A model generated the notes under the pieces. The model was not told the origin of the DNA. It searched no databases and worked only from the letters and a program-made list of their open reading frames with translations. Positions 1-64,000 of a stretch of DNA of 64,000 nucleotides are shown one piece after another. A program made the translations under genes and the position numbers. The stretch lies in contig NIVC01000491.1 of assembly GCA_002269645.1 (NCBI GenBank), positions 451,243-515,242 of the forward strand, given 5' to 3'. This DNA is from Macrostomum lignano. Lineage: Eukaryota. Numbering within the stretch: position 1 is the stretch's first letter; each line of letters starts with the position of its first letter.

Positions 1-1394
1 GCTTGTAGAGGAATGAGAGAGCCAAATATTTCATATAGCTAGCATTGCGTCTCCTAATATCTTGGATACTAAATACGTATGTTTACTTAATCTAATGTAC
101 AGAATATACATTAACATACATGTACACTACATGCAGTTAAGGTTACGTACAGATATCGATACATGTAGTTAGGTAATGTACATATTAACACATAAATGTA
201 TAGCTACTAGATTATGTGATCTACATAAATGCAGCTAAGGTTATGTACAGATATAGATAAATGTAGTTAGGTCTTGTACAGATTTACATTTATGTTTAGA
301 TCCACATGTACATCCTTTAACAAAAATGTACGGATGTACACAAATGTAGCTAGATAATGTACAGGGGATCGACATATACGCACTTAGTTAGTAGGTCATG
401 TACAGATGTAAATACATGAAGCTAAAGCATCATGCATGAAGTTTAATAATGTAAAAAGATCTACATGAACGCATCTAGATTATGTACAGATCTATTTTTA
501 CGCGAAGCAACTTCTTGAATTATTTTTTCGCTCCTTATCAACGGCCATGCAGTGACATGTACATGTTTTTCATTGAAATCTGGTGAGAATATTGAATTGA
601 CTTCAGCGAATATTTATCTCAAGAGTTGCACTGATTTAATTGGGAAGAAGTCTTAAAATCAGGTTGGGGGGCAGAGCGTCTCATGACCCATGAGGGTACA
701 CATGCGCAACAGTCGGCCGATCCGACACTTCATGCAAAAATTCCCCACTCGAATAAATACCAAAGTAGTACTAAGTAGATAACGCGCCCACAACCCTTCA
801 GTAAGTATTGATAAGCCTTCAAATCATTTTTTCATATATTTGACGTGTCCTACGTGTCCTTAATAAGCATCAAAGCAATCGGTGCCGTTTGAGGTATCTC
901 CAAGATTAATCCTTTCCGTCACCTTTAGGGTGATTATCGAGCGAGTAGAAGTTCTCTCCTTGGCAACCTAACCTACATTTACACATTTCTCTCAATTATA
1001 AAAATAATTAAAATTCAATAATATCGCTCTCTGTTAAAAGAAGGAACTTGATATTCATACAAACGAGTTAGAAACGCCTCATGTTTTTTTATGTCAACTT
1101 ATCAACCACTTTTAATGAAAGTATACAATTGTACATGCGTGAGATAGACAGCAATTGGATTCAATCGCATTTTGCAATATTAAAATATTACCTAAATGCT
1201 CGGTAAATCTTAATTGACCAACGCTACTTTCAATAGCAAGTAGAAAATTGCAAGTAGAAATGGATTATAAAATTTTGTTAACATTAATTTAAATACATTT
1301 ACCAAATTAATTAAGCAATAATAATAAGGTTTTATAATTAAATCGGGATAGTTAATAAATAAAACGGTTTATCGCTCGTTTTTACTCTCACGGG

Positions 1395-2105
1395 TGATTG
1401 GGAGAATCTCAGGGGTAATGAGGAGAATCTCACGGGTGATGAGGAGAATCTCACGGGTGATTGAGAGAATCTCAGGTGTGATGAGGAGAATTTAAGGGGT
1501 GATGAGAAGAATCTCAGGGATGATTGGGAGAATCTCAGGGGTAATGAGGAGAATCTCAGGGGTGATGAGGAGAATCTCAGGGGTGATGAGGAGAATCTCA
1601 GGGGTGATGAGGAGAATCTCAGGGGTGATGAGGAGAATCTCAAGTGTGATGATGAGAATCTCAAGGGTGATGATGAGAATCTCAGGGGTGATGAAGAGAA
1701 TTTCAGGGGTGATGAGGAGAATCTCAGGGATGATTGGGAGAATCTCAGGAGTGATGAGGAGAATCTCAGGGGTGATGAGGAGAATCTCAGGGATGATTGG
1801 GAGAATCTCAAGTGTGATGATGAGAATCTCAAGGGTGATGATGAGAATCTCAGGGGTGATGAAGAGAATCTCAGGGGTGATGAGGAGAATCTCAGGGATG
1901 ATTGGGAGAATCTCAGGAGTGATGAGGAGAATCTCAGGAGTGATGAGGAGAATCTCAGGGATGATTGGGAGAATCTCAGGAGTGATGAAGAGAATCTCAG
2001 GGGTGATGAGGAGAATCTCAGGGATGATTGGGAGAATCTCAGGAGTGATGAGGAGAATCTCAGGGGTAATGAGGAGAATCTCAGGGGTGATGAGGAGAAT
2101 CTCAG
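1395..2105. repeat. 21-bp minisatellite (GAGGAGAATCTCAGGGGTGAT)n downstream of FEN1
   Basis: Tandem unit read directly; explains the RFSSSPL/ILLITPE/MRRISGV ORFs. Confidence 0.95.
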
Positions 2106-2306
2106 TGATGCATAATTGATTTTGTAGAACTGTATTCATGCGAGATTCTCACGAGAAGATTTTTATAGTGAGATTTTAAACGATTGCTATGGGATCATCA
2201 TGTGGGGTGCAAATTATGATAAAAATAGAAGATGCATTCAGTTACGCGCGCGGTCTAACAATAGTTTGATAGAAGAAGATAAACCGACTCCAATTAAAAA
2301 CTGTTT

Positions 2307-2666
2307 TTACTTTCTCTTTTTAAAAGACGAGTTTCCTGCAGCCTTCTTCTTAGCGGCCGGGCCCTTGCCAGCCTCGGCCAGGGACTTCCGTTTCTGGCCG
2401 CCGGAAGCGGACTGCTGGCCGGCCGGCGGCTGCAGTACGGAGAAGAACGAATCGATGCGACCTTGAACTGTTGTCTGCTTAGCTTTGAGCAGCCGCTTAG
2501 CCCCGCTGCGGACTCGTTCCTCGTTAAACCCGTTCTCTTCAACTAGGAATTTGATGAGGCCGGCTTCGTCCGGCTCGGACCACTTCAGCTCGACGGTGTC
2601 GCCAGGTGTAACGTCCGGCTTAGCGAACAGCCGCCTGGCCTCCTGGTATTGCCAGTTCTCTGGCAC
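2307..2666 (-). CDS. FEN1: FEN1 exon 4 (VPENW...[11 protein letters not shown] box...KKRK*)
   Basis: Acceptor CGCAG|GTGCCA; matches FEN1 C-terminus including the PCNA-binding QxxIxxFF motif and basic tail. Confidence 0.96.
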
Positions 2667-2759
2667 CTGCGGATGCGAATTGTGCGAGTAATTAGTCTGC
2701 TTTTTTAAAGTACTTGAACTTCAGAAGCTCGAACTCAGACTTCATATACCTAGGCTTCG

Positions 2760-3595
2760 AGTTCGAGTCTTAGGAGAGAGGTTCGGAGTTCGAGTCTCAG
2801 GAGAAAGGTTCGGAGTTCGAGTCTTAGGAGAGGTTCGGAGTTTGAGTCTCAGGAGAGATTCAGAGTTCGAGTCTCAGGAGAGATTCAGAGTTCGAGTCTC
2901 AAGAGAGGTTCGAAGTTCGAGTCTCAGGAGAGATTCAGAGTTCGAGTCTCAAGAGAGGTTCGAAGTTCGAGTCTCAGCGGACATGTGCAATTTGAGTCTT
3001 AGGAGAGGTTCGGAGTTCGAGTCTTAGGAGAGGTTTGGAGTTCGAGTCTTAGGAGAGGTTCGGAGTTCGAGTCTCAGGAGAGAGGTTCGGAGTTCGAGTC
3101 TCAGGACAGGTTCGGAGTTCGAGTCTCAGGAGAAAGGTTCGGAGTTCGAGTCTCAGGAGAGATTCAGAGCTCGAGTCTCAAGAGAGGTTCGAAGTTCGAG
3201 TCTCAGCGGACATTTGCAATTTGAGTCTTAGGAGAGGTTCGGAGTTCGAGTCTTAGGAGAGATTCGGAGTTCGAGTCTTAGGAGAGATTCGGAGTTCGAG
3301 TCTTAGGAGAGGTTCGGAGTTCGAGTCTTAGGAGAGATTCGGAGTTCGAGTCTTAGGAGAGGTTCGGAGTTCGAGTCTTAGGAGAGGTTCGGAGTTCGAG
3401 TCTTAGGAGAGGTTCGGAGTTCGAGTCTTAGGAGAGGTTCGGAGTTCGAGTCTCAGGAGAGATTCAGAGTTCGAGTCTCAAGAGAGGTTCGGAGTTCGAG
3501 TCTCTGGAGAAAGGTTCGGAGTTCGAGTCTCAGGAGAGATTCAGAGCTCGACTCTCAAGAGAGGTTCGGAGTTCGAGTCTCAGGGGAGGTTCGAA
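2760..3595. repeat. ~25-bp minisatellite (TTCGGAGTTCGAGTCTTAGGAGAGG)n in FEN1 intron 3
   Basis: Tandem unit read directly, with TTA/TCA variants. Confidence 0.95.
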
Positions 3596-4147
3596 CGCGA
3601 TTCCTATTTAAACTCTTAATGCGGAGATTTATAAAATTTGAACAAAATATGTTTTTAAACTTTAGGAGTCAACAGGTATTAATAAAAAGTTCACTAGAAT
3701 AATAACTGATTGACGGGTTTTCGAGTGTTCCATTCCCAGTCTATTCAATAGCAGAGCACTCAAGAGCAATTCAGCGCAAGCAAGTCGGGAAGTGAGTAGA
3801 ATTAAAAAACAGTCACGTTTCTTCGCTATCTTAAAGTGCAGCTCCAGCAAAAAAGCAATTACAAAAATGAGCTGTGCTGGGTAAATTAACTATGGAAATA
3901 ATAATATTAAAATATGCATGGCTAACAGAGAGAGAAGAAAGTGCTTATTAGATAAAGTTCACAGCGCTGACATCTGTGTGAGTAGGAATTCCATCATAAC
4001 TTAATTATCTGACAGATCCATCTGATCAGGACTGGGATAAATTCCTGTTCAAAAGTACAAAAGCAGCCAATGATCTTCTAAAAGCAAGAATCTTTTAATT
4101 TCGGAACAAAGAATGACATGAATTTAAACACAATTGAAGAATTTTAG

Positions 4148-5040
4148 GGCGATGGAACAAATACACACTTCGAGAATCTCTAAAAGCGATGGAACAAAGA
4201 CACACTTCGAGAATCTCTAAAAGCGATGGAACAAAGACACAGTTCGAGAATCTCTAAAAGCGATGGAACAAAGACACACTTCGAGAATCTCTAAAGCGAT
4301 GGAACAAAGACACTTCGGGAATCTCTAAAAGCGATGGAACAAAGACACACTTTGAGAATCTCTAAGGCGATGGAACAAAGACACAGTTCAAGATTAAGAA
4401 TCTCTAAAAGCGATGGAACAAAGACACACTTTGAGAATCTCTAAGGCGATCGAACAAAGGCACTTCGAGAATCTCTAAAAGCGATGGAACAAAGACACAG
4501 TTCAAGAATCTCTAAAAGCGATAGAACAAAGACACACTTTGAGAATCTCTAAGGCGATGGAACAAAGGCACTTCGAGAATCTCTAAAAGCGATGGAACAA
4601 AGACAGTTCAAGAATCTCTAAAAGCGATGGAACAAAGACACACTTTAAGAATCTCTAAGACGATGGAACAAAGACACACTTGAAGAATCTCTAAAGCCAT
4701 AGAAAAAAGACACACTTCGAGAATCTCTAAAAGCGATAGAACAAAGACACACTTTGAGAATCTCTAAGGCGATGGAACAAAGACACAGTTCAAGAATCTT
4801 TAAACGATGAAACAAAGACACTTTGAGAATCTCTAAAAGCGATGGAACAAAGACACACTTCAAGAATCTCTAAAAGCGATGGAACAAAGACACAGTTCAA
4901 GAGTCTCTAAAAAGCGATGGAACAAAGACACAGTTCAAGAGTCTCTAAAAAGCGATGGAACAAAGACACTGAGAATCTCTAAGGCGATGGAACAAAGACA
5001 CAGTTCGAGAATCTCTAAAACGATGGAACAAAGACACACT
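4148..5040. repeat. ~37-bp minisatellite (GCGATGGAACAAAGACACACTTCGAGAATCTCTAAAA)n in FEN1 intron 3
   Basis: Tandem unit read directly; ends ~15 nt from the exon 3 donor. Confidence 0.95.
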
Positions 5041-5055
5041 TAAAAGGCAACTCAC

Positions 5056-5514
5056 TTGATATTTGTCCTTGTCCAAATGCTTGAGCACATTGTCGATATC
5101 GCCATACTTTCGCAGAAACTCCAACGCCTTTTTCGGCCCGACGCCGCGAACCGAGTCGCAATAGTCGCAGCCAAGCAAGATGCACAGGTCAACAAACTGC
5201 TCCTGACTCATGCTCATCTCCTGCAACGCCTTGTCCAGTCGGAACTCTTGAATCGGCATCTTCTTGGCTTCGCTGAATGTTAGCCGACGCAACAGAACCG
5301 GTGCACCGAATGTCAGCGCGTCCATGTCTTCGGTGCCTACAGCGAAGACGCGACCGCTACGCACCAGCTCCGCGCACTGCGCCTCCGCCTCTGACGGCGC
5401 CTGAAGCCAGGGCACGCCCATCAGGGTGAGAAGTCGCTGACATTCTGCCGCGTGCTGTTTCGTCACCTTCACAAGGCGCTTGGACATGCGCTCCGCTTCC
5501 TCCGCATCTTCTAC
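5056..5514 (-). CDS. FEN1: FEN1 exon 3 (I-domain: [27 protein letters not shown]3TH GVGPKKA)
   Basis: Acceptor CCCCAG|GTA, donor CAA|GTGAGT; 153 codons with XPG/FEN1 catalytic motifs. Confidence 0.97.
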
Positions 5515-5559
5515 CTGGGGAGTGAGGGTGATTGGGAATAAAGGTTTCACTCAGGGGTG

Positions 5560-6042
5560 GGTAGCTAACATCTAGATCTATAGAGTATCTAACATCTAGA
5601 TCTATAGGGTAGCTAACATCTAGATCTATAGGGTAGCTAACATCCAGATCTATAGGGTAGCTAACATCTAGATCTATAGAGTAGCTAACATCTAGATCTA
5701 TAGGGTAGCTAACATCCAGATCTATAGGGTAGCTAACATCTAGATCTATAGGGTAGCTAACATCTAGATCTATAGGGTAGCTAACATATAGATCTATCGA
5801 GTAGCTAACATCTACATCTATAGGGTAGCTAACATCTAGATCTATAGGGTAGCTAACATATAGATCTATAGGGTAGCTAACATCTAGATCTATAGGGTAG
5901 CTAACATCTAGATCTATAGTGTTAACATCTAGATCTATAGGGTAGCTAACATCTAGATCTATAGGGTAGCTAACATATAGATCTATAGGGTAGCTAACAT
6001 CTAGATCTATAGGGTAGCTAACATCTAGATCTATAGTGTTAA
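5560..6042. repeat. 24-bp minisatellite (ACATCTAGATCTATAGGGTAGCTA)n, left half of an interrupted array
   Basis: Same array resumes in the same orientation at 25153. Confidence 0.95.
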
Positions 6043-6279
6043 CTAGCAATCTAGTGCGGCCCCCCTTCGGGGCGCCCAATAAGAAAGGAGCAAAAATAGT
6101 TCATGGAAAACAATAAAAAAACACATTTTCTTAAACACTAATTCCTTCTTCACATTTTAAAAATCACCTTATTCGTGTAAAATTGTCACGGACTAAGATG
6201 TTTGCAAAATTAAAAAATCACTTTTTCTCTAAAATTAACAAACAGTCAACAAAATATCGTTTCCCTAAATAGAAAATAT

Positions 6280-6610
6280 TCCCAAGACAGCAAGCAACCC
6301 CCTCCAAAAGTGAACAATCGCAGATAGCAAGCATCCTCTAATGCTCATAGCAAGAATCACCACAGATAGCAAGCATCTGCAGATTAGCAAGCACCCCTCC
6401 CAGATATTATAGAAGCATCCACCCAGATAGCAAGCATCCCCCAGATATTATAGAAGCAACCACCCAGATAGCAAGCATCCTGCAGATAGCAAGAATCCCT
6501 AAATAGCAAGCATCCCTGGATTGAAAGAATCCCATGCATGTAGCCAGCACCCCCTCTCCCAAATAGCAAGTATCCCCCCTCGAGAGCAAGCATCCACGAG
6601 ATAGCAAGTA
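6280..6610. repeat. Degenerate repeat with core CAGATAGCAAGCATCC
   Basis: Core motif recurs about 8-10 times at irregular spacing. Confidence 0.75.
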
Positions 6611-6719
6611 GCTAGTGCACATGTTACTTCCGCTAATGCAATAATCGCTTTCTCAGGTTGTGCAACAATCCACGTCTCAGCGAGCGCAATAATCTTTTTT
6701 TTAGACAGCGCAGTAATCA

Positions 6720-9700
6720 GCTTCTCAGCTAGTGCAATAATACTTGGTTTATTAATAGCAATAATCCTTGATTAATCAAGTGCAATAATCCTTGGTTTAT
6801 CAAGTGCAATAATCCTTGGTTTATCAAGTGCAGTAATCTTTGGCTTATAAAGTGCAATAATCCTTGGTTTATTAAGTGCAATAATCCTTTGTTTATCAAG
6901 TGCAATAATCCTTGGTTTATCAAGTGCAATAATCCTTTGTTTATCAAGTGCAATAATCCTTGGTTTATTAAGTGCAATAATCCTTGGTTTATCAAGTGCA
7001 ATAATCCTTGGTTTATCTAGCGCAGTAATCCTTGGCTTATCAAGTGCAATAATCCTTGGTTTATCAAGTGCAATATTTGTTTATCAAGTGCAATAATCCT
7101 TGGTTTATCAAGTGAAATAATCCTTGGTTTATCAAGTGCAATAATCATTGGCTTATCAACTGCAATAATCCTTGGTTTATCAAGTGCAATAATCCTTGGT
7201 TTATCTAGCGCAGTAATCCTTGGCTTATCAAGTGCAATAATCCTTGGTTTATCAAGTGCAATATTTGTTTATCAAGTGCAATAATCCTTGGTTTATCAAG
7301 TGAAATAATCCTTGGTTTATCAAGTGCAATAATCATTGGCTTATCAACTGCAATAATCCTTGGTTTATCAAGTGCAATAATCATTGGCTTATCAAGTGCA
7401 ATAATCCTTGGTTTATCAAGTGCAATAATCATTGGCTTATCAACTGCAATAATCCTTGGTTTATCAAGCGCAGTAATCCTTGGCCTATCAAGTGCAATAA
7501 TCCTTGGCTTATCGAGTGCAGTAATCCTTGGTTTGCCAAGAGCAATAATCCTTGGTTTATCGAGTGCAGTAATCCTTAGTTTTCCAAGTGCAGTAATCCT
7601 TGGTTTATTAAGAGCAATAATCCTTGGCTTATCGAGTGCAGTAATCCTTGGTTTGCCAAGAGCAATAATCCTTGGTTTATCGAGTGCAGTAATCCTTAGT
7701 TTTCCAAGTGCAGTAATCCTTGTTTATTAAGAGCAATAATCCTTGGTTTATCGAGTGCAGTAGTCCTTGGTTTATTAATAGCAATAATCCTTGAATAATC
7801 CAGTGCATTAATCTCTGGCTTATCAAGTGCAACATTCTTTACTATCAAGTGCAATAATCCATGGCTTATCAAGCTCTGTAATCCTTGGCTTATCAAGTGC
7901 AATAATCCTTGGTTTATCAAGTGCAATAATCCTTTGTTTATCAAGTGCAGTAATCCTTGGCCTATCAAGTGCAATAATCCATGGCTTATCAAGCGCTGTA
8001 ATCCTTGGCTTATCAAGTGCAATAATCCTTGGTTTATCAAGTGCAATAATCCTTGGTTTATCAAGTGCAATAATCATTTGTTTATCAAGTGCAATAATCC
8101 TTGGTTTATCAAGCGCAGTAATCTTTGGCTTATCAAGTGCAATAATCCTTGGTTTATCAAGTGCAATAATCCTTGGTTTATCAAGTGCAATATTTGTTTA
8201 TCAAGTGCAATAATCCTTGGTTTATCAAGTGAAATAATCCTTGGTTTATCAAGTGCAATAATCCTTGGTTTATCAAGTGCAGTAATCCTTAGTTTTCCAA
8301 GTGCAGTAATCCTTGGTTTGCCAAGAGCAATAATCCTTGGTTTATCGAGTGCAGTAATCCTTAGTTTTCCAAGTGCAGTAATCCTTGGTTTATTAAGAGC
8401 AATAATCCTTGGCTTATCAAGTGCAGTAGTCCTTGGTTTATTAATAGCAATAATCCTTGAATAATCCAGTGCAACATTCTTTACTATCAAGTGCAATAAT
8501 CCATGGCTTATCAAGCGCTGTAATCCTTGGCTTATCAAGTGCAATAATCCTTGGTTTATCAAGTGCAATAATCCTTGGTTTATCAAGTGCAATAATCCTT
8601 GGTTTAACAAGTGCAATAATCCTTGGTTTATCAAGTGCAATAATCCTTGGTTTATCAAGTGCAATAATCCTTTGTTTATCAAGTGCAATAATCCTTGGTT
8701 TATCAAGTGCAATAATCTTTGGTTTATCAAGTGCAATAATCCTTGGTTTATCAAGTGCAGTAATCCTTGGCCTATCAAGTGCAATAATCCTTGGTTTATC
8801 AAGTGCAGTAATCTTTGGCCTATCAAGTGCAATAATCCTTGGTTTATCAAGTGCAATAGTCCTTGGTTTATCAAGTGCAGTAATCCTTGGTTTTCCAAGT
8901 GCAATAATCCTTGGCTTCTTGAGTGCAGTAATCCTTGGTTTTCCAAGTGCAATAATCCTTGGCTTCTTGAGTGCAGTAATCCTTGGTTTATCAAGTGCAG
9001 TAATCTTTGGCTTATAAAGTGCAATAATCCTTGGTTTATCAAGTGCAATAATCATTGGCTTATCAACTGCAATAATCCTTGGTTTATCAAGCGCAGTAAT
9101 CCTTGGCCTATCAAGTGCAATAATCCTTGGCTTATCGAGTGCAGTAATCCTTGGTTTGCCAAGAGCAATAATCCTTGGTTTATCGAGTGCAGTAATCCTT
9201 AGTTTTCCAAGTGCAGTAATCCTTGGTTTATTAAGAGCAATAATCCTTGGCTTATCGAGTGCAGTAATCCTTGGTTTGCCAAGAGCAATAATCCTTGGTT
9301 TATCGAGTGCAGTAATCCTTAGTTTTCCAAGTGCAGTAATCCTTGGTTTATTAAGAGCAATAATCCTTAGTTTATCGAGTGCAGTAGTCCTTGGTTTATT
9401 AATAGCAATAATCCTTGAATAATCCAGTGCATTAATCTCTGGCTTATCAAGTGCAACATTCTTTACTATCAAGTGCAATAATCCATGGCTTATCAAGCTC
9501 TGTAATCCTTGGCTTATCAAGTGCAATAATCCTTGGTTTATCAAGTGCAATAATCCTTTGTTTATCAAGTGCAGTAATCCTTGGCCTATCAAGTGCAATA
9601 ATCCATGGCTTATCAAGCGCTGTAATCCTTGGCTTATCAAGTGCAATAATCCTTGGTTTATCAAGTGCAATAATCCTTGGTTTATCAAGTGCAATAATCA

Positions 9701-10390
9701 TTTGTTTATCAAGTGCAATAATCCTTGGTTTATCAAGCGCAGTAATCTTTGGCTTATCAAGTGCAATAATCCTTGGTTTATCAAGTGCAATAATCCTTGG
9801 TTTATCAAGTGCAATAATCCTTGGTTTATCAAGTGCAATATTTGTTTATCAAGTGCAATAATCCTTGGTTTATCAAGTGAAATAATCCTTGGTTTATCAA
9901 GTGCAATAATCCTTGGTTTATCAAGTGCAGTAATCCTTAGTTTTCCAAGTGCAGTAATCCTTGGTTTGCCAAGAGCAATAATCCTTGGTTTATCGAGTGC
10001 AGTAATCCTTAGTTTTCCAAGTGCAGTAATCCTTGGTTTATTAAGAGCAATAATCCTTAGCTTATCAAGTGCAGTAGTCCTTGGTTTATTAATAGCAATA
10101 ATCCTTGAATAATCCAGTGCAACATTCTTTACTATCAAGTGCAATAACCCATGGCTTATCAAGCGCTGTAATCCTTGGCTTATCAAGTGCAATAATCCTT
10201 GGTTTATCAAGTGCAATAATCCTTGGTTTTCCAAGTGCAGTAATCCTTGGTTTATTAATAGCAATAATCCTTGGCTTCTTGAGTGCAGTAATCCTTGGTT
10301 TGCCAAGAGCAATAGTCCTTGGTTTATCGAGTGCAGTAGTCCTTGGTTTATTAATAGCAATAATCCTTGGCTTATCGAGTGCAGTAATCT
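6720..10390. repeat. 24-bp satellite (TCAAGTGCAATAATCCTTGGTTTA)n, ~3.7 kb, with higher-order duplication
   Basis: Unit read directly; the unique marker CAGTGCATTAATCTCTGGC occurs at 7801 and 9425 (offset 1624). Confidence 0.97.
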
Positions 10391-10460
10391 AAGTGTTTTT
10401 ATTTAGTCCTTTAATAAAACCTTCTAATAAAAATTTTTACACTACTACTTTTAAACTACT

Positions 10461-10520
10461 TAGATTCGAACCTAGGTCGCTGCATTAGCAGTCTGGTCTG
10501 TTCAGCTCTAGGCTAGCTCT
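10461..10520 (-). mobile_element. Possible degenerate tRNA-derived SINE head
   Basis: Minus strand GAGAGCTAGCCTAGAG...CTGCTAA...GGTTCGAATC gives A-box-like and B-box motifs; no full cloverleaf. Confidence 0.35.
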
Positions 10521-11229
10521 CATCGAAGTTATCAGTGATGTTGTACCACTTATATAATTCAACACTCACACCAAGTCAGGTAGAGTAAAAAGTCTCACGA
10601 AGCAGTTATGACATAATCAATTTCTTAGGCAAGTCAGTACCAGTGTCTATGAAAGTTTACAATATGGTTACGTAATATAAATTCAGTACTGCGCTATGCT
10701 TTCACACTCAAAGCTGTGACGCAATTCAATTGAGTGTCAAATTCAGCCAGTACACAGACGATAAATAAAGTGTATTGTGATGCAATCTATTTCAGAATCA
10801 GAATTCAACCAGTCAGTTTTTCTGCTAGCATTCTTACAATGCATTTCAAGTCGAAAGAGCTGCTTGACCTTTGCAAAAAAGCATGTTTTTCGAATATTTA
10901 ATCCCTTTAACATTGAGCAATTTCTTAGCCACGATGCATGTACCGTCACGGAATAATTTCTGATCGAACAGTGCAGGTTCGAAGAAAATCGGTTCAGCCG
11001 TTTTTGCTAAAATCGATCACACACACACACACGCACACACAAACAGACCATTTTTAGTATATTACGAGTGGAACTCCTCCTTCGGAGGAGAAAGGGGAAG
11101 AACTCCCATCACCGGAATTCTATTCCCTGAAATATCCATCAACTGAAATTCCATGTCTTTAACCCTATCTTCCAAATCGTCTCCAAATTCTTTACAAAAT
11201 CTTTCAAAGACCATAGCTCAAAGACTCTT

Positions 11230-12345
11230 ACGTCTCTCATATCTACTCTCTCCTCTCTTCGCTATTATCGTGACTCGCTTCTCTCTCCTCTCTCTCATCT
11301 CATCTCTACCCCTACTCTCTTATTTATCTCTACTCCCTTATTTATCTCTTCTCCCTCGTCTTTCGTCTGTACCCTATCCTGTCTACTCTCCTATCTTCTA
11401 TCTTATCTCTCCCCTTTTCTCTCCTCTCTCATATCTAATCTCTAATCACTTATCTATCGTCTCCGCTCTACTTTCTCTCTTCTTTTTTCTCTCTTCTCTC
11501 TGCTCTCATTTCTCGTATCTCTTATACGCTCTCACCCTCTCCTTTCTTATCTCCCATCTTTCTTCCCTCCTTTCTACTGCATCACCTGTCTCCTCTCTTC
11601 TCTTTTCTCTCCTCTCCATTCTCTCTTCTCTACTCTCATCTCCCCTCATCTCTTCTCTAATCTCTAATCTCTTCTCTCTCTTATTTTCTCACTCATCTCT
11701 TTTCTCATTGCATCTCTCATCTCTCCTCTCTCTCTCTCCTCTCATCTGTACTATCTTTTTTATCTCTTCTCCCAGGTCTTTCAAATTTACTCTCTCCTGT
11801 CTCCTCTCTCCCCTCGTCTTTCCTCTCTCATATCTCTTCTCTACTCACTTATATATTCTCTCTCCTCTGCTCCCCTTTTACACTTTGCTATATGCTCTCA
11901 CTCTCACCCTCCCCTTTCTTATCTGCTGTTTTTACACTCCTTTCTACCACCTGTCTCCTCTCGTTTCTCTCCTCTCTGCACTCTCATCTTTACCCTCTTC
12001 TTTCTCCTCACTACTTTCTTCTCTTAAATCTCTGATCTCTGATCTTTCATCTCTCTCCTCTCACCTCTCACCTCTCTCCTCTCTTTCCTCTCTTCTATTG
12101 CCTCTGTACGCTCTTGTCCCTCCTTTCTTCTCCATCCTGTCTCCTCTCTGCAATCTCATATCTCCTCTCTCATATCCTCTCCCTTCATCTCCTCTCTCCT
12201 CTTCTCTTCTCTCTCCTTCGTTCCCGCCTTACTTTCCTCTTCTCTCCCATCTGTCATGTCTAATCTCTCCACTCATTTCTACTCTGTTTTCTATCATCTC
12301 ATCTCTCTTCTCTTTTCATTCTTCTCTTTACTCTCTTCTCTGACT
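11230..12345 (+). repeat. CT-rich polypyrimidine tract of B unit 1; homologous tracts at ~14010-14885, 16360-17360, 18845-19770, 21680-22690
   Basis: About 1 kb almost G-free on the + strand; source of the Leu/Ser ORFs. Confidence 0.95.
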
Positions 12346-12880
12346 GATTGAAGATGCCAAATCCATCAAGATCCTCTCCGCGAAGCAGAAATCCTGTCCG
12401 TGCAACTGAAAACCATCGAAATCCTCTCCGTGAAACTGGACTCCTTCGAAATCCTCTCCTTGAAACTTAAATCCATCAAAATCGTCTCCATAAAACAGAA
12501 ATCAATCATAAATTATCTCCGCGAAACAGAAATCCTCTCCGTGAAGCTGAACATCATCGAAATCCTCTCCGTGAAACTGAACACCTTCGAAATCCTCTCC
12601 GTGAAACTGAACACCTTCGAAATCCTCTCCTTGAAACTTAAATCTATCAAAATCGTCTCCATAAAGCAGAAATCAATCATAAATTTAACTCCGCGAAACA
12701 GAAATCCTCTCCGTGAAGCTGAACATCATCAAAATCCTCTCCGTGAAACTGAGCACCATCGAAATCCTCTCCACGAAACAGAAATCCTCTTTGTCAAAAT
12801 TAAAACATTGAAATCGTCTCCGCTAAACTGGACTCAATCAATTTTTTCCGTCAAACAACTCAACTCTCCGGATTCATTGG

Positions 12881-15800
12881 TTAGGGTTAGGGTTAGGGTT
12901 AGAACTACGCACAGCTTCGTGTTAAAAGGCACTGATAAACTATTGAACTAATTGAATCAATTCATTGCGCAACCGATTTCACAGTCAGTCAGTATCAGTC
13001 TCAGTTAAAGTTAACAAAAACATTGCGCAATCTAAATCAACCCTCCAATACAAAGCAACTGACCCCCTTCCTATACACAGCGCCAGTTGGAAGTCGAAAC
13101 CCCCAACTTTATCTCTCACCTCTCGCCAAAATGAGTACAATCTTTGCAGAAAGTTTAAAGTATGGAAATAGTTTTTGCAATGCAGAGCTTTTAGTTTTCA
13201 TATTTGAAGCAAACAATTTATATCCCTGAAATCAGCTTTGCAAGTTCTTTCCAGCAATATAAATTTTTTCTCTCAAAGTTAAAAACTCGAGCAACAGTTT
13301 GCGTTTGAAACTTTCTGATTTAAAGCATTGAAATATCGATTGTACGTTCACTGCCTGCTAAAGAGGCCCGCAAGTTTATGCATTGAATTTCAACGTTCAA
13401 CAAAATCACAGGGCTGCCTATTGAAAATTAGAACACAAATCTTTGCGCAATTGTCTATACAGTCAGCCAGTGAGCCAGGGTCCGATTGTACACAGGCAGC
13501 CATTTAGAACGCCCCATCCCCCCACTGGAGAGAAAATACACTGCAGAGATAGGGAAAAGTTGTGGCGCAATCACTTGAAATTCATGCAAATTTTCAGCTC
13601 CAAGCAGAAAGAGGGGACAATTAAGATTATCAAAGGTCAAGACCGCCGTTTTCTGCTTTTTTGAGGATTTAAGAAATTAAAATTTCAGAATTAAAATAGC
13701 CTATAGCCGACCTCGGATAATTTCCAATCTTCCCATATAAGTTTCAACGCTGAGTTGCCACTATTCAAGGAGGAGTTGTCGAAATGACAGACAGACACAC
13801 AGACAGACAGACAAACAACGCGTCAACTTTAGTATATAGAGTGGAACTCCTCCTTCGGAGGAGAAAGGGGAAGAACTCCCATCACCGGAATTCTGAAGGG
13901 GAAGAACTCCCATCAGCTGAAATTCCATGACTTGAATCCCATCTTCCAAATCATCTCCAAATCCTCTACAATGCATTTCAATTACCGGATATCTTGTTTT
14001 CCCTATTTGCAAAAACTCACTGGCATTGTCCAGACTCGGACTCTCATGTCTCTGCTCTCATTTCTCATATCTCATATCTTTCATATCACTCTCTCCTTTC
14101 TTATCTTCCATCTTTCTGCCCTCCTTACTACCGTCTCTTGTCACCTCTCTTTTCTCTCCTCTCCATTCTTCTCTCCTTTCCTTTCTCCTCTCATCTTCTC
14201 CCCTCTCTTCTCAAATCTCTCTCTCTCTTTTCTCACTTATCTCTTTTCTATTTGCATCTCTCATCTCTCATCTCTCTCCTCTCATCTGTACTATCTTATT
14301 TATCTCTTCTCCCAGGTCTTTCAAATTTACTCTCTCCTGTCTCCTCTCTCCCCTCGTCTCTCCTCTCTCATATCTCTTCTCTACTCACTTATCTATTCTC
14401 TCTACTCTGCTCCCCTTTTACACTTTCCTATATGCTCTCACTCTCACCATCTCCTTTCTTATCTCCTGTTTTTTACACCCCTTTCTACCACCTGTCTTCT
14501 CTTGTTTCTCTCCTCTCTGCACTCTCATCTTTACCCTCTTCTTTCTCCTCACTACTTTCTTCTCTTAAATCTCTGATCTCTGATCTTTCATCTCTCTCCT
14601 CTCAACTCTCACCTCTCTCCTCTCTTTCCTCTCTTCTATTGCCTCTGTGCGCTCTTATCCCTCTTTTCTTCTCTGTCCTGTCTCCTCTCTGCTATTTCAT
14701 ATCTCCTCTCTCATATCCTCTCCCTTCATCTCCTCTCTCCTCTTCTCTTCTCTCTCCTTCGTTCCCGCCTTACTCCCCTCTTCTCTCCCATCTGTCATGT
14801 CTAATCTCTCCACTCATTTCTACTCTGCTTTCTATCATCTCATCTCTCTTCTCTTTTCATTCTTCTCTTTACTCTCTTCTCTGACTGATTGAAGATGCCA
14901 AATCCATCAAGATCCTCTCCGCGAAGCAGAAATCCTGTCCGTGCAACTGAAAACCATCGAAATCCTCTCCGTGAAACTGGACTCCTTCGAAGTCCTCTCC
15001 TTGAAACTTAAATTTATCAAAATCGTCTCCAAAAAACAGAAATCAATCATAAATTATCTCCGCGAAACAGAAATCCTCTCCGTGAAGCTGAACATCATCG
15101 AAATCCTCTCCGTGAAGCTGAACACCATCGAAATCCTCTCCACGAAACAGAAATTTTCTCCGTCAAAATTAAAACATTGAAATCGTCTCCGCTAAACTTG
15201 ACTTAATCGAATTTTTTCCGTCAAACAACTCAACTCTCCGGATTCATTGGTTAGGGTTAGGGTTAGGGTTAGAACTGCGCACAGCTTCGTGTTAAAAAGC
15301 ACTGATAAAAATATTGAACTAATTGTATCAATTCATTGCGCAACCGATTTCACAGTCAGTCAGTATCAGTCTCAGTTAAAGTTAACAAAAACATTGCGCA
15401 ATCTAAATCAACCCTTCAATACACAGCAGCAGTGAGAAGTTGAACCCTCCCCCAACTTTATCTATTACGTCTCGCAAAACTGAGTACGATTTTTGCAGAA
15501 AGTTAAATGTATGGAAATAGTTTTTTAAATGCTGTGCTTTTTCTTTTCATATTTAAAGCAAACAACTTATATCCCCGAACTCAGCGTTGCAAGATCTTTC
15601 CAGCAATATCAGTTTCTCCTATCAAAGTTTAAAACTCGAGGAACAGTTAGCGTTTAAAACTGTCTGATTTATAGCATTGAAGTATCGAGTGTACGTTGAC
15701 TGCCTGCTTGCAAGTTGATGCATTGAATTTCAATGTCCAACAAATACACAGGGCTGCCCATTGAAAGGCAGGAAAACTTATCAGTAGCCATATCATTGCG

Positions 15801-18800
15801 CAATTATCTATACAGTCAGCCAGTGAGCCAGGGTCCAAGTGTACACACGCAGCCACTGAGAACGCTCCCACCCCCCACTGGAAAGAAAATACACTACAGA
15901 GATAGGGAAAAGTTGTGGCGCAATCACTAAAAATTCATGCATTTTTTCAGCTCCAAGCAGAAAGAGGGGACAATTAAGATTATCAAAGGTCAAGATTCAA
16001 GTTTTCTGCTTTTTTGAGGATCTAAGAAATTAAAATTTCAGAATTAAAATAGCCTATAGCCGACCTCGGATTATTTCCAATCTTCCCATATAAGTTTCAA
16101 CGCTGAGTTGCCACTATTCAAGGAGGAGTTGTCGAAATGACAGACAGACACACAGACAGACAGACAAACAACGCGTCAACTTTAGTATATATAGAAGTGG
16201 AACTCCTCCTTCGGAGGAGAAAGGGGAAGAACTCCCATCACCGGAATTCCATTCCCTGAATTATCCATCAACTGAAATTCCATGTCTTGAACCCCATCTT
16301 CCAAATCGTCTCCAAATTCTTTACAAACCTTTCAAAGACCATAGCTCAAAGACTCTTACGTCTCTCATATCTACTCTCTCCTCTCTTCGCTATTATCGTG
16401 ACTCGCTTCTCTCTCCTCTCTCTCATCTCATCTCTACCCCTACTCTCTTATTTATCTCTACTCCCTTATTTATCTCTTCTCCCTCGTCTTTCTTCTGTAC
16501 CCTCTCCTGTCTACTCTCCTATCTTCTATCTTATCTCTCCCCTTTTCTCTCCTCTCTCATATCTCATCTCTAATCACTTATCTATCGTCTCCGCTCTACT
16601 TTCTCTCTTCCCTTTTCTCTCTTCTCTCTGCTCTCATTTCTCGTATCTCTTATACGCTCTCAACCTCTCCTTTCTTATCTCCCATTTTTCTTCCCTCCTT
16701 TCTACTGCATCACCTGTCTCCTCTCCTCTCCATTCTCTCTTCTCTCCTCTCTCTCCTCTCATCTGTACTATCTTATTTATCTCTTCTCCCAGGTCTTTCA
16801 AATTTACTCTCTCCTGTCTCCTCTCTCCCTCGTCTTTCCTCTCTCATATCTCTTCTCTACTCACTTATCTATTCTCTCTCCTCTGCTCCCCTTTTACACT
16901 TTCGTATATGCTCTCACTCTCACCCTCTCCTTTCTTATCTCCTGTTTTTTACACTCCTTTCTACCACCTGTCTCCTCTCGTTTCTCTCCTCTCTGCACTC
17001 TCATCTTTACCCTCTTCTTTCTCCTCACTACTTTCTTCTCTTAAATCTCTGATCTCTGATCTTTCATCTCTCTCCTCTCACCTCTCACCTCTCTCCTCTC
17101 TTTCCTCTCTTCTATTGCCTCTGTACACTCTTATCCCTCCTTTCTTCTCTCTCCTGTCTCCTCTCTGCTATCTCATATCTCCTCTCTCATATCCTCTCCC
17201 TTCATCTCCTCTCTTCTCTTCTCTTCTCTCTCCTTCGTTCCCGCCTTATACTCCCCTCTTCTCTCCCATCTGTCATGTCTAATCTCTCCACTCATTTCTA
17301 CTCTGTTTTCTATCATTTCATCTCTCTTCTCTTTTCATTCTTCTCTTTACTCTCTTCTCTGACTGATTGAAGATGCCAAATCTATCAAGATCTTCTCCGC
17401 GAAGCAGAAATCCTGTCCGTGCAACTGAAAACCATCGAAATCCTCTCCGTGAAACTGGACTGCTTCGAAATCCTCTCCTTGAAACTTAAATCCATCAAAA
17501 TCGTCTCCATAAAGCAGAAATCAATCATTAATTATCTCCGCGAAACAGAAATCCTCTCCGTGAGGCTGAACATCATCAAAATCCTCTCCGTGAAACTGAA
17601 CACCATCGAAATCCTCTCCACGAAACAGAAATTCTCTCCGTCAAAATTAAAACATTGAAATCGTCTCCGCTAAACTGGACTCAATCGAATTTTTTCCGTC
17701 AAACAACTCAACTCTCCGGATTCATTGGTTAGGGTTAGGGTTAGGGTTAGGGTTAGGGTTAGAACTACGCACAGCTTCGTGTTAAAAGGCACTGATAAAA
17801 ATATTGAACTAATTGAATCAATTCATTGCGCAACCGATTTCACAGTCAGTCAGTATTAGTCTCAGTTAAAGTTAAAAAAAAGATTGCGCAATCTAAATCA
17901 ACCCTTCAATACACAGCAGCTGTGAGAAGTTAAACCCTCCCCCAACTTTATCTCTTACGTCTCGCAAAACTGAGTACAATTTATGCAGAAAGTTAAAAGT
18001 ATGGAAATAGTTTTTTAAATGCGGTGCTTTTTCTTTTCATATTTAAAGCAAACAACTTATATCCCTAAACTCAGCGTTGCAAGATCTTTCCAGCAATATA
18101 AGTCTCTCCTCTCAAAGTTTAAAACTCGAGGAACAGTTAGGGTTTGAAACTGTCTGATTTATAGCATTGAAGTATCGAGTGTACGTTCACTGCCTGCTTG
18201 CAAGTTGATGCATTGAATTTCAATGTCCAACAAATACACAGGGCTGCCCATTGAAAGGCAGGAAAACTTATCAGTAGCCATATCATTGCGCAATTATCTA
18301 TACAGTCAGCCAGTGAGCCAGGGTCCAAATGTACACACGCAGCCACTGAGAACGCTCCCACCCCCCACTGGAAAGAAAATACACTACAGAGATAGGGAAA
18401 AGTTGTGGCGCAATCACTAAAAATTCATGCATTTTTTCAGCTCCGAGCAGAAAGAGGAGACAAATAAGATTATCAAAGGTCAAGATTTGAGTTTTCTGCT
18501 TTTTTGAGGATCTTAGAAATTAAAATTTCAGAATTAAAATAGCCTATAGCCGACCTCGGATAATTTCCAATCTTCCCATATAAGTTTCAACGCTGAGTTG
18601 GCACTATTCAAGGAGGAGTTGTCGAAATGACAGACACACAGACAGACACACAGACAAACAACGCGTCAACTTTAGTATATACGAGTGGAACTCCTCCTTC
18701 GGAGGAGAAAGGGGAAGAACTCTCATCACCGGAATTCCATTCCCTGAATTATCCATCAACTGAAATTCCATGTCTTGAACCCCATCTTCCAAATCGTCTC

Positions 18801-21800
18801 CAAATTCTTTACAAACCTTTCAAAGACCATAGCTCAAAGACTCTTACGTCTCTCAAATCTACTCTCTCCTCTCTTCGCTATTTTCGTGACTCGCTTCTCT
18901 CTCCTCTCTCTCATCTCATCTCTACCCCTACTCTCTTATTTATCTCTACTCCCTTATTTATCTCTTCTCCCTCGTCTTTCGTCTGTACCCTCTCCTGTCT
19001 ACTCTCCTATCTTCTATCTTATCTCTCCCCTTTTCTCTCCTCTCTCATATCTCATCTCTACTTACTTATCTATTGTCTCCGCTCTACTTTCTCTCTTCTC
19101 TCTGCTCTCATTTCTCGTATCTCTTATACGCTCTCACCCTCTCCTTTGTTATCTACCATCTTTCTTCCCTTTCTACTGCATCACCTGTCTCCTCTCCTCT
19201 CTTTTCTCTCCTCTCATCTCCCCTCATCTCTTCTCTAATCTCGAATCTCTCCTCTCTCATATCTCTTCTCTACTCACTTATCTATTCTCTCTCCTCTGCT
19301 CCCCTTTTACACTTTCGTATATGCTCTCACTCTCACCCTCCCCTTTCTTATCTCCTGTTTTTTACACTCCTTTCTACCACCTGTCTCCTCTCGTTTCTCT
19401 CCTCTCTGCACTCTCATCTTTACCCTCTTCTTTCTCCTCACTACTTTCTTCTCTTAAATCTCTGATCTCTGATCTTTCATCTCTCTCCTCTCACCTCTCA
19501 CCTCTCTCCTCTCTTTCCTCTCTCCTATTGCCTCTGTACGCTCTTATCCCTCCTTTCTTCTCTCTCCTGTCTCCTCTCTGCTATCTCATGTCTCCTCTCT
19601 CATATCCTCTTCCTTCATCTCCTCTCTCCTCTTCTCTTCTCTCTCCTTCGTTCCCGCCTTACTCCCCTCTTCTCTCCCATCTGTCATGTCTAATCTCTCC
19701 ACTCATTTCTACTCTGTTTTCTACCATCTCATATCTCTTCTCTTTTCATTCTTCTCTTTACTCTCTTCTCTGACTGATTTAAGATGCCAAATCCATCAAA
19801 ATCCTCTCCGCGAAGCAGAAATCCTGTCCGTGCAACTGAAAACCATCGAAATCCTCTCCGTGAAACTGAACTCCTTCGAAATCCTCTCCTTGAAACTTAA
19901 ATCCATCAAAATGGTCTCCATAAAACATAAATCAATCATAAATTATATCCGCGAAACAGAAATCCTCTCCGTGAAGCTGAACATCATCGAAATCCTCTCC
20001 GTGAAACTGAACACCATCGAAATCCTTTCCACGAAACTGAACACCATCGAAATCCTCTCCACGAAACAGAAATCCTCTCCGTCAAAATTAAAACATTGAA
20101 ATCGTCTCCGCTAAACTGGACTCAATCGAATTTTTTGCCGTCAAACAACTCAACTCTCCGGATTCATTGGTTAGGGTTAGGGTTAGGGTTAGAACTACGC
20201 ACAGCTTCGTGTTAAAAGGCACTGATAAACTATTGAACTAATTGAATCAATTCATTGTGCAACCGATTTCACAGTCAGTCAGTATCAGTCGCAGTTAAAG
20301 TTAACAAAAACGTTGTGCAATCTAAATCAACACTCCAATACACAGCAGCAGTGAGAAGTTGAACCCTCCCCCAACTTTATCTATTACGTCTCGCAAAACT
20401 GAGTACGATTTTTGCAGAAAGTTAAAAGTATGGAAATAGTTTTTTAAATGCTGTGCTTTTTCTTTTCATATTTAAAGCAAACAACTTACATCCCCGAACT
20501 TAGCGTTGCAAGATCTTTCCAGCAATATAAGTTTCTCCTCTCAAAGTTTAAAACTCGAGGAACAGTTAGCGTTTGAAACTGTCTGATTTATAGCATTGAA
20601 GTATCGAGTGTACGTTGACTGCCTGCTTGCAAGTTGATGCATTGAATTTCAATGTCCAACAAATACACAGGGCTGCCCATTGAAAGGCAGGAAAACTTAT
20701 CAGTAGCCATATCATTGCGCAATTATCTATACAGTCAGCCAGTGAGCCAGGGTCCAAGTGTACACACGCAGCCATTTAGAACGCCCCATCCCCCCACTGG
20801 AGAGAAAATACACTACAGAGATAGGGAAAAGTTGTGGCGCAATCACTTGAAATTCATGCAAATTTTCAGCTCCAAGCAGAAAGAGGGGACAATTAAGATT
20901 ATCAAAGGTCAAGATTCAAGTTTTCTGCTTTTTTGAGGATCTTAGAAATTAAAATTTCAGAATTAAAATAGCCTATAGCCGACCTCGGATAATTTCCAAT
21001 CTTCCCATATAAGTTTCAACGCTGAGTTGGCACTATTCAAGGAGGAGTTGTCGAAATGACAGACACACAGACATACAGACAAACAACGCGTGAACTTTAG
21101 TATATGTAGATAGAAGAGATAGCCATATCATTGCGCAATTATCTATACAGTCAGCCAGTAAGCCAGGGTCCAAGTGTACACACGCAGCCACTGAGAACGC
21201 TCCCACCCCCCACTGGAAAGAAAATACACTACAGAGATAGGGAAAAGTTGTGGCGCAATCACTAAAAATTCGTGCATTTTTTCAGCTCCAAGCAGAAAGA
21301 GGGGACAAATAAGATTATCAAAGGTCAAAACCGCCGTTTTCTGCTTTTTTAGGGATCTTAAAATGTAAAAATGAAAGATTAAAATAGCCTAAAGCCATCC
21401 TCGGAAAATTTGCAGTTTTCCAATATAAGTTTCAACGCTGAGTTGCAAGTATTCTAGGAGGAGTTATGCAACAGACAAACAAACACACAAACATCGCACC
21501 AACTTTAGTATATACGAGAGTGGAACTCCTCCTTCGGAGGAGAAAGGGGAAGAACTCCCATCACCGGAATTCCATTCCCTGAAATATCCATCAACTGAAA
21601 TTCCATGTCTTGAACCCTATCTTCCAAATCGTCTCCAAATTCTTTACAAAACCTTTCAAAGACCATAGCTCAAAGACTCTCACGTCTCTCATATCTACTC
21701 TCTCCACTCTGTGCTATTATCGTGACTCTCTTCTCTCTCCTCTCTCTCATCTCATCTCTACCCGTACTCCCTTATTTATGTTTTCTCCCTCGTCTTTCGT

Positions 21801-24108
21801 CTGTACCCTCTCCTGTCTCTTGTCTCCTCTCTTCTCTCATATCTCTCCTCTTCACTTCTGTCTCCTGTCTTCTCTCTTCTCTCTTATCTCTCCCTCTTCT
21901 CTCCTCTTTTATATGTCATCCCTATTCACTTATCTATCGTCTCTCTTAACCCTCTCTCTCTTCTCTTTTCTTTCCTCTCTGCTCTCATTTCTCATATCTC
22001 ATATACGCTCTCACACTCCACTTACTTGTCTCCAATCTTTCTTTCCTCCTTTCCACTTTTCCCTGTCTCTTCTCTTCTCTCTTTTCTATCCTCTCCATTC
22101 TCTCTTTTCTCCTCCCCTTGCTCCTTTTATCTTCTCCCCTCTCTTCTCTAATCTCTTCTCTCTTCTCTCTTATGTTCTCACTCATCTCTTATCATCGCAT
22201 CTCTCATCTCTCCTCTCCTCACTACTTTCCTCTCTTAACTCTCTTATCTATTTCATCTCTCTCCTCTCTCCTCTTTCTCTTCTCCTCTCGCTTCTTCTCT
22301 CGCTTCTCTCTCCTATCTCTCCTCTCATCTCTACTACCGTATTTATATCTTCTAACTGGTCCTTCGTCTCTACTCTCTCCTTTCTCCTTTCTCCCCTCTT
22401 TTCTCCTTTCTTGTCTCTCCTGTCTCCTCTCCTCTCTCATCCCTCATCCTCTCATCTCACTCTTTCTTTCTCCTCTACTCTCCCCTCTCTTCTATTTTCT
22501 CTGTACGCTCTTATCCCTAATCTATTTTCTCTCCTCTCTCCTCTTTTCTTCTCTCTCCCTCTTCGTTCCCGCCTAAATCCCCTCTTCTCTCCAATCTGTC
22601 ATGTCTAATATCTCCACTTATTTCTACTCTGTTTTCTATCATCTCATCTCTCTTCTGCTTTCATTCTTCTCTTTACTCTTTTCTCTGACTGATTGAAGAT
22701 GCCAAATCCATCAAGATCCTCTCCGCGAAGCAGAAATCCTGTCCGTGCAACTGAAAACCATCGAAATCCTCTCCGTGAAACTGGACTCCTTCGAAATCCT
22801 TTCCGTGAAACTGAAAACCATCGAAATTCTCTCTTTTAAACTGGACTCAATCGAAATTTTCTCCGTCAAAAAAATAAATATCAGGATTCATTGGTTAGGG
22901 TTATTGTTAGGGTTAGGGTTACGGTTAAAGCTACACACAGCTGCGTGTTCAAATAAAAAATTGAACCAATTGAATCAATTGATTGCGCAACCGATTTCTC
23001 AGTCAGTCAGTATCAGTCTCAGTTAAAGTTAACAAAAACATTGCGCAATCTAAATCAACCCTCCAATACACAGCAGCAGTGAGAAGTTGAACTCTCCCCC
23101 CAACTTTATCTATTACGTCTCGCAAAACTGAGTACAATTTTTGCAGAAAGTTAAAAGTATGGAAATAGTTTTTTTCAATGCTGTGCTTTTTCTTTTCATA
23201 TTTAAAGCAAACAATTTATATCCCTGAAATCAGCTTTGCAAGTTCTTTCTAGCAATATTAATTTTTTCTTTCGAAGTTAAAAACTCGAGCAACAGTTTGC
23301 GTTTGAAACTTTCTGATTTAATGCATTGAAATATCAATTGTACGTTCACTGCCTGCTAAAGAGGCCCGCAAGTTTATGCATTGAATTTCAAGGTTCAACA
23401 AAACACAGGGCTGCCTATTGAAAATTAGAACACAAATCTTTGCGCAATTGTCTATAAAGTCAGCCGGTGAGCCAGGGTCCGATTGTACACATGCAGCCAT
23501 TTAGAACGCCCCATCCCCCCACTGGAGAGAAAATACACTGCAGAGATAGGGAAAAGTTGTGGCGCAATCACTTGAAATTCATGCAAATTTTCAGCTCCAA
23601 GCAGAAAGAGGGGACAATTAAGATTATCAAAGGTCAAGACCGCCGTTTTCTGCTTTTTTGAGGATCTTAGAAATTAAAATTTCAGAATTAAAATAGCCTA
23701 TAGCCGACCTCGGATAATTTCCAATCTTCCCATATAAGTTTCAACGCTGAGTTGGCACTATTCAAGGAGGAGTTGTCGAAATGACAGACAGACAGACAGA
23801 CAAACAACACGTCAACTTTAGTATATACGAGGCCAACTCCTCCTTCGGAGAAGAAAGGGGAAGAACTCCAATCAGCGGAATTCCATTCCCTGAACTCCAT
23901 AAGCGGAATCCCATTTTCCAACACCTCTCCGCGCAACAGAAATCGTCTCCGTGAAACTGAACACTATCGAAATCCTCTCCGTGAAACTGAACACCATCGA
24001 AATATTCTCCGCGAAATAGAAATCCTCTCCGTGAAACTGGACTAAATCGAAATTTCTACGTCAAATAGCCCAGCTCTCAGAATTCATTGGTTAGGGTTAG
24101 GGTTAGGG
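12881..24108 (+). repeat. Interstitial telomere-like TTAGGG runs, one per B unit (12881 x3, 15251 x3, 17729 x5, 20171 x3, 22895 degenerate, 24091 x3)
   Basis: Read directly; always preceded by ATTCATTGG. Confidence 0.9.
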
Positions 24109-25152
24109 TTGACAGCTGCGTGTTGAAAGGCGCCGTAAAAACATTGAACCAATTAAATTGCGCAACTTATTTCTCAGGCAGTCAGTATCAGCCTCAGTTA
24201 AAGTTAACAAAAAGATTGCGCAATCTAAATCAACCCTCAAATACACAGCAACCGACCCCCCTTCCAATACGCAGTGCAGCTAGAAATTGAACCCCCCCCA
24301 CCAACTATTGGGGGGTCGGTCGAACTCCCATTGAACTCCAAAATGAGCACAATCTTTGCAGAAAGCTAAAAGTATGAAAATCTTTTCTTGAATGCTGTGA
24401 ATTTAATTTTCATATTTAAAGCAAAAAACTTATATCCCCGAACTCATTGCAGCAAGATCTTTCCAGCAATATAAGTCTCTCCTCTCTAAGTTCAAAACTC
24501 GAGCAACAGTTAGTGTTTGAAACTTTCTGATTTTAAGCATTGAAATATCGAGTGTACGTTCACTGCCTGCTAAAGATGCTCGCAAGTTTATGCATTAAAA
24601 TGCACTGAATTTCACTGTGCAAAAAATACACAGGGCTTCCTGTTAAAAAACAGAACACAAATAGTTGCGCAATTGTCTATAAAGTCAGTCAGTGAGCCAG
24701 GGTTCAAGTGTACACACGCAGCCACTGAGAACGCGACCATCCCCCCACTTGAGAGAAAATACACTGCCAAGATAGAAAAATTTTATGGCGCAATCACTAA
24801 AATTGATGCAAATTTTCAGCTCCAAGCAGAAAGAGGGGACAATTAAGATTATCAAAGGTCAAGACCGCCATTTTCTGCTTTTTTAGGGATCTTAAAAATT
24901 GAAAATGAAAGATTAAAATAGCCTAAAGCCATCCTCGGAAAATTTGCAGTTTTCCCATATAAGTTTCAACGCTGACTTGCAAGTATTCTAGGAGGAGTTA
25001 TCCAACAAACACACACACACACAGACAAACAACGCACCAACTTTAGTATTAAGATATTCTAGGAGGAGTTATCCAACAAACACACACACACACAGACAAA
25101 CAACGCACCAACTTTAGTATTAAGATAGAAGATAGATAGATAGAGAAGAAGA

Positions 25153-25640
25153 CATCTAGATCTATAGGGTAGCTAACATCTAGATCTATAGGGTAGCTAA
25201 CATCTAGATCTATAGGGTAGCTAACATCTAGATTTATAATGTTAACATCTAGATCTATAGGGTATCTAACATCTAGATCTATAAGGTATCTAACATCTGG
25301 GTCTATAGGGTATCTAACATCTAGATCTATAGTGTATCTTACATATAGATCTATAGGGTATCTAACATCTAGATCTATAGGGTAGCTAACATCTAGATCT
25401 AAAGTTTAACATCTAGATCTATAAGGTATCTGATATCTAGATCTATCTAACATCTGGATCTATAGGGTATCTAACATCTAGATCTATAGGGTATCTGATA
25501 TCTAGATCTATAGGGTATCTAACATCTAGATCTATAGTGTATCTAACATCTAGATCTACAGGTTATCTAACGTCAAGATCTACAGTTTATCTAAGGTGTA
25601 AGATCTAAAGGTTGTCTAACATCTAGATCTTAGGATATCT
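25153..25640. repeat. 24-bp minisatellite, right half of the interrupted array, degenerating toward exon 2
   Basis: Same unit and orientation as 5560-6042. Confidence 0.93.
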
Positions 25641-25843
25641 AACATCTAAATTCAGTGAATCTGAGACAGATCTAAATGCAGGATATTTGAGGCAAATCTA
25701 TATTTATTCTGTAGGATTTCTACCTTTAGACTAATCAAAAAGATCACTTGACATTTTTGGGATTATAATCCCAAAATCAAAGTGCTTACTAAAATAGAAT
25801 ACAACAATCAACTCTTAAGAATACCCATCCCCTTTTTACAAAC

Positions 25844-26109
25844 CTCTTGCGCCCGTTCAAGCGCTTTCTCAGCCTCGTCTCGCTTCTCCTGACGCTTAGC
25901 CAACTCGCCAGATTTCATCTGAGGCGGCGCGCCATCGAATATATAAACAGGTTTAAGGCCATTGTCAATCATACGCATAGTTCGATAGAACATGCCCAAA
26001 AGGTGAGATGTAGTTTCACCATCGGCGTTAGTCAAATTGCCGCCGTCCTGGCGAACAGCGGTTAGAAACTGATAGAGGCACATGCTGGCATCAATCGCTA
26101 CCTTTCGGC
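25844..26109 (-). CDS. FEN1: FEN1 exon 2 ([10 protein letters not shown]...[11 protein letters not shown]...FDG...ERAQE)
   Basis: XPG N-domain motifs; acceptor CCAAG|GC, donor GAG|GTTTGT. Confidence 0.95.
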
Positions 26110-27063
26110 CTTGGTGCAAAAAGTGTAAGGAAAGTCTATTAAGCTCATTTTTTGCGGCCTTCTGTAGCCTACTAACAGTAGACATGTTTGGATTTGCCCG
26201 ATGAAAATGGCACCAAAAGGAAAGAAGTGACTCTAGAAAACTTGATCAAGATGTCCCGGTACAAGTTTTATTGTCTGCAACTCTTTGGCTTATACTTTAT
26301 CTATCTAGTATCTGAATTGAATTGAACTTAATTCTTATATATCTAATCTAACTAATTCCAATTACTAATACTTAACTAACATTACATTTGTGCAATTTAA
26401 TAACTTTACTGTGTACAGTGTACATAAAGTCCATTGAATTTGCATTTTGAAAAAAACAAAGTAATGATAACCTAAAAATATTTTTGCAACTTTAGGTTGA
26501 ATGGCTCAAAGGTCCCAAAGTTAAGTAACTTTACTTAATAACACTTTAAATATGATATTAAATTTTGCAATTTTTCAAAAGTTGTATTTCTTTTATGTTT
26601 CCATAATTTTGTTTTGGTTTTTTTATTGTTTCATATTTGGAAGCACATTCGGAAATTCAGAAAATAAAATTTCTAAATCCAAAACATTCAGATTTCTAAA
26701 AAAGTGAGACGTTTTTAGACTATTTGGATCTATCACTAATCCTTATCACTAAGGGCCTTATCAAAAAAGGTCCTCACCACCCATGGCCCCATCTGCTCAG
26801 TATGATACCCCTGTAGTATACATGATGGCACCCCCACTCTCATGATTAAAATTTGCATTTCCTCATTTGATATTTCTAAATCCACCTTTTGCTTGAGTTG
26901 CTATAGAATCACTGAGTTGCATCTAAAGTGCATCTACATCACAGTCATCACTTAATGAATTATAATTGCATTTTGCCTCTATAATAGAGTAGACTCTATT
27001 TAGTCTACTTGAGTTAGTAGAAACTTAAGCACTAACATGACTCTTGAAAGACTTGTTTACATA

Positions 27064-27354
27064 CATGCGAAACCTCCAAAATTCGGTCGGCCGTGCGACT
27101 TAGTTTTAACAAAAATGCGACGTAGTTTTTGGCCAAAATTGCGACTTACATGTAAAAAAAACCCTAAAGCAAAATTAACGCAATTTTGGGTAAACGGCAG
27201 GAGTAACTATGACTGTCTTATTAAGCCAAAATGCCTCGTCAGCTACTTAGTACTACTACTTGGGTGTTTTTTCGGGTGGGCATTTTTGCGACTTCCTTGG
27301 TTGGCCGCCAAATCGGTCGGCCGGATCGGCCGACTCGGCCGACTGTTGCGCATG
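27064..27354. mobile_element. MITE-like element with CATGCG termini flanked by TA (Tc1/mariner-type)
   Basis: TA|CATGCGAAAC...GTTGCGCATG|TA with internal TCGGCCG repeats. The reverse complement of the right end (CATGCGCAACAGTCGGCCGA) recurs at 701-720. Confidence 0.55.
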
Positions 27355-27846
27355 TATGCTTGTTTATAACTCTTACAATTCTGCAACTCACAGGAATTGC
27401 CTCTCTGGCACATTGAACCTGAGCAACTTTTTTTGTAACACAGTGGTCTCTAGGACATATCATTTTAATGTAACTTTAAATGTATAAAAATTGCTTTAAA
27501 ACTTCTAACAGTGAAATTTAATTATGAATTCTAGATAAACTATATATAATTGTTTATTGTTTGTACACCAGGTTTGTGTGCCAATAGAAAAAATTATCAT
27601 TTGAAACAATGTATCTATCATATCATATATACCAAGATATATCCTGATATATGCTGAAAAATGATAAGACCCTTATTGTATACTAGGAAATCCTAGTATA
27701 CACATTGCCTTCTGAACTATAGAAAATGAGAAATGAGAATGAGAAATTAAAGGATTAGAAAAAGAGAACCACAACAACTTAATAGCTTAGTAATAGAACT
27801 GTTCTGAAAAGAGAAATTAGCCCTAGAACAACTTGATAGTAGTAAT

Positions 27847-28988
27847 TAGTGTTCCGCCGTAATTACGGCTACGGCTACGGCAAATTACGGCTACGACACT
27901 TTTGAAGCCGTATTTTCATTACGGATTACGGTTACAGACATATTTTGAGCTTACGGTTACGGTTACGGATTACGGAGATTTTTCTAGACTTGCCGTAATT
28001 GGTAGCCGTAACAAAAATTATTTATTTTTAACTGTTTAGTGTTATAAAAGAATTTTTTTATATCAACTTCAACCAGTTTTCATTTTGTTTTACTAGTTAT
28101 TATTATTTTTTTACATTTGTTAAGTTTCTAAATATCTACGAAACTTCTTGAAAATGAAAAACGAATTTTTTTCACGAATTTTCTCATTAGGCATACGGCA
28201 TAGCATAGCATAGCGATAGCATGATAGCAGCAAGACAGAGAGAGCCAGTCAAAGCCTACAAGAGACTAAGAATCTGGCATTCTTATTTCTTAGCCATATG
28301 TAGCATTTAGCTCCTTAGCATAAAAATAGGATATTAGATTTAGATTATGAGGATAAGGATGAAAGAATATTAATAAGGGAATACTAAATAAATACTAATA
28401 GGATAAGAATATGAATTATGATTGAAAATTGATTGAAACCAAAGAAGACAATACAATAGACAATGCAATAAAATGAAAATGAAAAAATGTAACATGCAAT
28501 TTCTTAGTCATCGGAAATTTTGAAGCAGTTTTATTTGAACAAATTCATATATTTATTTAATGATATTAAACATACACATTGACCTTGGCACGTCAGTCAT
28601 ATATTCATATTGTAGCGAAACAAAACAGAATCACGACACAGAAAACTGAAAAAGGCACCAAGCACACAATTGCATACAACAATGCTATAGAATACTTCAA
28701 TAAAGATATTATATTTACGAAAAAAATAAATGAATATTAATGCATGAACGAACAACAAATAGGTTTTATTGCTATCCTTTTATCCTTTTTATCTGTCCTT
28801 TTCTGTCTGCCCTACTTTTCATGCAAAAATATCAATTTTTGTTATACATTATGGCTACGGTTACGGCAAATTACGGTTACGGACTTTTTTAGCCCGTAAT
28901 GACGGCAAAATTCGGCTACGGAAGTTGCTTCTTTCTTACGGCTACGGTTACGGTTACGGAGGTCAAAACTCGCGGCGGCGGAACACTA
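27847..28988. mobile_element. Non-autonomous hAT-type element, 1142 bp, in FEN1 intron 1
   Basis: Perfect 13-bp TIR TAGTGTTCCGCCG, perfect 8-bp TSD GTAGTAAT, subterminal YTACGG arrays at both ends. Confidence 0.9.
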
Positions 28989-30499
28989 GTAGTAATAGTA
29001 GGCTAGGATAGAATTCTTGCTTGGGGGAAGGAAAATGTGCATGCATGTTTTTGGAGCAGTGTGCAAGTGCACATTCCAACTGTAAAAATAATTAGTCATA
29101 ATGTGATCATGGCCTATATGCTAAAAATGAAATTTCTAGTTTTTCAATTCTAGGCTGACATAAATTAAAAAATTGTACTCCAAGTGTAAAGTAGCTTAAA
29201 TGCTACATTTTTAGAGTATATATTCTTTAAAAATTATAAGAGTTTCACTAAACTTTAAAGTAACTATTTTTGCTAAAAACTATTATTCTTTGTTTTATTT
29301 ATGTTTTATAATTTTCTAGCATAAAAACAATATTCCAGACTATGAAAAGTAGGAGAACTTGAGTATGCATATGCCACATAACAATGTTATATGCATGTAA
29401 AAGTCAAATCCTATCTGTTATTCTGCAGCAAACAGCTTTTTGCACAAGCGCATATAATCAAGTGGCAAGCGTATTTGTACGCGCAAGTGCGTACAAATTT
29501 GACAAGCACACACAAATGCGTAACAACTTTTGTGCAAGAATTCCATCCTGGGTAATAGGATCTTATTTTTAGTAAAGCAAAGACAAACCATAGAACAATA
29601 TAGTGGCATTAGTAAAATAGTATCAGAATACAAAAATCCCTATAATAGCAACATTTTGATAGGTTTAATATAAAGTTATAGTTACTAAAAATAGCATAAC
29701 ATAATACTATAGCATCTAGCTTTAAAAAACTTGATGGCCAATTAAGCATAGGATCCAAAATTAGGATGTCAAAACTAGACATAGATGCATAGGCCTAACC
29801 AAACTTTACAATGGCTAATATATAAGTTTCCTCTAAAAAAAAATTATATATTATATATTTTAGGTTAAGTATATGAGTATAAGCTATATGAGTTGAGTAC
29901 ATAGTAATGTATATATATCTAGAGCACCTTTTAGCAACATGTTTTGCTCTGCATACAATTTAACTTTCTTTTCTTCTTAATCTTAGTCACTAGTGTAATT
30001 TATGCTTCTAAATTTGTCTATTGATTAATTAAAAAAGTTTTTTTTTCTTTTTTTTCCTATTTTATTTATTTAATTTTTCAATGTGTTTTGCTTATGTACC
30101 CCTGGAAATATTTTGTGGTAATGGCTCTATAATATACCACCTACCTTGAGCACACTGACTATAAACTAATAAACCAACCATCTAGTCTAGATAAGGGGGT
30201 TGCCCCGCCTCCCCTTAGGCGGAGACCAGAAAAAAATCAAAGGGAAGACCAAGCGATTTTGCGCCAAAATACAAAGCCACACCCTCTGCCACCCCTTGCC
30301 CTCTGGGTCTTTACCCTCCAGAATCCACCCCCTCAACAAATTTCTGGTTGCACTAGGCCTACTGGTGTAAGTCCATCATATACTTAACCTAAAAAACATA
30401 AAACACGTCGTTTGTATTAATTATACAGCTAAGACTAAGAGTGCATGGAACTATGCCTGCATGTTTTAAGAAAGCATTGAAAGAACATGGTTTACCTAC

Positions 30500-30581
30500 C
30501 AAAATAATTCTTCAGATCGCCCTCCTTTACACAGGATGGAGCAGAATCGCAAAGAACTTTACTGAGCTGCTTGATTCCCAT
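30500..30581 (-). CDS. FEN1: FEN1 exon 1 (MGIKQLSKVLCDSAPSCVKEGDLKNYF-G); too short for the ORF track
   Basis: Matches FEN1 N-terminus; phase-1 donor G|GTAGGT fits exon 2. Confidence 0.93.
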
Positions 30582-30956
30582 AGTACACTTCGATGTAGAT
30601 AAATTACGAAAAGCTTCAGAATGTGATGTTCTAAATAGACAAATTATCGCGAAAGCTCTATTCATGCATCAACTACTCGTCAATGGCGTCGATCGAATTT
30701 ATAAACGGCGGCCACGTGAAATTTAAACTTTCTGATCAAACATCTTAACAAATTTCTAAATAAAAATTTACTATTTTACGTGCTAATGTTAAAAATTTTG
30801 GCTCAAGTTTTTGTTATTTATCAATGGCGGGAAACAATATTTCATTTATCCTCTTTTCCACCGTATAATAAAAGTACTTGCAATTCGTAACGAAACAATT
30901 GGTGTTGCATTGCAATTGCATTGATCTTAGTCCTTAAAGCATTTGAGTAGCGCAAG

Positions 30957-31441
30957 CAGGGGCGTTGCCATGGATTTTTATGGTGGGGGACAAAGTCAAG
31001 AACTTAACATGTACATGACTAAATTCCTACATTTCCATTATTTTGAGAATCGTGTTTGTCAGCGCAATTATTTCGGCGCCGCAGGTATCCTCATTTTAGC
31101 GACGCAGGCACTCATTTTGGCGCCGTAAGGCACTCATTATGGCGCTGCAGTTGGCATTCCTTTTGGCGCCGCAGGCACTCATTTTGGCGCTGCAGCTGGG
31201 CATTCCTTTTGGCGCCGCAGGCACTAATTTTGGCGCCGCAAGCACGATCATTTTAACGCCGCAGGCACTGATCATTTCGGCGCTGAAGGCGCTATATTTT
31301 GGCGCCCTGTAGAAAAACTATTGATTACCACAACGAGGTCACAAAAGGTGGGGTGGGGAGGACAAAGCATTGGAATGCCCCCCATAGATTTTACTGTGGG
31401 GCACATCCCGGCCGTCCCCTCCCCCGGTGGCGACGCGCCTG
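30957..31441 (+). mobile_element. hAT-type MITE, 485 bp, ~375 bp upstream of the FEN1 ATG
   Basis: TIR CAGGGGCGTTGCCA / TGGCGACGCGCCTG; perfect 8-bp TSD AGCGCAAG; internal 21-bp GGCGCCGCAGGCACT repeats. Confidence 0.88.
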
Positions 31442-31959
31442 AGCGCAAGTCTCAAATTCTCTCAACGGTAATCTCATCTTTACATGTAATTGTTTCTGTT
31501 GGCTTTGTAAGCTCTTCAATCAGTTCAAATGCTGGATAACCCCGACCACAAGTTGCTAGATCGAAGTATACACTGTGCATGCGCTTTGGCATTTCTCAAT
31601 TACCGCCGGAAGCCGTCCTAGCTGAATGCATTTACATGTAGCAGTGTAAATTGTAGCTCTATAAGTAACTGTCGTACACAGTAGATGTTTCAGTACATGT
31701 ACATTCAGAAGTTTTATCGCTTGAAATATTGCTTTACGCTCGTATCCCTAGGGAAATGAGGAAACTGCGGCTACCGTGTGATTCACCCGATTCATGTACA
31801 TTATGTACGTGAAACTCTAGCGAGACTAAAAGCTTATAACTATTGAATAAAGTTAAATAAAGTAAGCGAAACTATATAAATTTTCCTCCTTGCAATAATA
31901 CGTTTTGTCAACTATAGGTTGGCAATTAAAGAGTTTTTAATTATATCACTGTTTACATT

Positions 31960-32245
31960 CAGGCGCGTCGCCACCGGTGGGGGACAGGGGGGGGGGGCAT
32001 GCCCCCGGTGTAAAAGCTATGCGGGACAGGGACATGCCAATTCTTTGTCCTCCCACCCCACCTTGTGACCCATTGTGGCAATCAATGGTTTTTCTTCCGG
32101 GCGCCAAAATATAGCGACTTAATTCTGCGCCAAAATGAGTGCCTACCGCGCCAAAATTATAAGCGCTGACAGCACGTACGATTCTCAAATAATGGACATG
32201 TACGAATTTAGTCATGTACATGTAATGTTGAATTCTTTGCTTTGC
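31960..32245 (-). mobile_element. Truncated copy of the same hAT MITE family
   Basis: One TIR (CAGGCGCGTCGCCACC) and internal similarity to 30957-31441; second TIR absent. Confidence 0.75.
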
Positions 32246-32646
32246 TTTGCTCAAACCAAAGTCGCTTCTAAATCAATTGATTTACATCTAACCGAATTTC
32301 GGAAGATTCATAACGTCGTTATGCGTCGGTGTAATGTAAAAACACCTACATGTATTTGCCGAATTGAAGTCCATCGACGTAGTGTGCGTCGGCGGGTGTT
32401 GGAATGCTGCACTGGCTCACTGGCTCATTTGTTAACGGTGTGCATCAAGAACAACTTAAATTCTTACTTAAAAGAATAAAATAAACCAGAAATGAACAAT
32501 GTTTTGTGTTTCCACTTACTAAAAGTTGTTATCGTTAGTCCAATTTTAAGACATTTTTGTATAGATTGCTTTCAACGAGAATTATTTTATCATATATTGG
32601 GGGCTGTCAGTCATTCAGTTGACGCAATTTGGAGCAGTTCGCGCAA

Positions 32647-33012
32647 TCACCAGTTGCATCCGTCAGATTCGTCGCACAGGAGCACAGTTCCGGCCACGTA
32701 GAAGTTGCGCACCTTATCGTTAGGCGGGTCGAAGGAGCTAACGCAGCCGTGCATGGCGTCGCCGGCTTTCACTGGCCAGTTGTACAGCTCCCCGATGCCC
32801 TTGGCGCCGCTGCTGGTGAGGACACCCTTGAAGCAGTAGCGCTTGTCGCAGGTGTTCAACTTAGTTGTCAGGTCGGTGCCATCTGCAGTTAGCTGTGTGA
32901 AGTAACATTTTAGCTGACCGTAGCCGCTGGCTTGATTGTCGTACACAGCGACCGTCAAAGCCTCGTTTGCAACGCTTAGCGATAGGATGAAGATAAGACA
33001 CACTCTGAACAT
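32647..33012 (-). CDS. Secreted Cys-rich protein, Ly6/three-finger-like, 121 aa, intronless CDS
   Basis: N-terminal hydrophobic signal peptide; six mature Cys; C-terminal CDESDGCN resembles the three-finger C-x-x-D-x-C-N ending. Confidence 0.7.
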   Translation of the reverse strand: MFRVCLIFILSLSVANEALTVAVYDNQASGYGQLKCYFTQLTADGTDLTTKLNTCDKRYCFKGVLTSSGAKGIGELYNWPVKAGDAMHGCVSSFDPPNDKVRNFYVAGTVLLCDESDGCNW

Positions 33013-34554
33013 CTTTGGAACTGAAAAAACACATGTTTACATGTATTTTTATATACTAATGTACTGTCTGTCTATAAACAAACTGATACAACCCCCGTGA
33101 AACATTCCGACGTTCGGCGTCGTACCCCGACATACCCGACGGCAAATTGGTCTTTTTACATTACGCCGACGCATGACGACTCTCGGCCAAACGTCGGTGT
33201 AATCTAAAAACATACCAAATTGCCAGCGATGTCGGTAGGCATCGTTGCCGACGTCGAACTTCTGTACAGAAGCAGAATGCAGTACCTTTTGTCGTCAACG
33301 ATCGAGTTGTTAAACAACTTAGAATAGATAGCTGCTACGAGACTGTTTTGAAGCCAGTTCGCGTCTCCGGTATGGACTCACTGGACTCTGTTTTGAACCA
33401 GCGCAATAAATAGTTTGAAGAGACAAGTCCGCCCATCCCAATTCCGGTTGGATGTGGCTCTCCCAGCCGCCTCCCTGCTCCCCCAACCCCCGCAGTTTCT
33501 ACAATCACGTGACGACTACGGAGGCGGATTACTGCGAAGCATGAGTTGAAAGAAAAAAGAACACTAATTAAAGCAAATTGAGAAGAAATTTTATCTAACT
33601 TTGAATTCTGAAATTCAATTAACTGGCCACGCACATTGACTTATTTGTTTTACATTTCTTTATTACCTGTGCTTACCTGGGGTTTCAAATTCAGTAGGAG
33701 ACGAATATTATTGACAAGAAAGTTGAATCAGACAAACCCTCAGTCTGTGTTTATATTTAAAACCGTAGTAAATTGGTGTGGATGTTGAATAATATTGTTA
33801 TATGGTCTGCTAAACATTTCAGTGTGTAGTGATACCTATGCAAACCAATACCCACGGATCTGCTATTGTTCACCTGATATTTGCCTAGTTTATTTTAATA
33901 GTGCATCTATATTTTTTAATGAAGCTTTTAATATTATTCTTTTTTATTGAGATTGCACTGAAGCAACTCTTCATGGCTAGCGGGTCTGCTAGCTATTGAG
34001 CGACTCCATCACTCAGCCATCTGTACTGTAATTCCCCCCCCCACGTGCAGCGCATAACAAGCACCAGTACCGCCCACGCATTTTTCAGCTCGACTTCCGC
34101 CCTCAGCCCCCAACAGTTAATCTCGACCGATCCTGCTTAATAAATCATTTTTTGTATCCCCTCACTGCCATCGATGCCTCTTAGATTTCATTTTCGGGAG
34201 GATTATAGCGATGGGTGATGATGATCTACTTGTAAATCAGCTTTATAACGATTCAGCATTGTTACATACAAAACTAGACTGATAGATTAGTTCACGCGGT
34301 CATGTCAACAGATGGTTTATTTGTTTTCTAGAAATGGCTCAAAGGGGTGTGAAATATTTTTATAGGTCTCAATCTAGCAAGTCTTCTCTCTCCGTTGGGT
34401 ATTCAACAAAGAAAAGAATAGAAATGCAAATAAACAAAAAATGTGGACTCAGCGAAATCCTTTTACATTTGCTATTGTTTGTTGGTTTCTTAAAAAAGCA
34501 TCACCTCTGAAAGCCAGCTATCTACTCGTACTAGCATAAGACATCGGCATCTCT

Positions 34555-34695
34555 TTTGAGCCTTGGAATCCCCGCATAAGTATTGACATCTCAGCAATTC
34601 CCCCATGAGCCTTGGCATCTCAGCAACTCCCCCATGAGCCTTGGCATCTCAGCAACTCGGCATGAGCCTTGGCATCTCAGCAATTCCCCATGAGC
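34555..34695. repeat. ~29-bp tandem repeat (GAGCCTTGGCATCTCAGCAACTCCCCCAT)
   Basis: About 4-5 copies read directly. Confidence 0.85.
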
Positions 34696-35576
34696 CGTTA
34701 CACGCACAATGCATGTGCAGTGCCCGGTCAATCGGGCATGAGCCTGAACGTCCAGCTATATATACTGTTTGATGGCTGGATGAGTGTCCCGTGACGCCTG
34801 CGTCATCGTGTTAATGCTGAAAATTGAATACTGAAGCACTCCACTCGCACTGACAAGGAGATCAGGGCAACCTACAGGATGGACAAGCTGCCCTATCCAT
34901 CCTTCTTCTCCTGTAAAAAAAATATTTATCTTTGTCTACTCTAATTCTATGCCTATGGTAGAAAATGCTCTGTGTAAAATCTATAGATTAAGTACGATCC
35001 GTGCCTGTTTCTTCGGTGTCTATGGTACAGAGTCCTCGGACGCGATTCTCATAGCAATTTCTTTAGCCACCGAAGGAACAGACAAAGATTATAAATAATC
35101 GTTCGATCGTACCGCTGGTGCATTAAGTATGCTCTCGGGAAGACCAGCGCTGAATGCAGTTTTGACATAGACAAATTTTGTCGAGAAAATGCTGCTCTAG
35201 AAAAATCCGATTTCTCTAAACGACAAAAAATATACTCGTAGGATAAATATTCGTTCCGAAAATTTGGCTTGCTCAATACGGAGTTAAACGTCTAGGGGTT
35301 TTAAAACACTAGCACGTGAGGCTTGTAGATGTACATCACATTCTCATCTTATGATTCTCTGGCTGGAGGCGGGACGAAATACAAGGGCTCCAGTGGATTC
35401 AGCTAAGGAACTTCAGAAGGGCGCCAAAACTTTGGCGGGAATATGTTGGTAGGAAACTGGCCTGTGGAATGAGTCTAGATCTCTTGCTCCCGCATCAGTT
35501 ATGCAGTAAATTCCGATTACCTACACGAGGCCAGTCACATGTATAGGTTTCTTAAACTGGAACTCACTTTTCTCTG

Positions 35577-36197
35577 ATGCGCCTGACGCTGCCGCCAGAG
35601 ATGCCGTTGCCGGCAAAGGAGAGCTTCAGCCTAGCACCAGTCAGCACAGCCGACTTTGTGAGGCTCGCCCAACAGTCACCGGGCGGGAAAGCGCTGGGTC
35701 TGGACGAGGTGCCCATCGAGGCGCTGCGCATCCACTGTGTGGCCAGTGAGGTCGCCAAAGTGATGAATCGCGTGCTCTTCGGTGAGGAGGCACCCAACGA
35801 ATGGACCACGGCGCACATCGTCGCAGTTCCTAAGAAGCGGGGCACCACGAGGCTTGAAGAGCATCGAGGCATCTGCCTTCAGTCATGCGCTGCGAAGCTG
35901 TTCAATCGGATGCTGTTATCGCGGTTGCAACCAGTGCTGGATCCGTACCTGCGTCCTGAGCAGAACGGCTTCGGGCCCCATCGCGGCACAGTGACGCAGA
36001 TACTGGCTCTTCGCCGGGTCATCGATGAGACGCGGACACACCAATCCATCCTGATTGTTATCTTCATAGATTTCAAGAAGGCATTCGACTCGGTCGTCAG
36101 GTCTGTGCTCCCAAAGGTGCTCCGTGCGGACAACGTGCCAGAGCAGCTAAGTTCCGCCATCATGGCGATGTACCGCAATACGACAGCTGCTGTTTCA
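35577..36197 (+). mobile_element. Non-LTR retrotransposon (RTE-like) reverse transcriptase fragment, truncated at both ends
   Basis: GKALGLD, IVAVPKK, HRGICL, AKLFNRMLL, EQNGF, FIDFKKAFDSV are RT N-terminal motifs; the YADD region is absent. Confidence 0.88.
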
Positions 36198-36402
36198 ACC
36201 GGACGGCCTGTGGGACTTCTTTGAGACATCCTCTCGATGGTTTTTCACACATAACTTTTGAATGAATGGACCAAAATACACGCGACTGAGTTCATTGGAA
36301 AGAAGAGAGGTGCCGCTTGAAAATGACAGCAAAGTTGTGCTTACAGCTGCTACTGTTTTTGATCTGGGATTAAAAGTGTCAGAACTTTCCGGACACCCCT
36401 CG
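36198..36402 (-). mobile_element. Mariner-like terminal fragment abutting the RT fragment
   Basis: Minus strand TA|CGAGGGGTGTCCGGAAAGT resembles mariner TIRs; second TIR not found. Confidence 0.5.
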
Positions 36403-37356
36403 TATTTTGTTGTATATATGTGCACAACCTGTATGTGCTCAGCAGACAACGGAATGGGCAAAATTGAATCAGCATTGGCTAGATGACGATGTCTTCGAAG
36501 ACGACTCAATACTTCTGCAGTTCTTATTACTACAATTATTATATTATTAATAATATTAGTATCAGTACGACGTACTATCCCGCTCCTCATGAAAAGCAGT
36601 AACGCAATAATTATGTAGCAGCTAGGTGTGAGCATAGATTGAGGGCTAAGAATAAAGTATTCAACCTTAAAGTATCTATCAGTTGCTAGTGAGATCAAGG
36701 AATGTCAGCTTATCGTACCAGTTTATTTCTAATAATTAAAAAACTCTAGCCTGCTTAGAAAAGTCGTCGAATTCATCAAGCATCTTTTTTAAAAGTTGGT
36801 GACTTATTGAAATTTGGGAATTTTACAAGATAGTTGGATGACTCACATCACTCTACTGTGTGTAAGAGTAGAGAGACCCGAGCTTAATTGCAATATATGA
36901 ATTTTCATCTCTGCAAAAGTGTTGAGTCGACTCTCAAGTTGCATCTGGAAGCCACAGCTTGTCTTGTTCCAGAAATTTTCAGGAATTTCAACTTACATGT
37001 GTACAAAACATGGTTATTTAACTTTTTCTCGAAGTTTTCCAAAATTTGCATAGCTATCCAATATTTCAGGTTGTTGTATAATTGAATTCTTTTAGTCCCT
37101 GTCATGAAATTAAATAAAAAACTAATAATATAGTCACACACTGACTATAAACATTTAGGAATGCTTTATTATTAGTTTGTCGGTAAATATTAGGTTGATA
37201 CAAGGTTTACTGCAAAACTTCGGAAAGAAATGATCTATCTAAGACAATTTTAATCCAATGTGTTACGCGTACAGCATTTGGTGACAGAGACGGATATGCT
37301 TTCAGTTATTAGATCAAACAGTATCCAAGCATTTTAATTGGAGAAATTTTCCGGCT

Positions 37357-37825
37357 TTAAAACAGCTCGTTAATTTGCTCCACGCTCAGCATGCCAGAGA
37401 AATTTCCAAACAGTTGAATTCGACCGTTCATAGGAGTGGTGAATGGCATAGACGAGGGTCGCGAGCCCAGATAGACACATCGAATATCATCTCCGTTAGT
37501 GCCGTAGGTGCTGGCACTGGTTGACATCAAGGCGTCTCTTCGAACGCCGTTGACAACAAAGTAGCCATCAGTTCCGTTAACAGCTACAGCCAATCGGACC
37601 ATGTTAGCCTCGGGCAGGTAGTAGATGATATTTGTATATTCTCTGTAAATTTGCCAGTTACCAGTTAGCGAGTTCAGAAACCACAGCTCGTTGCGGTCGG
37701 TGCGCTCGCTCATGCCGCCATTGTACACAGAGGAGTTACCGCAGTTCGCAAACAGCAGGATCTGCGACCGGTAGTGCAAGTTCAGCCGAGTGTAGCCGAT
37801 CACAAACGTCATGGGAGCTTGAGTT
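37357..37825 (-). CDS. Putative exon 3 of secreted PAN/LamG gene (LamG/concanavalin-like domain, ...MNGRIQLFGNFSGMLSVEQINELF*)
   Basis: Acceptor AATTCAG|A; beta-rich sequence with a LamG3-like ending. Confidence 0.55.
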
Positions 37826-37864
37826 CTGAATTGTGAATTTTGTAATATTAGGCATGGGCGCTTG

Positions 37865-38279
37865 CAGGGGGGTCGCAATGGATTTTATGGTGGGAGGGAC
37901 AAAGCCAAGAATTCCACATGTACATATACATTATTTTCAGAATCGGTGTTGTCAGCGCTCATTTTGGCGCCGCAGGCACTCATTTTGGCGCCGCAGGCAC
38001 TCATTTTGGCGTTGCAGGTACTCATTTTAGCGCCGCAGGCACTCATTTTAGCGCCGCAGGCACTCATTTTAGCGCCGCAGGCACTCATTTTAGCGCCGCA
38101 GGCACTTATTTTAGCGCCGCAGGCACTCATTTTGGCGCTGCAGGCACTCATTTTGGCGCTGCAGGCACTCATTTTATTGATTTTTATAACGGGTCCCAAG
38201 GTTGGGTTGGGGGGGGGGACAAAGCATTGGCATGTCCCCCCTAGCTTTTACTCCCCTCCCCTCGGTGGCGACGCCCCTG
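37865..38279 (+). mobile_element. hAT-type MITE, 415 bp (same family as 30957-31441), inside the PAN/LamG gene intron
   Basis: TIRs CAGGGGGGTCGCAA / TGGCGACGCCCCTG; 8-bp TSD GGCGCTTG/GGTGCTTG (one mismatch); internal 21-bp repeats. Confidence 0.85.
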
Positions 38280-38341
38280 GGTGCTTGAAGATTTTAGGTT
38301 AGGGTGCTAGTTATGACGCACAGAATTTTCATTCAACCTAC

Positions 38342-39041
38342 CAAATGCGACTGTTGAACTGGAATCCGCTGAGATCAATCCTTACAAAATCCGAATATCC
38401 TTGCGGCACCTGAAATCCATTTTCGAAAACTTCGATCTGATTTGGGTTGCTCCTCACAGCGGGCATGATGGTCTTGTTAATCAGATTGAGCCAGCTTGAG
38501 TTAAACGTATAGAAAGCTAAAGCCGAGCTCGCCCAGCTGCGCAGTTTGTGCTGAATGACGCAGCGCTTGTCGCTTAGCAACCTGCTGTTCAGGTACCGAC
38601 TAAGTCCGCCCTCGAAGCAGCCGGTCGAGTTGAAAATAAAAAACTCGCAGCTTGACCGGCCGAGGCAGGAGACGGCGCAGATGTCAAGCTGCAGCGGCTG
38701 CGCCCAGGAGGCGTTCCGGACAGGCGGCACATTGCTGATCATCAAGTCGGTGCAAAGACTCTCCTCAACAAAGTGTGCAGTCCATCGTGTTGACACTGCG
38801 ATGGGTCGGGCTGTTGAGGATACGCTGGAACCGAATAGCTCGGAGGCTTGAACTGGCACACAGAGCGTCGGCATTAAGCTTTCTTGAATTGTCAAGTTCA
38901 GCTTGACGAACTCAAATTCGTGAACGTGCTGTAGCGACTCAATGCAGTGCGTATTGCAGAGAAAGTTTTTTAAGGTCAGCTGTTCGACCGAATCCACAAC
39001 TAGAACATCACCGCTGAACAGTTTGCTCCGAGGACAGTGGG
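38342..39041 (-). CDS. Putative exon 2 of secreted PAN/LamG gene (second PAN-like Cys cluster, LAFYTFN motif)
   Basis: Acceptor TTTCAG|CC fits the phase-1 donor of exon 1; CAVSCLGRSSCEFFIF resembles PAN/apple C-x3-C-x5-C spacing. Confidence 0.6.
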
Positions 39042-39262
39042 CTGAAATTTGAAAAATACTTATCCATGGTGCAATGAAGCTACTATAGAGACTCAAGCAT
39101 CAAACGAGCTTAAGGATAATGGTCGGATCATGAGGCAAATACAGATACGGGATTGTAGATTCTTCCCTCTAAACGAATTACAATACAAAGCAGACGTCAA
39201 ACAAGTCAAATTTTCATACTGATGTCTCTTGATGTCTTCAGTAGCATAAATGTTATACTCAC

Positions 39263-39626
39263 TATCAATAATTTTATGCTTCTTATCGATTTTCAGTTTC
39301 GTATCGCAGTCTTCGGTAGAATTGTAAACAGCGGCGCTATCAGCCGACTCGGTGCTGACCAGTTTGCAGACTGGCGACGTCAGTTGAAGGCTGCTCGCAG
39401 CGCAGCTGCGGTAGAGGCTGCAGTGCTTGGCGCAGTCCAGTGGGCTCGTCATCAGTGTCACGCTCTGATCACCTGGTCCAGTAAAGCAGACGTTGAGCTG
39501 CTCAAATTGACTGCAGTTCGACAGAGGCAGAGACTGTGCTGTTGCGGGCAGTTGGTGGCAGCTTAGTAGAGCAAGCGTCAGATGGACAGCCATTGTGCGG
39601 ATGTCCATGTTGGCCATGTGATTCAT
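39263..39626 (-). CDS. Putative exon 1 of secreted PAN/apple-domain gene (start Met uncertain, 39626 or 39593)
   Basis: Signal-peptide-like MAVHLTLALLSC; CAKHCSLYRSCAASS...CKL PAN pattern; donor GATA|GTGAGT. Confidence 0.65.
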
Positions 39627-40170
39627 GCAATGCTATCTGAATGTTTGCCTACAGCAATAAGGTCCTCGATGGTATATTGAAATTCTGTCTTAATATCCCT
39701 ATTACAATGGGTATAAGTAAGACAGAATCTGCTGACCCAGCTGCCTGGCAACCAATAATTTTTTGGAGAAGCCTATAGCTGCAGCCTTCTATAACTCTGT
39801 GCTCCCTTTTCATCTGCCTAATCGTCGTTGGCACAGCTTTTGTTTTTAACTGATTGAATTAGTAAATACACTGCATGCATTGTTTAAACGATTAATTGTC
39901 TAGGTAAGCTTCGTTTTGCTTGTTACGGGTTGAATGAAGCACAAGCAAGTTCCATTTTAAATAAAAACTCGTTCAAGGTCCAACAAAGGCCCTACTTGAA
40001 TAAGCTGCTGAAAATATCGATCCATTATTCATTGGCAAAGCCAGACAACATACACACCAGGTTATATTCTTTAAGTTTGTTCAGCCAAAACAGGAAGTAA
40101 TATCTCCAAAAGAAAAAGCTTTTACAAACGGCTCTGAATAGCTGTTTCGGCAGGATGTTGGGTTACTGCA

Positions 40171-40428
40171 TGTTCTGTTCTGTTCTGTTCTGTTCTGTTC
40201 TGTTCTGTTCTGTTGTTGTGTTCTGTTCTGTTCTGTTCTGTTCTGTTCTGTTCTGTTCTGTTCTGTTCTGTTCTGTTCTGTTCTGTTCTGTTCTGTTCTG
40301 TTCTTTTCTGTTCTGTTCTGCTCTGTTCTGTTCTGTTCTGTTCTGTTTTGTTCTGTTCTGTTCTGTTGTTGTGTTGTGTTCTGTTCTGTTCTGTTCTGTT
40401 CTGTTCTGTTCTGTTCTGTTGTTGTGTT
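40171..40428. repeat. (GTTCT)n pentanucleotide microsatellite
   Basis: About 50 units read directly. Confidence 0.97.
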
Positions 40429-42550
40429 CTGAGAGGACCTTTTTGATGAGGACATGAGCTTATATAGTGTGAAGTTAGCCAGGTAACTTTATGCTTGTGT
40501 CTTCTGGCACTCCTGTGTCTTTTTTCCTGTTTTGGATTTTATCCCTCCGTGAATTCAAAGTATTTTACAGTTAAGAAATTGATCATATTTGAGACTGCCA
40601 GCTCAAAGGAAAAAGGGGTGCCATCGTCGCCAGTCGTCCCCGCCCCCCTTAAATCCGCCCCTGATCACACTACGCCATACTTTAAGCGTTGGCATGTGAA
40701 TCCACTAGTCTATTTCTAGTGGGTATTGTAACCGAAGATGTGAACTGTTACGTACATGCATACGAAAAAGTATGTTGCTATACACGCTAGAAATATCGCT
40801 GCATGCATGTACTAATAGCTACATTTACATAATTCTAATGAGATAGATTGATAAAACAATGACTACGCTACTTAAAGCATGATATGTCTCTATATTTATG
40901 TATAACCTTTATATATACCTATAAATCTACCTGTCATTATAAATATTGATTTAGTGTACTCAAAAAATGAAAAAACACACGTATTATACCTTTTAAATGT
41001 ACATGCTCTAGTATAGTTGCTCCAGAAAAGATCCAGATTAATTGCAACTAATTAATTAAGCCTGCATGATTACTGTACCAGAGACACAAATTAAAAATTA
41101 TGATTATCTGTACCAAAGCCAAACCAAATTAATAATTTCTCGAAGCTCCAGTATAGGTGATAACCCATGGAAATGCAACTACCTTTGCACTAGCTTTTGT
41201 AGCTACATTGTATATAAGCTATACGCTCGTATAGCTTCTACATGTAGTGTCAAATCAGAAGACAATTTCTGCAGTCTATGGAGCGGAATATATTCTGTGT
41301 GGAACTATTAAGGATACGATAAATTTTAACTTGATTAGCAGAGGAGTTATAATCCAAACCCTCTTTAGGACACCCATGATTCGTGATTTTTTACAACAAA
41401 CGCCGGTTTTATACCGGCTTTTTAGCTGTTAAAAACAAATTTAAAATATTGTATAGCAAGCAAAATGCATTTAGTCTGTTGAAATTCTAAAAAGGAAGTT
41501 AAATTTATAAAACATAACATTAACGGTTCTTATTACTTATCATATTAGGTATACAAGTTACAGTAATCATAGACGCGGAGACCAAATTTAAATGTCTACT
41601 TTAGTTAGAAATTTCCAAACCATACCGCAGCGAGGTACAGGTCGACTGATCGTGATGGATTCTTTTGGACTCGGAGATTTATGATGCTAAATTGTATAAA
41701 AATAAACGATTGTTGTTGTATACATTTTAAGATAAAAGACTTTACCAAATTTTCAATTTTTTTTCTATACCAGATTCGATTGATAATTTATAACTTTTTG
41801 TAGCTTTGCCTTTGTGCTGTCTGTAAGACTGTAGCTATTTTGTTCCTGAGCTCAAATTTTAATAGGCCAAACCCTGGTCAACATAGTGGCACTAGCCTAT
41901 AATTTTCTTTGAATTTGTTTAAATACTATTCAGCTACTATTGGTGAAAGTCTTGGCTTCATTTGAAAAGTTCATAAGCAAAATACCTAAAGCATACATCT
42001 TGTAGCCATGAAAATTGAAATGCACTTACAAAAAATGTACTTGCAGAATTTATAAACATTACACTATAAACCTAAATATAGTAATAAAATGTAATAATGC
42101 TATCTTATTTCTACTATTTATTGAAGTTTTTTATTGATATAATTAAATATACTTATACTGTAGATTTTGAAATTGTTTCAAGCCTTTTGCTTAGTGTTTA
42201 GTATTATATTAATATTAAAAATATTATAGTTGAATTTTAAGCAAGAATAAATAAAAGTTGCTGCCTCTATTGTATTGGATACTTGACATAATAAAGTTTA
42301 TAAAAATCAACAATATAGAGTAAATATTTTCTTCTAAAAATCAAACAACAGTTTTATTTAGTTAATTTAAAACTAATTTAATAAATTTAACAAACAGTTT
42401 ACAGAAATAAGCCTTGCGGCTTTCAATCCAGCTAAATTCATGTGTTTTTATAAATTTATTTTACAGGCAGTTCAGCTATGGTTGCTTAAAAGAAATTATC
42501 ATAATTAAGCAAGACAAACCTTGGCAGACTGACTTCAAATCTGAGGCGTC

Positions 42551-42727
42551 ATGTCCCGAAGCGAGCTGTCATCTGCCTCGACCAAAGGCGGCGCGGTTCT
42601 GTCGAGCTACAAAGACCAATCAGCGGCTCAGATGATGAAAGACAGTCTCACCGTGAGGCTGAGTCACGACGTTGGCAGAAGCGGTGCGATGACTTCCGCT
42701 AATACCGAAGTTGCGCTTGGATTTAAG
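42551..42727 (+). CDS. DNAH14: Dynein heavy chain putative exon 1 (start ATG uncertain: 42551, 42631 region or later)
   Basis: Donor TTTAAG|GTAATC, phase 0, in frame with the next exon; no conserved motif. Confidence 0.5.
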
Positions 42728-42784
42728 GTAATCCGCTACTGTCTTTGTTTCTCAAACCATGACTTTTTTGCTGCTTTAGTAGAG

Positions 42785-42925
42785 CTGTCATGCGGCTGTT
42801 CTGTCATGTGGCTGTTCTGTCATGCGGCTGTTCTGTCATGCGGCTGTTCTGTCATGTGGCTGTTCTGTCATTTGGCTGTTCTGTCATGTGGCTGTTCTGT
42901 CATGCGGCTGTTCTGTCATGTGGCT
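42785..42925. repeat. 16-bp minisatellite (TCATGCGGCTGTTCTG)n in dynein intron 1
   Basis: Read directly. Confidence 0.9.
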
Positions 42926-43043
42926 GTTCATTCAGCGGTTTTTCATGCACTCACTCTGCCGTGCCGTCGCTCTATCGCGCATCCCCAGCTCTTATGACTC
43001 AGTGCTGTAAAGTGCTATTTGTGCACTCAATTTCCTAACACAG

Positions 43044-43506
43044 ACCTTCAGCGCCAACGAGAACGTTCCAACCAGTTCTACAGCCGTCCGCACCGAGTTT
43101 TTCGCCCGGGACAATCATCAGCGCAGGCTGCGGCAACGCGAAGCCGCGACAGCTGTCAGGCCAGACGCTGCCTCGTCGGAGGCCGGCGCTGCGCCGCCAT
43201 TTGCTGGCATCGGCACCTACCTGCCCAAGACTATGCCGCCAAGGCTGCCACCGCTTGAGAAGCCCGAGTGGATGCTCGCGTCCATCTCCGCTGCTGTCGC
43301 CGCTGCCAGCGCTACCGCTGGCGAAGCTGACGCTCCAGAGTTAACGACGGTTGAACCGGAAGCGCCAAGAGTAGCTTTCGACGAACCGAAGCCAACATCA
43401 GCTTTACCAGTCGAACGTCGAACTGCCGATCTTCGGCCGGGGTCGTCAATTGGACCGCAGAAGAGTCGACGACTGATTTTAGAAGAAAAGAAATTCGACG
43501 ATACTG
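43044..43506 (+). CDS. DNAH14: Dynein heavy chain exon 2
   Basis: ACACAG|ACC ... ACTG|GTAGG; open frame, Ala/Pro-rich. Confidence 0.7.
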
Positions 43507-43724
43507 GTAGGCGATAGGAGGGTTTTTGTTTACGAATGAAGCAGCCACATTCCTTTGGGGCTTGTGTGCGTGCACGACAAATTCGCCCAGGTGGGGGGGA
43601 GGATTGTCGTCCGATTCACAGCCATGAGGGCCAACCCCCAAGTCACAGTCACAATCATTTACCCAAAATATTTATCAAATAAGACTTTTTTACTTTCATT
43701 CTCATTAAAAAAAACTTCAAACAG

Positions 43725-44188
43725 CCCCAGCCGATCGCGACGTCCTCAGCAACATCATCCGCCTTCGCCAGCGGCTCAACTGGCGTACGGAGGTGCCGCG
43801 GCCCAGCCCGCTGGCTCGCCGTCAGATGACTCGTGTGCTGCAGCGCGAAGCTCGAGTAGCCGGCATCGACGTCTCAGAGTTTCTACTCGCTCCTAGCAGC
43901 GGCACCGCGGACGCAAGCGTTCAAGGAGGCGTCGTCCAGGCTGAGCTGACGGACGCTGCTGGTGGTCTCAAAGCAGGCGGCGGCCTGCACGCGTTCGAGG
44001 AGACGATGGAGAGAGTTCAAGCCCGGGCTCTGTCGCGTCAGGATGACGGCGAGTTTGTCTACTGCCTGTTGGAGTCGCGCGGCCAGCGGTGCCCCCGGTA
44101 CACGCCCTACAATATCGAGGTCGTGTCAGCCTACGAGGCGAAACAGTCAGCAGTGTACTGGACAGTGTCCGCCTCTTTTGTAACTAGG
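43725..44188 (+). CDS. DNAH14: Dynein heavy chain exon 3 (DVLSNIIRLR...DDGEFVYCL...YTPYNIEVV...WTVSASFV)
   Basis: Conserved DNAH14-like N-terminal motifs; AAACAG| and |GTGAGT. Confidence 0.88.
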
Positions 44189-44344
44189 GTGAGTGGACAA
44201 TCCTTTAACTGAGTTACCTCATTGTGTGCAACTGCAGGTAGAGAAGTCAGGTTTTTCTCGGCTGAAAACGCCACTATGCGTTCTCTAGGGCATGCTAAAA
44301 TGCTTTAGTAATACGAAAAATCTATTTACTGGGAGTTGAAGTGT

Positions 44345-44637
44345 CAAATGAGCATCTAAACAACATCTGATTGGGAGTTTAAGCGTCAACTATGAGCATC
44401 TAGACAACATCAAGTTGGGAGTTTAAGCGTCAACTATGAGCATCTACACAACATCAAGTTGGGAGTTTAGGCGTCAACTATGAGCATCTAGAGAACATCT
44501 AATTGAGAGTTTATGCGCCAAATATGAGCATCTAGACAACATCAAGTTGGGAGTTTAAGCGTCAAATATGAGCATCTAGACAACATCTGATTGGGAGTTT
44601 AGGCGTCAACTATGAGCATCTAGAGAACATCTAATTG
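44345..44637. repeat. ~44-bp minisatellite (ATGAGCATCTAGACAACATCAAGTTGGGAGTTTAAGCGTCAACT)n; resumes at ~46142-46186 after the Penelope insertion
   Basis: Read directly on both sides of the insertion. Confidence 0.9.
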
Positions 44638-44681
44638 AGAGAAATGAAGGCCAACACCAACATATAAGAAATTTTTATAAT

Positions 44682-44720
44682 AGCCAACGCGTTTCGACAC
44701 AAGCGGTCATCTTCAGGGCT
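44682..44720 (-). ncRNA. Minimal type I hammerhead ribozyme motif, left arm copy
   Basis: Exact reverse complement of 46029-46067. Confidence 0.75.
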
Positions 44721-44919
44721 TGCACTCATGATTCACAGTTCAGTATACTTAAATAGAGAAAATCAAAAACTGTACATGGCAATAGACAAACGGGTTCAGT
44801 CCGGTCGATAGTTGTACATTAAGAGACGAAACTAAAACAAATTATTTGGCCATCACACAGAAAACGCAACCACAGAGCAAACAAAATTGGGGGCAGAGAG
44901 CCTCAAACCCACACCAAGC

Positions 44920-45624
44920 CTAGAAAACCTTGAGCTGTAAACTGGCTCCTCCACCTGCAAGCTGAGTATTCAAACTAGGTCTATGATGCTTAATGTGCAA
45001 GGCTTCCAGCACTCTGAGCTTGCCATCAAATCTACACCTATCCAAAACAGTCAAAAGCTCAGTCGGCTCATGCTCACAACAAGCATTGCAACTAAGCAAG
45101 TGATCATGCACAGCAGAGTTATTCATTCTATGCTCCCTAGCCCTAGTGTACAGGTGCCTTTTGGTTTTTCCTATGTAGGAAATGCTCTGGTCACCAGAAC
45201 AACAAAATTGATAGATGCCACCAGCAGACAGCGCTCTAGGGGCCTTCGACTTCAACCTGCTAACAAACTGGCCGATTTTGGCGGTCTGAAACACAACCAT
45301 GACCCGAGAGTTGAAATACTTCAAGAAGGTTCTTTTAAGCTTCTTTCCCAGACTCAGGGACGGGACTCCAAGGAATGGGAGTTTGATCAGCAAATCACTG
45401 GAATTCGACCTCTTGGCTTCGTCAGTCAAACTAGACTCAGTCATTTTCTTAGTCAGAAATCTGTTCAGCACTTTACTAACAAAACCCCTAGAGAAACCGT
45501 TACGTTGAAAAATGTCAGTGAGCTTGACGACTTCTTGGTGGAAAGATTGCCAAGTACTACAGATACTAAACGCTCTGTGCATCATGCACCCGACAAGACC
45601 AGCCTTCCATTGGCGCGGGCACAT
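44920..45624 (-). CDS. Penelope-like ORF fragment: RT thumb/linker plus GIY-YIG endonuclease
   Basis: GIY-YIG motifs as above; lacks the RT core. Confidence 0.85.
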   Translation of the reverse strand: MCPRQWKAGLVGCMMHRAFSICSTWQSFHQEVVKLTDIFQRNGFSRGFVSKVLNRFLTKKMTESSLTDEAKRSNSSDLLIKLPFLGVPSLSLGKKLKRTFLKYFNSRVMVVFQTAKIGQFVSRLKSKAPRALSAGGIYQFCCSGDQSISYIGKTKRHLYTRAREHRMNNSAVHDHLLSCNACCEHEPTELLTVLDRCRFDGKLRVLEALHIKHHRPSLNTQLAGGGASLQLKVF

Positions 45625-46028
45625 GAATAACTCTGCTGTGCATGATCACTTGCTTAGTTGCAATGCTTGTTGTGAGCATGAGCCGACTGAGCTTTTGACT
45701 GTTTTGGATAGGTGTAGATTTGATGGCAAGCTCAGAGTGCTGGAAGCCTTGCACATTAAGCATCATAGACCTAGTTTGAATACTCAGCTTGCAGGTGGAG
45801 GAGCCAGTTTACAGCTCAAGGTTTTCTAGGCTTGGTGTGGGTTTGAGGCTCTCTGCCCCCAATTTTGTTTGCTCTGTGGTTGCGTTTTCTGTGTGATGGC
45901 CAAATAATTTGTTTTAGTTTCGTCTCTTAATGTACAACTATCGACCGGACTGAACCCGTTTGTCTATTGCCATGTACAGTTTTTGATTTTCTCTATTTAA
46001 GTATACTGAACTGTGAATCATGAGTGCA

Positions 46029-46067
46029 AGCCCTGAAGATGACCGCTTGTGTCGAAACGCGTTGGCT
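46029..46067 (+). ncRNA. Minimal type I hammerhead ribozyme motif in the Penelope 3' UTR
   Basis: Stem I AGCC/GGCT; core CTGAAGA; one extra T; stem II GAC-7nt-GTC; GAAA; palindromic stem III ACGCGT; NUH triplet GTT. Confidence 0.75.
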
Positions 46068-46278
46068 ATAATAATAATTTCTTATATGTTGGTGTTGGCC
46101 TTCATTTCTCTATTATTTATTAAAAGAGCATCGCTACCAGATATCTAATTGAGAGTTTATGCGTCAACTATGAGCATCTAGACAACACCTACTACTATAT
46201 GTTCAATCACGCAACACATACCCAGGTTAATCAAGCAACCATAGGTAACTCACACGACTTTGAAAAAATTTGTTTCAG

Positions 46279-46457
46279 TTCGAGAAGCTCGACAAAAATA
46301 ACCAAGAGGTCTCCAGCATGCCAACAGTGCTGTGGCTTTTCGAACGCAATCTGTGCCAAGCTATTGGCGAAATTCGAACTTTTCGTCAATTTCGTCTTTG
46401 GAAAGCGTTCAAAGTTTGGCACTGCAACGTTCTGGCCGCTAAGCAGCAGAGGAACTC
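46279..46457 (+). CDS. DNAH14: Dynein heavy chain exon 4 (FRQFRLWKAFKVWHCNV)
   Basis: Matches the F-R-x-W-K-A-F-x-x-W tail motif of the DNAH6/14 family; TTTCAG| and |GTGAGT. Confidence 0.88.
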
Positions 46458-47139
46458 GTGAGTAGCTCGCGCTTTGTTTTGTGGGTTACTGCAATTTAGA
46501 TATCCATCAAATATAATTGAGAAATCTCTAGTGACAAGTAGTACAAGCAGGTTTTGTATTGCATTTTTAACTAGTGTATGAAATTAAATTTGTCAAAACG
46601 TTTTGCAGACAGGGCTAAACAGAAAAAGTAATTGGTATCTTAGAAAAATACTCTGGTAGAGATATGAACTTTTACCTGCTTTTCAATAAAAGCTATCGAT
46701 ATTTCTAAGAGATGGAAGTTTAAACGCCTTAAATCAATTTTTCATGTAAACATATATGGCCAACAATACCTCAGAACCGATTTTCTTGAAATTTGCGCGA
46801 AATTCTACTTACAGTAGAAAGAATAGGAACGTTGATTTTGTACACTAATTGAGCTAATCAAAGAGCGCATCTGCATGAAAGTTAATCTCTTGGTTCTGAA
46901 ATTCGAATGCGCAACTCGCAGCCGACGAGTTCGCTCGGCAGTCTGGTGGCGAACCTCCGAGTTCTCGAACTCCATGCACGGCTATCGGCACTTCAAACGG
47001 ATCCATTCGGCCTTTCTGTGATTTAATTCTGACTCGGAGCTGATGTCACGGAATTCACTTTAACAATTTTTTAATAATAAAACTTTCAAGGTCGAAAAAT
47101 TCAAGATAGAAAAACTTACATTCTTAAGGATAGAAATGA

Positions 47140-47470
47140 TAGATCAATACGTTTAGAAGGAATAGATTTTTAGGGATAGAAGGGATAGATTATTAGGGAT
47201 AGAAGGGATAGATTATTAGAAATAGAACTTTTAGATTATTAAGTATAAAAAGGATGAATTATTTGGGATAGAAAATGTGGATTATTAGGGATAGAACGGA
47301 TGGATTATTAAGGATAGAACGGATGGATTATTAGGGATATAAAGGATGGTTTATTAGGGATAGAAATGGTAGAATATTAGGGATACAAAGGATAGATTAT
47401 TAGGGCAAAAAAGATAGACTATTAATTATAGAAAAGACCGATGATTAGGGATGGAAAAGATAGATTATAG
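47140..47470. repeat. Degenerate ~23-bp repeat (GGGATAGAAGGGATAGATTATTA)
   Basis: Read directly. Confidence 0.8.
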
Positions 47471-48726
47471 CAAATTCTATTGCGTTGGTTTTAGAATTAG
47501 AGAAAAAATATTAATTTCATTGTGCTCTATTTTTTTATAAATAAAACACTGCAGAATGTCCTGGTATTAAGGCCAGCTTTTTTTTCGATAAAATAGAATC
47601 TCAAAGACAACTTACGTTGAAGGCACTTGAATGAAAGTCACAGAATGAAGAGAACACGTAGTAAGGTTTCACCAGGTTAATAATTTTCCCTTGATCGCCT
47701 CTTATTTTGATATAATATTATATACGAGTACTTGAAATTTCCGCGTTTGAATGCGTAAAATTCACGCACCCTTCGCCCTCACAAAGAGTTTTGATCACTT
47801 TTAGCCTTGCCGCAAAGAATGCATTTTGCCCAATTTTCATTACTAGCCTAGTAGATACAAACAAAATATTAACTTTAGTAGACCGACATTTTTCGTCAAT
47901 CTCTATTTAACATAAACCAAAAAAATTTTCTGCAAGAAAAGAAGTTTTGTTTTATTGATTTGCGTTCAAATTAGATGTCGTCTAAAATGTTTTCTGCACA
48001 ACATATCGGCGATTGATTCGACCAAGGTTAATACCAGCTCCGTTTAATCTTCTGTCGTGTTTCTCGGAACGCTCCAACATTTCCGATTAGTTATAAATAA
48101 TTATTGTCAAAAGTCGATTAGTTTAGTGTCTAATTTTTTCTGGAACCGTCTAAGAGCCCGCTCTCCCAGTTGAAAGTGCATTGATGAAGAGGCCGATGGG
48201 GAATTGAAAAAAACTCGAGCTGTGTTTGTATAAGAAGAAAACTTCAACCTACATGGCGTTGCCAAAGTTTTTGAAGCCGCCAGTCTCCAGTTCTCTCACT
48301 TCGCCATATATCGGGGCCAGTTTATGTGGACAACTAATTTTCAAAGTGTGCAAGAAAAATGTTTTAAGAACGTGCTTTAGAGGAAGTTTTCCTTTCCTTT
48401 ATCCCTATGTCAGCCAACTTATTTGTCGGCTACAGTAAGAAGCGTCGCTTTAGGATGAGATTTAACAGAAGTTGAAACGTCAGAATCATAAAAAATACTA
48501 AAAAGAACGTTCGGTATTTTAGGACATGCAAGTTTACTCGTAAAATCTGCAGGTAAAAATAGTGTCCCAGCACGATTTGGGCATGGTCGCAATTAAAATA
48601 TAGATATACATTATGTTTTTAAGCTTGGCTTTTTTATCGCACGGTATAAGGGGAGAATTATTAATCATTTCTGTAAATTATCCAGCATTAATACCAGTCG
48701 AGTCTTTCATAACCATCGATCGCTAT

Positions 48727-49563
48727 TCAGCCAGTCAGTCTTCGCATCTGCACTCTCTGCATTGCTCCTCGAACTTCTTGACGACGTTGAAGGCCCAATT
48801 GCGCGGCCCTGCCGGCGCAGGTTTGCCGAAACTCCGGCACAAATCGGGCATAGACGCACAGATTGCACACCGAATCGAGTAGGACGCACAATTCCACGCA
48901 AAATTGGAACGCTTTGCCACCGGGACTGGCCACGGGAAAGTTCGTGGCGTTCTGCAGAACTGTGCCCACGAATGCAGGAGTGTGCAGCGCGGTGAACACC
49001 ATCGCCATGCACAGCACGGTGCAGCTGGCGTTCCGTCGGTTCCGGCGTCCATTCCGCTGGCTGTCTTCGACGTTGCTGTGCTGATGCATTCGTTGGTGGT
49101 GCCGCATCATTCTAAGCACCATTGCGACTGTGAAAGACAGCACTAGAGTTACTGGTACAGCCGTTTGGTAAAGAAAATAGGCGCATATTTCGAACGGTTT
49201 AAACCAGGCGTAGTTCAGCAGTAGGTTGAATGGACTCCAGTCATTGCCGGATGTTGGTTCCATGCCGGTCTCAGCCCTTGGGACGGAAGGCACTCCGATG
49301 TGACCATAAACGTCGGAATCATCGTTGCTGTCGCCGTGACAAACTACGAACGCTTCGGCGAATGAACGAACTATGCTTAGCGCCAGACCAATAAGCCAGG
49401 ATACGACCAAGCAGAGTAGAAAGTTTTTACGTCTCAGCAGTTTTCGAGCTCTAAACGGTCTAGCCAGGGCTTCAGTTCGTTGCGCTGTTACTAAAACGTT
49501 GCACCAGTTGCGCAGACTTAGGAAGCTGTCTCCAAGGCAACAAACAAAACCAGCAAGCAGAAC
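48727..49563 (-). CDS. Nested class A (rhodopsin-like) GPCR exon 2 (TM3-TM7)
   Basis: Acceptor CATTCAG|GTT; TM3 RNWCNVLVTAQRTEALARPF; TM5 YQTAVP; TM6 FTALHTP; TM7 DSVCNLCVY followed by helix-8 EFR. Confidence 0.85.
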   Translation of the reverse strand, partial: VLLAGFVCCLGDSFLSLRNWCNVLVTAQRTEALARPFRARKLLRRKNFLLCLVVSWLIGLALSIVRSFAEAFVVCHGDSNDDSDVYGHIGVPSVPRAETGMEPTSGNDWSPFNLLLNYAWFKPFEICAYFLYQTAVPVTLVLSFTVAMVLRMMRHHQRMHQHSNVEDSQRNGRRNRRNASCTVLCMAMVFTALHTPAFVGTVLQNATNFPVASPGGKAFQFCVELCVLLDSVCNLCVYARFVPEFRQTCAGRAAQLGLQRRQEVRGAMQRVQMRRLTG

Positions 49564-49630
49564 CTGAATGAATATTTTTAGCGGTTCAACTCAGAACTCG
49601 AGCGATTTAATAATGAAAAACTAGATTTAC

Positions 49631-49996
49631 CTGAGGATGAGCCTCAACGTTCGTCCAGTACATGCAAGCGCCGCTAAGCACATTGATAAAATCCATATTG
49701 GCGCAAGACAAGTATAAACATTGAGTAACTGTCAGAGAAACCAAAGAGCACCGGAAGTCAGTTGATCTCCTTCGGGGAGCTCGAAGAAACACGACCAGGG
49801 TTGCCAAGGTGAGCAGCAGAGCCAGGCTGGACACTGGGAGTAAAGCCATAGACATCTTGATGTCGGTCGAGTCGCAGTAACTAGCCAGCTGCGGCCGATC
49901 TGACTGATGCCTGCTCGTGTTGATAATCTGGAAAAGAGTGGCGCACGAGCTGAGATTTCTATGAAGACTGCGGCGATAAAGAGCGCCCTCGAACAT
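49631..49996 (-). CDS. Nested GPCR exon 1 (N-terminus with NLS/NTS sequons, TM1, TM2); spliced product ~400 aa
   Basis: ATG at 49996; donor CAG|GTAAAT; 67-nt phase-0 intron. Confidence 0.8.
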
Positions 49997-50690
49997 GACT
50001 GGAAACTGATCCGATGTACACTGAAATTGAAGCAACCAAATGCAGGAATTTGTGGCGCAGTTCGGCCTGCATCGGTTAACCGGCTAGAAAACTTTTTTAT
50101 AGTTCTTCCCAGCTTGTTTCCAGCAATTAGCAAGGCGTGATTGGTAGGATTTTTATTCGCCATAAGCGAATGCACTGGCGTGCGTCGGGCTGGTCTCTCT
50201 GGCTCCTTTTTTTAAAGTGGCTTAGAAAATTCTGAGGCTGGCCCAGTCTATCAAAATATCTTGAATTAAAATTGAAATTTTGTGCAGTTATTTTCCACTC
50301 AGACTCGGTTTGTTCCAATAGAATTTTTCGTTAGCTAAGTGACTACCTTTTTTGCATGGCAGTTTTGCGTGCACTTTAAGTGCTCAAGGGTAATACGGGC
50401 GTAGGTTAAAGGACATTGTACCCCTTGTACTTAATCCTAGAGTCTTTTGCCTCGATGAAGTTATTTGCAAGCTGAATATATTTTATAGCGCGAAGCAAGA
50501 ATTCGCATGCACATGCGATACTGCTTTTAGACATTTAAAAAGGCACCATTGCTATTTCACTTTTTTGTTGTGGAACTCATGCTTTGACTTTATGGGTTCC
50601 TTTTGCTGTTGTTCGGGTTCACATGTGTTTACTAAAGTGTCTGATAAATCATTAGTTCATGGCTACCTAAACAAATCATTTCACACCTAG

Positions 50691-51625
50691 ACTGTTTCTG
50701 ACACAGCACCTGTACGCCGCCAATGAAGTTCTGCAAGGCTGTCTGTCTCACGTTCAGCAATTGTGCGAGGCGGCGTGTCCAAGAGCTGCATCGGTGCAGC
50801 AGCAGCAGCAGCTCAATCAGTCCTCAGCTTCTCCAGGCATTGCGCTGCTCGTTTTAAACCCGAACGAGCCCTTGCCGCTCGATGAATTCCTGGATAGGCA
50901 GGCCACTCAACGTCAACTAGGCGCGAAAGCTATCGTCGCGTTGCGTCAGACCATCGTCGAGTTGGCTTACGAGTCCTGCGCCGTAGTGGCCGAAATGGAG
51001 GGCATCACGACTGGCATCCGGGATCCCCCAAGACCCGTCCGACTGTCGGCCGAACGCGTAGCCGATTTGACTCTGCCGCCGGGCGCTTCAACTGCGTCGC
51101 CTCGACGATCGACCGCTGAACCGTCTTACGCTGAGCGCGGCCAGTGGAAGAAGATTCTGCGCCGGCTGTGCGAGTTTCTGCGTCTACTCGACTGCCAGGT
51201 GATGGACCTGCTGCACCGCTTGGTACTGCGCGACGTGCGCCGCCTAGTGGACTTTCTTGGCGCCTCCTGCGTCGAAGGCGAACGACTGGCGACCGAGGCT
51301 GAGCGACGTCGACTGGCGAATCAAAGCAACAGCGCCATGGAATTTGATAGTGACGGCGAAACTGATGCCGGGGTTAAGGAGCCTGTGGACAAGCGCCCTC
51401 CAGCTCAGGCCCAGCCTGGCGCCGACGACGGCATTCCGCGATTCGATTTCGAGCGTCGACCGGAGGTTCAAGTACCGCCCGATCCTGACGCCGTGCTGGC
51501 CGCTGTAAAAGCTCAGCGTCAGGTCACACGACCGCCTGAGGCTGCGCTGAAGCTGCGACTGCAGCTCGACTTTGTATCTGCGGCTGAGGCGGCGGCGGCT
51601 GCTGATACTAGAGGGGCCGTTTATA
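50691..51625 (+). CDS. DNAH14: Dynein heavy chain exon 5
   Basis: CCTAG|A completes the phase-2 codon; LFLTQHLYAANEVLQGCL; donor TATA|GTGAGT. Confidence 0.85.
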
Positions 51626-52200
51626 GTGAGTTTTATTGACTATAATAATCCATATAATCTCTATGCCTGATGTAGTTGATTTGAAGAAAGAAGCTTTCTC
51701 TTTGGGGAATAAATTTACGATCCTTATTATTTTTGTGTCGTAAACAAAAAATGGTAAAACAATAAAGTTGTGCCAACGTTATTGTCTCATTAAAATTGCT
51801 TAATATATGGCGATTTTGTTGAGTGGCATTTACCCGCGAAAAAAATTTATTCATAAATAGAAATTTGTTGTGTTCAGCCTAATTCTAGGCATTATTGCTT
51901 TTTTGTCGCATCATTAAGTTTAGCTTTAGGGGTTGGCACACTTTCTGGAGGCAAAGGTTCACGGGACAAATGTCATACGAGCGCGCATATTTCATTTGTA
52001 AGCAATAGCGTCTATGTTTTTCCTTTTCGTCTTTTAGAGTTTCATTGCAGAAAATTTCAGTATTCACTAATACTTTGGAAGCGAAAGTTAGGTCCGACTG
52101 TTATTATGGTTATGTTATCGTCATGTTATGCTAGGTAATGCTATGTTATGTTAAGAGTACGTTTTAGTAAAAATTACCCGTATTTCTTGCTCTCCCTCAG

Positions 52201-53656
52201 AGCCGGCCTCCGCCCAAGCCAGCCAACGTCGACGGCAGACCACGGCCACCTCATCGTCAATTTCATTTGGCGGCGTTGGCGCTTCAACTTTTGCCGACGC
52301 GGACAGCAACGCTGCTAACGAAGACGACGATCTACAGGATGAAGACGTCAACGAAGACGATGGGAGCGATGGAACCTCGTCTGAGACCGACGACAATCAG
52401 GACGACGACGACGATGACAACGAGAATGCGTCGAGACACGGGGACGACGCACCAGAAGAGAAAATGGGTAGCAAGGATCTTCGCGCCCTGCCGGTCACTA
52501 AGCCCGAGCATTCCGAGCTTCGAATGCGCCTAACGGAGCTCGTCTCAGCCACCGAGCAATGCGCACTCGAAGCGCCCAGCCTGCTAAAATGCGACCGACT
52601 GCGCGTGTTCGACTATCGCAAATACGACAAGCGACAGTCGCAGTCGAGACCTGCTTCCGGCGCATCTGCCGACAACAAATCCGTTGCCGATGAGGAAGAC
52701 AAAGACGACGAGACGGTGGCCACTCTCGGTGGCGACATGACCTGGCCAAATCGTCAGCTGCTCTTCGACAGCGACGCGGCGCATCAGGCGGCTCTGTCGG
52801 AGCTGAGCAGCACCGTCGACCGATCAGAGTCAAACGTGGCCGCTTTCGCTCGCCAGTTTATCCGTTTCTGCGGCATGGTGGACACAGCTAAGCAGTTGGA
52901 CGTTCACAAGGCTAACGCTAAGCGTCCGTGGCAGACGGAAGATTTTCATCGGGCGCTGCTAACCTTCACCGAGCACGTTTCGGCTATGAAATCCATGGTG
53001 CCAGAGCAGCGCGTAGATTTTGTTAGCGTATCAACCGAAGATTTCGCTTCGTCGTGTCTGCCGCACCCGTCTCGAGTGCTGGGACAGATCAGCGAAATCC
53101 TGCCGCGGCAGGCTCACGCCAGAAACGTTGCCCTGCTTAACCACGTGCACGACGCATCGAAACGGTTGGACATCACGCCGGACAACGTCGAACAGTTTGT
53201 CGATCATTTGACCTTCTTAAACAAGACGGCCGCCGAGCTGCCCGCTATGGAAAAAGAGTTCCTAGTTGTTAATAGGATGTTCACCATCGCCAGAGATTTC
53301 GGTGTACAGTTGGAAGCCGAAAGCATGGCTCTGTACAAAACTCTGGGACCGAGCTACCAACGATTGAAGAACATCGTCATGTACCACGAGGCCAAGAAGG
53401 AAGAAAGTGTGCAACGCTTCAGCGCTGACCTGGAGAGCCTCATCAACAAGATTAGGAACGAGATCACCGACCTGAGAGTGGAGGTCAATCAGCCGATGTT
53501 TCTAAGTCGAGCGACCGCAGAGAAAACTGCGGTCGAAGCGATCCGCGAGCTCCAGGAGAAAGTCGGCGGACTGAGCATCAAAGCGCGCAGCTACGCCTCC
53601 TATCAGGAGCGATTCGGCAGCCAGGCCCAGGCTAGACAAGCTCGCTTCTTCTCCGA
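52201..53656 (+). CDS. DNAH14: Dynein heavy chain exon 6 (acidic insert plus tail helices)
   Basis: CCTCAG|AG; LPHPSRVL, LDITPDNVEQFVDHLTFL, ARSYASYQERF; donor GA|GTGAGT. Confidence 0.9.
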
Positions 53657-53749
53657 GTGAGTGAATGCTCCAAGATAATTCTAAATCCCACTTTTTTATT
53701 TCGATCCCACATCTCAGGATCTGAGATTTTAGGATTTTAGGATTTTAGG

Positions 53750-53944
53750 ATCCCCAGATGCCACATCCCCAGATGCCACATCCCCAGATGCCACATCCCC
53801 AGATGCCACATCCCCAGATGCCACATCCCCAGATGCCACATCCCCAGATGCCACATCCCCAGATGCCACATCCCCAGATGCCACATCCCCAGATGCCACA
53901 TCCCCAGATGCCACATCCCCAGATGCCACATCCCCAGATGCCAC
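53750..53944. repeat. 15-bp minisatellite (GCCACATCCCCAGAT)n in dynein intron 6
   Basis: About 13 perfect copies; source of the MPHPQ/WHLGM ORFs. Confidence 0.97.
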
Positions 53945-53971
53945 CCTCTTGCTTCCCGCATCCGCCCACAG

Positions 53972-54380
53972 AGACTCCGGAGGTGCCAGCAGCACTGCCA
54001 AAGCGATTCAGCAGGAGCTGGCTGAGCTGGAGCGCGACCTCACGCTGCGCCGCCTACTCTGGGACAGCCTGGAGGAATGGCGCCAGCTGCACAAGGAGCT
54101 GGAGCTGACGCCACTGCACCAGTTGAACGTGGACAGTCTACAGAAGAGCGTCGCCAAGTTCACCCAGACAGTTTTCATGCTAGAGAAAGGCCTGCCTCAT
54201 AACGACGTTCTGCCGCACCTCAAGGAGGAGGTGATGGAGTTCAAAACCGGGATGCCGGTTGTGCTGGCGCTTAGGAATCCAAATTTGAAGCCGCGGCATT
54301 GGAAAGATATTGACGACATTGTGCAGAAGAATATCAGCCAGGATGAGCTGTTGACCTTGGTGGATCTTATCGAGACAAAT
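53972..54380 (+). CDS. DNAH14: Dynein heavy chain exon 7 (LRRLLWDS...LEKGLP...LRNPNLKPRHW)
   Basis: DHC_N2 start motifs; CACAG|A and AAT|GTGAGT. Confidence 0.93.
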
Positions 54381-54444
54381 GTGAGTGCGGTGGCTTAGTG
54401 ATGATGCGCGATGGTTGTTTGGCCTTAATTTTTTGTTTGATGTG

Positions 54445-54745
54445 GCATAATGGAATGACGGGATGGGATCATTGGAGGATGGGATGATTGGGAAGAGAAG
54501 ATGCTAGAATTATGGGATGATGCATGGGATGGTTGGAGGATGGGATGATAAGATGATGGGATGATGGAATGATTAGATGATGGGATGATGGGATGATTAG
54601 ATGATGGGATTATGGGATTCTGGGATAATAGGATGATTGGATGCTGGGATGATGGATGATGGGATGACTGGAGGATGGGATGATAGAAGTATGGGTTGAT
54701 TAGATGATGGAATGACGGGATGAGATGACTGGATGATGGGATAAC
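54445..54745. repeat. Degenerate (GGAT/GAT)n low-complexity tract in intron 7
   Basis: Read directly. Confidence 0.85.
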
Positions 54746-54848
54746 TATTGAGGATGTAGGAGCCTTGGATATGCATGATGAATCATGTATCCAGGATAAC
54801 CGAAACGTTAATTCCAAACTCGACCCCCTCTTCCCCAAAACCCGCCAG

Positions 54849-55606
54849 GTGCTTCGGCATCGCAACACAATCCAAGAGATTTCCACAACTGCTAGCAACG
54901 AGGCCACTCTGGAGCAGATGCTGCGCAAAGTGGTGGAGCTCTGGCAAAGCACCGAATTCCGGCTTGTCAGTCATCAAGCTCGCGGCACCTGGATCGTGTC
55001 CGGTGCTGAGGACATCCAAGCGCAGCTAGAGGAATCGCAGCTTACAGTCGGCACAATCCGGTCATCGCGATACGTCGGACCGATTCGCAACCAAGTCGAA
55101 GAGTGGGAGCGCAGGTTGAACCTGTTCTCTCGCACCCTGGACGAGTGGATGTCCTGCCAGAGGAACTGGCTCTACCTGGAGCAGGTGTTTCACACGCCCG
55201 ATATTCAACGCCAGCTGCCGGCAGAATCGAAGGCGTTCGCCTGGGTGGACAAGCAGTGGCAGGAGCTCATGCGCAAGGTTGACGACCGACCGAACGCGCT
55301 TCGATGCGGAACTTCCGCTGGCACGTTTGAAACTCTTCAACAGTGCAACATCCAGCTGGACAAGGTGCAGAAATGCCTGGAAGACTACCTGGAAACTAAA
55401 CGACTTATCTTTCCCAGATTTTATTTCCTTAGCAACGACGAACTGTTGGACATCCTGGCGCAGGCCAAGAATTTGGATGCCGTACAGCCGCACCTGCCGA
55501 AGCTGTTCAGCAACGTAAAGCAGCTGGACATTCGCCAGTTGCCAAGGCAACCGCCCACAGTGTTCAATATGGCCAGCGCTGAGGGGGAAATTATGAGCAT
55601 GCCAAA
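54849..55606 (+). CDS. DNAH14: Dynein heavy chain exon 8 (QRNWLYLEQVF, FPRFYFLSNDELLDIL, VQPHL)
   Basis: Diagnostic DHC_N2/linker motifs. Confidence 0.97.
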
Positions 55607-55624
55607 GTGAGTTGTGACGTCGAA

Positions 55625-55910
55625 TTAAAGTAGAATGATTCACGGATTCACGGCTGAAAGGTCGGGGGTTCGATTCTCGACCCCCCTCGGAACAATTTGA
55701 GTCCTTGAGCAAGACACTTAACTCTGCATTGCTTCAGTTCACCCAGCTGTAAAATGGGTGCCAGCATTAGCTGGGGTAATTGAGGGTGTGTGTGGTGACC
55801 CCCCCCCCCCCAGTCCTTGGACTGAACAGCCGTACGCAGCCTTCAGACGTGCCGCGCAATAGCTGCGGCTGAGCTGTCGGTTGCACATCTATCCGTCTAT
55901 AGGTCAGTAA
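55625..55910 (+). mobile_element. tRNA-derived SINE with CORE-like central domain
   Basis: B box GGGTTCGATTC (~55667), then GTCCTTGAGCAAGACACTTAACTC...CTTCAGTTCACCCAGCTGTAAAATGGG, resembling the MIR CORE consensus. Confidence 0.7.
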
Positions 55911-56071
55911 TTATTGTAACAAGTCATATTATCTTAAGATTAGCATTTGGTCTGCGTTTTTACGTCTAAAAGCAGTCTTCATAGTCTGTCCAAGCAACAA
56001 AGATTCATCTAAAATGCTTTTTTGCTCTAAAACCGAAACGATTTTAAAATCGAATGCACTCTGAATTGCAG

Positions 56072-56146
56072 AAATCTGCGCGCAAGAGGCGCAGTGGAGC
56101 AGTGGCTTGGCAGCGTCGAGGGCGGAATGTTCGACACCGTGAAGAA
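56072..56146 (+). CDS. DNAH14: Dynein heavy chain exon 9 (NLRARGAVEQWLGSVEGGMF)
   Basis: G-x-V-E-x-W-L motif; phases match neighbouring exons. Confidence 0.92.
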
Positions 56147-56279
56147 GTGAGCAATTTTGGGACAGTGTTTTGTTTAAATAATTGCTTGTACTTTGCTTTG
56201 AGCAAACATTATCCTAACGTTAGGAATGACTGAAGATATTCTTATTATGGAAAATTTTTTAAATGCGAGAGATTACCCA

Positions 56280-56640
56280 AGGTGTGGGATTCCTAAGGTG
56301 TGAGATTCCTAAGTTGGGAGATTCCTAAGGTGTAAGATTCCTACGGTTTGAGATTCCTAAGGTGGTAGATTCCTTAGGTGTGAGATTCCTAAGGTGTGAG
56401 ATTCCTAAGGTGTGAGATTCCTAAGGTGTGAGATTCCTAAGGTGTGAGATTCCTAAGGTGTGAGATTCCTAAGGTGTGAGATTCCTAAGGTGTGAGATTC
56501 CTTAGGTGTGAGATTCCTTAGGTGTGAGATTCCTAAGGTGTGAGATTCCTAAGTTGGTAGATTCCTTAGGTGTGAGCTTCCTTAGGTGTGAGATTTCTTA
56601 GGTGTGAGATTCCTTAGGTGTGAGATTCTTAAACTGTGAG
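56280..56640. repeat. 16-bp minisatellite (CTAAGGTGTGAGATTC)n in intron 9
   Basis: Read directly. Confidence 0.93.
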
Positions 56641-56910
56641 ATTCCGAAGGTGAGAGATTTCCAAGCGGTTGAATTCCTATTCTCAGTCTGGGTGATTATC
56701 AAAGTATATGAGATTCTTAAGATGTATGAAGTTTCTAATGTTCGAGATCTTAAAAAGTGTGAGATTTCTCAAGAATTGAGTTCCTTAATGGCTAACGATG
56801 GCTATTCCGGGACGTGAGATCCACCTATTCGTGTGGTAGTTTGAGTACAATAGCCCCTCCAGACATTGAAAGAATCTAATGCGTCACAATACCCAACACA
56901 AATCGCCCAG

Positions 56911-57016
56911 GCACATTCGCCAGGGTCTCGCTGAGCACCCAGGCTATGCTGGTAAGGGCGTGAGTCAGCTGCAGAGCTGGCTGGTTGATCACGCTGGTCA
57001 AGTCATCCTGACTGTG
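56911..57016 (+). CDS. DNAH14: Dynein heavy chain exon 10 (SWLVDHAGQVILTV)
   Basis: W-x-x-x-x-x-Q-V-I-L-T-V linker motif; phases match. Confidence 0.9.
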
Positions 57017-57159
57017 GTGAGTCTTCAAAGTCTAGTGACGTAATCACTGGAAAGTAGCCGAGGGACCAGTATTTTCTATCCTTTCTATTTACCTTGGCAC
57101 CCCATCTATAGTGACCTATATAGTATTATACAGTCAAGGATGTTAAAAGACCCTCAAGA

Positions 57160-57670
57160 TAAATCTAGAGACCCTGACAACCTATCTAGAGACCCTGATA
57201 CCCTATCTACAGACCCTGACACCCTATCTAGAGACCCTGACACCCTATCTAGAGACCCTGACACCCTATCTAGAGACCCTGAAACCCTATCTAGAGACTC
57301 TGACACCCTATCTAGAGACCCTGACACCCTATCTAGAGACCCTGAAACCCTATCTAGAGACTCTGACACCCTATCTAGAGACCCTGACACCCTATCTAGA
57401 GACCCTGACACCCTATCTACAGACCCTGACACCCTATCTAGAGACCCTGACACCCTATCTAGAGACCCTGAAACCCTATCTAGAGACTCTGACACCCTAT
57501 CTACAGACCCTGACACCCTATCTAGAGACCCTGAAACCCTATCTAGAGACCCCTGAAACCCTATCTAGAGACTCTGACACCCTATCTAGAGACCCTGACA
57601 CCCTATCTAGAGACTCTGACACCCTATCTAGAGACCCTGACACCCTATCTAGAGACCCTGACACCCTATC
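57160..57670. repeat. 21-bp minisatellite (CTAGAGACCCTGACACCCTAT)n in intron 10
   Basis: Read directly. Confidence 0.96.
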
Positions 57671-57761
57671 AATGTACGGCGCATAGGTTTGTGTACCTTT
57701 CAAATAGAAAGACCGAACAAAGATTTCAATAACCTAACAAGAGGACAAAAATTCATTCCAG

Positions 57762-58012
57762 ACTCAAATAATTTTCACCCGAAGCGTCGATGCAGCACTG
57801 AACTCGTCAGATCCACACAAAGGTGTCGTGAAATTTTCCATGAGTACAGTCCAGCTGCTCAACCAGGTGGCCGGGGTGATTTCGGCGCCGCTCAGCGAAC
57901 ACATCCGTCTTGCACTCGAGGCCATGCTGATAGTGAATGTGCACAATCGCGACATCTTAACCAGCTTGGCAGACAATAAGGTGTCCAGCTCTGAGGATTT
58001 CAACTGGAGAAA
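57762..58012 (+). CDS. DNAH14: Dynein heavy chain exon 11 (TQIIFT...LIVNVHNRDI...EDFNW)
   Basis: Corresponds to SQIxW...DVHARD...FDW of dyneins. Confidence 0.92.
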
Positions 58013-58094
58013 GTGAGTTGTGTTTAGAAATTGCCTCAATTGCACCGTAATTGTACTTTTGAGCAAAGTAATTCCACTTTTTAAACAAAGTTTG

Positions 58095-59550
58095 CTGGCC
58101 CTTGGTGCTGGCGCCCCTTGGTGCTGGCGCCCCTTGGTGCTGGCGCCCCTTGGTGCTGGCGCCCCTTGGTGCTGGCGCCCCTTGGTGCTGGCGCCCCTTG
58201 GTGCTGGCGCCCCTTGGTGCTGGCGCCCCTTGGTGCTGGCGCCCCTTGGTGCTGGCGCCCCTTGGTGCTGGCGCCCCTTGGTGCTGGCGCCCCTTGGTGC
58301 TGGCGCCCCTTGGTGCTGGCGCCCCTTGGTGCTGGCGCCCCTTGGTGCTGGCGCCCCTTGGTGCTGGCGCCCCTTGGTGCTGGCGCCCCTTGGTGCTGGC
58401 GCCCCTTGGTGCTGGCGCCCTTGGTGCTGGCGCCCCTTGGTGCTGGCGCCCCTTGGTGCTGGCGCCCCTTGGTGCTGGCGCCCCTTGGTGCTGGCGCCCT
58501 TGGTGCTGGCGCCCCTTGGTGCTGGCGCCCCTTGGTGCTGGCGCCCTTGGTGCTGGCGCCCCTTGGTGCTGGCGCCCCTTGGTGCTGGCGCCCCTTGGTG
58601 CTGGCGCCCCTTGGTGCTGGCGCCCCTTGGTGCTGGCGCCCCTTGGTGCTGGCGCCCCTTGGTGCTGGCGCCCCTTGGTGCTGGCGCCCCTTGGTGCTGG
58701 CGCCCCTTGGTGCTGGCGCCCTTGGTGCTGGCGCCCCTTGGTGCTGGCGCCCCTTGGTGCTGGCGCCCCTTGGTGCTGGCGCCCTTGGTGCTGGCGCCCC
58801 TTGGTGCTGGCGCCCCTTGGTGCTGGCGCCCTTGGTGCTGGCGCCCCTTGGTGCTGGCGCCCCTTGGTGCTGGCGCCCCTTGGTGCTGGCGCCCCTTGGT
58901 GCTGGCGCCCTTGGTGCTGCGCCCTTGGTGCTGGCGCCCCTTGGTGCTGGCGCCCCTTGGTGCTGGCGCCCCTTGGTGCTGGCGCCCTTGGTGCTGGCGC
59001 CCCTTGGTGCTAAAGCCCCTTGGCTGCTTGGCGCCCCTTGGTGCTGGCGCCCCTTGGTGCTGGCGCCCCTTGGTGCTGGCGCCCCTTGGTGCTGGCGCCC
59101 CTTGGTGCTAAAGCCCCTTGTTGCTAAAGCCCCTTGGTGCTAAAGCCCCTTGGTGCTAAAGCCCCTTGTTGCTAAAGCCCCTTGGTGCTAAAGCCCCTTG
59201 GTGCTAAAGCCCCTTGGTGCTAAAGCCTCTTGGTGCTAAAGCCTCTTGGTGCTAAAGCCCCTTGGTGCTAAAGCCCCTTGGTGCTAAAGCCCCTTGGTGC
59301 TAAAGCCCCTTGGTGCTAAAGCCCCTTGGTGCTAAAGCCCCTTGGTGCTAAAGCCCCTTGGTGCTAAAGCCCCTTGGTGCTAAAGCCCCTTGGTGCTAAA
59401 GCCCCTTGGTGGGTGCTAAAGCCCCTTGGTGCTACTCTTGGTGCTCTTGGTGCCCCTTGGTGCTAAAGCCCGTTGGTGCTAAAGCCCCTTGGTGCTAAAG
59501 CCCCTTGGTGCTAAAGCCCCTTGATGCATTTGGTGCTGGCGCCCCCCCCC
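58095..59550. repeat. 16-bp minisatellite (CTTGGTGCTGGCGCCC)n switching to (CTTGGTGCTAAAGCCC)n in intron 11
   Basis: Read directly; fills about 90% of the intron. Confidence 0.97.
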
Positions 59551-59599
59551 GAAAAAATCCCAGCTACACCCAGAGACTTATCCCCATTCCATTCTGCAG

Positions 59600-60367
59600 A
59601 CAGCTTCGCTACCAATGGGACGATGTCAGCAACCAGTGCCAGGCCCTGCAGGTGGACGCAGTCATCCAATACGGCTACGAGTATCTTGGCTGCGCGCCTC
59701 GCCTGGTGCTGACGCCCCTGACAGACCGGTGCTACCTGACCCTGACAGGCGCTATGAGCCTCCACCTGGGCGGCTGCCCGGCTGGCCCGGCTGGCACTGG
59801 CAAGACGGAGACGGTGAAAGACCTCGCCAAGTCAGTGGGCAAGCACTGCGTTGTGTTCAACTGCTCGGAAGGCCTGGACTACAAGATGCTGGGCAAACTG
59901 TTCAGCGGACTGGCTCAGGCTGGAAGCTGGGCCTGCTTTGATGAGTTCAATCGAATCGACATTGAAGTGCTCAGCGTTGTTGCCTCGCAGGTGCAAACAA
60001 TCAAAGCTGCCAAAGATCAATTGGCTCAACGATTCGTATTCGAAGGTCGCGAAGTGAAGCTGGACTCGTCGTGCGGCATCTTCATCACGATGAATCCGAC
60101 TTACGCTGGCCGGGTGGAGCTGCCGGACAATTTGAAATCTCTGTTCCGTCCAGTCGCAATGATGGTGCCGCACTATGCTCTCATTGCCGAGATTCTGCTG
60201 TTCTCTGGCGGATTCCGGTCCGCGAAGATCCTGTCTAGAAAGATTGTCAATCTGTACGAGCTGACCTCTAAGCAGCTGTCGCAGCAGGATCACTACGATT
60301 TCGGTATGCGAGCGATCAAGTACGTCCTGGTCATGGCCGGCCAGATGCGGATGAAAGCGCAGCAGGG
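59600..60367 (+). CDS. DNAH14: Dynein heavy chain exon 12 (AAA1: [52 protein letters not shown])
   Basis: Walker A/B and sensor motifs of dynein AAA1. Confidence 0.98.
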
Positions 60368-60636
60368 GTGAGTGCTGTTTCAAATTTAACCTGTTGAAAA
60401 TTACTACGGATCTACGTAATTGAATTCACGAATAGTTTTTAACAGTTAGGGCAAGCAGCTTTGCAGTCAGCGTGTCCGACTTTTTCGTGCCACACGACCC
60501 CTAGCTGGTTCGGTTCCTCGAGAATTTCCTTAGCGGTGGGACCAATTTAGCTAATTGAGGCTAATTGAAACGCGTCGAATACTAGTAGTTGAATCTCCAT
60601 TCTTAGCCGCCTCTCGAGGATGCTAAACTTTAGCAG

Positions 60637-62394
60637 GGGCCGATTTCATAAAAAAGCTACAAGTGACAAGTGACAAGTCGACAAATGACAAGTGACAAGT
60701 GTCAAGCGTCAACGATTTTGGTTTTATAAACATGGGGGTCCTTACTCGTGTTAAAAATAACTCAATTTTATGTCTATGGTTGAGACACCATATGAAATCA
60801 ACCCAGCCTTTAGACCACAGAGCACAATTTTAGGATCTGTGTTTTAGACAGACTTGCTTTAAAGACGGCCTCTGCGTTCTTCTTGGACTTTAATACACAG
60901 CTTTAATATAGCTTTTTGCAGCCCATTTGGGCTTACGCGCATTTAATTTAATCCAAGATAGGTTTGCCAATGTAACGGAGCTTTTGTCTATGGTAGCAAG
61001 GCTGGCGCAGCGGCACTTAATTTAGTCCAACAAGCATCAATTTGGTCCATAGCTTTATTTGCAACTGTTGCGGAGGAGCAAGATCAGCCCCAGAGTTGTG
61101 GACCATGCTAGGTTTTCGAACGAATGCCACTGGCTTGTGATCAAAGCACTCAACAGAGGTGAACACCCAAAGGACATTGCAAGGTTGCTGAATATAGAAG
61201 AAAGATGATTTACAGCATCCATCAGCGTGTTGAAACCACTTCTGGCATAGGTCGCCTGTGAAAGGTGGCAATCGCCAAGGCAAGTTGCTAGAGACTCAGG
61301 TCTAACTGCTACTTAATGCAACTGAGCCGAATCCTTTTTGACGTTGCAGAAAATGCAGCAGCAGTTGAAGGAACAGTTCCAGTTGGTTATCAGATTTGGA
61401 CTATCAGCAGAGCTCTGGAAAAGCGACTGAAATTGCTGGTACAGACGCTGACATTCCAGCGGTGCGCAACAACCCTTAGGCGGTTGCGAGAAGGCAAGAG
61501 TTTGCCATTGGCTCACAAGCGTTTGGACCAAATTGATGCTTGTTGGACTGGATCGGATGCCGCTGCGCCAGCCTTGCTACCATAGACAAAGGGCCGTATG
61601 CAGAAAGCTCTGTCTAGGGTAGTCCGGTCTTGAAAAGCTAGTCTGGACTTGGATTTGGTATGCAGAAACGCAAAGTTAGACCGGTCTACTATAGACAGAA
61701 CTAGGGTAGCTAGACCATAGACCATAGACTGAACTACCCAAGTCCGGACTAGCTAGTCTGGACTAAGCTTTCTGCATACGGCCCAAAAGCTCCGTTACAT
61801 TGGCAAACCTATCTTGGATTAAATTTAATGCGCGTAAGCCCAAATAAGCTGCAAAAAAGCTATACTCCTTTTTGCGGCCTAGTTGGTACTGCAAGCTTTC
61901 AATTTAATCATAGATACGGAAATCAGGCTTGCGAGACTGAAAATTTTCTGTCTATGGTCGACACTCGCTGGCATAGCGGAGTTCAATTTTAATCCTGAGG
62001 GCATCAATTTGATCATTCTAATCATATAACGTTAGATATCCTGTCTTGAAATAAAATTCGCTTACTTATCGTTGACAAAACTGAAAACAGAACTACACAA
62101 TAAACAAATAAACGCTTTGGTGCTGGATGTTGTCTGAAAGCTACAAGTGTCACAGCGACTTGTCAAAAACACAAGACAAGAGGAAGTATTTTCACACAGA
62201 AGCATCCAGCTTAGTGCATGTCTATGGACGAAACCCCTGAAGAAGCGCTTGTAATTTGTCAAATTTTGCTTGTCACTTGTCACTTGTAACTTGTCGATTT
62301 GTCAAGCGGTAGCTGTTTTATGAAACGCATTATTTTGCGTAATTGTCACTTGTCACTTGTTATTTGTCCGACAAGTGATTTATGAAATAGGCCC
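60637..62394. mobile_element. Non-autonomous PIF/Harbinger-like element
   Basis: TIR GGGCCGATTTCATAAA / TTTATGAAATAGGCCC; 3-bp CAG duplication; subterminal ACAAGTG repeats inverted at the two ends. Confidence 0.75.
60909..61862 (+). mobile_element. Nested Tc1/IS630-like non-autonomous element with long inverted arms and a decayed transposase N-terminus
   Basis: TA flanks; arms ~60909-61048 vs 61523-61591 plus 61785-61862; frameshifted HTH-like peptides IKALNRGEHPKDIARLLNI, KGGNRQGKL, NPFLTLQKMQQQL...TISRAL. Confidence 0.55.
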
Positions 62395-63048
62395 CAGTAA
62401 AAGTTTTATCATTTTAGCTGAACTGCTACGCTCACGAAACCGCGATCTAGCAAGCTGCTAAAAACCAAGACTTTCGACCATAGACATCGCTCAGAAACCT
62501 CTCATCCGACTGCTAAGTTCGTGAAGCCGAAAGTTAGCAGACTATTAAAAATTAGAGTTCGACTGCTAGACTCAAGAAACCAAAAGCTGCCTAGCAGCTG
62601 CTAAATAGCAGCTAGCAGTGCTTCATGAAATTGGTCCCTGGAGTGGTGGGACGATGACTCCACGAATTTCAACGAAGGCGTTGAAATTTTAATATACGCT
62701 CGTATTTTATTCATGTTACCAATGCATTAACGAAATCTTTAAGCTTGAGTCAGTTCTAAGCTCAAAATATCATTTTTTTCTGGCGGCTTCAATTCGGTGC
62801 TGGAAAACATCCGCTTTCGAACAAATGAAATAATTTATAATTTTGTTATAATTTATCTAAAATTATAACAAATTTCCTTGAATTCTCGTCTCACTACGAG
62901 CGTATCGTTTACTTTCAGCATAAGCGACCATCCACTGTCTGTGTAAGACTGCAGATTTAATCCAAGCGTTATTACCCTTTACCTTTTATTCAATTACTCT
63001 TTTCTGATTTCCTTTAGCTGAAGAGCAGCCCTCTAAGGGTACTCAATG

Positions 63049-63405
63049 TGGGCCGTAGCCCAGCGGTAGCGCAGGCTCTGGTGTGCCAGCGACCCAGGCT
63101 CGATTCCAAGTGCAGTCACATTAATTTGGGGCTGAATTGGAATCTCGGCTTGGCTCCGCTCGTGCAATTAACGGCCTTGAGAGCCACCCCCCCCTCCAAG
63201 GCACAGTGAAGTGTACATGCCTAACGATAAATAAAGTTAGGGCCGCTGTACACTCCTGTGTGAGTGTGTGCCTGCGTACGTATCCGCGCGCTTGTGTGCC
63301 TGCTCAGGGGAGTCGGCGGAATGGGCAGTAATGCCTCTCGCCGGTTGTGTGCCTATGTCGCTTAAAGTGCACCAGGGTGCACAAAACCCCCTGCCTTTAA
63401 TAAAA
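63049..63405 (+). mobile_element. Full-length tRNA-derived SINE, 357 bp
   Basis: A box TAGCCCAGCGG, B-box-like GGCTCGATTCC, 3' GTGCACC-AG-GGTGCAC hairpin, A-rich tail, 14-bp TSD AAGGGTACTCAATG. Confidence 0.85.
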
Positions 63406-64000
63406 AAGGGTACTCAATGGTTTAAAAGAATTTACGAAGGAATGAGATTTTTAATTTGTTCACCATTGTACGTAACTATCGGTCGTAATGCATGCACACT
63501 TTTCTTTGATGTCGCACCCAGTTTTATATTGTACAGTATCCCTGTACCTAACACCATTATCTAAGTAGTTTTTTGACATTCTTTCATATCAAATAGTTCT
63601 AAATAGTGCACCTCAAATTTCCTGTAAAAATATCTACACATTATGCACCTTCTATTTTAGGATTCCACAATAAAAAAAAATTGGTTGCATTGGGTGTGGA
63701 GTTCATTAAATTGTATGTTTGCATTCTCTCCTAAATTTCCCTGGTAAAAGAGTTAGCTAACACACTATTAATTTCTCATGTAACCTTAATTGGCTTTATT
63801 TCAGTATTCGTCGTGTCGATAAAAGCGATAAAATACCATCCCGATTTGCCTACTAGTTTGTGCTACTTAACGTGAGTAGTAGCATGCGACGTTTTTTCGA
63901 GCAAAATTTCGATCACAATCAAATCACGTCATGAATTTTCGAATCACAAAACGCGCTGCTGTTTCAATATTTGCACAAAAATCTTTCTATAATTTAACTC

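Follow-up and report, generated by a model that had tools for sequence, protein, structure and literature searches.

The FEN1 copy on contig NIVC01000491.1 of Macrostomum lignano contains a second intron of about 20 kb, and this locus raises the question of what enlarged that intron and how the enlarging DNA arrived there. A stretch of 64 kb of this contig was analysed at its full length (hereafter the window), in which FEN1 lies on the minus strand. The coding exons were placed at 30581-30500 (exon 1, with the ATG at 30581), 26109-25844 (exon 2, which matches the NCBI M. lignano FEN1 entry P0121), 5514-5056 (exon 3) and 2666-2307 (exon 4, with the stop codon), and the spliced model was identical to P0121 at 387 of 388 positions. 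The second coding intron runs on the minus strand from 25843 to 5515 (20,329 bp), and its splice sites, GT at 25843-25842 and AG at 5516-5515, were read directly from the sequence. Both the splice sites and the reading frame of this copy are intact despite the insert described below. Between its coding sequence and those of the other two FEN1 copies there are 19-23 nucleotide differences, of which a single one is not synonymous, which indicates a genuine gene copy maintained by purifying selection. Exons 1 and 2 are absent from both public models of the window copy; the deposited NCBI model PAA82171.1 (263 aa) starts at the first Met of exon 3 (codon at 5487), and the start of UniProt A0A1I8FWP4 is the first codon of exon 3.

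Most of the intron is an insert flanked by tandem repeats. A 24-bp minisatellite with the unit GGGTAGCTAACATCTAGATCTATA occupies 5559-6042 on the gene-sense 3' side (20 units, 93% matches), its last part being a 21-bp variant unit plus AA, and the same unit in the same orientation occupies 25153-25648 on the gene-sense 5' side, where about 21 units are more degenerate (82% matches). The 19,110 bp between these arrays (6043-25152) break the minisatellite exactly in phase. When 6043-25152 is removed, ...GTGTTAA meets CATCTAGATC... in phase and a perfect consensus unit is rebuilt. The 40-mer spanning the joined flanks has exactly one further occurrence, an exact copy at 5906-5945 that represents a paralogous empty site in the same array. 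As the joined flanks form a perfect unit and the 40-mer recurs, there is no target-site duplication (TSD), and target bases were neither lost nor gained at the junctions. The host bases beside the insert in gene sense are G at 25153 (5' flank) and T at 6042 (3' flank), and the placement is ambiguous by ±1 nt (between T and G, G and T, or T and T), with a 1-nt microhomology on each side. A preliminary description of this locus had proposed the shared flanking minisatellite, the regeneration of a unit variant by deletion of this interval, the absence of a TSD and a site between G and T, or between T and T after a 1-nt shift, and all of these were borne out by the two arrays and the single-base exact reconstruction.

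The FEN1 loci of M. lignano were reached through a protein cluster listing, the NCBI proteins in it and their loci, and three copies were found. The two other copies, on NIVC01000734.1 (L001) and NIVC01000690.1 (L002), are without the insert. Their second introns measure 568 bp in L001 and 1,278 bp in L002, and the window copy minus the insert would have 1,219 bp. In L001 as in L002, the 24-bp minisatellite of the window copy fills the intron in one unbroken array, which lies at the same place, 38 nt upstream of exon 3. These two copies are each other's closest relatives (95%), and the non-coding identity between FEN1 copies is 87-92%. The earlier claim that one element enlarged the intron from ~1.2 to ~20 kb thus stands as to the change in size, whereas its arrival as a single 19-kb event is presumed, as central units of the insert may have arisen in place.

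The ends of the insert resemble those of rolling-circle transposons. The minus-strand sequence of the insert opens with TCTTCTTCTCTATC... (TCTTCTTC) at 25152, a boundary fixed by the in-phase flank reconstruction, and a 25-nt 5' leader, TCTTCTTCTCTATCTATCTATCTTC, spans 25152-25128, with the 5'-TC terminus at 25152-25151 preceded by the host G at 25153. The same strand ends with CTAG (6046-6043), a CTRR motif that is followed by the host T at 6042. An 11-nt spacer, GCACTAGATTG (6057-6047), separates CTAG from a GC-rich 19-nt palindrome, GGCGCCCC-GAA-GGGGGGCC (6076-6058), which is a putative rolling-circle terminator. This palindrome has an 8-bp stem with one G.G mismatch and a GAA loop (-9.7 kcal/mol when folded as DNA), and lies 11 nt before CTAG and 15 nt before the last base. 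Only 6 comparable GC-rich hairpins with 8-bp stems occur in the 64 kb, from which the chance of finding one 8-18 nt from a given junction is ~1e-3. For each of the 3 possible placements in each of the 2 orientations, the chance of TC...CTRR is 1/1024, and we estimate that TC, CTRR and a rare palindrome at the right place would occur jointly by chance at roughly 1e-5. Terminal inverted repeats (TIRs) and LTRs were not found in the terminal 700 nt, where the best blastn matches were chance-level 7-16-mers with E values of at least 2. Likewise, a comparison of the 5' 80 nt with the 3' 300 nt gave no subterminal inverted repeats of 12-15 bp (best inverted match, a 7-mer), and the insert ends have no T runs. 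A placement between T and T arises only through the 1-nt boundary shift. The plus-strand end of the insert reads (GATA)3GAGAAGAAGA, and no poly(A) tail is present. A TIR DNA transposon or an LTR retroelement was rejected in view of the missing TSD, TIRs and LTRs, a LINE-type insertion on the plus strand was ruled out by size, satellite content and the missing TSD, and piggyBac was discarded as TTAA occurs on one side only.

The interior is made up nearly entirely of tandem repeats. On the minus strand and inwards from the 3' end, it comprises an AT-rich unique subterminal region (6077-6346), short degenerate 17-41-bp repeats of the ATAGCAAGCATCCCCCAG type (6347-6730), a 24-bp satellite, AGTGCAATAATCCTTGGTTTATCA, that is unrelated to the flanking minisatellite (6731-10389; 153.5 copies, 83% matches), a unique non-coding spacer between the two arrays (10390-11019) and a macro-repeat array of ~6.5 units of 1.2-2.8 kb (11020-25127). 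Each macro-unit consists of a GACA/TG microsatellite, a core of ~0.95 kb, (TTAGGG)2-5, a 30-bp minisatellite, ~1.3 kb of CT-rich low-complexity DNA and a palindrome, CTCCTCC-GAA-GGAGGAG, which is found at each unit boundary with CTAA ~15 nt later. The cores are 83.5-96.7% identical; the three central units are 95.5-96.7% alike and the oldest split lies at 83.5-85%. A perfect 71-bp tandem duplication (24984-25127) adjoins the 5' end. The insert contains no real ORFs and no coding capacity, and a 417-aa ORF of the 24-bp satellite gave no match as a protein query. An Rfam search of the insert returned 0 matches and no tRNAs were found, so the macro-repeat is not an array of known RNA genes such as SL RNA or 5S.

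These results together suggested that the 19,110-bp insert is probably a non-autonomous, canonical-type (Helitron1-like) Helitron that carries satellite arrays and sits in sense orientation in FEN1 intron 2, a label we infer from the sequence of one copy. The preliminary description had read it as a rolling-circle composite that begins with TC and ends on the FEN1 sense strand with a hairpin, 11 nt and CTAG; these elements are all present, and together with the missing TSD, TIRs and LTRs and the short introns of the other FEN1 copies they support that reading. Canonical Helitrons have a 5'-TC, a 3'-CTRR and a palindrome of 16-20 nt about 11 bp from the end, and make no TSD (PMC4067079), and in Helraiser, which has TC and CTAG ends, a palindrome of 19 bp lies 11 nt from the end and its hairpin is the terminator (PMC4778049). 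The insert shares with Helibat/Helraiser and their non-autonomous derivatives the TC and CTAG termini, the 19-nt subterminal palindrome, the lack of TSD and TIRs, the T in the 3' flank and a non-coding copy. It differs from Helraiser in having G and not A in the 5' flank and a palindrome with one mismatch 15 and not 11 nt from the last base. Further differences from Helibat/Helraiser are the 19-kb size and a cargo that is wholly satellite and macro-repeat. The typical Helitron target between A and T is not seen here, as the canonical ends place the insert between G and T, the 3' T being present. Among new Helraiser insertions, 46 of 1,751 lie outside AT (PMC4778049), and the AT target is thus a strong preference and not an absolute rule; where Helraiser departs from AT, its commonest targets are TT, AC and AA, and GT does not belong to these. 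If the insert moved as Helraiser does, a RepHel transposase encoded elsewhere would nick the donor copy at its 5'-TC, the strand would be unwound and replicated up to the 3' palindrome and CTAG, which would act as the terminator, and the circularised strand would be inserted into the nicked target with no target bases duplicated. Such an insertion would have taken the intron from ~1.2 to 20.3 kb, with the two other FEN1 copies keeping the short uninterrupted form.

Further copies of the element and a partner were searched for. With up to 3 mismatches allowed, either terminus matched only the element itself in the 64-kb window. The insert had no matches in ~67 kb of other M. lignano DNA (L001, L002 and the L003 extension), and two scans of JGI metagenomes with the 3' terminus gave 0 matches. 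A generic search for hairpins with perfect stems and CTRR-T ends found none, compared with 1.35 expected in shuffles. The window's long ORFs included no RepHel gene, and exact-protein look-ups with the window ORFs and a UniRef fragment returned no match. A reverse transcriptase (RT) fragment of the window, used as a protein query, hit no NCBI M. lignano protein but only UniRef entries and short ENA/JGI contigs. A description of Helitrons in Macrostomum was not found in the searched literature.

Internal satellite arrays are often carried by Helitrons and Helentrons (PMC12628747). The bivalve and Drosophila elements of the DINE-1/HINE and Cg170 types (PMC4067079, PMC8268682, PMC12628747) resemble the insert in having short conserved ends around central tandem arrays and more than one array type in a single element. 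However, they are mostly of the Helentron type, which insert at TT and bear subterminal inverted repeats of 12-15 bp. Such repeats were not found in the insert, a TT target would require the 1-nt shift, and the arrays of these elements are usually far shorter than the 3.7 and 14 kb of the insert. The long head-to-tail 5' array and single 3' hairpin end also recall the tandem arrays of truncated Helitrons attributed to aberrant rolling-circle replication (Xiong, Dooner and Du 2016, as cited in PMC12628747). In that model, as outlined in the citing paper, each repeat of the array opens with the 5' terminus of the Helitron, whereas the 25-nt leader of the insert is unique and its unit boundaries bear their own GAA-loop palindrome. 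Such an origin of the macro-units was therefore ruled out.

Other origins of the insert were weighed against this reading. The 1-nt ambiguity permits a Helentron/Helitron2-type (HINE-like) element lying between T and T with its ends shifted by 1 nt (CTTC...CTAGT), and HINE elements likewise have central tandem-repeat arrays and a short palindrome at the 3' end (PMC4067079); we consider it very improbable, and it is not supported because the 12-15-bp subterminal inverted repeats are missing (best 7-mer; blastn E values of at least 2), T runs are absent at the ends and the shifted element would no longer start with TC. It is distinctly unlikely that the insert is no transposon at all. On that view, end joining or a replication template switch at a double-strand break in the fragile minisatellite would have trapped ~19 kb of satellite-rich DNA, either a chromosomal fragment or a circle of extrachromosomal tandem repeats that had become linear, and the likeness of its ends to those of a Helitron would be coincidental. 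The 1-nt microhomology at each junction is typical of end joining, tandem repeats are the kind of DNA that forms circles, the target is not AT, and the searches of the window, the ~67 kb of M. lignano DNA and the metagenomes turned up the termini nowhere else. Such a capture would nevertheless have to yield TC and CTRR ends with a rare GC-rich palindrome correctly spaced and oriented (chance ~1e-5), with not a single target base lost or gained, and at 19 kb the insert would be long for filler DNA. An assembly artefact, in which 19 kb were misplaced in the intron while long reads were assembled through repeats, is scarcely credible. The M. lignano genome is hard to assemble, being more than half repetitive with 15% simple or tandem repeats (PMC5730564), and the perfect 71-bp duplication lies beside one junction; yet a mis-join would be expected inside shared repeats and not at two unique, base-exact, in-phase junctions with transposon-like termini. 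In addition, two independent annotations (A0A1I8FWP4 and PAA82171.1) truncate this copy at exon 3, which fits a real large gap.

The history of the array bears on a further alternative, which we regard as unlikely: a much smaller Helitron-like element would have landed, possibly before the FEN1 copies diverged, its arrays would have grown in place, and the other copies would have lost the element by unequal recombination. Clean deletion is possible between the flanking arrays, which are direct repeats, a single loss is enough given the recent common origin of L001 and L002 (95%), and the likeness of the central macro-units (95.5-96.7%) and the perfect 71-bp duplication show in-place expansion. 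On the other hand, the units that adjoin the insert on either side still match the consensus perfectly and the 40-mer across the join has not decayed, and an array grown only in place needs an insertion older than the gene duplication (83.5-85% against 87-92%). For a Helitron that carried satellite arrays, as preferred here, the oldest macro-unit split being deeper than the divergence of the FEN1 copies suggests that a multi-unit array, at least part of the present one, was probably in the element on landing; the three macro-units that are most alike may be later additions made in place. Insertion, and not loss, is the presumed polarity, as one deletion by recombination between the flanking arrays in the common ancestor of L001 and L002 would look identical. 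A more speculative and rather improbable proposal is that the element belongs to a Helitron lineage of flatworms not yet described, one able to insert next to a 5' base other than A, and that its macro-array was built by rolling-circle read-through of weak internal terminators, the GAA-loop palindromes at the unit boundaries. If this were true, Helitron replication would make kilobase-scale satellites with interstitial telomeric repeats and disperse them into genes.

On the preferred reading, the insert is an unremarkable though well-documented example of intron growth through a mobile element. It would also provide a clean natural experiment after genome duplication, in which a single copy of an essential replication gene gained a 16-fold larger intron and the two near-identical others kept the ancestral state. 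The 19-23 copy-specific synonymous differences would let the splicing of the giant-intron copy be tested, and if splicing were impaired, the mobile element may be starting the loss or divergence of a duplicated core gene. Should the Helitron identity be true, it would point to rolling-circle elements as carriers of satellites and interstitial telomeric repeats in a genome of which tandem repeats make up 15%.

A hairpin with CTAG in FEN1 intron 1 (30183-30224) was considered as a second candidate Helitron 3' end and rejected, as all three FEN1 copies have it in a degraded state and it is therefore not a recent insertion. As a point against the Helitron reading of the insert, its last 14 nt (CTAGCAATCTAG.., plus strand) weakly resemble the CTAG-rich minisatellite unit, and the BLAST alignments of the array ran on to 6054, into the insert.

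The FEN1 gene of the window was modelled from four minus-strand coding exons (30581–30500, 26109–25844, 5514–5056 and 2666–2307), which upon splicing were 100% identical to the UniRef M. lignano FEN1 fragment, and the 388-aa model matched the full-length NCBI protein P0121 at 387 of 388 positions. The cluster of the UniRef fragment includes NCBI proteins of GCA_002269645.1, from which three FEN1 loci were obtained, on NIVC01000734.1 (L001), NIVC01000690.1 (L002) and NIVC01000491.1 (L003). The last was identical to window 15487..1, and the window therefore belongs to NIVC01000491.1. The second coding intron, bounded on the minus strand by GT at 25843 and AG at 5515, measures 20,329 bp; the published mean intron of the M. 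lignano genome is 1.1–1.4 kb (PMC5730564). Exons 1 and 2 are missing from both public models of the window copy, PAA82171.1 (starting at 5487) and UniProt A0A1I8FWP4 (starting at 5514), which begin in exon 3, and full 416-aa models exist for both insert-free copies. These truncations fit a genuinely giant intron, perhaps with inefficient splicing across it as an added cause, and could equally be explained by ambiguous read mapping among the FEN1 copies.

The preliminary description had placed a 19,110-bp insert (6043–25152) between two stretches of one 24-bp minisatellite. Tandem Repeats Finder located these arrays at 5559–6036 (20 copies, 93% matches) and, with the same unit, at 25152–25648 (21 copies, 82% matches), and the unit-by-unit write-out confirmed that they share one orientation. 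The last unit of the left array is a 21-bp variant, after which AA occupies 6041–6042, and the right array begins at 25153 with CATCTAGATCTATAGGGTAGCT; removal of 6043–25152 therefore regenerates a perfect in-phase consensus unit, and the 40-mer spanning the joined flanks has exactly one other occurrence in the window, at 5906–5945. The flank reconstruction showed no target base duplicated or lost, in agreement with the proposed absence of a target-site duplication (TSD). The terminal base of the flank is the same as that of the insert, and this holds at the opposite end too, so the boundary can move one base in either direction (T|G, G|T or T|T), and the suggested G|T site and its T|T shift are both allowed. 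The base flanking the insert 5′ end is G.

L001 and L002 bear full-length FEN1 models and could be aligned to both flanks of the insert in the window and to no part of the insert itself. Their second introns measure 568 bp with ∼14 uninterrupted minisatellite units (L001) and 1,278 bp with ∼41 (L002), and the window intron minus the insert comes to 1,219 bp with ∼41 units when joined, in keeping with the claimed enlargement from ∼1.2 to ∼20 kb. In all three copies the array stops 38 nt upstream of exon 3. The variant unit struck by the insertion is not present in L001 or L002, and thus the exact join can be checked solely against the paralogous unit in the window's own array. In non-coding sequence the window is 87–92% identical to L001 and to L002, which are ∼95% identical to each other. 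Coding differences among the copies amounted to 19–23 nt with one amino-acid change, so all three have been under purifying selection. Upstream of FEN1, window 32260–39217 is 99.2% identical to L001 1–6972, falling to 87–91% from ∼32,250 onwards, and L002 is 92–94% identical in that upstream stretch; the sharp mosaic boundary between the copies may have arisen because duplicated chromosomes underwent recombination or conversion, or because the assembly itself is a mosaic.

Read on the minus strand, the sense strand of FEN1, the insert starts at 25152 with TCTTCTTCTCTATCTATC and ends with ...TTGGGCGCCCCGAAGGGGGGCCGCACTAGATTGCTAG. A subterminal palindrome at 6076–6058 (minus; 8-bp stem with one G.G mismatch, GAA loop, −9.7 kcal/mol folded as DNA) lies 11 nt ahead of CTAG, so the TC start and the hairpin-plus-CTAG end (6076–6043) were read as first described. 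Only six GC-rich hairpins of this quality, the terminal one included, occur in 64 kb, and the joint chance of TC...CTRR with a correctly spaced hairpin was estimated at ∼1e-5 once the three possible placements and two orientations were taken into account. The insert contains no terminal or subterminal inverted repeats (the best match spanned 7 nt, and all blastn hits for the terminal 700 nt had E ≥ 2), and no LTRs were found in it. No second copy of either terminus was found in the window, ∼67 kb of further M. lignano DNA or metagenome contigs; only one copy of the element is known.

From its 5′ end on the minus strand, the element comprises a 25-nt leader (25152–25128), ∼6.5 head-to-tail macro-units of 1.2–2.8 kb each (25127–11020), 630 bp of unique sequence (11019–10390), 153 copies of a 24-bp satellite (10389–6731), short degenerate repeats (6730–6347) and a 304-bp AT-rich tail including the palindrome (6346–6043). 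The macro-units are made of a GACA/TG microsatellite, a ∼0.95-kb core, (TTAGGG)2-5, a 30-bp minisatellite and ∼1.3 kb of CT-rich low-complexity DNA. The interstitial telomeric tracts, one per macro-unit, number six (12881, 15251, 17729, 20171, 22907 and 24091) and are present nowhere else in the window. The macro-unit boundary carries a perfect 17-nt palindrome, CTCCTCC-GAA-GGAGGAG (11076, 13849, 16205, 18693, 21528 and 23839). These palindromes share the GAA loop with the terminal hairpin and have CTAA ∼15 nt downstream on the element strand; they might be decayed or weak rolling-circle terminators. The cores are 83.5–96.7% identical; the unit adjoining the element 5′ end diverges most and the three central units are most alike, and a 71-bp segment beside the leader is perfectly duplicated. 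Every ORF in the insert is a translated repeat, and neither Rfam nor ARAGORN detected RNA genes in it.

A TSD-less, TIR-less, non-coding insert with 5′-TC, CTAG-3′ and a 19-nt subterminal palindrome has the features by which canonical Helitrons have been defined (PMC4067079). The active element Helraiser likewise has TC/CTAG ends, with a 19-bp palindrome placed 11 nt before its end; its hairpin is a rolling-circle replication terminator, its insertion produces no TSD, and its preference for AT is not obligatory, 46 of 1,751 insertions lying elsewhere (PMC4778049). Satellite arrays inside Helitron and Helentron elements are already known (PMC12628747, PMC8268682). On these grounds, the best available reading is a Helitron-type element that is non-autonomous and was mobilised in trans, in keeping with the rolling-circle composite originally proposed. 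As judged from the Helraiser and Helitron papers, the element would have been mobilised in trans, copied by rolling circle up to the hairpin terminator and inserted without TSD; the direct results here are the insert anatomy and the empty paralogues.

That a satellite-rich fragment was captured at a DNA break is an improbable origin for an insert with such termini. A Helentron-type element could have used the T|T placement and is weakened by the lack of subterminal inverted repeats, which leaves it very unlikely; mis-assembly of the insert into the intron, set beside the clean in-phase join, seems more doubtful still. An older, smaller insertion, whose arrays grew in place while the other FEN1 copies lost it through flanking-array recombination, is unlikely but deserves some weight; it is compatible with Helitron identity and alters the history alone. 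The deepest macro-unit split (∼15–16% divergence) exceeds the divergence between FEN1 copies, which argues that a multi-unit array was probably already within the element at insertion; local expansion at a later stage seems to account for the three central units and the 71-bp duplication. The insert adds a case to a known kind and is not a new kind, and its value lies in the comparison of three FEN1 copies and in a satellite and telomeric-repeat cargo of unusual size.

Minisatellites fill the other FEN1 introns too, with 37-bp and 25-bp units at 4149–5041 and 2759–3593 in intron 3, and copy number there varies strongly among the gene copies; the 37-bp array spans ∼0.9 kb in the window, ∼3.2 kb in L001 (15449–18651) and ∼1.1 kb in L002 (16172–17230). 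In intron 1, a GC-rich hairpin at 30183–30224 (minus), followed by 12 nt and CTAGACTAG, resembles a second Helitron 3′ end; a degraded form lies at the matching place in L001 and L002, and it is therefore old or coincidental.

Elsewhere in the window, inverted 489-bp arms (99.6% identical) at 44638–46111 surround a 234-aa ORF with a GIY-YIG nuclease domain (44920–45624, minus); this is probably a young element of the Penelope-like or another GIY-YIG type. At 35577–36224 lies a reverse-transcriptase fragment (RVT_1, E 2.5e-13), among whose closest relatives are short environmental contigs from ENA and JGI (60–78% identity), indicating Macrostomum-like DNA in public metagenomes. An axonemal dynein heavy-chain gene (50761–64000, plus strand; DHC_N2 and AAA_6 domains) holds long intronic minisatellites, such as 16-bp ×90 at 58099–59527 and 21-bp ×24 at 57163–57670. 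The 21-bp minisatellite ATTTTGGCGCCGCAGGCACTC at 31070–31306 and 37958–38176 adjoins a ∼160-bp sequence in inverted copies (31286–31442 vs 32120–31959), and the two together are probably a dispersed repeat family bearing its own minisatellite.

Follow-up and report, generated by a model that had tools for sequence, protein, structure and literature searches.

Serial self-insertion as a possible origin of a Helitron stack in an intron of the Macrostomum lignano FEN1 gene

Helitrons arranged in tandem are routinely regarded as a trace left by rolling-circle replication. In the FEN1 gene of the flatworm Macrostomum lignano, the second intron, which is roughly 20 kb long, contains a stack of non-coding, non-autonomous Helitrons of canonical type, lying in sense orientation relative to the gene, and this locus raises the question whether such an array can also grow by insertion of one element into the end of another. 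The stack was analysed in a window of 64 kb, i.e. the whole stretch of DNA studied; positions are those of the window, and a slash within a sequence or between two units marks a joint or an insertion site. The stack and its host satellite inflate the intron to ~20 kb, which is probably the reason why the N-terminal part is missing from the public gene model of M. lignano FEN1.

The limits of the inserted DNA can be read from the host satellite:

25152-6043, minus strand: inserted Helitron block, 19,110 bp, 5'-TC...CTAG-3', delimited by exact restoration of the satellite on its removal
25153-25648, minus strand: upstream part of the host 24-nt satellite, unit TATAGATCTAGATGTTAGCTACCC, ending ...TATAGATCTAGATG at 25153
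5559-6042, minus strand: downstream part of the host 24-nt satellite, beginning TTAACAC

One and the same 24-nt satellite borders the block on both sides, and joining the upstream flank ...TATAGATCTAGATG to the downstream TTAACAC gives a short unit variant, TATAGATCTAGATGTTAACAC, which is present elsewhere in the host satellite array. There is no target duplication, the 3' flank is T, and the exact restoration places the 5' end of the block at the TC at 25152, with a phase ambiguity of 1 nt. The reconstructed empty site is G/T, the outer 5' flank being G where the canonical nucleotide is A, thus the A/T outer site proposed for the B array in an earlier, sequence-only reading of this DNA was not recovered. 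A T/T empty site can be obtained only by shifting the phase, and the block then loses both its TC start and its CTAG end. Because removal of the block restores a satellite unit, the TCT/TCTA run at its outer end must have come with the Helitron DNA and is not a host microsatellite.

Inside the block seven units of a family that we call B follow one another on the minus strand, and the array is closed by a satellite-carrying Helitron, A (11064-6043):

25126-25152, minus strand: outer TCT/TCTA run, TCTTCTTCTCTATCTATCTATCTTCTA; the block as a whole starts, at its 5' end, with the first TC of this run (25152)
23828-25125, minus strand: B unit U1, short form without the GA-rich region, head TCTTAATAC, 3' end GGCCTCG
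21515-23827, minus strand: B unit U2, beheaded head TATATAC directly after the CTCG of U1, 3' end CACTCTCG
21120-21514, minus strand: B unit U3a, beheaded TATATAC, 3'-truncated after about 394 nt at ...GATATGGCTA
21107-21119, minus strand: inner TCT/TCTA run, TCTCTTCTATCTA; the tip of U3b is formed by the last TCTA of this run
18682-21110, minus strand: B unit U3b, head TCTACATATAC with the tip retained, 3' end consisting of a hairpin and TTCCACTCG
16196-18681, minus strand: B unit U4, beheaded TATATAC, 3' end CCACT with the final CG missing
13839-16195, minus strand: B unit U5, intact head TCTATATATAC, 3' end CCACTC with the final G missing
11065-13838, minus strand: B unit U6, beheaded TATATAC, 3' end CACTCG
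6043-11064, minus strand: element A, non-autonomous Helitron, beheaded head TAATATACTAAAAATGG, a (GT)n stretch, a hairpin (6076-6058) and then GCACTAGATTGCTAG

The heads listed in the sequence-only reading are real: on the minus strand TCTATATATACTAAAG stands at 16195, TATATACTAAAG at 18681, 21514 and 23827, each time after ...CTCG, and the head of element A, TAATATAC, at 11064 directly after ...CACTCG. The outer end (25152-25126) also reads, as described there, TCT TCT TC TCTA TCTA TCTA TCT TCTA, and continues with TCTTAATACTAAAG. That inventory, with five B units instead of seven, was incomplete: it missed the heads at 13838 and 21110, the 3'-truncated U3a, and an exact duplication of the first 71 nt of the outermost head (25125-25055 and 25054-24984), which can be phased to start exactly at the TC of U1. 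The outermost head is TCTTAATAC and not TCTATATATAC, and the head at 16195 described as intact is indeed present, but the 3' end before it lacks the last CG. The head of U6 at 13838 forms the joint CCACTC/TATATAC, for which CCAC/TCTATATAC is an alternative reading, and the head of U3b, CATATACTAAAG, is preceded by the inner run (21119-21107). Two 5'-partial B copies, of 71 nt and 394 nt, sit ahead of complete heads.

Internally, B is characterized by (GTCT)n starting about 25 nt from the head, a 30-nt minisatellite and a GA-rich tract; besides the (GTCT)n tract, the elements of the stack carry internal satellites and (CCCTAA)n, a tract of telomere-like sequence. The 24-nt satellite inside element A comprises about 153 units (6731-10389). 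The 3' ends of the B units are marked by a hairpin:

18691-18707, minus strand: representative B 3' hairpin, CTCCTCCGAAGGAGGAG, 7-bp stem, GAA loop, 9 nt before the end
11074-11090, 13847-13863, 16203-16219, 21526-21542 and 23837-23853, minus strand: other copies of the B 3' hairpin, found by motif search

The hairpin motif occurs six times, with 0.19 occurrences expected, and the B head motif is enriched as well. The 7-bp stem 9 nt from the end is found in five of six B units, the hairpin of U1 being degraded; canonical Helitrons have a short hairpin about 10-20 nt from the 3' terminus. The B units terminate in CTCG, CTC or CT, as against the canonical Helitron CTRR; for the 3' terminus of A there are two CTAG candidates, at 6054-6051 and 6046-6043, the second of which is followed by T. 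In 7/7 units the nucleotide next to the 3' end is T. A and B have in common the head TCTATA(A)TATACTAAA and a 3' hairpin with GAA loop followed by CACT[A/C]G. Both are non-autonomous: no Rep/helicase was found in the window, where Pfam scans of 19 ORFs identified only dynein, reverse transcriptase and GIY-YIG domains, and no ORF outside the repeats exceeds 398 amino acids.

Among the joints between the units, CTCG/TATATAC is found at U1/U2, U2/U3a and U3b/U4, and CTCG/TAATATAC at U6/A, where a B unit abuts an element with an unrelated body; in its general form, CTCG/TA(A)TATAC, the joint recurs across different combinations of tail and head subfamilies. U4/U5, with an intact head after a 3' end that is short by 2 nt (CCACT/TCTA...), is the only internal joint with a complete head. 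The intact tip TCTATATATAC offers three A/T positions, and all four or five beheadings are at the first of these; the internal targets would be TCTA/T and, in the case of U3a, one TCT/T. The B units are mosaics of several subfamilies with at least three head types and several tail variants. They differ by 2-26% depending on the segment, apart from structural differences, and none is near-identical to another. The heads of U1 and U3a share 93% identity, and both are about 80-84% identical to the remaining heads, among which U2 resembles U6, and U3b, U4 and U5 belong together; the U5 tail is only about 74% identical to the other B tails.

Since the same joint recurs between subfamilies and at the B/A boundary, site-specific insertion at the 5' tip is favoured over rolling-circle concatemers, and the part of the sequence-only reading which held that the array grew at least partially by insertion into a resident 5' terminus is supported by the mixed-subfamily and B/A joints. 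If the units were instead untargeted tandem multimers, made by rolling-circle replication of a circular intermediate or by read-through and subsequent unequal crossing-over, complete CTCG/TCTATATATAC joints would later have lost 2-4 nt, the diverging units would have been patched by gene conversion, and the TCT/TCTA run would be no more than an ordinary leader that is prone to slippage. Every observed joint can be derived in this way from a complete one, gene conversion fits the mosaic similarity of the units, and both tandem Helitron arrays and precise 3'-to-5' circle joints are established (PMC5876387). We nevertheless consider this origin quite unlikely: the B/A joint has the same form as the B/B joints and is impossible from a B circle or from B-B crossing-over, and the identical loss of 4 nt would have had to recur independently. 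Concatemers of one circle or duplication of the array would also give like units, but no near-identical pair is present and neighbours differ structurally (U1 without the GA-rich region, the tail of U5, the variety of head types). The like units and complete 3'-to-5' joints that would identify a rolling-circle concatemer were not found. A stack built elsewhere and transposed to this place as a single composite Helitron, from the outermost TC to the CTAG of A, would be a matter of where and not of how the stack was built, and is combinable with any of the other explanations. It would account for a 19,110-bp block with perfect 5'-TC and CTAG-3' ends and an exactly restored target, and for Helitrons with multiple 5' termini the published model is a chimeric mobilisation that begins at an upstream 5' end and finishes at a 3' end further downstream (PMC5148889), but six ends with hairpin and CTCG would have to be bypassed, and the same end structure is to be expected from an initial arrival of A followed by addition of the B copies at this site; we regard it as very unlikely.

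The TCT/TCTA runs bear on the position of the insertions. In the 64 kb there are only two stretches of (TCTA)x2 or longer on the element strand, each just upstream of a B head that has no B 3' end adjoining it, and these are the only two such heads; this association is real. The three heads which were not replaced by a 3' end (U5, U3b and U1) all retain the TC tip. Removal of U1 fuses ...TCTA with TATATAC to give TCTATATATAC, the same as the intact head of U5. The single odd TCT of the outer run falls at the predicted position of the U3a tip, and U1, the sole subfamily partner of U3a, has a TCT-T tip. The outer run may be an accumulation of displaced 5' tips, and the leader of A itself may be part of it. 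The match of four tips to four beheaded heads, from which this idea had started, did not prove robust: with the full inventory there are five orphan TCTA (four outer and one inner) and four or five beheaded heads, and because the parsing is flexible enough and TCT and TC pieces are left over, a matching count carries little weight.

The runs can also be seen as a landing pad, the true 5' end of B being TATATAC and TCTA a preferred target just 5' of the insertion point. The fixed tetranucleotide that flanks IS200/IS605 and IS91 elements would be a comparable case. The run would then be a pre-existing leader of A with several TCTA/T sites, in which complete B copies inserted at different positions or precisely at the 5' limit of the copy before; no tips would accumulate, and the number of TCTA would be unrelated to the number of insertions. 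CTCG/TATATAC becomes a simple end-to-end adjacency and CCACT/TCTA/TATATAC at U4/U5 a single leftover TCTA; the outer and inner runs have the appearance of a single tract, first TCT and then TCTA, which U1-U3a divided in two, and the T on the 3' side is invariant. We think that this explanation is unlikely, as the empty site puts the run in mobile DNA with its end at the TC at 25152, canonical Helitrons start with TC, and the 71-nt duplication begins at TC and not at TAATAC. Moreover, A would have to be cleaved at least 27 nt upstream of TAATATAC and B right before the homologous TATATAC, which is inconsistent for matching heads.

Our preferred reading, to which we give somewhat better than even chances, is that the stack was formed by repeated insertion of B at one fixed position in the 5' tip of the resident Helitron. 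Helitron A would first have entered the 24-nt intronic satellite, and copies of the second family, B, would then have integrated successively, all in the same orientation, at the extreme 5' end of the resident, between TA(A)TATAC and the short TC...TCTA tip, which in one subfamily is TCT. Because the insertion point lies between these two, each newcomer would behead the resident and shift its tip upstream, and the displaced tips, together with the TC-rich leader of A, would make up the outer TCT/TCTA run. U4/U5 and perhaps U5/U6 would be exceptions, in which an incoming 3' end short by 2-3 nt joined an intact head. Integration would presumably be guided to this point by the transposase, bound to the 5' end of the resident. 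This order of events and the identity of the run as displaced tips are what we infer from a single locus, and several observations count against it: the G at the 5' flank, the CTCG end of B, the presumed beheading of U3a at T/T, and the TCT and TC pieces of the run that fall outside the tip model. In both runs TC/TCT units come first and TCTA units after, which resembles a shared intrinsic leader, and the length of (TCTA)n can vary by slippage. A count of one tip per insertion needs a chosen parsing, and is off by one or two if U3a inserted into the pile; the U4/U5 and U5/U6 joints and both 5'-partial copies require extra events.

The more general proposal, that the flatworm Helitron transposase prefers the 5' end of a resident Helitron, 4 nt inside the terminus, so that arrays arise by serial self-insertion and the tips record the hits, is tentative, and we hold it to be somewhat improbable. 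With such a preference a newcomer would disable its predecessor by removing the TC tip. The stack illustrates how targeted self-insertion could mimic the rolling-circle picture, with different elements, joints at a fixed position and displaced tips that may be readable. If this were true genome-wide, it would provide a sequence criterion separating self-insertion from the rolling-circle route and a simple path from dispersed Helitrons to long tandem repeats, and would point to competition among Helitron copies, a usable 5' end being left only to the last one to insert.

It is instructive to compare the stack with known systems. With canonical non-autonomous Helitrons of the HLE1 type (Helibat/Helraiser) it shares the 5'-TC and CTAG-3' ends of the block, the TA-rich 5' end, the lack of coding capacity, a short hairpin, rich in GC, 9-15 nt from the 3' end, the absence of target duplication and the 3' T. 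It differs from them in the CTCG end of B, which is not CTRR, in the outer 5' flank (G instead of A), in the internal satellites and the (GTCT)n and (CCCTAA)n tracts, and in having no Rep/helicase partner in the window. B resembles HINE/DINE-1 elements, including the oyster Cg_HINE (PMC4067079, PMC7492417), in a (GTCY)n microsatellite near the 5' end, in tandem repeats in the central part and in a palindrome at the 3' end, but B lacks 5'-terminal subterminal inverted repeats and its target is not TT. In HINE elements these repeats are 11-15 bp long, lie 2-4 nt from the 5' end and pair with a 3' repeat upstream of the palindrome. The first 57 nt of the B head window showed no complementarity to the last 150 nt, and element A has no such repeats either; the only 5'/3' match in B is an 11-mer, AACTCCTCCTT, at position 58-66 of the head window, which pairs with the hairpin arm.

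Plant arrays with multiple 5' ends have been put down to rolling-circle replication (Xiong et al. 2016, as summarised in PMC12628747), and about half of the Helraiser circle joints are aberrant (PMC5876387). The bat and plant tandem arrays (cited in PMC5876387; PMC12628747) share with our stack the head-to-tail units in one orientation, some of them truncated, and the extra 5' ends, whereas here the units are heterogeneous and have each retained a 3' end, the first 4 nt of the head are missing at the joints, and one joint connects two families. Insertion-site preference is reported to be the main source of tandem transposon dimers (McGurk and Barbash 2018, PMC5932611), and the principle, that site preference and not recombination yields tandem copies able to seed satellites, is the same, although that study concerned target-duplicating elements of Drosophila, not Helitrons, and the target was not the element's own terminus. 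A further parallel is FoHeli of Fusarium and Metarhizium, for which self-insertion, multiple 5' termini and tandem triplets were described and explained either by insertion hitting the 5' end twice or by rolling-circle replication (Chellapan et al. 2016, PMC5148889). In both cases a Helitron has entered another one at its 5' end or no more than a few bases from it, and a short 5' segment (73 nt in FoHeli, 71 nt in our stack) is repeated ahead of a complete copy. FoHeli is, unlike the elements described here, non-canonical and Helitron2-like, and its cases include neither six serial hits at the same position, nor a stack of mixed families, nor a run of displaced tips. Self-insertion near the 5' end and multiple 5' termini of Helitrons are thus already published for Fusarium, and the stack in the FEN1 intron is an example of a behaviour already suspected for Helitrons rather than a new kind of element.

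The Helitron copies of the stack lie on the minus strand, where units of family B (U1, U2, U3a, U3b, U4, U5 and U6, 25125 to 11065) are followed at the innermost end by element A, a satellite-carrying non-autonomous Helitron (11064-6043). Their heads (5' ends) were located by anchoring on the invariant core ATACTAAA, which occurs in all nine heads of the stack.

Heads of the stack (anchor position, strand, head; slashes separate the parts of a joint)
25120, minus, U1: ...TCTATCTTA/ATAC
25049, minus, U1 head in the second copy of an exact 71-nt duplication: head identical to the first copy
23824, minus, U2: GGCCTCG/TAT/ATAC
21511, minus, U3a: CACTCTCG/TAT/ATAC
21103, minus, U3b: GGCTA/TCTCTTCTATCTACAT/ATAC
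18678, minus, U4: CACTCG/TAT/ATAC
16188, minus, U5: CCACT/TCTATAT/ATAC
13835, minus, U6: CCACTC/TAT/ATAC
11060, minus, element A: CACTCG/TAAT/ATAC

The strings quoted in the sequence-only reading were all present on the minus strand at their coordinates. Its unit inventory was incomplete, lacking U6, the U3a and U3b structure with its own run of TCT and TCTA units, and the 71-nt duplication. At six 3' ends there is a hairpin, CTCCTCCGAAGGAGGAG, 9 nt before the end (6 observed against 0.19 expected on the element strand), whose fold was confirmed. A search for solo heads elsewhere in the window, allowing at most 2 mismatches to the head motif, gave no more than chance-level matches outside the array, and a window scan for a GC-rich hairpin followed by CT, then A, C or G, then A or G, returned only B ends and unrelated sites.

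B units are 1.3-2.8 kb long. The head is followed by (GTCT)n, then by unique sequence of about 1 kb, then by (CCCTAA)3-6 and a 30-nt minisatellite; next come a GA-rich tract, which is 1-1.3 kb long and which U1 lacks, a tail of 250 nt, and finally the hairpin with CTCG. The 11-nt AACTCCTCCTT (e.g. 18616-18626), at 58-66 nt from the first base of the head segment examined for pairing, complements the 3' arm of the 3' hairpin (18691-18701) in every full B unit; no pairing of this type with the 3' hairpin was found in element A. The head of element A, TAATATACTAAAAATGG, matches the B head, and a (GT)n tract is also present. Its 3' end has a GC hairpin with a GAA loop as in B, then GCACTAGATTGCTAG, with CACTAG aligning to CACTCG of B. 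Element A is an example of a Helitron that carries a satellite within it: about 153 units of a 24-nt satellite (AGTGCAATAATCCTTGGTTTATCA, 6731-10389) lie between its Helitron ends. No Rep/helicase gene was found in the window. A and B are classed here as canonical-type non-autonomous Helitrons, with the caveat that the CTCG of B is not CTRR. Features of Helentrons/HINEs are present in part ((GTCY)n tract, central repeats, 3' palindrome), but this identity was rejected, since the termini lack subTIRs and the insertion site is not TT. The telomere-type repeat (CCCTAA)3-6 occupies, on the element strand, an equivalent internal position in every B unit.

Telomere-type repeats
12879-12902, 15249-15272, 17727-17762, 20169-20192 and 24089-24106, element strand (CCCTAA), in B units
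about 22893-22927, degenerate form of the repeat

Both flanks of the stack consist of one 24-nt satellite in the same orientation (25153-25648 and 5559-6042; minus-strand unit TATAGATCTAGATGTTAGCTACCC). Written in satellite phase, the upstream flank ends ...TATAGATCTAGATG and the downstream flank begins TTAACAC/TATAGATC...; when rejoined, they give TATAGATCTAGATGTTAACAC, a short unit variant also present elsewhere in the same satellite array. This defines the inserted block as exactly 25152-6043 (19,110 bp, phase ambiguous by one T). It starts with TC, ends with CTAG, is followed by T, and has no target duplication. Immediately 5' of the block lies a G instead of the canonical A, and the proposed A/T site at the outer boundary is not supported. 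It follows from the exact empty site that the run of TCT and TCTA units before U1 (25152-25126) entered within Helitron DNA, and that its first TC is a Helitron 5' end. The same reconstruction rules out a host (GATA/TCTA)n microsatellite as the source of the run.

To judge from the alignments, the B units are not copies of a single template. The heads of U1 and U3a are of one type (93% mutual identity, about 80-84% to the other units), U2 and U6 represent a second type (identity of 98-98.5% in the 400 leading columns and 95% in the 300 that follow), U3b, U4 and U5 a third (97-98%), and the tail of U5 is only 74% identical to the other tails. Trees of head, core and tail conflict and the units are mosaics of subfamilies, hence a polar age ordering was dropped as not meaningful. 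The joint CTCG/TATATAC nevertheless pairs a U1-type tail with a U2-type head, the common tail with a U3a-type head, and the common tail with a U4-type head; the joint between B and A, CTCG/TAATATAC, is equivalent to the joints between B units, though A is a different element. The intact tip (the short piece at the head) TCTATATATAC has three A/T positions, and the first one was used in all four or five beheadings (heads without a tip).

The simplest reading, and the best explanation, is that B copies would have integrated repeatedly, in an orientation-specific manner, at a single point in the extreme 5' end of the resident element. Growth by insertion into the resident 5' terminus was the central proposal of the sequence-only reading, and the fixed joint across unlike units, together with the B-A joint, speaks for it. 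Rolling-circle replication of a single circle, or unequal exchange inside a B array, seems an improbable origin of the stack: neither can yield the B-A joint, and both predict like neighbours, whereas neighbouring B units are not alike. The heterologous joint and the exact empty site together argue for insertion rather than concatemerisation. An assembly artefact is unlikely, as the units differ by at least 2% everywhere, and also in structure.

Not all joints conform to the same pattern. Between U4 and U5 (CCACT/TCTATATATAC) the head is complete and the incoming 3' end is short by 2-3 nt; the U5-U6 joint is possibly similar. This fits a copy integrated precisely on the 5' boundary; it also fits an aberrant 3'-to-5' joint such as about half of Helraiser circles have (PMC5876387). 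U3a (21107-21514 together with the run that follows it) is 3'-truncated at about 394 nt and ends ...GGCTA; next come the inner run of TCT and TCTA units and then a complete copy. The last bases of each 5'-partial copy (71 nt and 394 nt) are TA, at a point where intact copies have C next, and the TC of a new head follows. The published model of self-insertion and subsequent chimeric mobilisation (PMC5148889) fits the shape of these copies, but the inferred targets would be A/C.

That the run of TCT and TCTA units is a pile of displaced tips is likely but unproven. Helitron integration leaves the target DNA undeleted, therefore the missing tips must be upstream of the newcomers. Each of the three heads that no 3' end has overwritten still has its TC tip, and on the element strand (TCTA)x2 or longer is confined to 25144 and 21114, just ahead of the free heads of U1 and U3b. 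Removal of U1 restores TCTATATATAC for U2, as in the intact U5 head. The sole odd TCT in the run coincides with the expected tip of U3a, and a TCT-T tip is present in U1, the subfamily partner of U3a. The outermost B head is duplicated exactly and in tandem over 71 nt (24984-25127); the duplication can be phased to start at U1's TC, which marks this TC as a real initiation or joining point. Against a pile of tips, the run also holds TCTTCTTC and TCTCT pieces, and in both runs TC/TCT units come first and TCTA units after, as if derived from one intrinsic leader. The match of four tips to four heads noted from the sequence becomes, in the full inventory, five TCTA units (4 outer, 1 inner) versus four or five beheaded heads, depending on how U5-U6 is read; a strict correspondence of one tip to one head misses by one or two when U3a is regarded as a truncated copy inserted into the pile. 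Slippage can also alter tetranucleotide runs. For all these reasons we give the tip count little weight.

Macrostomum lignano is a free-living flatworm with a partly duplicated genome, and a minus-strand exon at 4945-5550 is 100% identical to its flap endonuclease 1 (FEN1, UniRef A0A1I8FWP4). FEN1 proteins of other animals located the following exons by tblastn.

30581-30495, minus, FEN1 exon
26110-25841, minus, FEN1 exon
5517-5053, minus, FEN1 exon
2669-2310, minus, FEN1 exon

The stack thus sits, in the orientation of the gene, within the second FEN1 intron, which the Helitrons and their host satellite have enlarged to about 20.3 kb. This large intron is probably the reason why the public M. 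lignano FEN1 model (272 aa) begins only with the third exon and is missing the N-terminal XPG_N part. Short-unit satellites are numerous across the window. Three more, whose units measure 21, 25 and 37 nt, are found within or close to the other FEN1 introns (1386-2105, 2759-3593 and 4149-5041), and no Helitron ends were recognised beside them. Other features of the neighbourhood are as follows.

52464-60371, plus, axonemal dynein heavy chain exons (DHC_N2, AAA_6 domains) with satellites between exons, among them a GC-rich array of a 16-nt unit (58099-59527)
35577-36224 (plus) and 44920-45624 (minus), two ORFs, one with a reverse-transcriptase and the other with a GIY-YIG domain, likely remnants of Penelope-like retroelements on opposite strands

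Our findings on A and B rest on copies at one locus. The B head pattern had no match in viral contigs, and in metagenomes it gave 63 single 18-nt matches, which are due to chance, as none of them extends into further similarity to B or A in blastn. For FEN1, the M. lignano protein was recovered from UniRef only, along with no contig, an indication that the contig collections searched lack the M. lignano genome. An exact-product look-up of a B-internal ORF found no record, a literature search for the head sequences gave no match, and no paper on M. lignano Helitrons was found.

Helitrons in tandem arrays and with head-to-tail joints have been described before and are usually attributed to rolling-circle replication (PMC5876387; Xiong et al. 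2016, as summarised in PMC12628747). Chellapan et al. 2016 (PMC5148889) described Helitron self-insertion and multiple 5' termini, including one FoHeli4 inserted 2 bp upstream of the 5' end of another. Our 71-nt duplication parallels the 'first 73 nucleotides repeated' of FoHeli1 and resembles the multiple 5' termini of Fusarium Helitrons. What is new here is a stack of mixed families that took six serial hits at the same fixed position and has a heterologous joint as well as an exact empty site; the stack may also preserve a readable trail of displaced tips.
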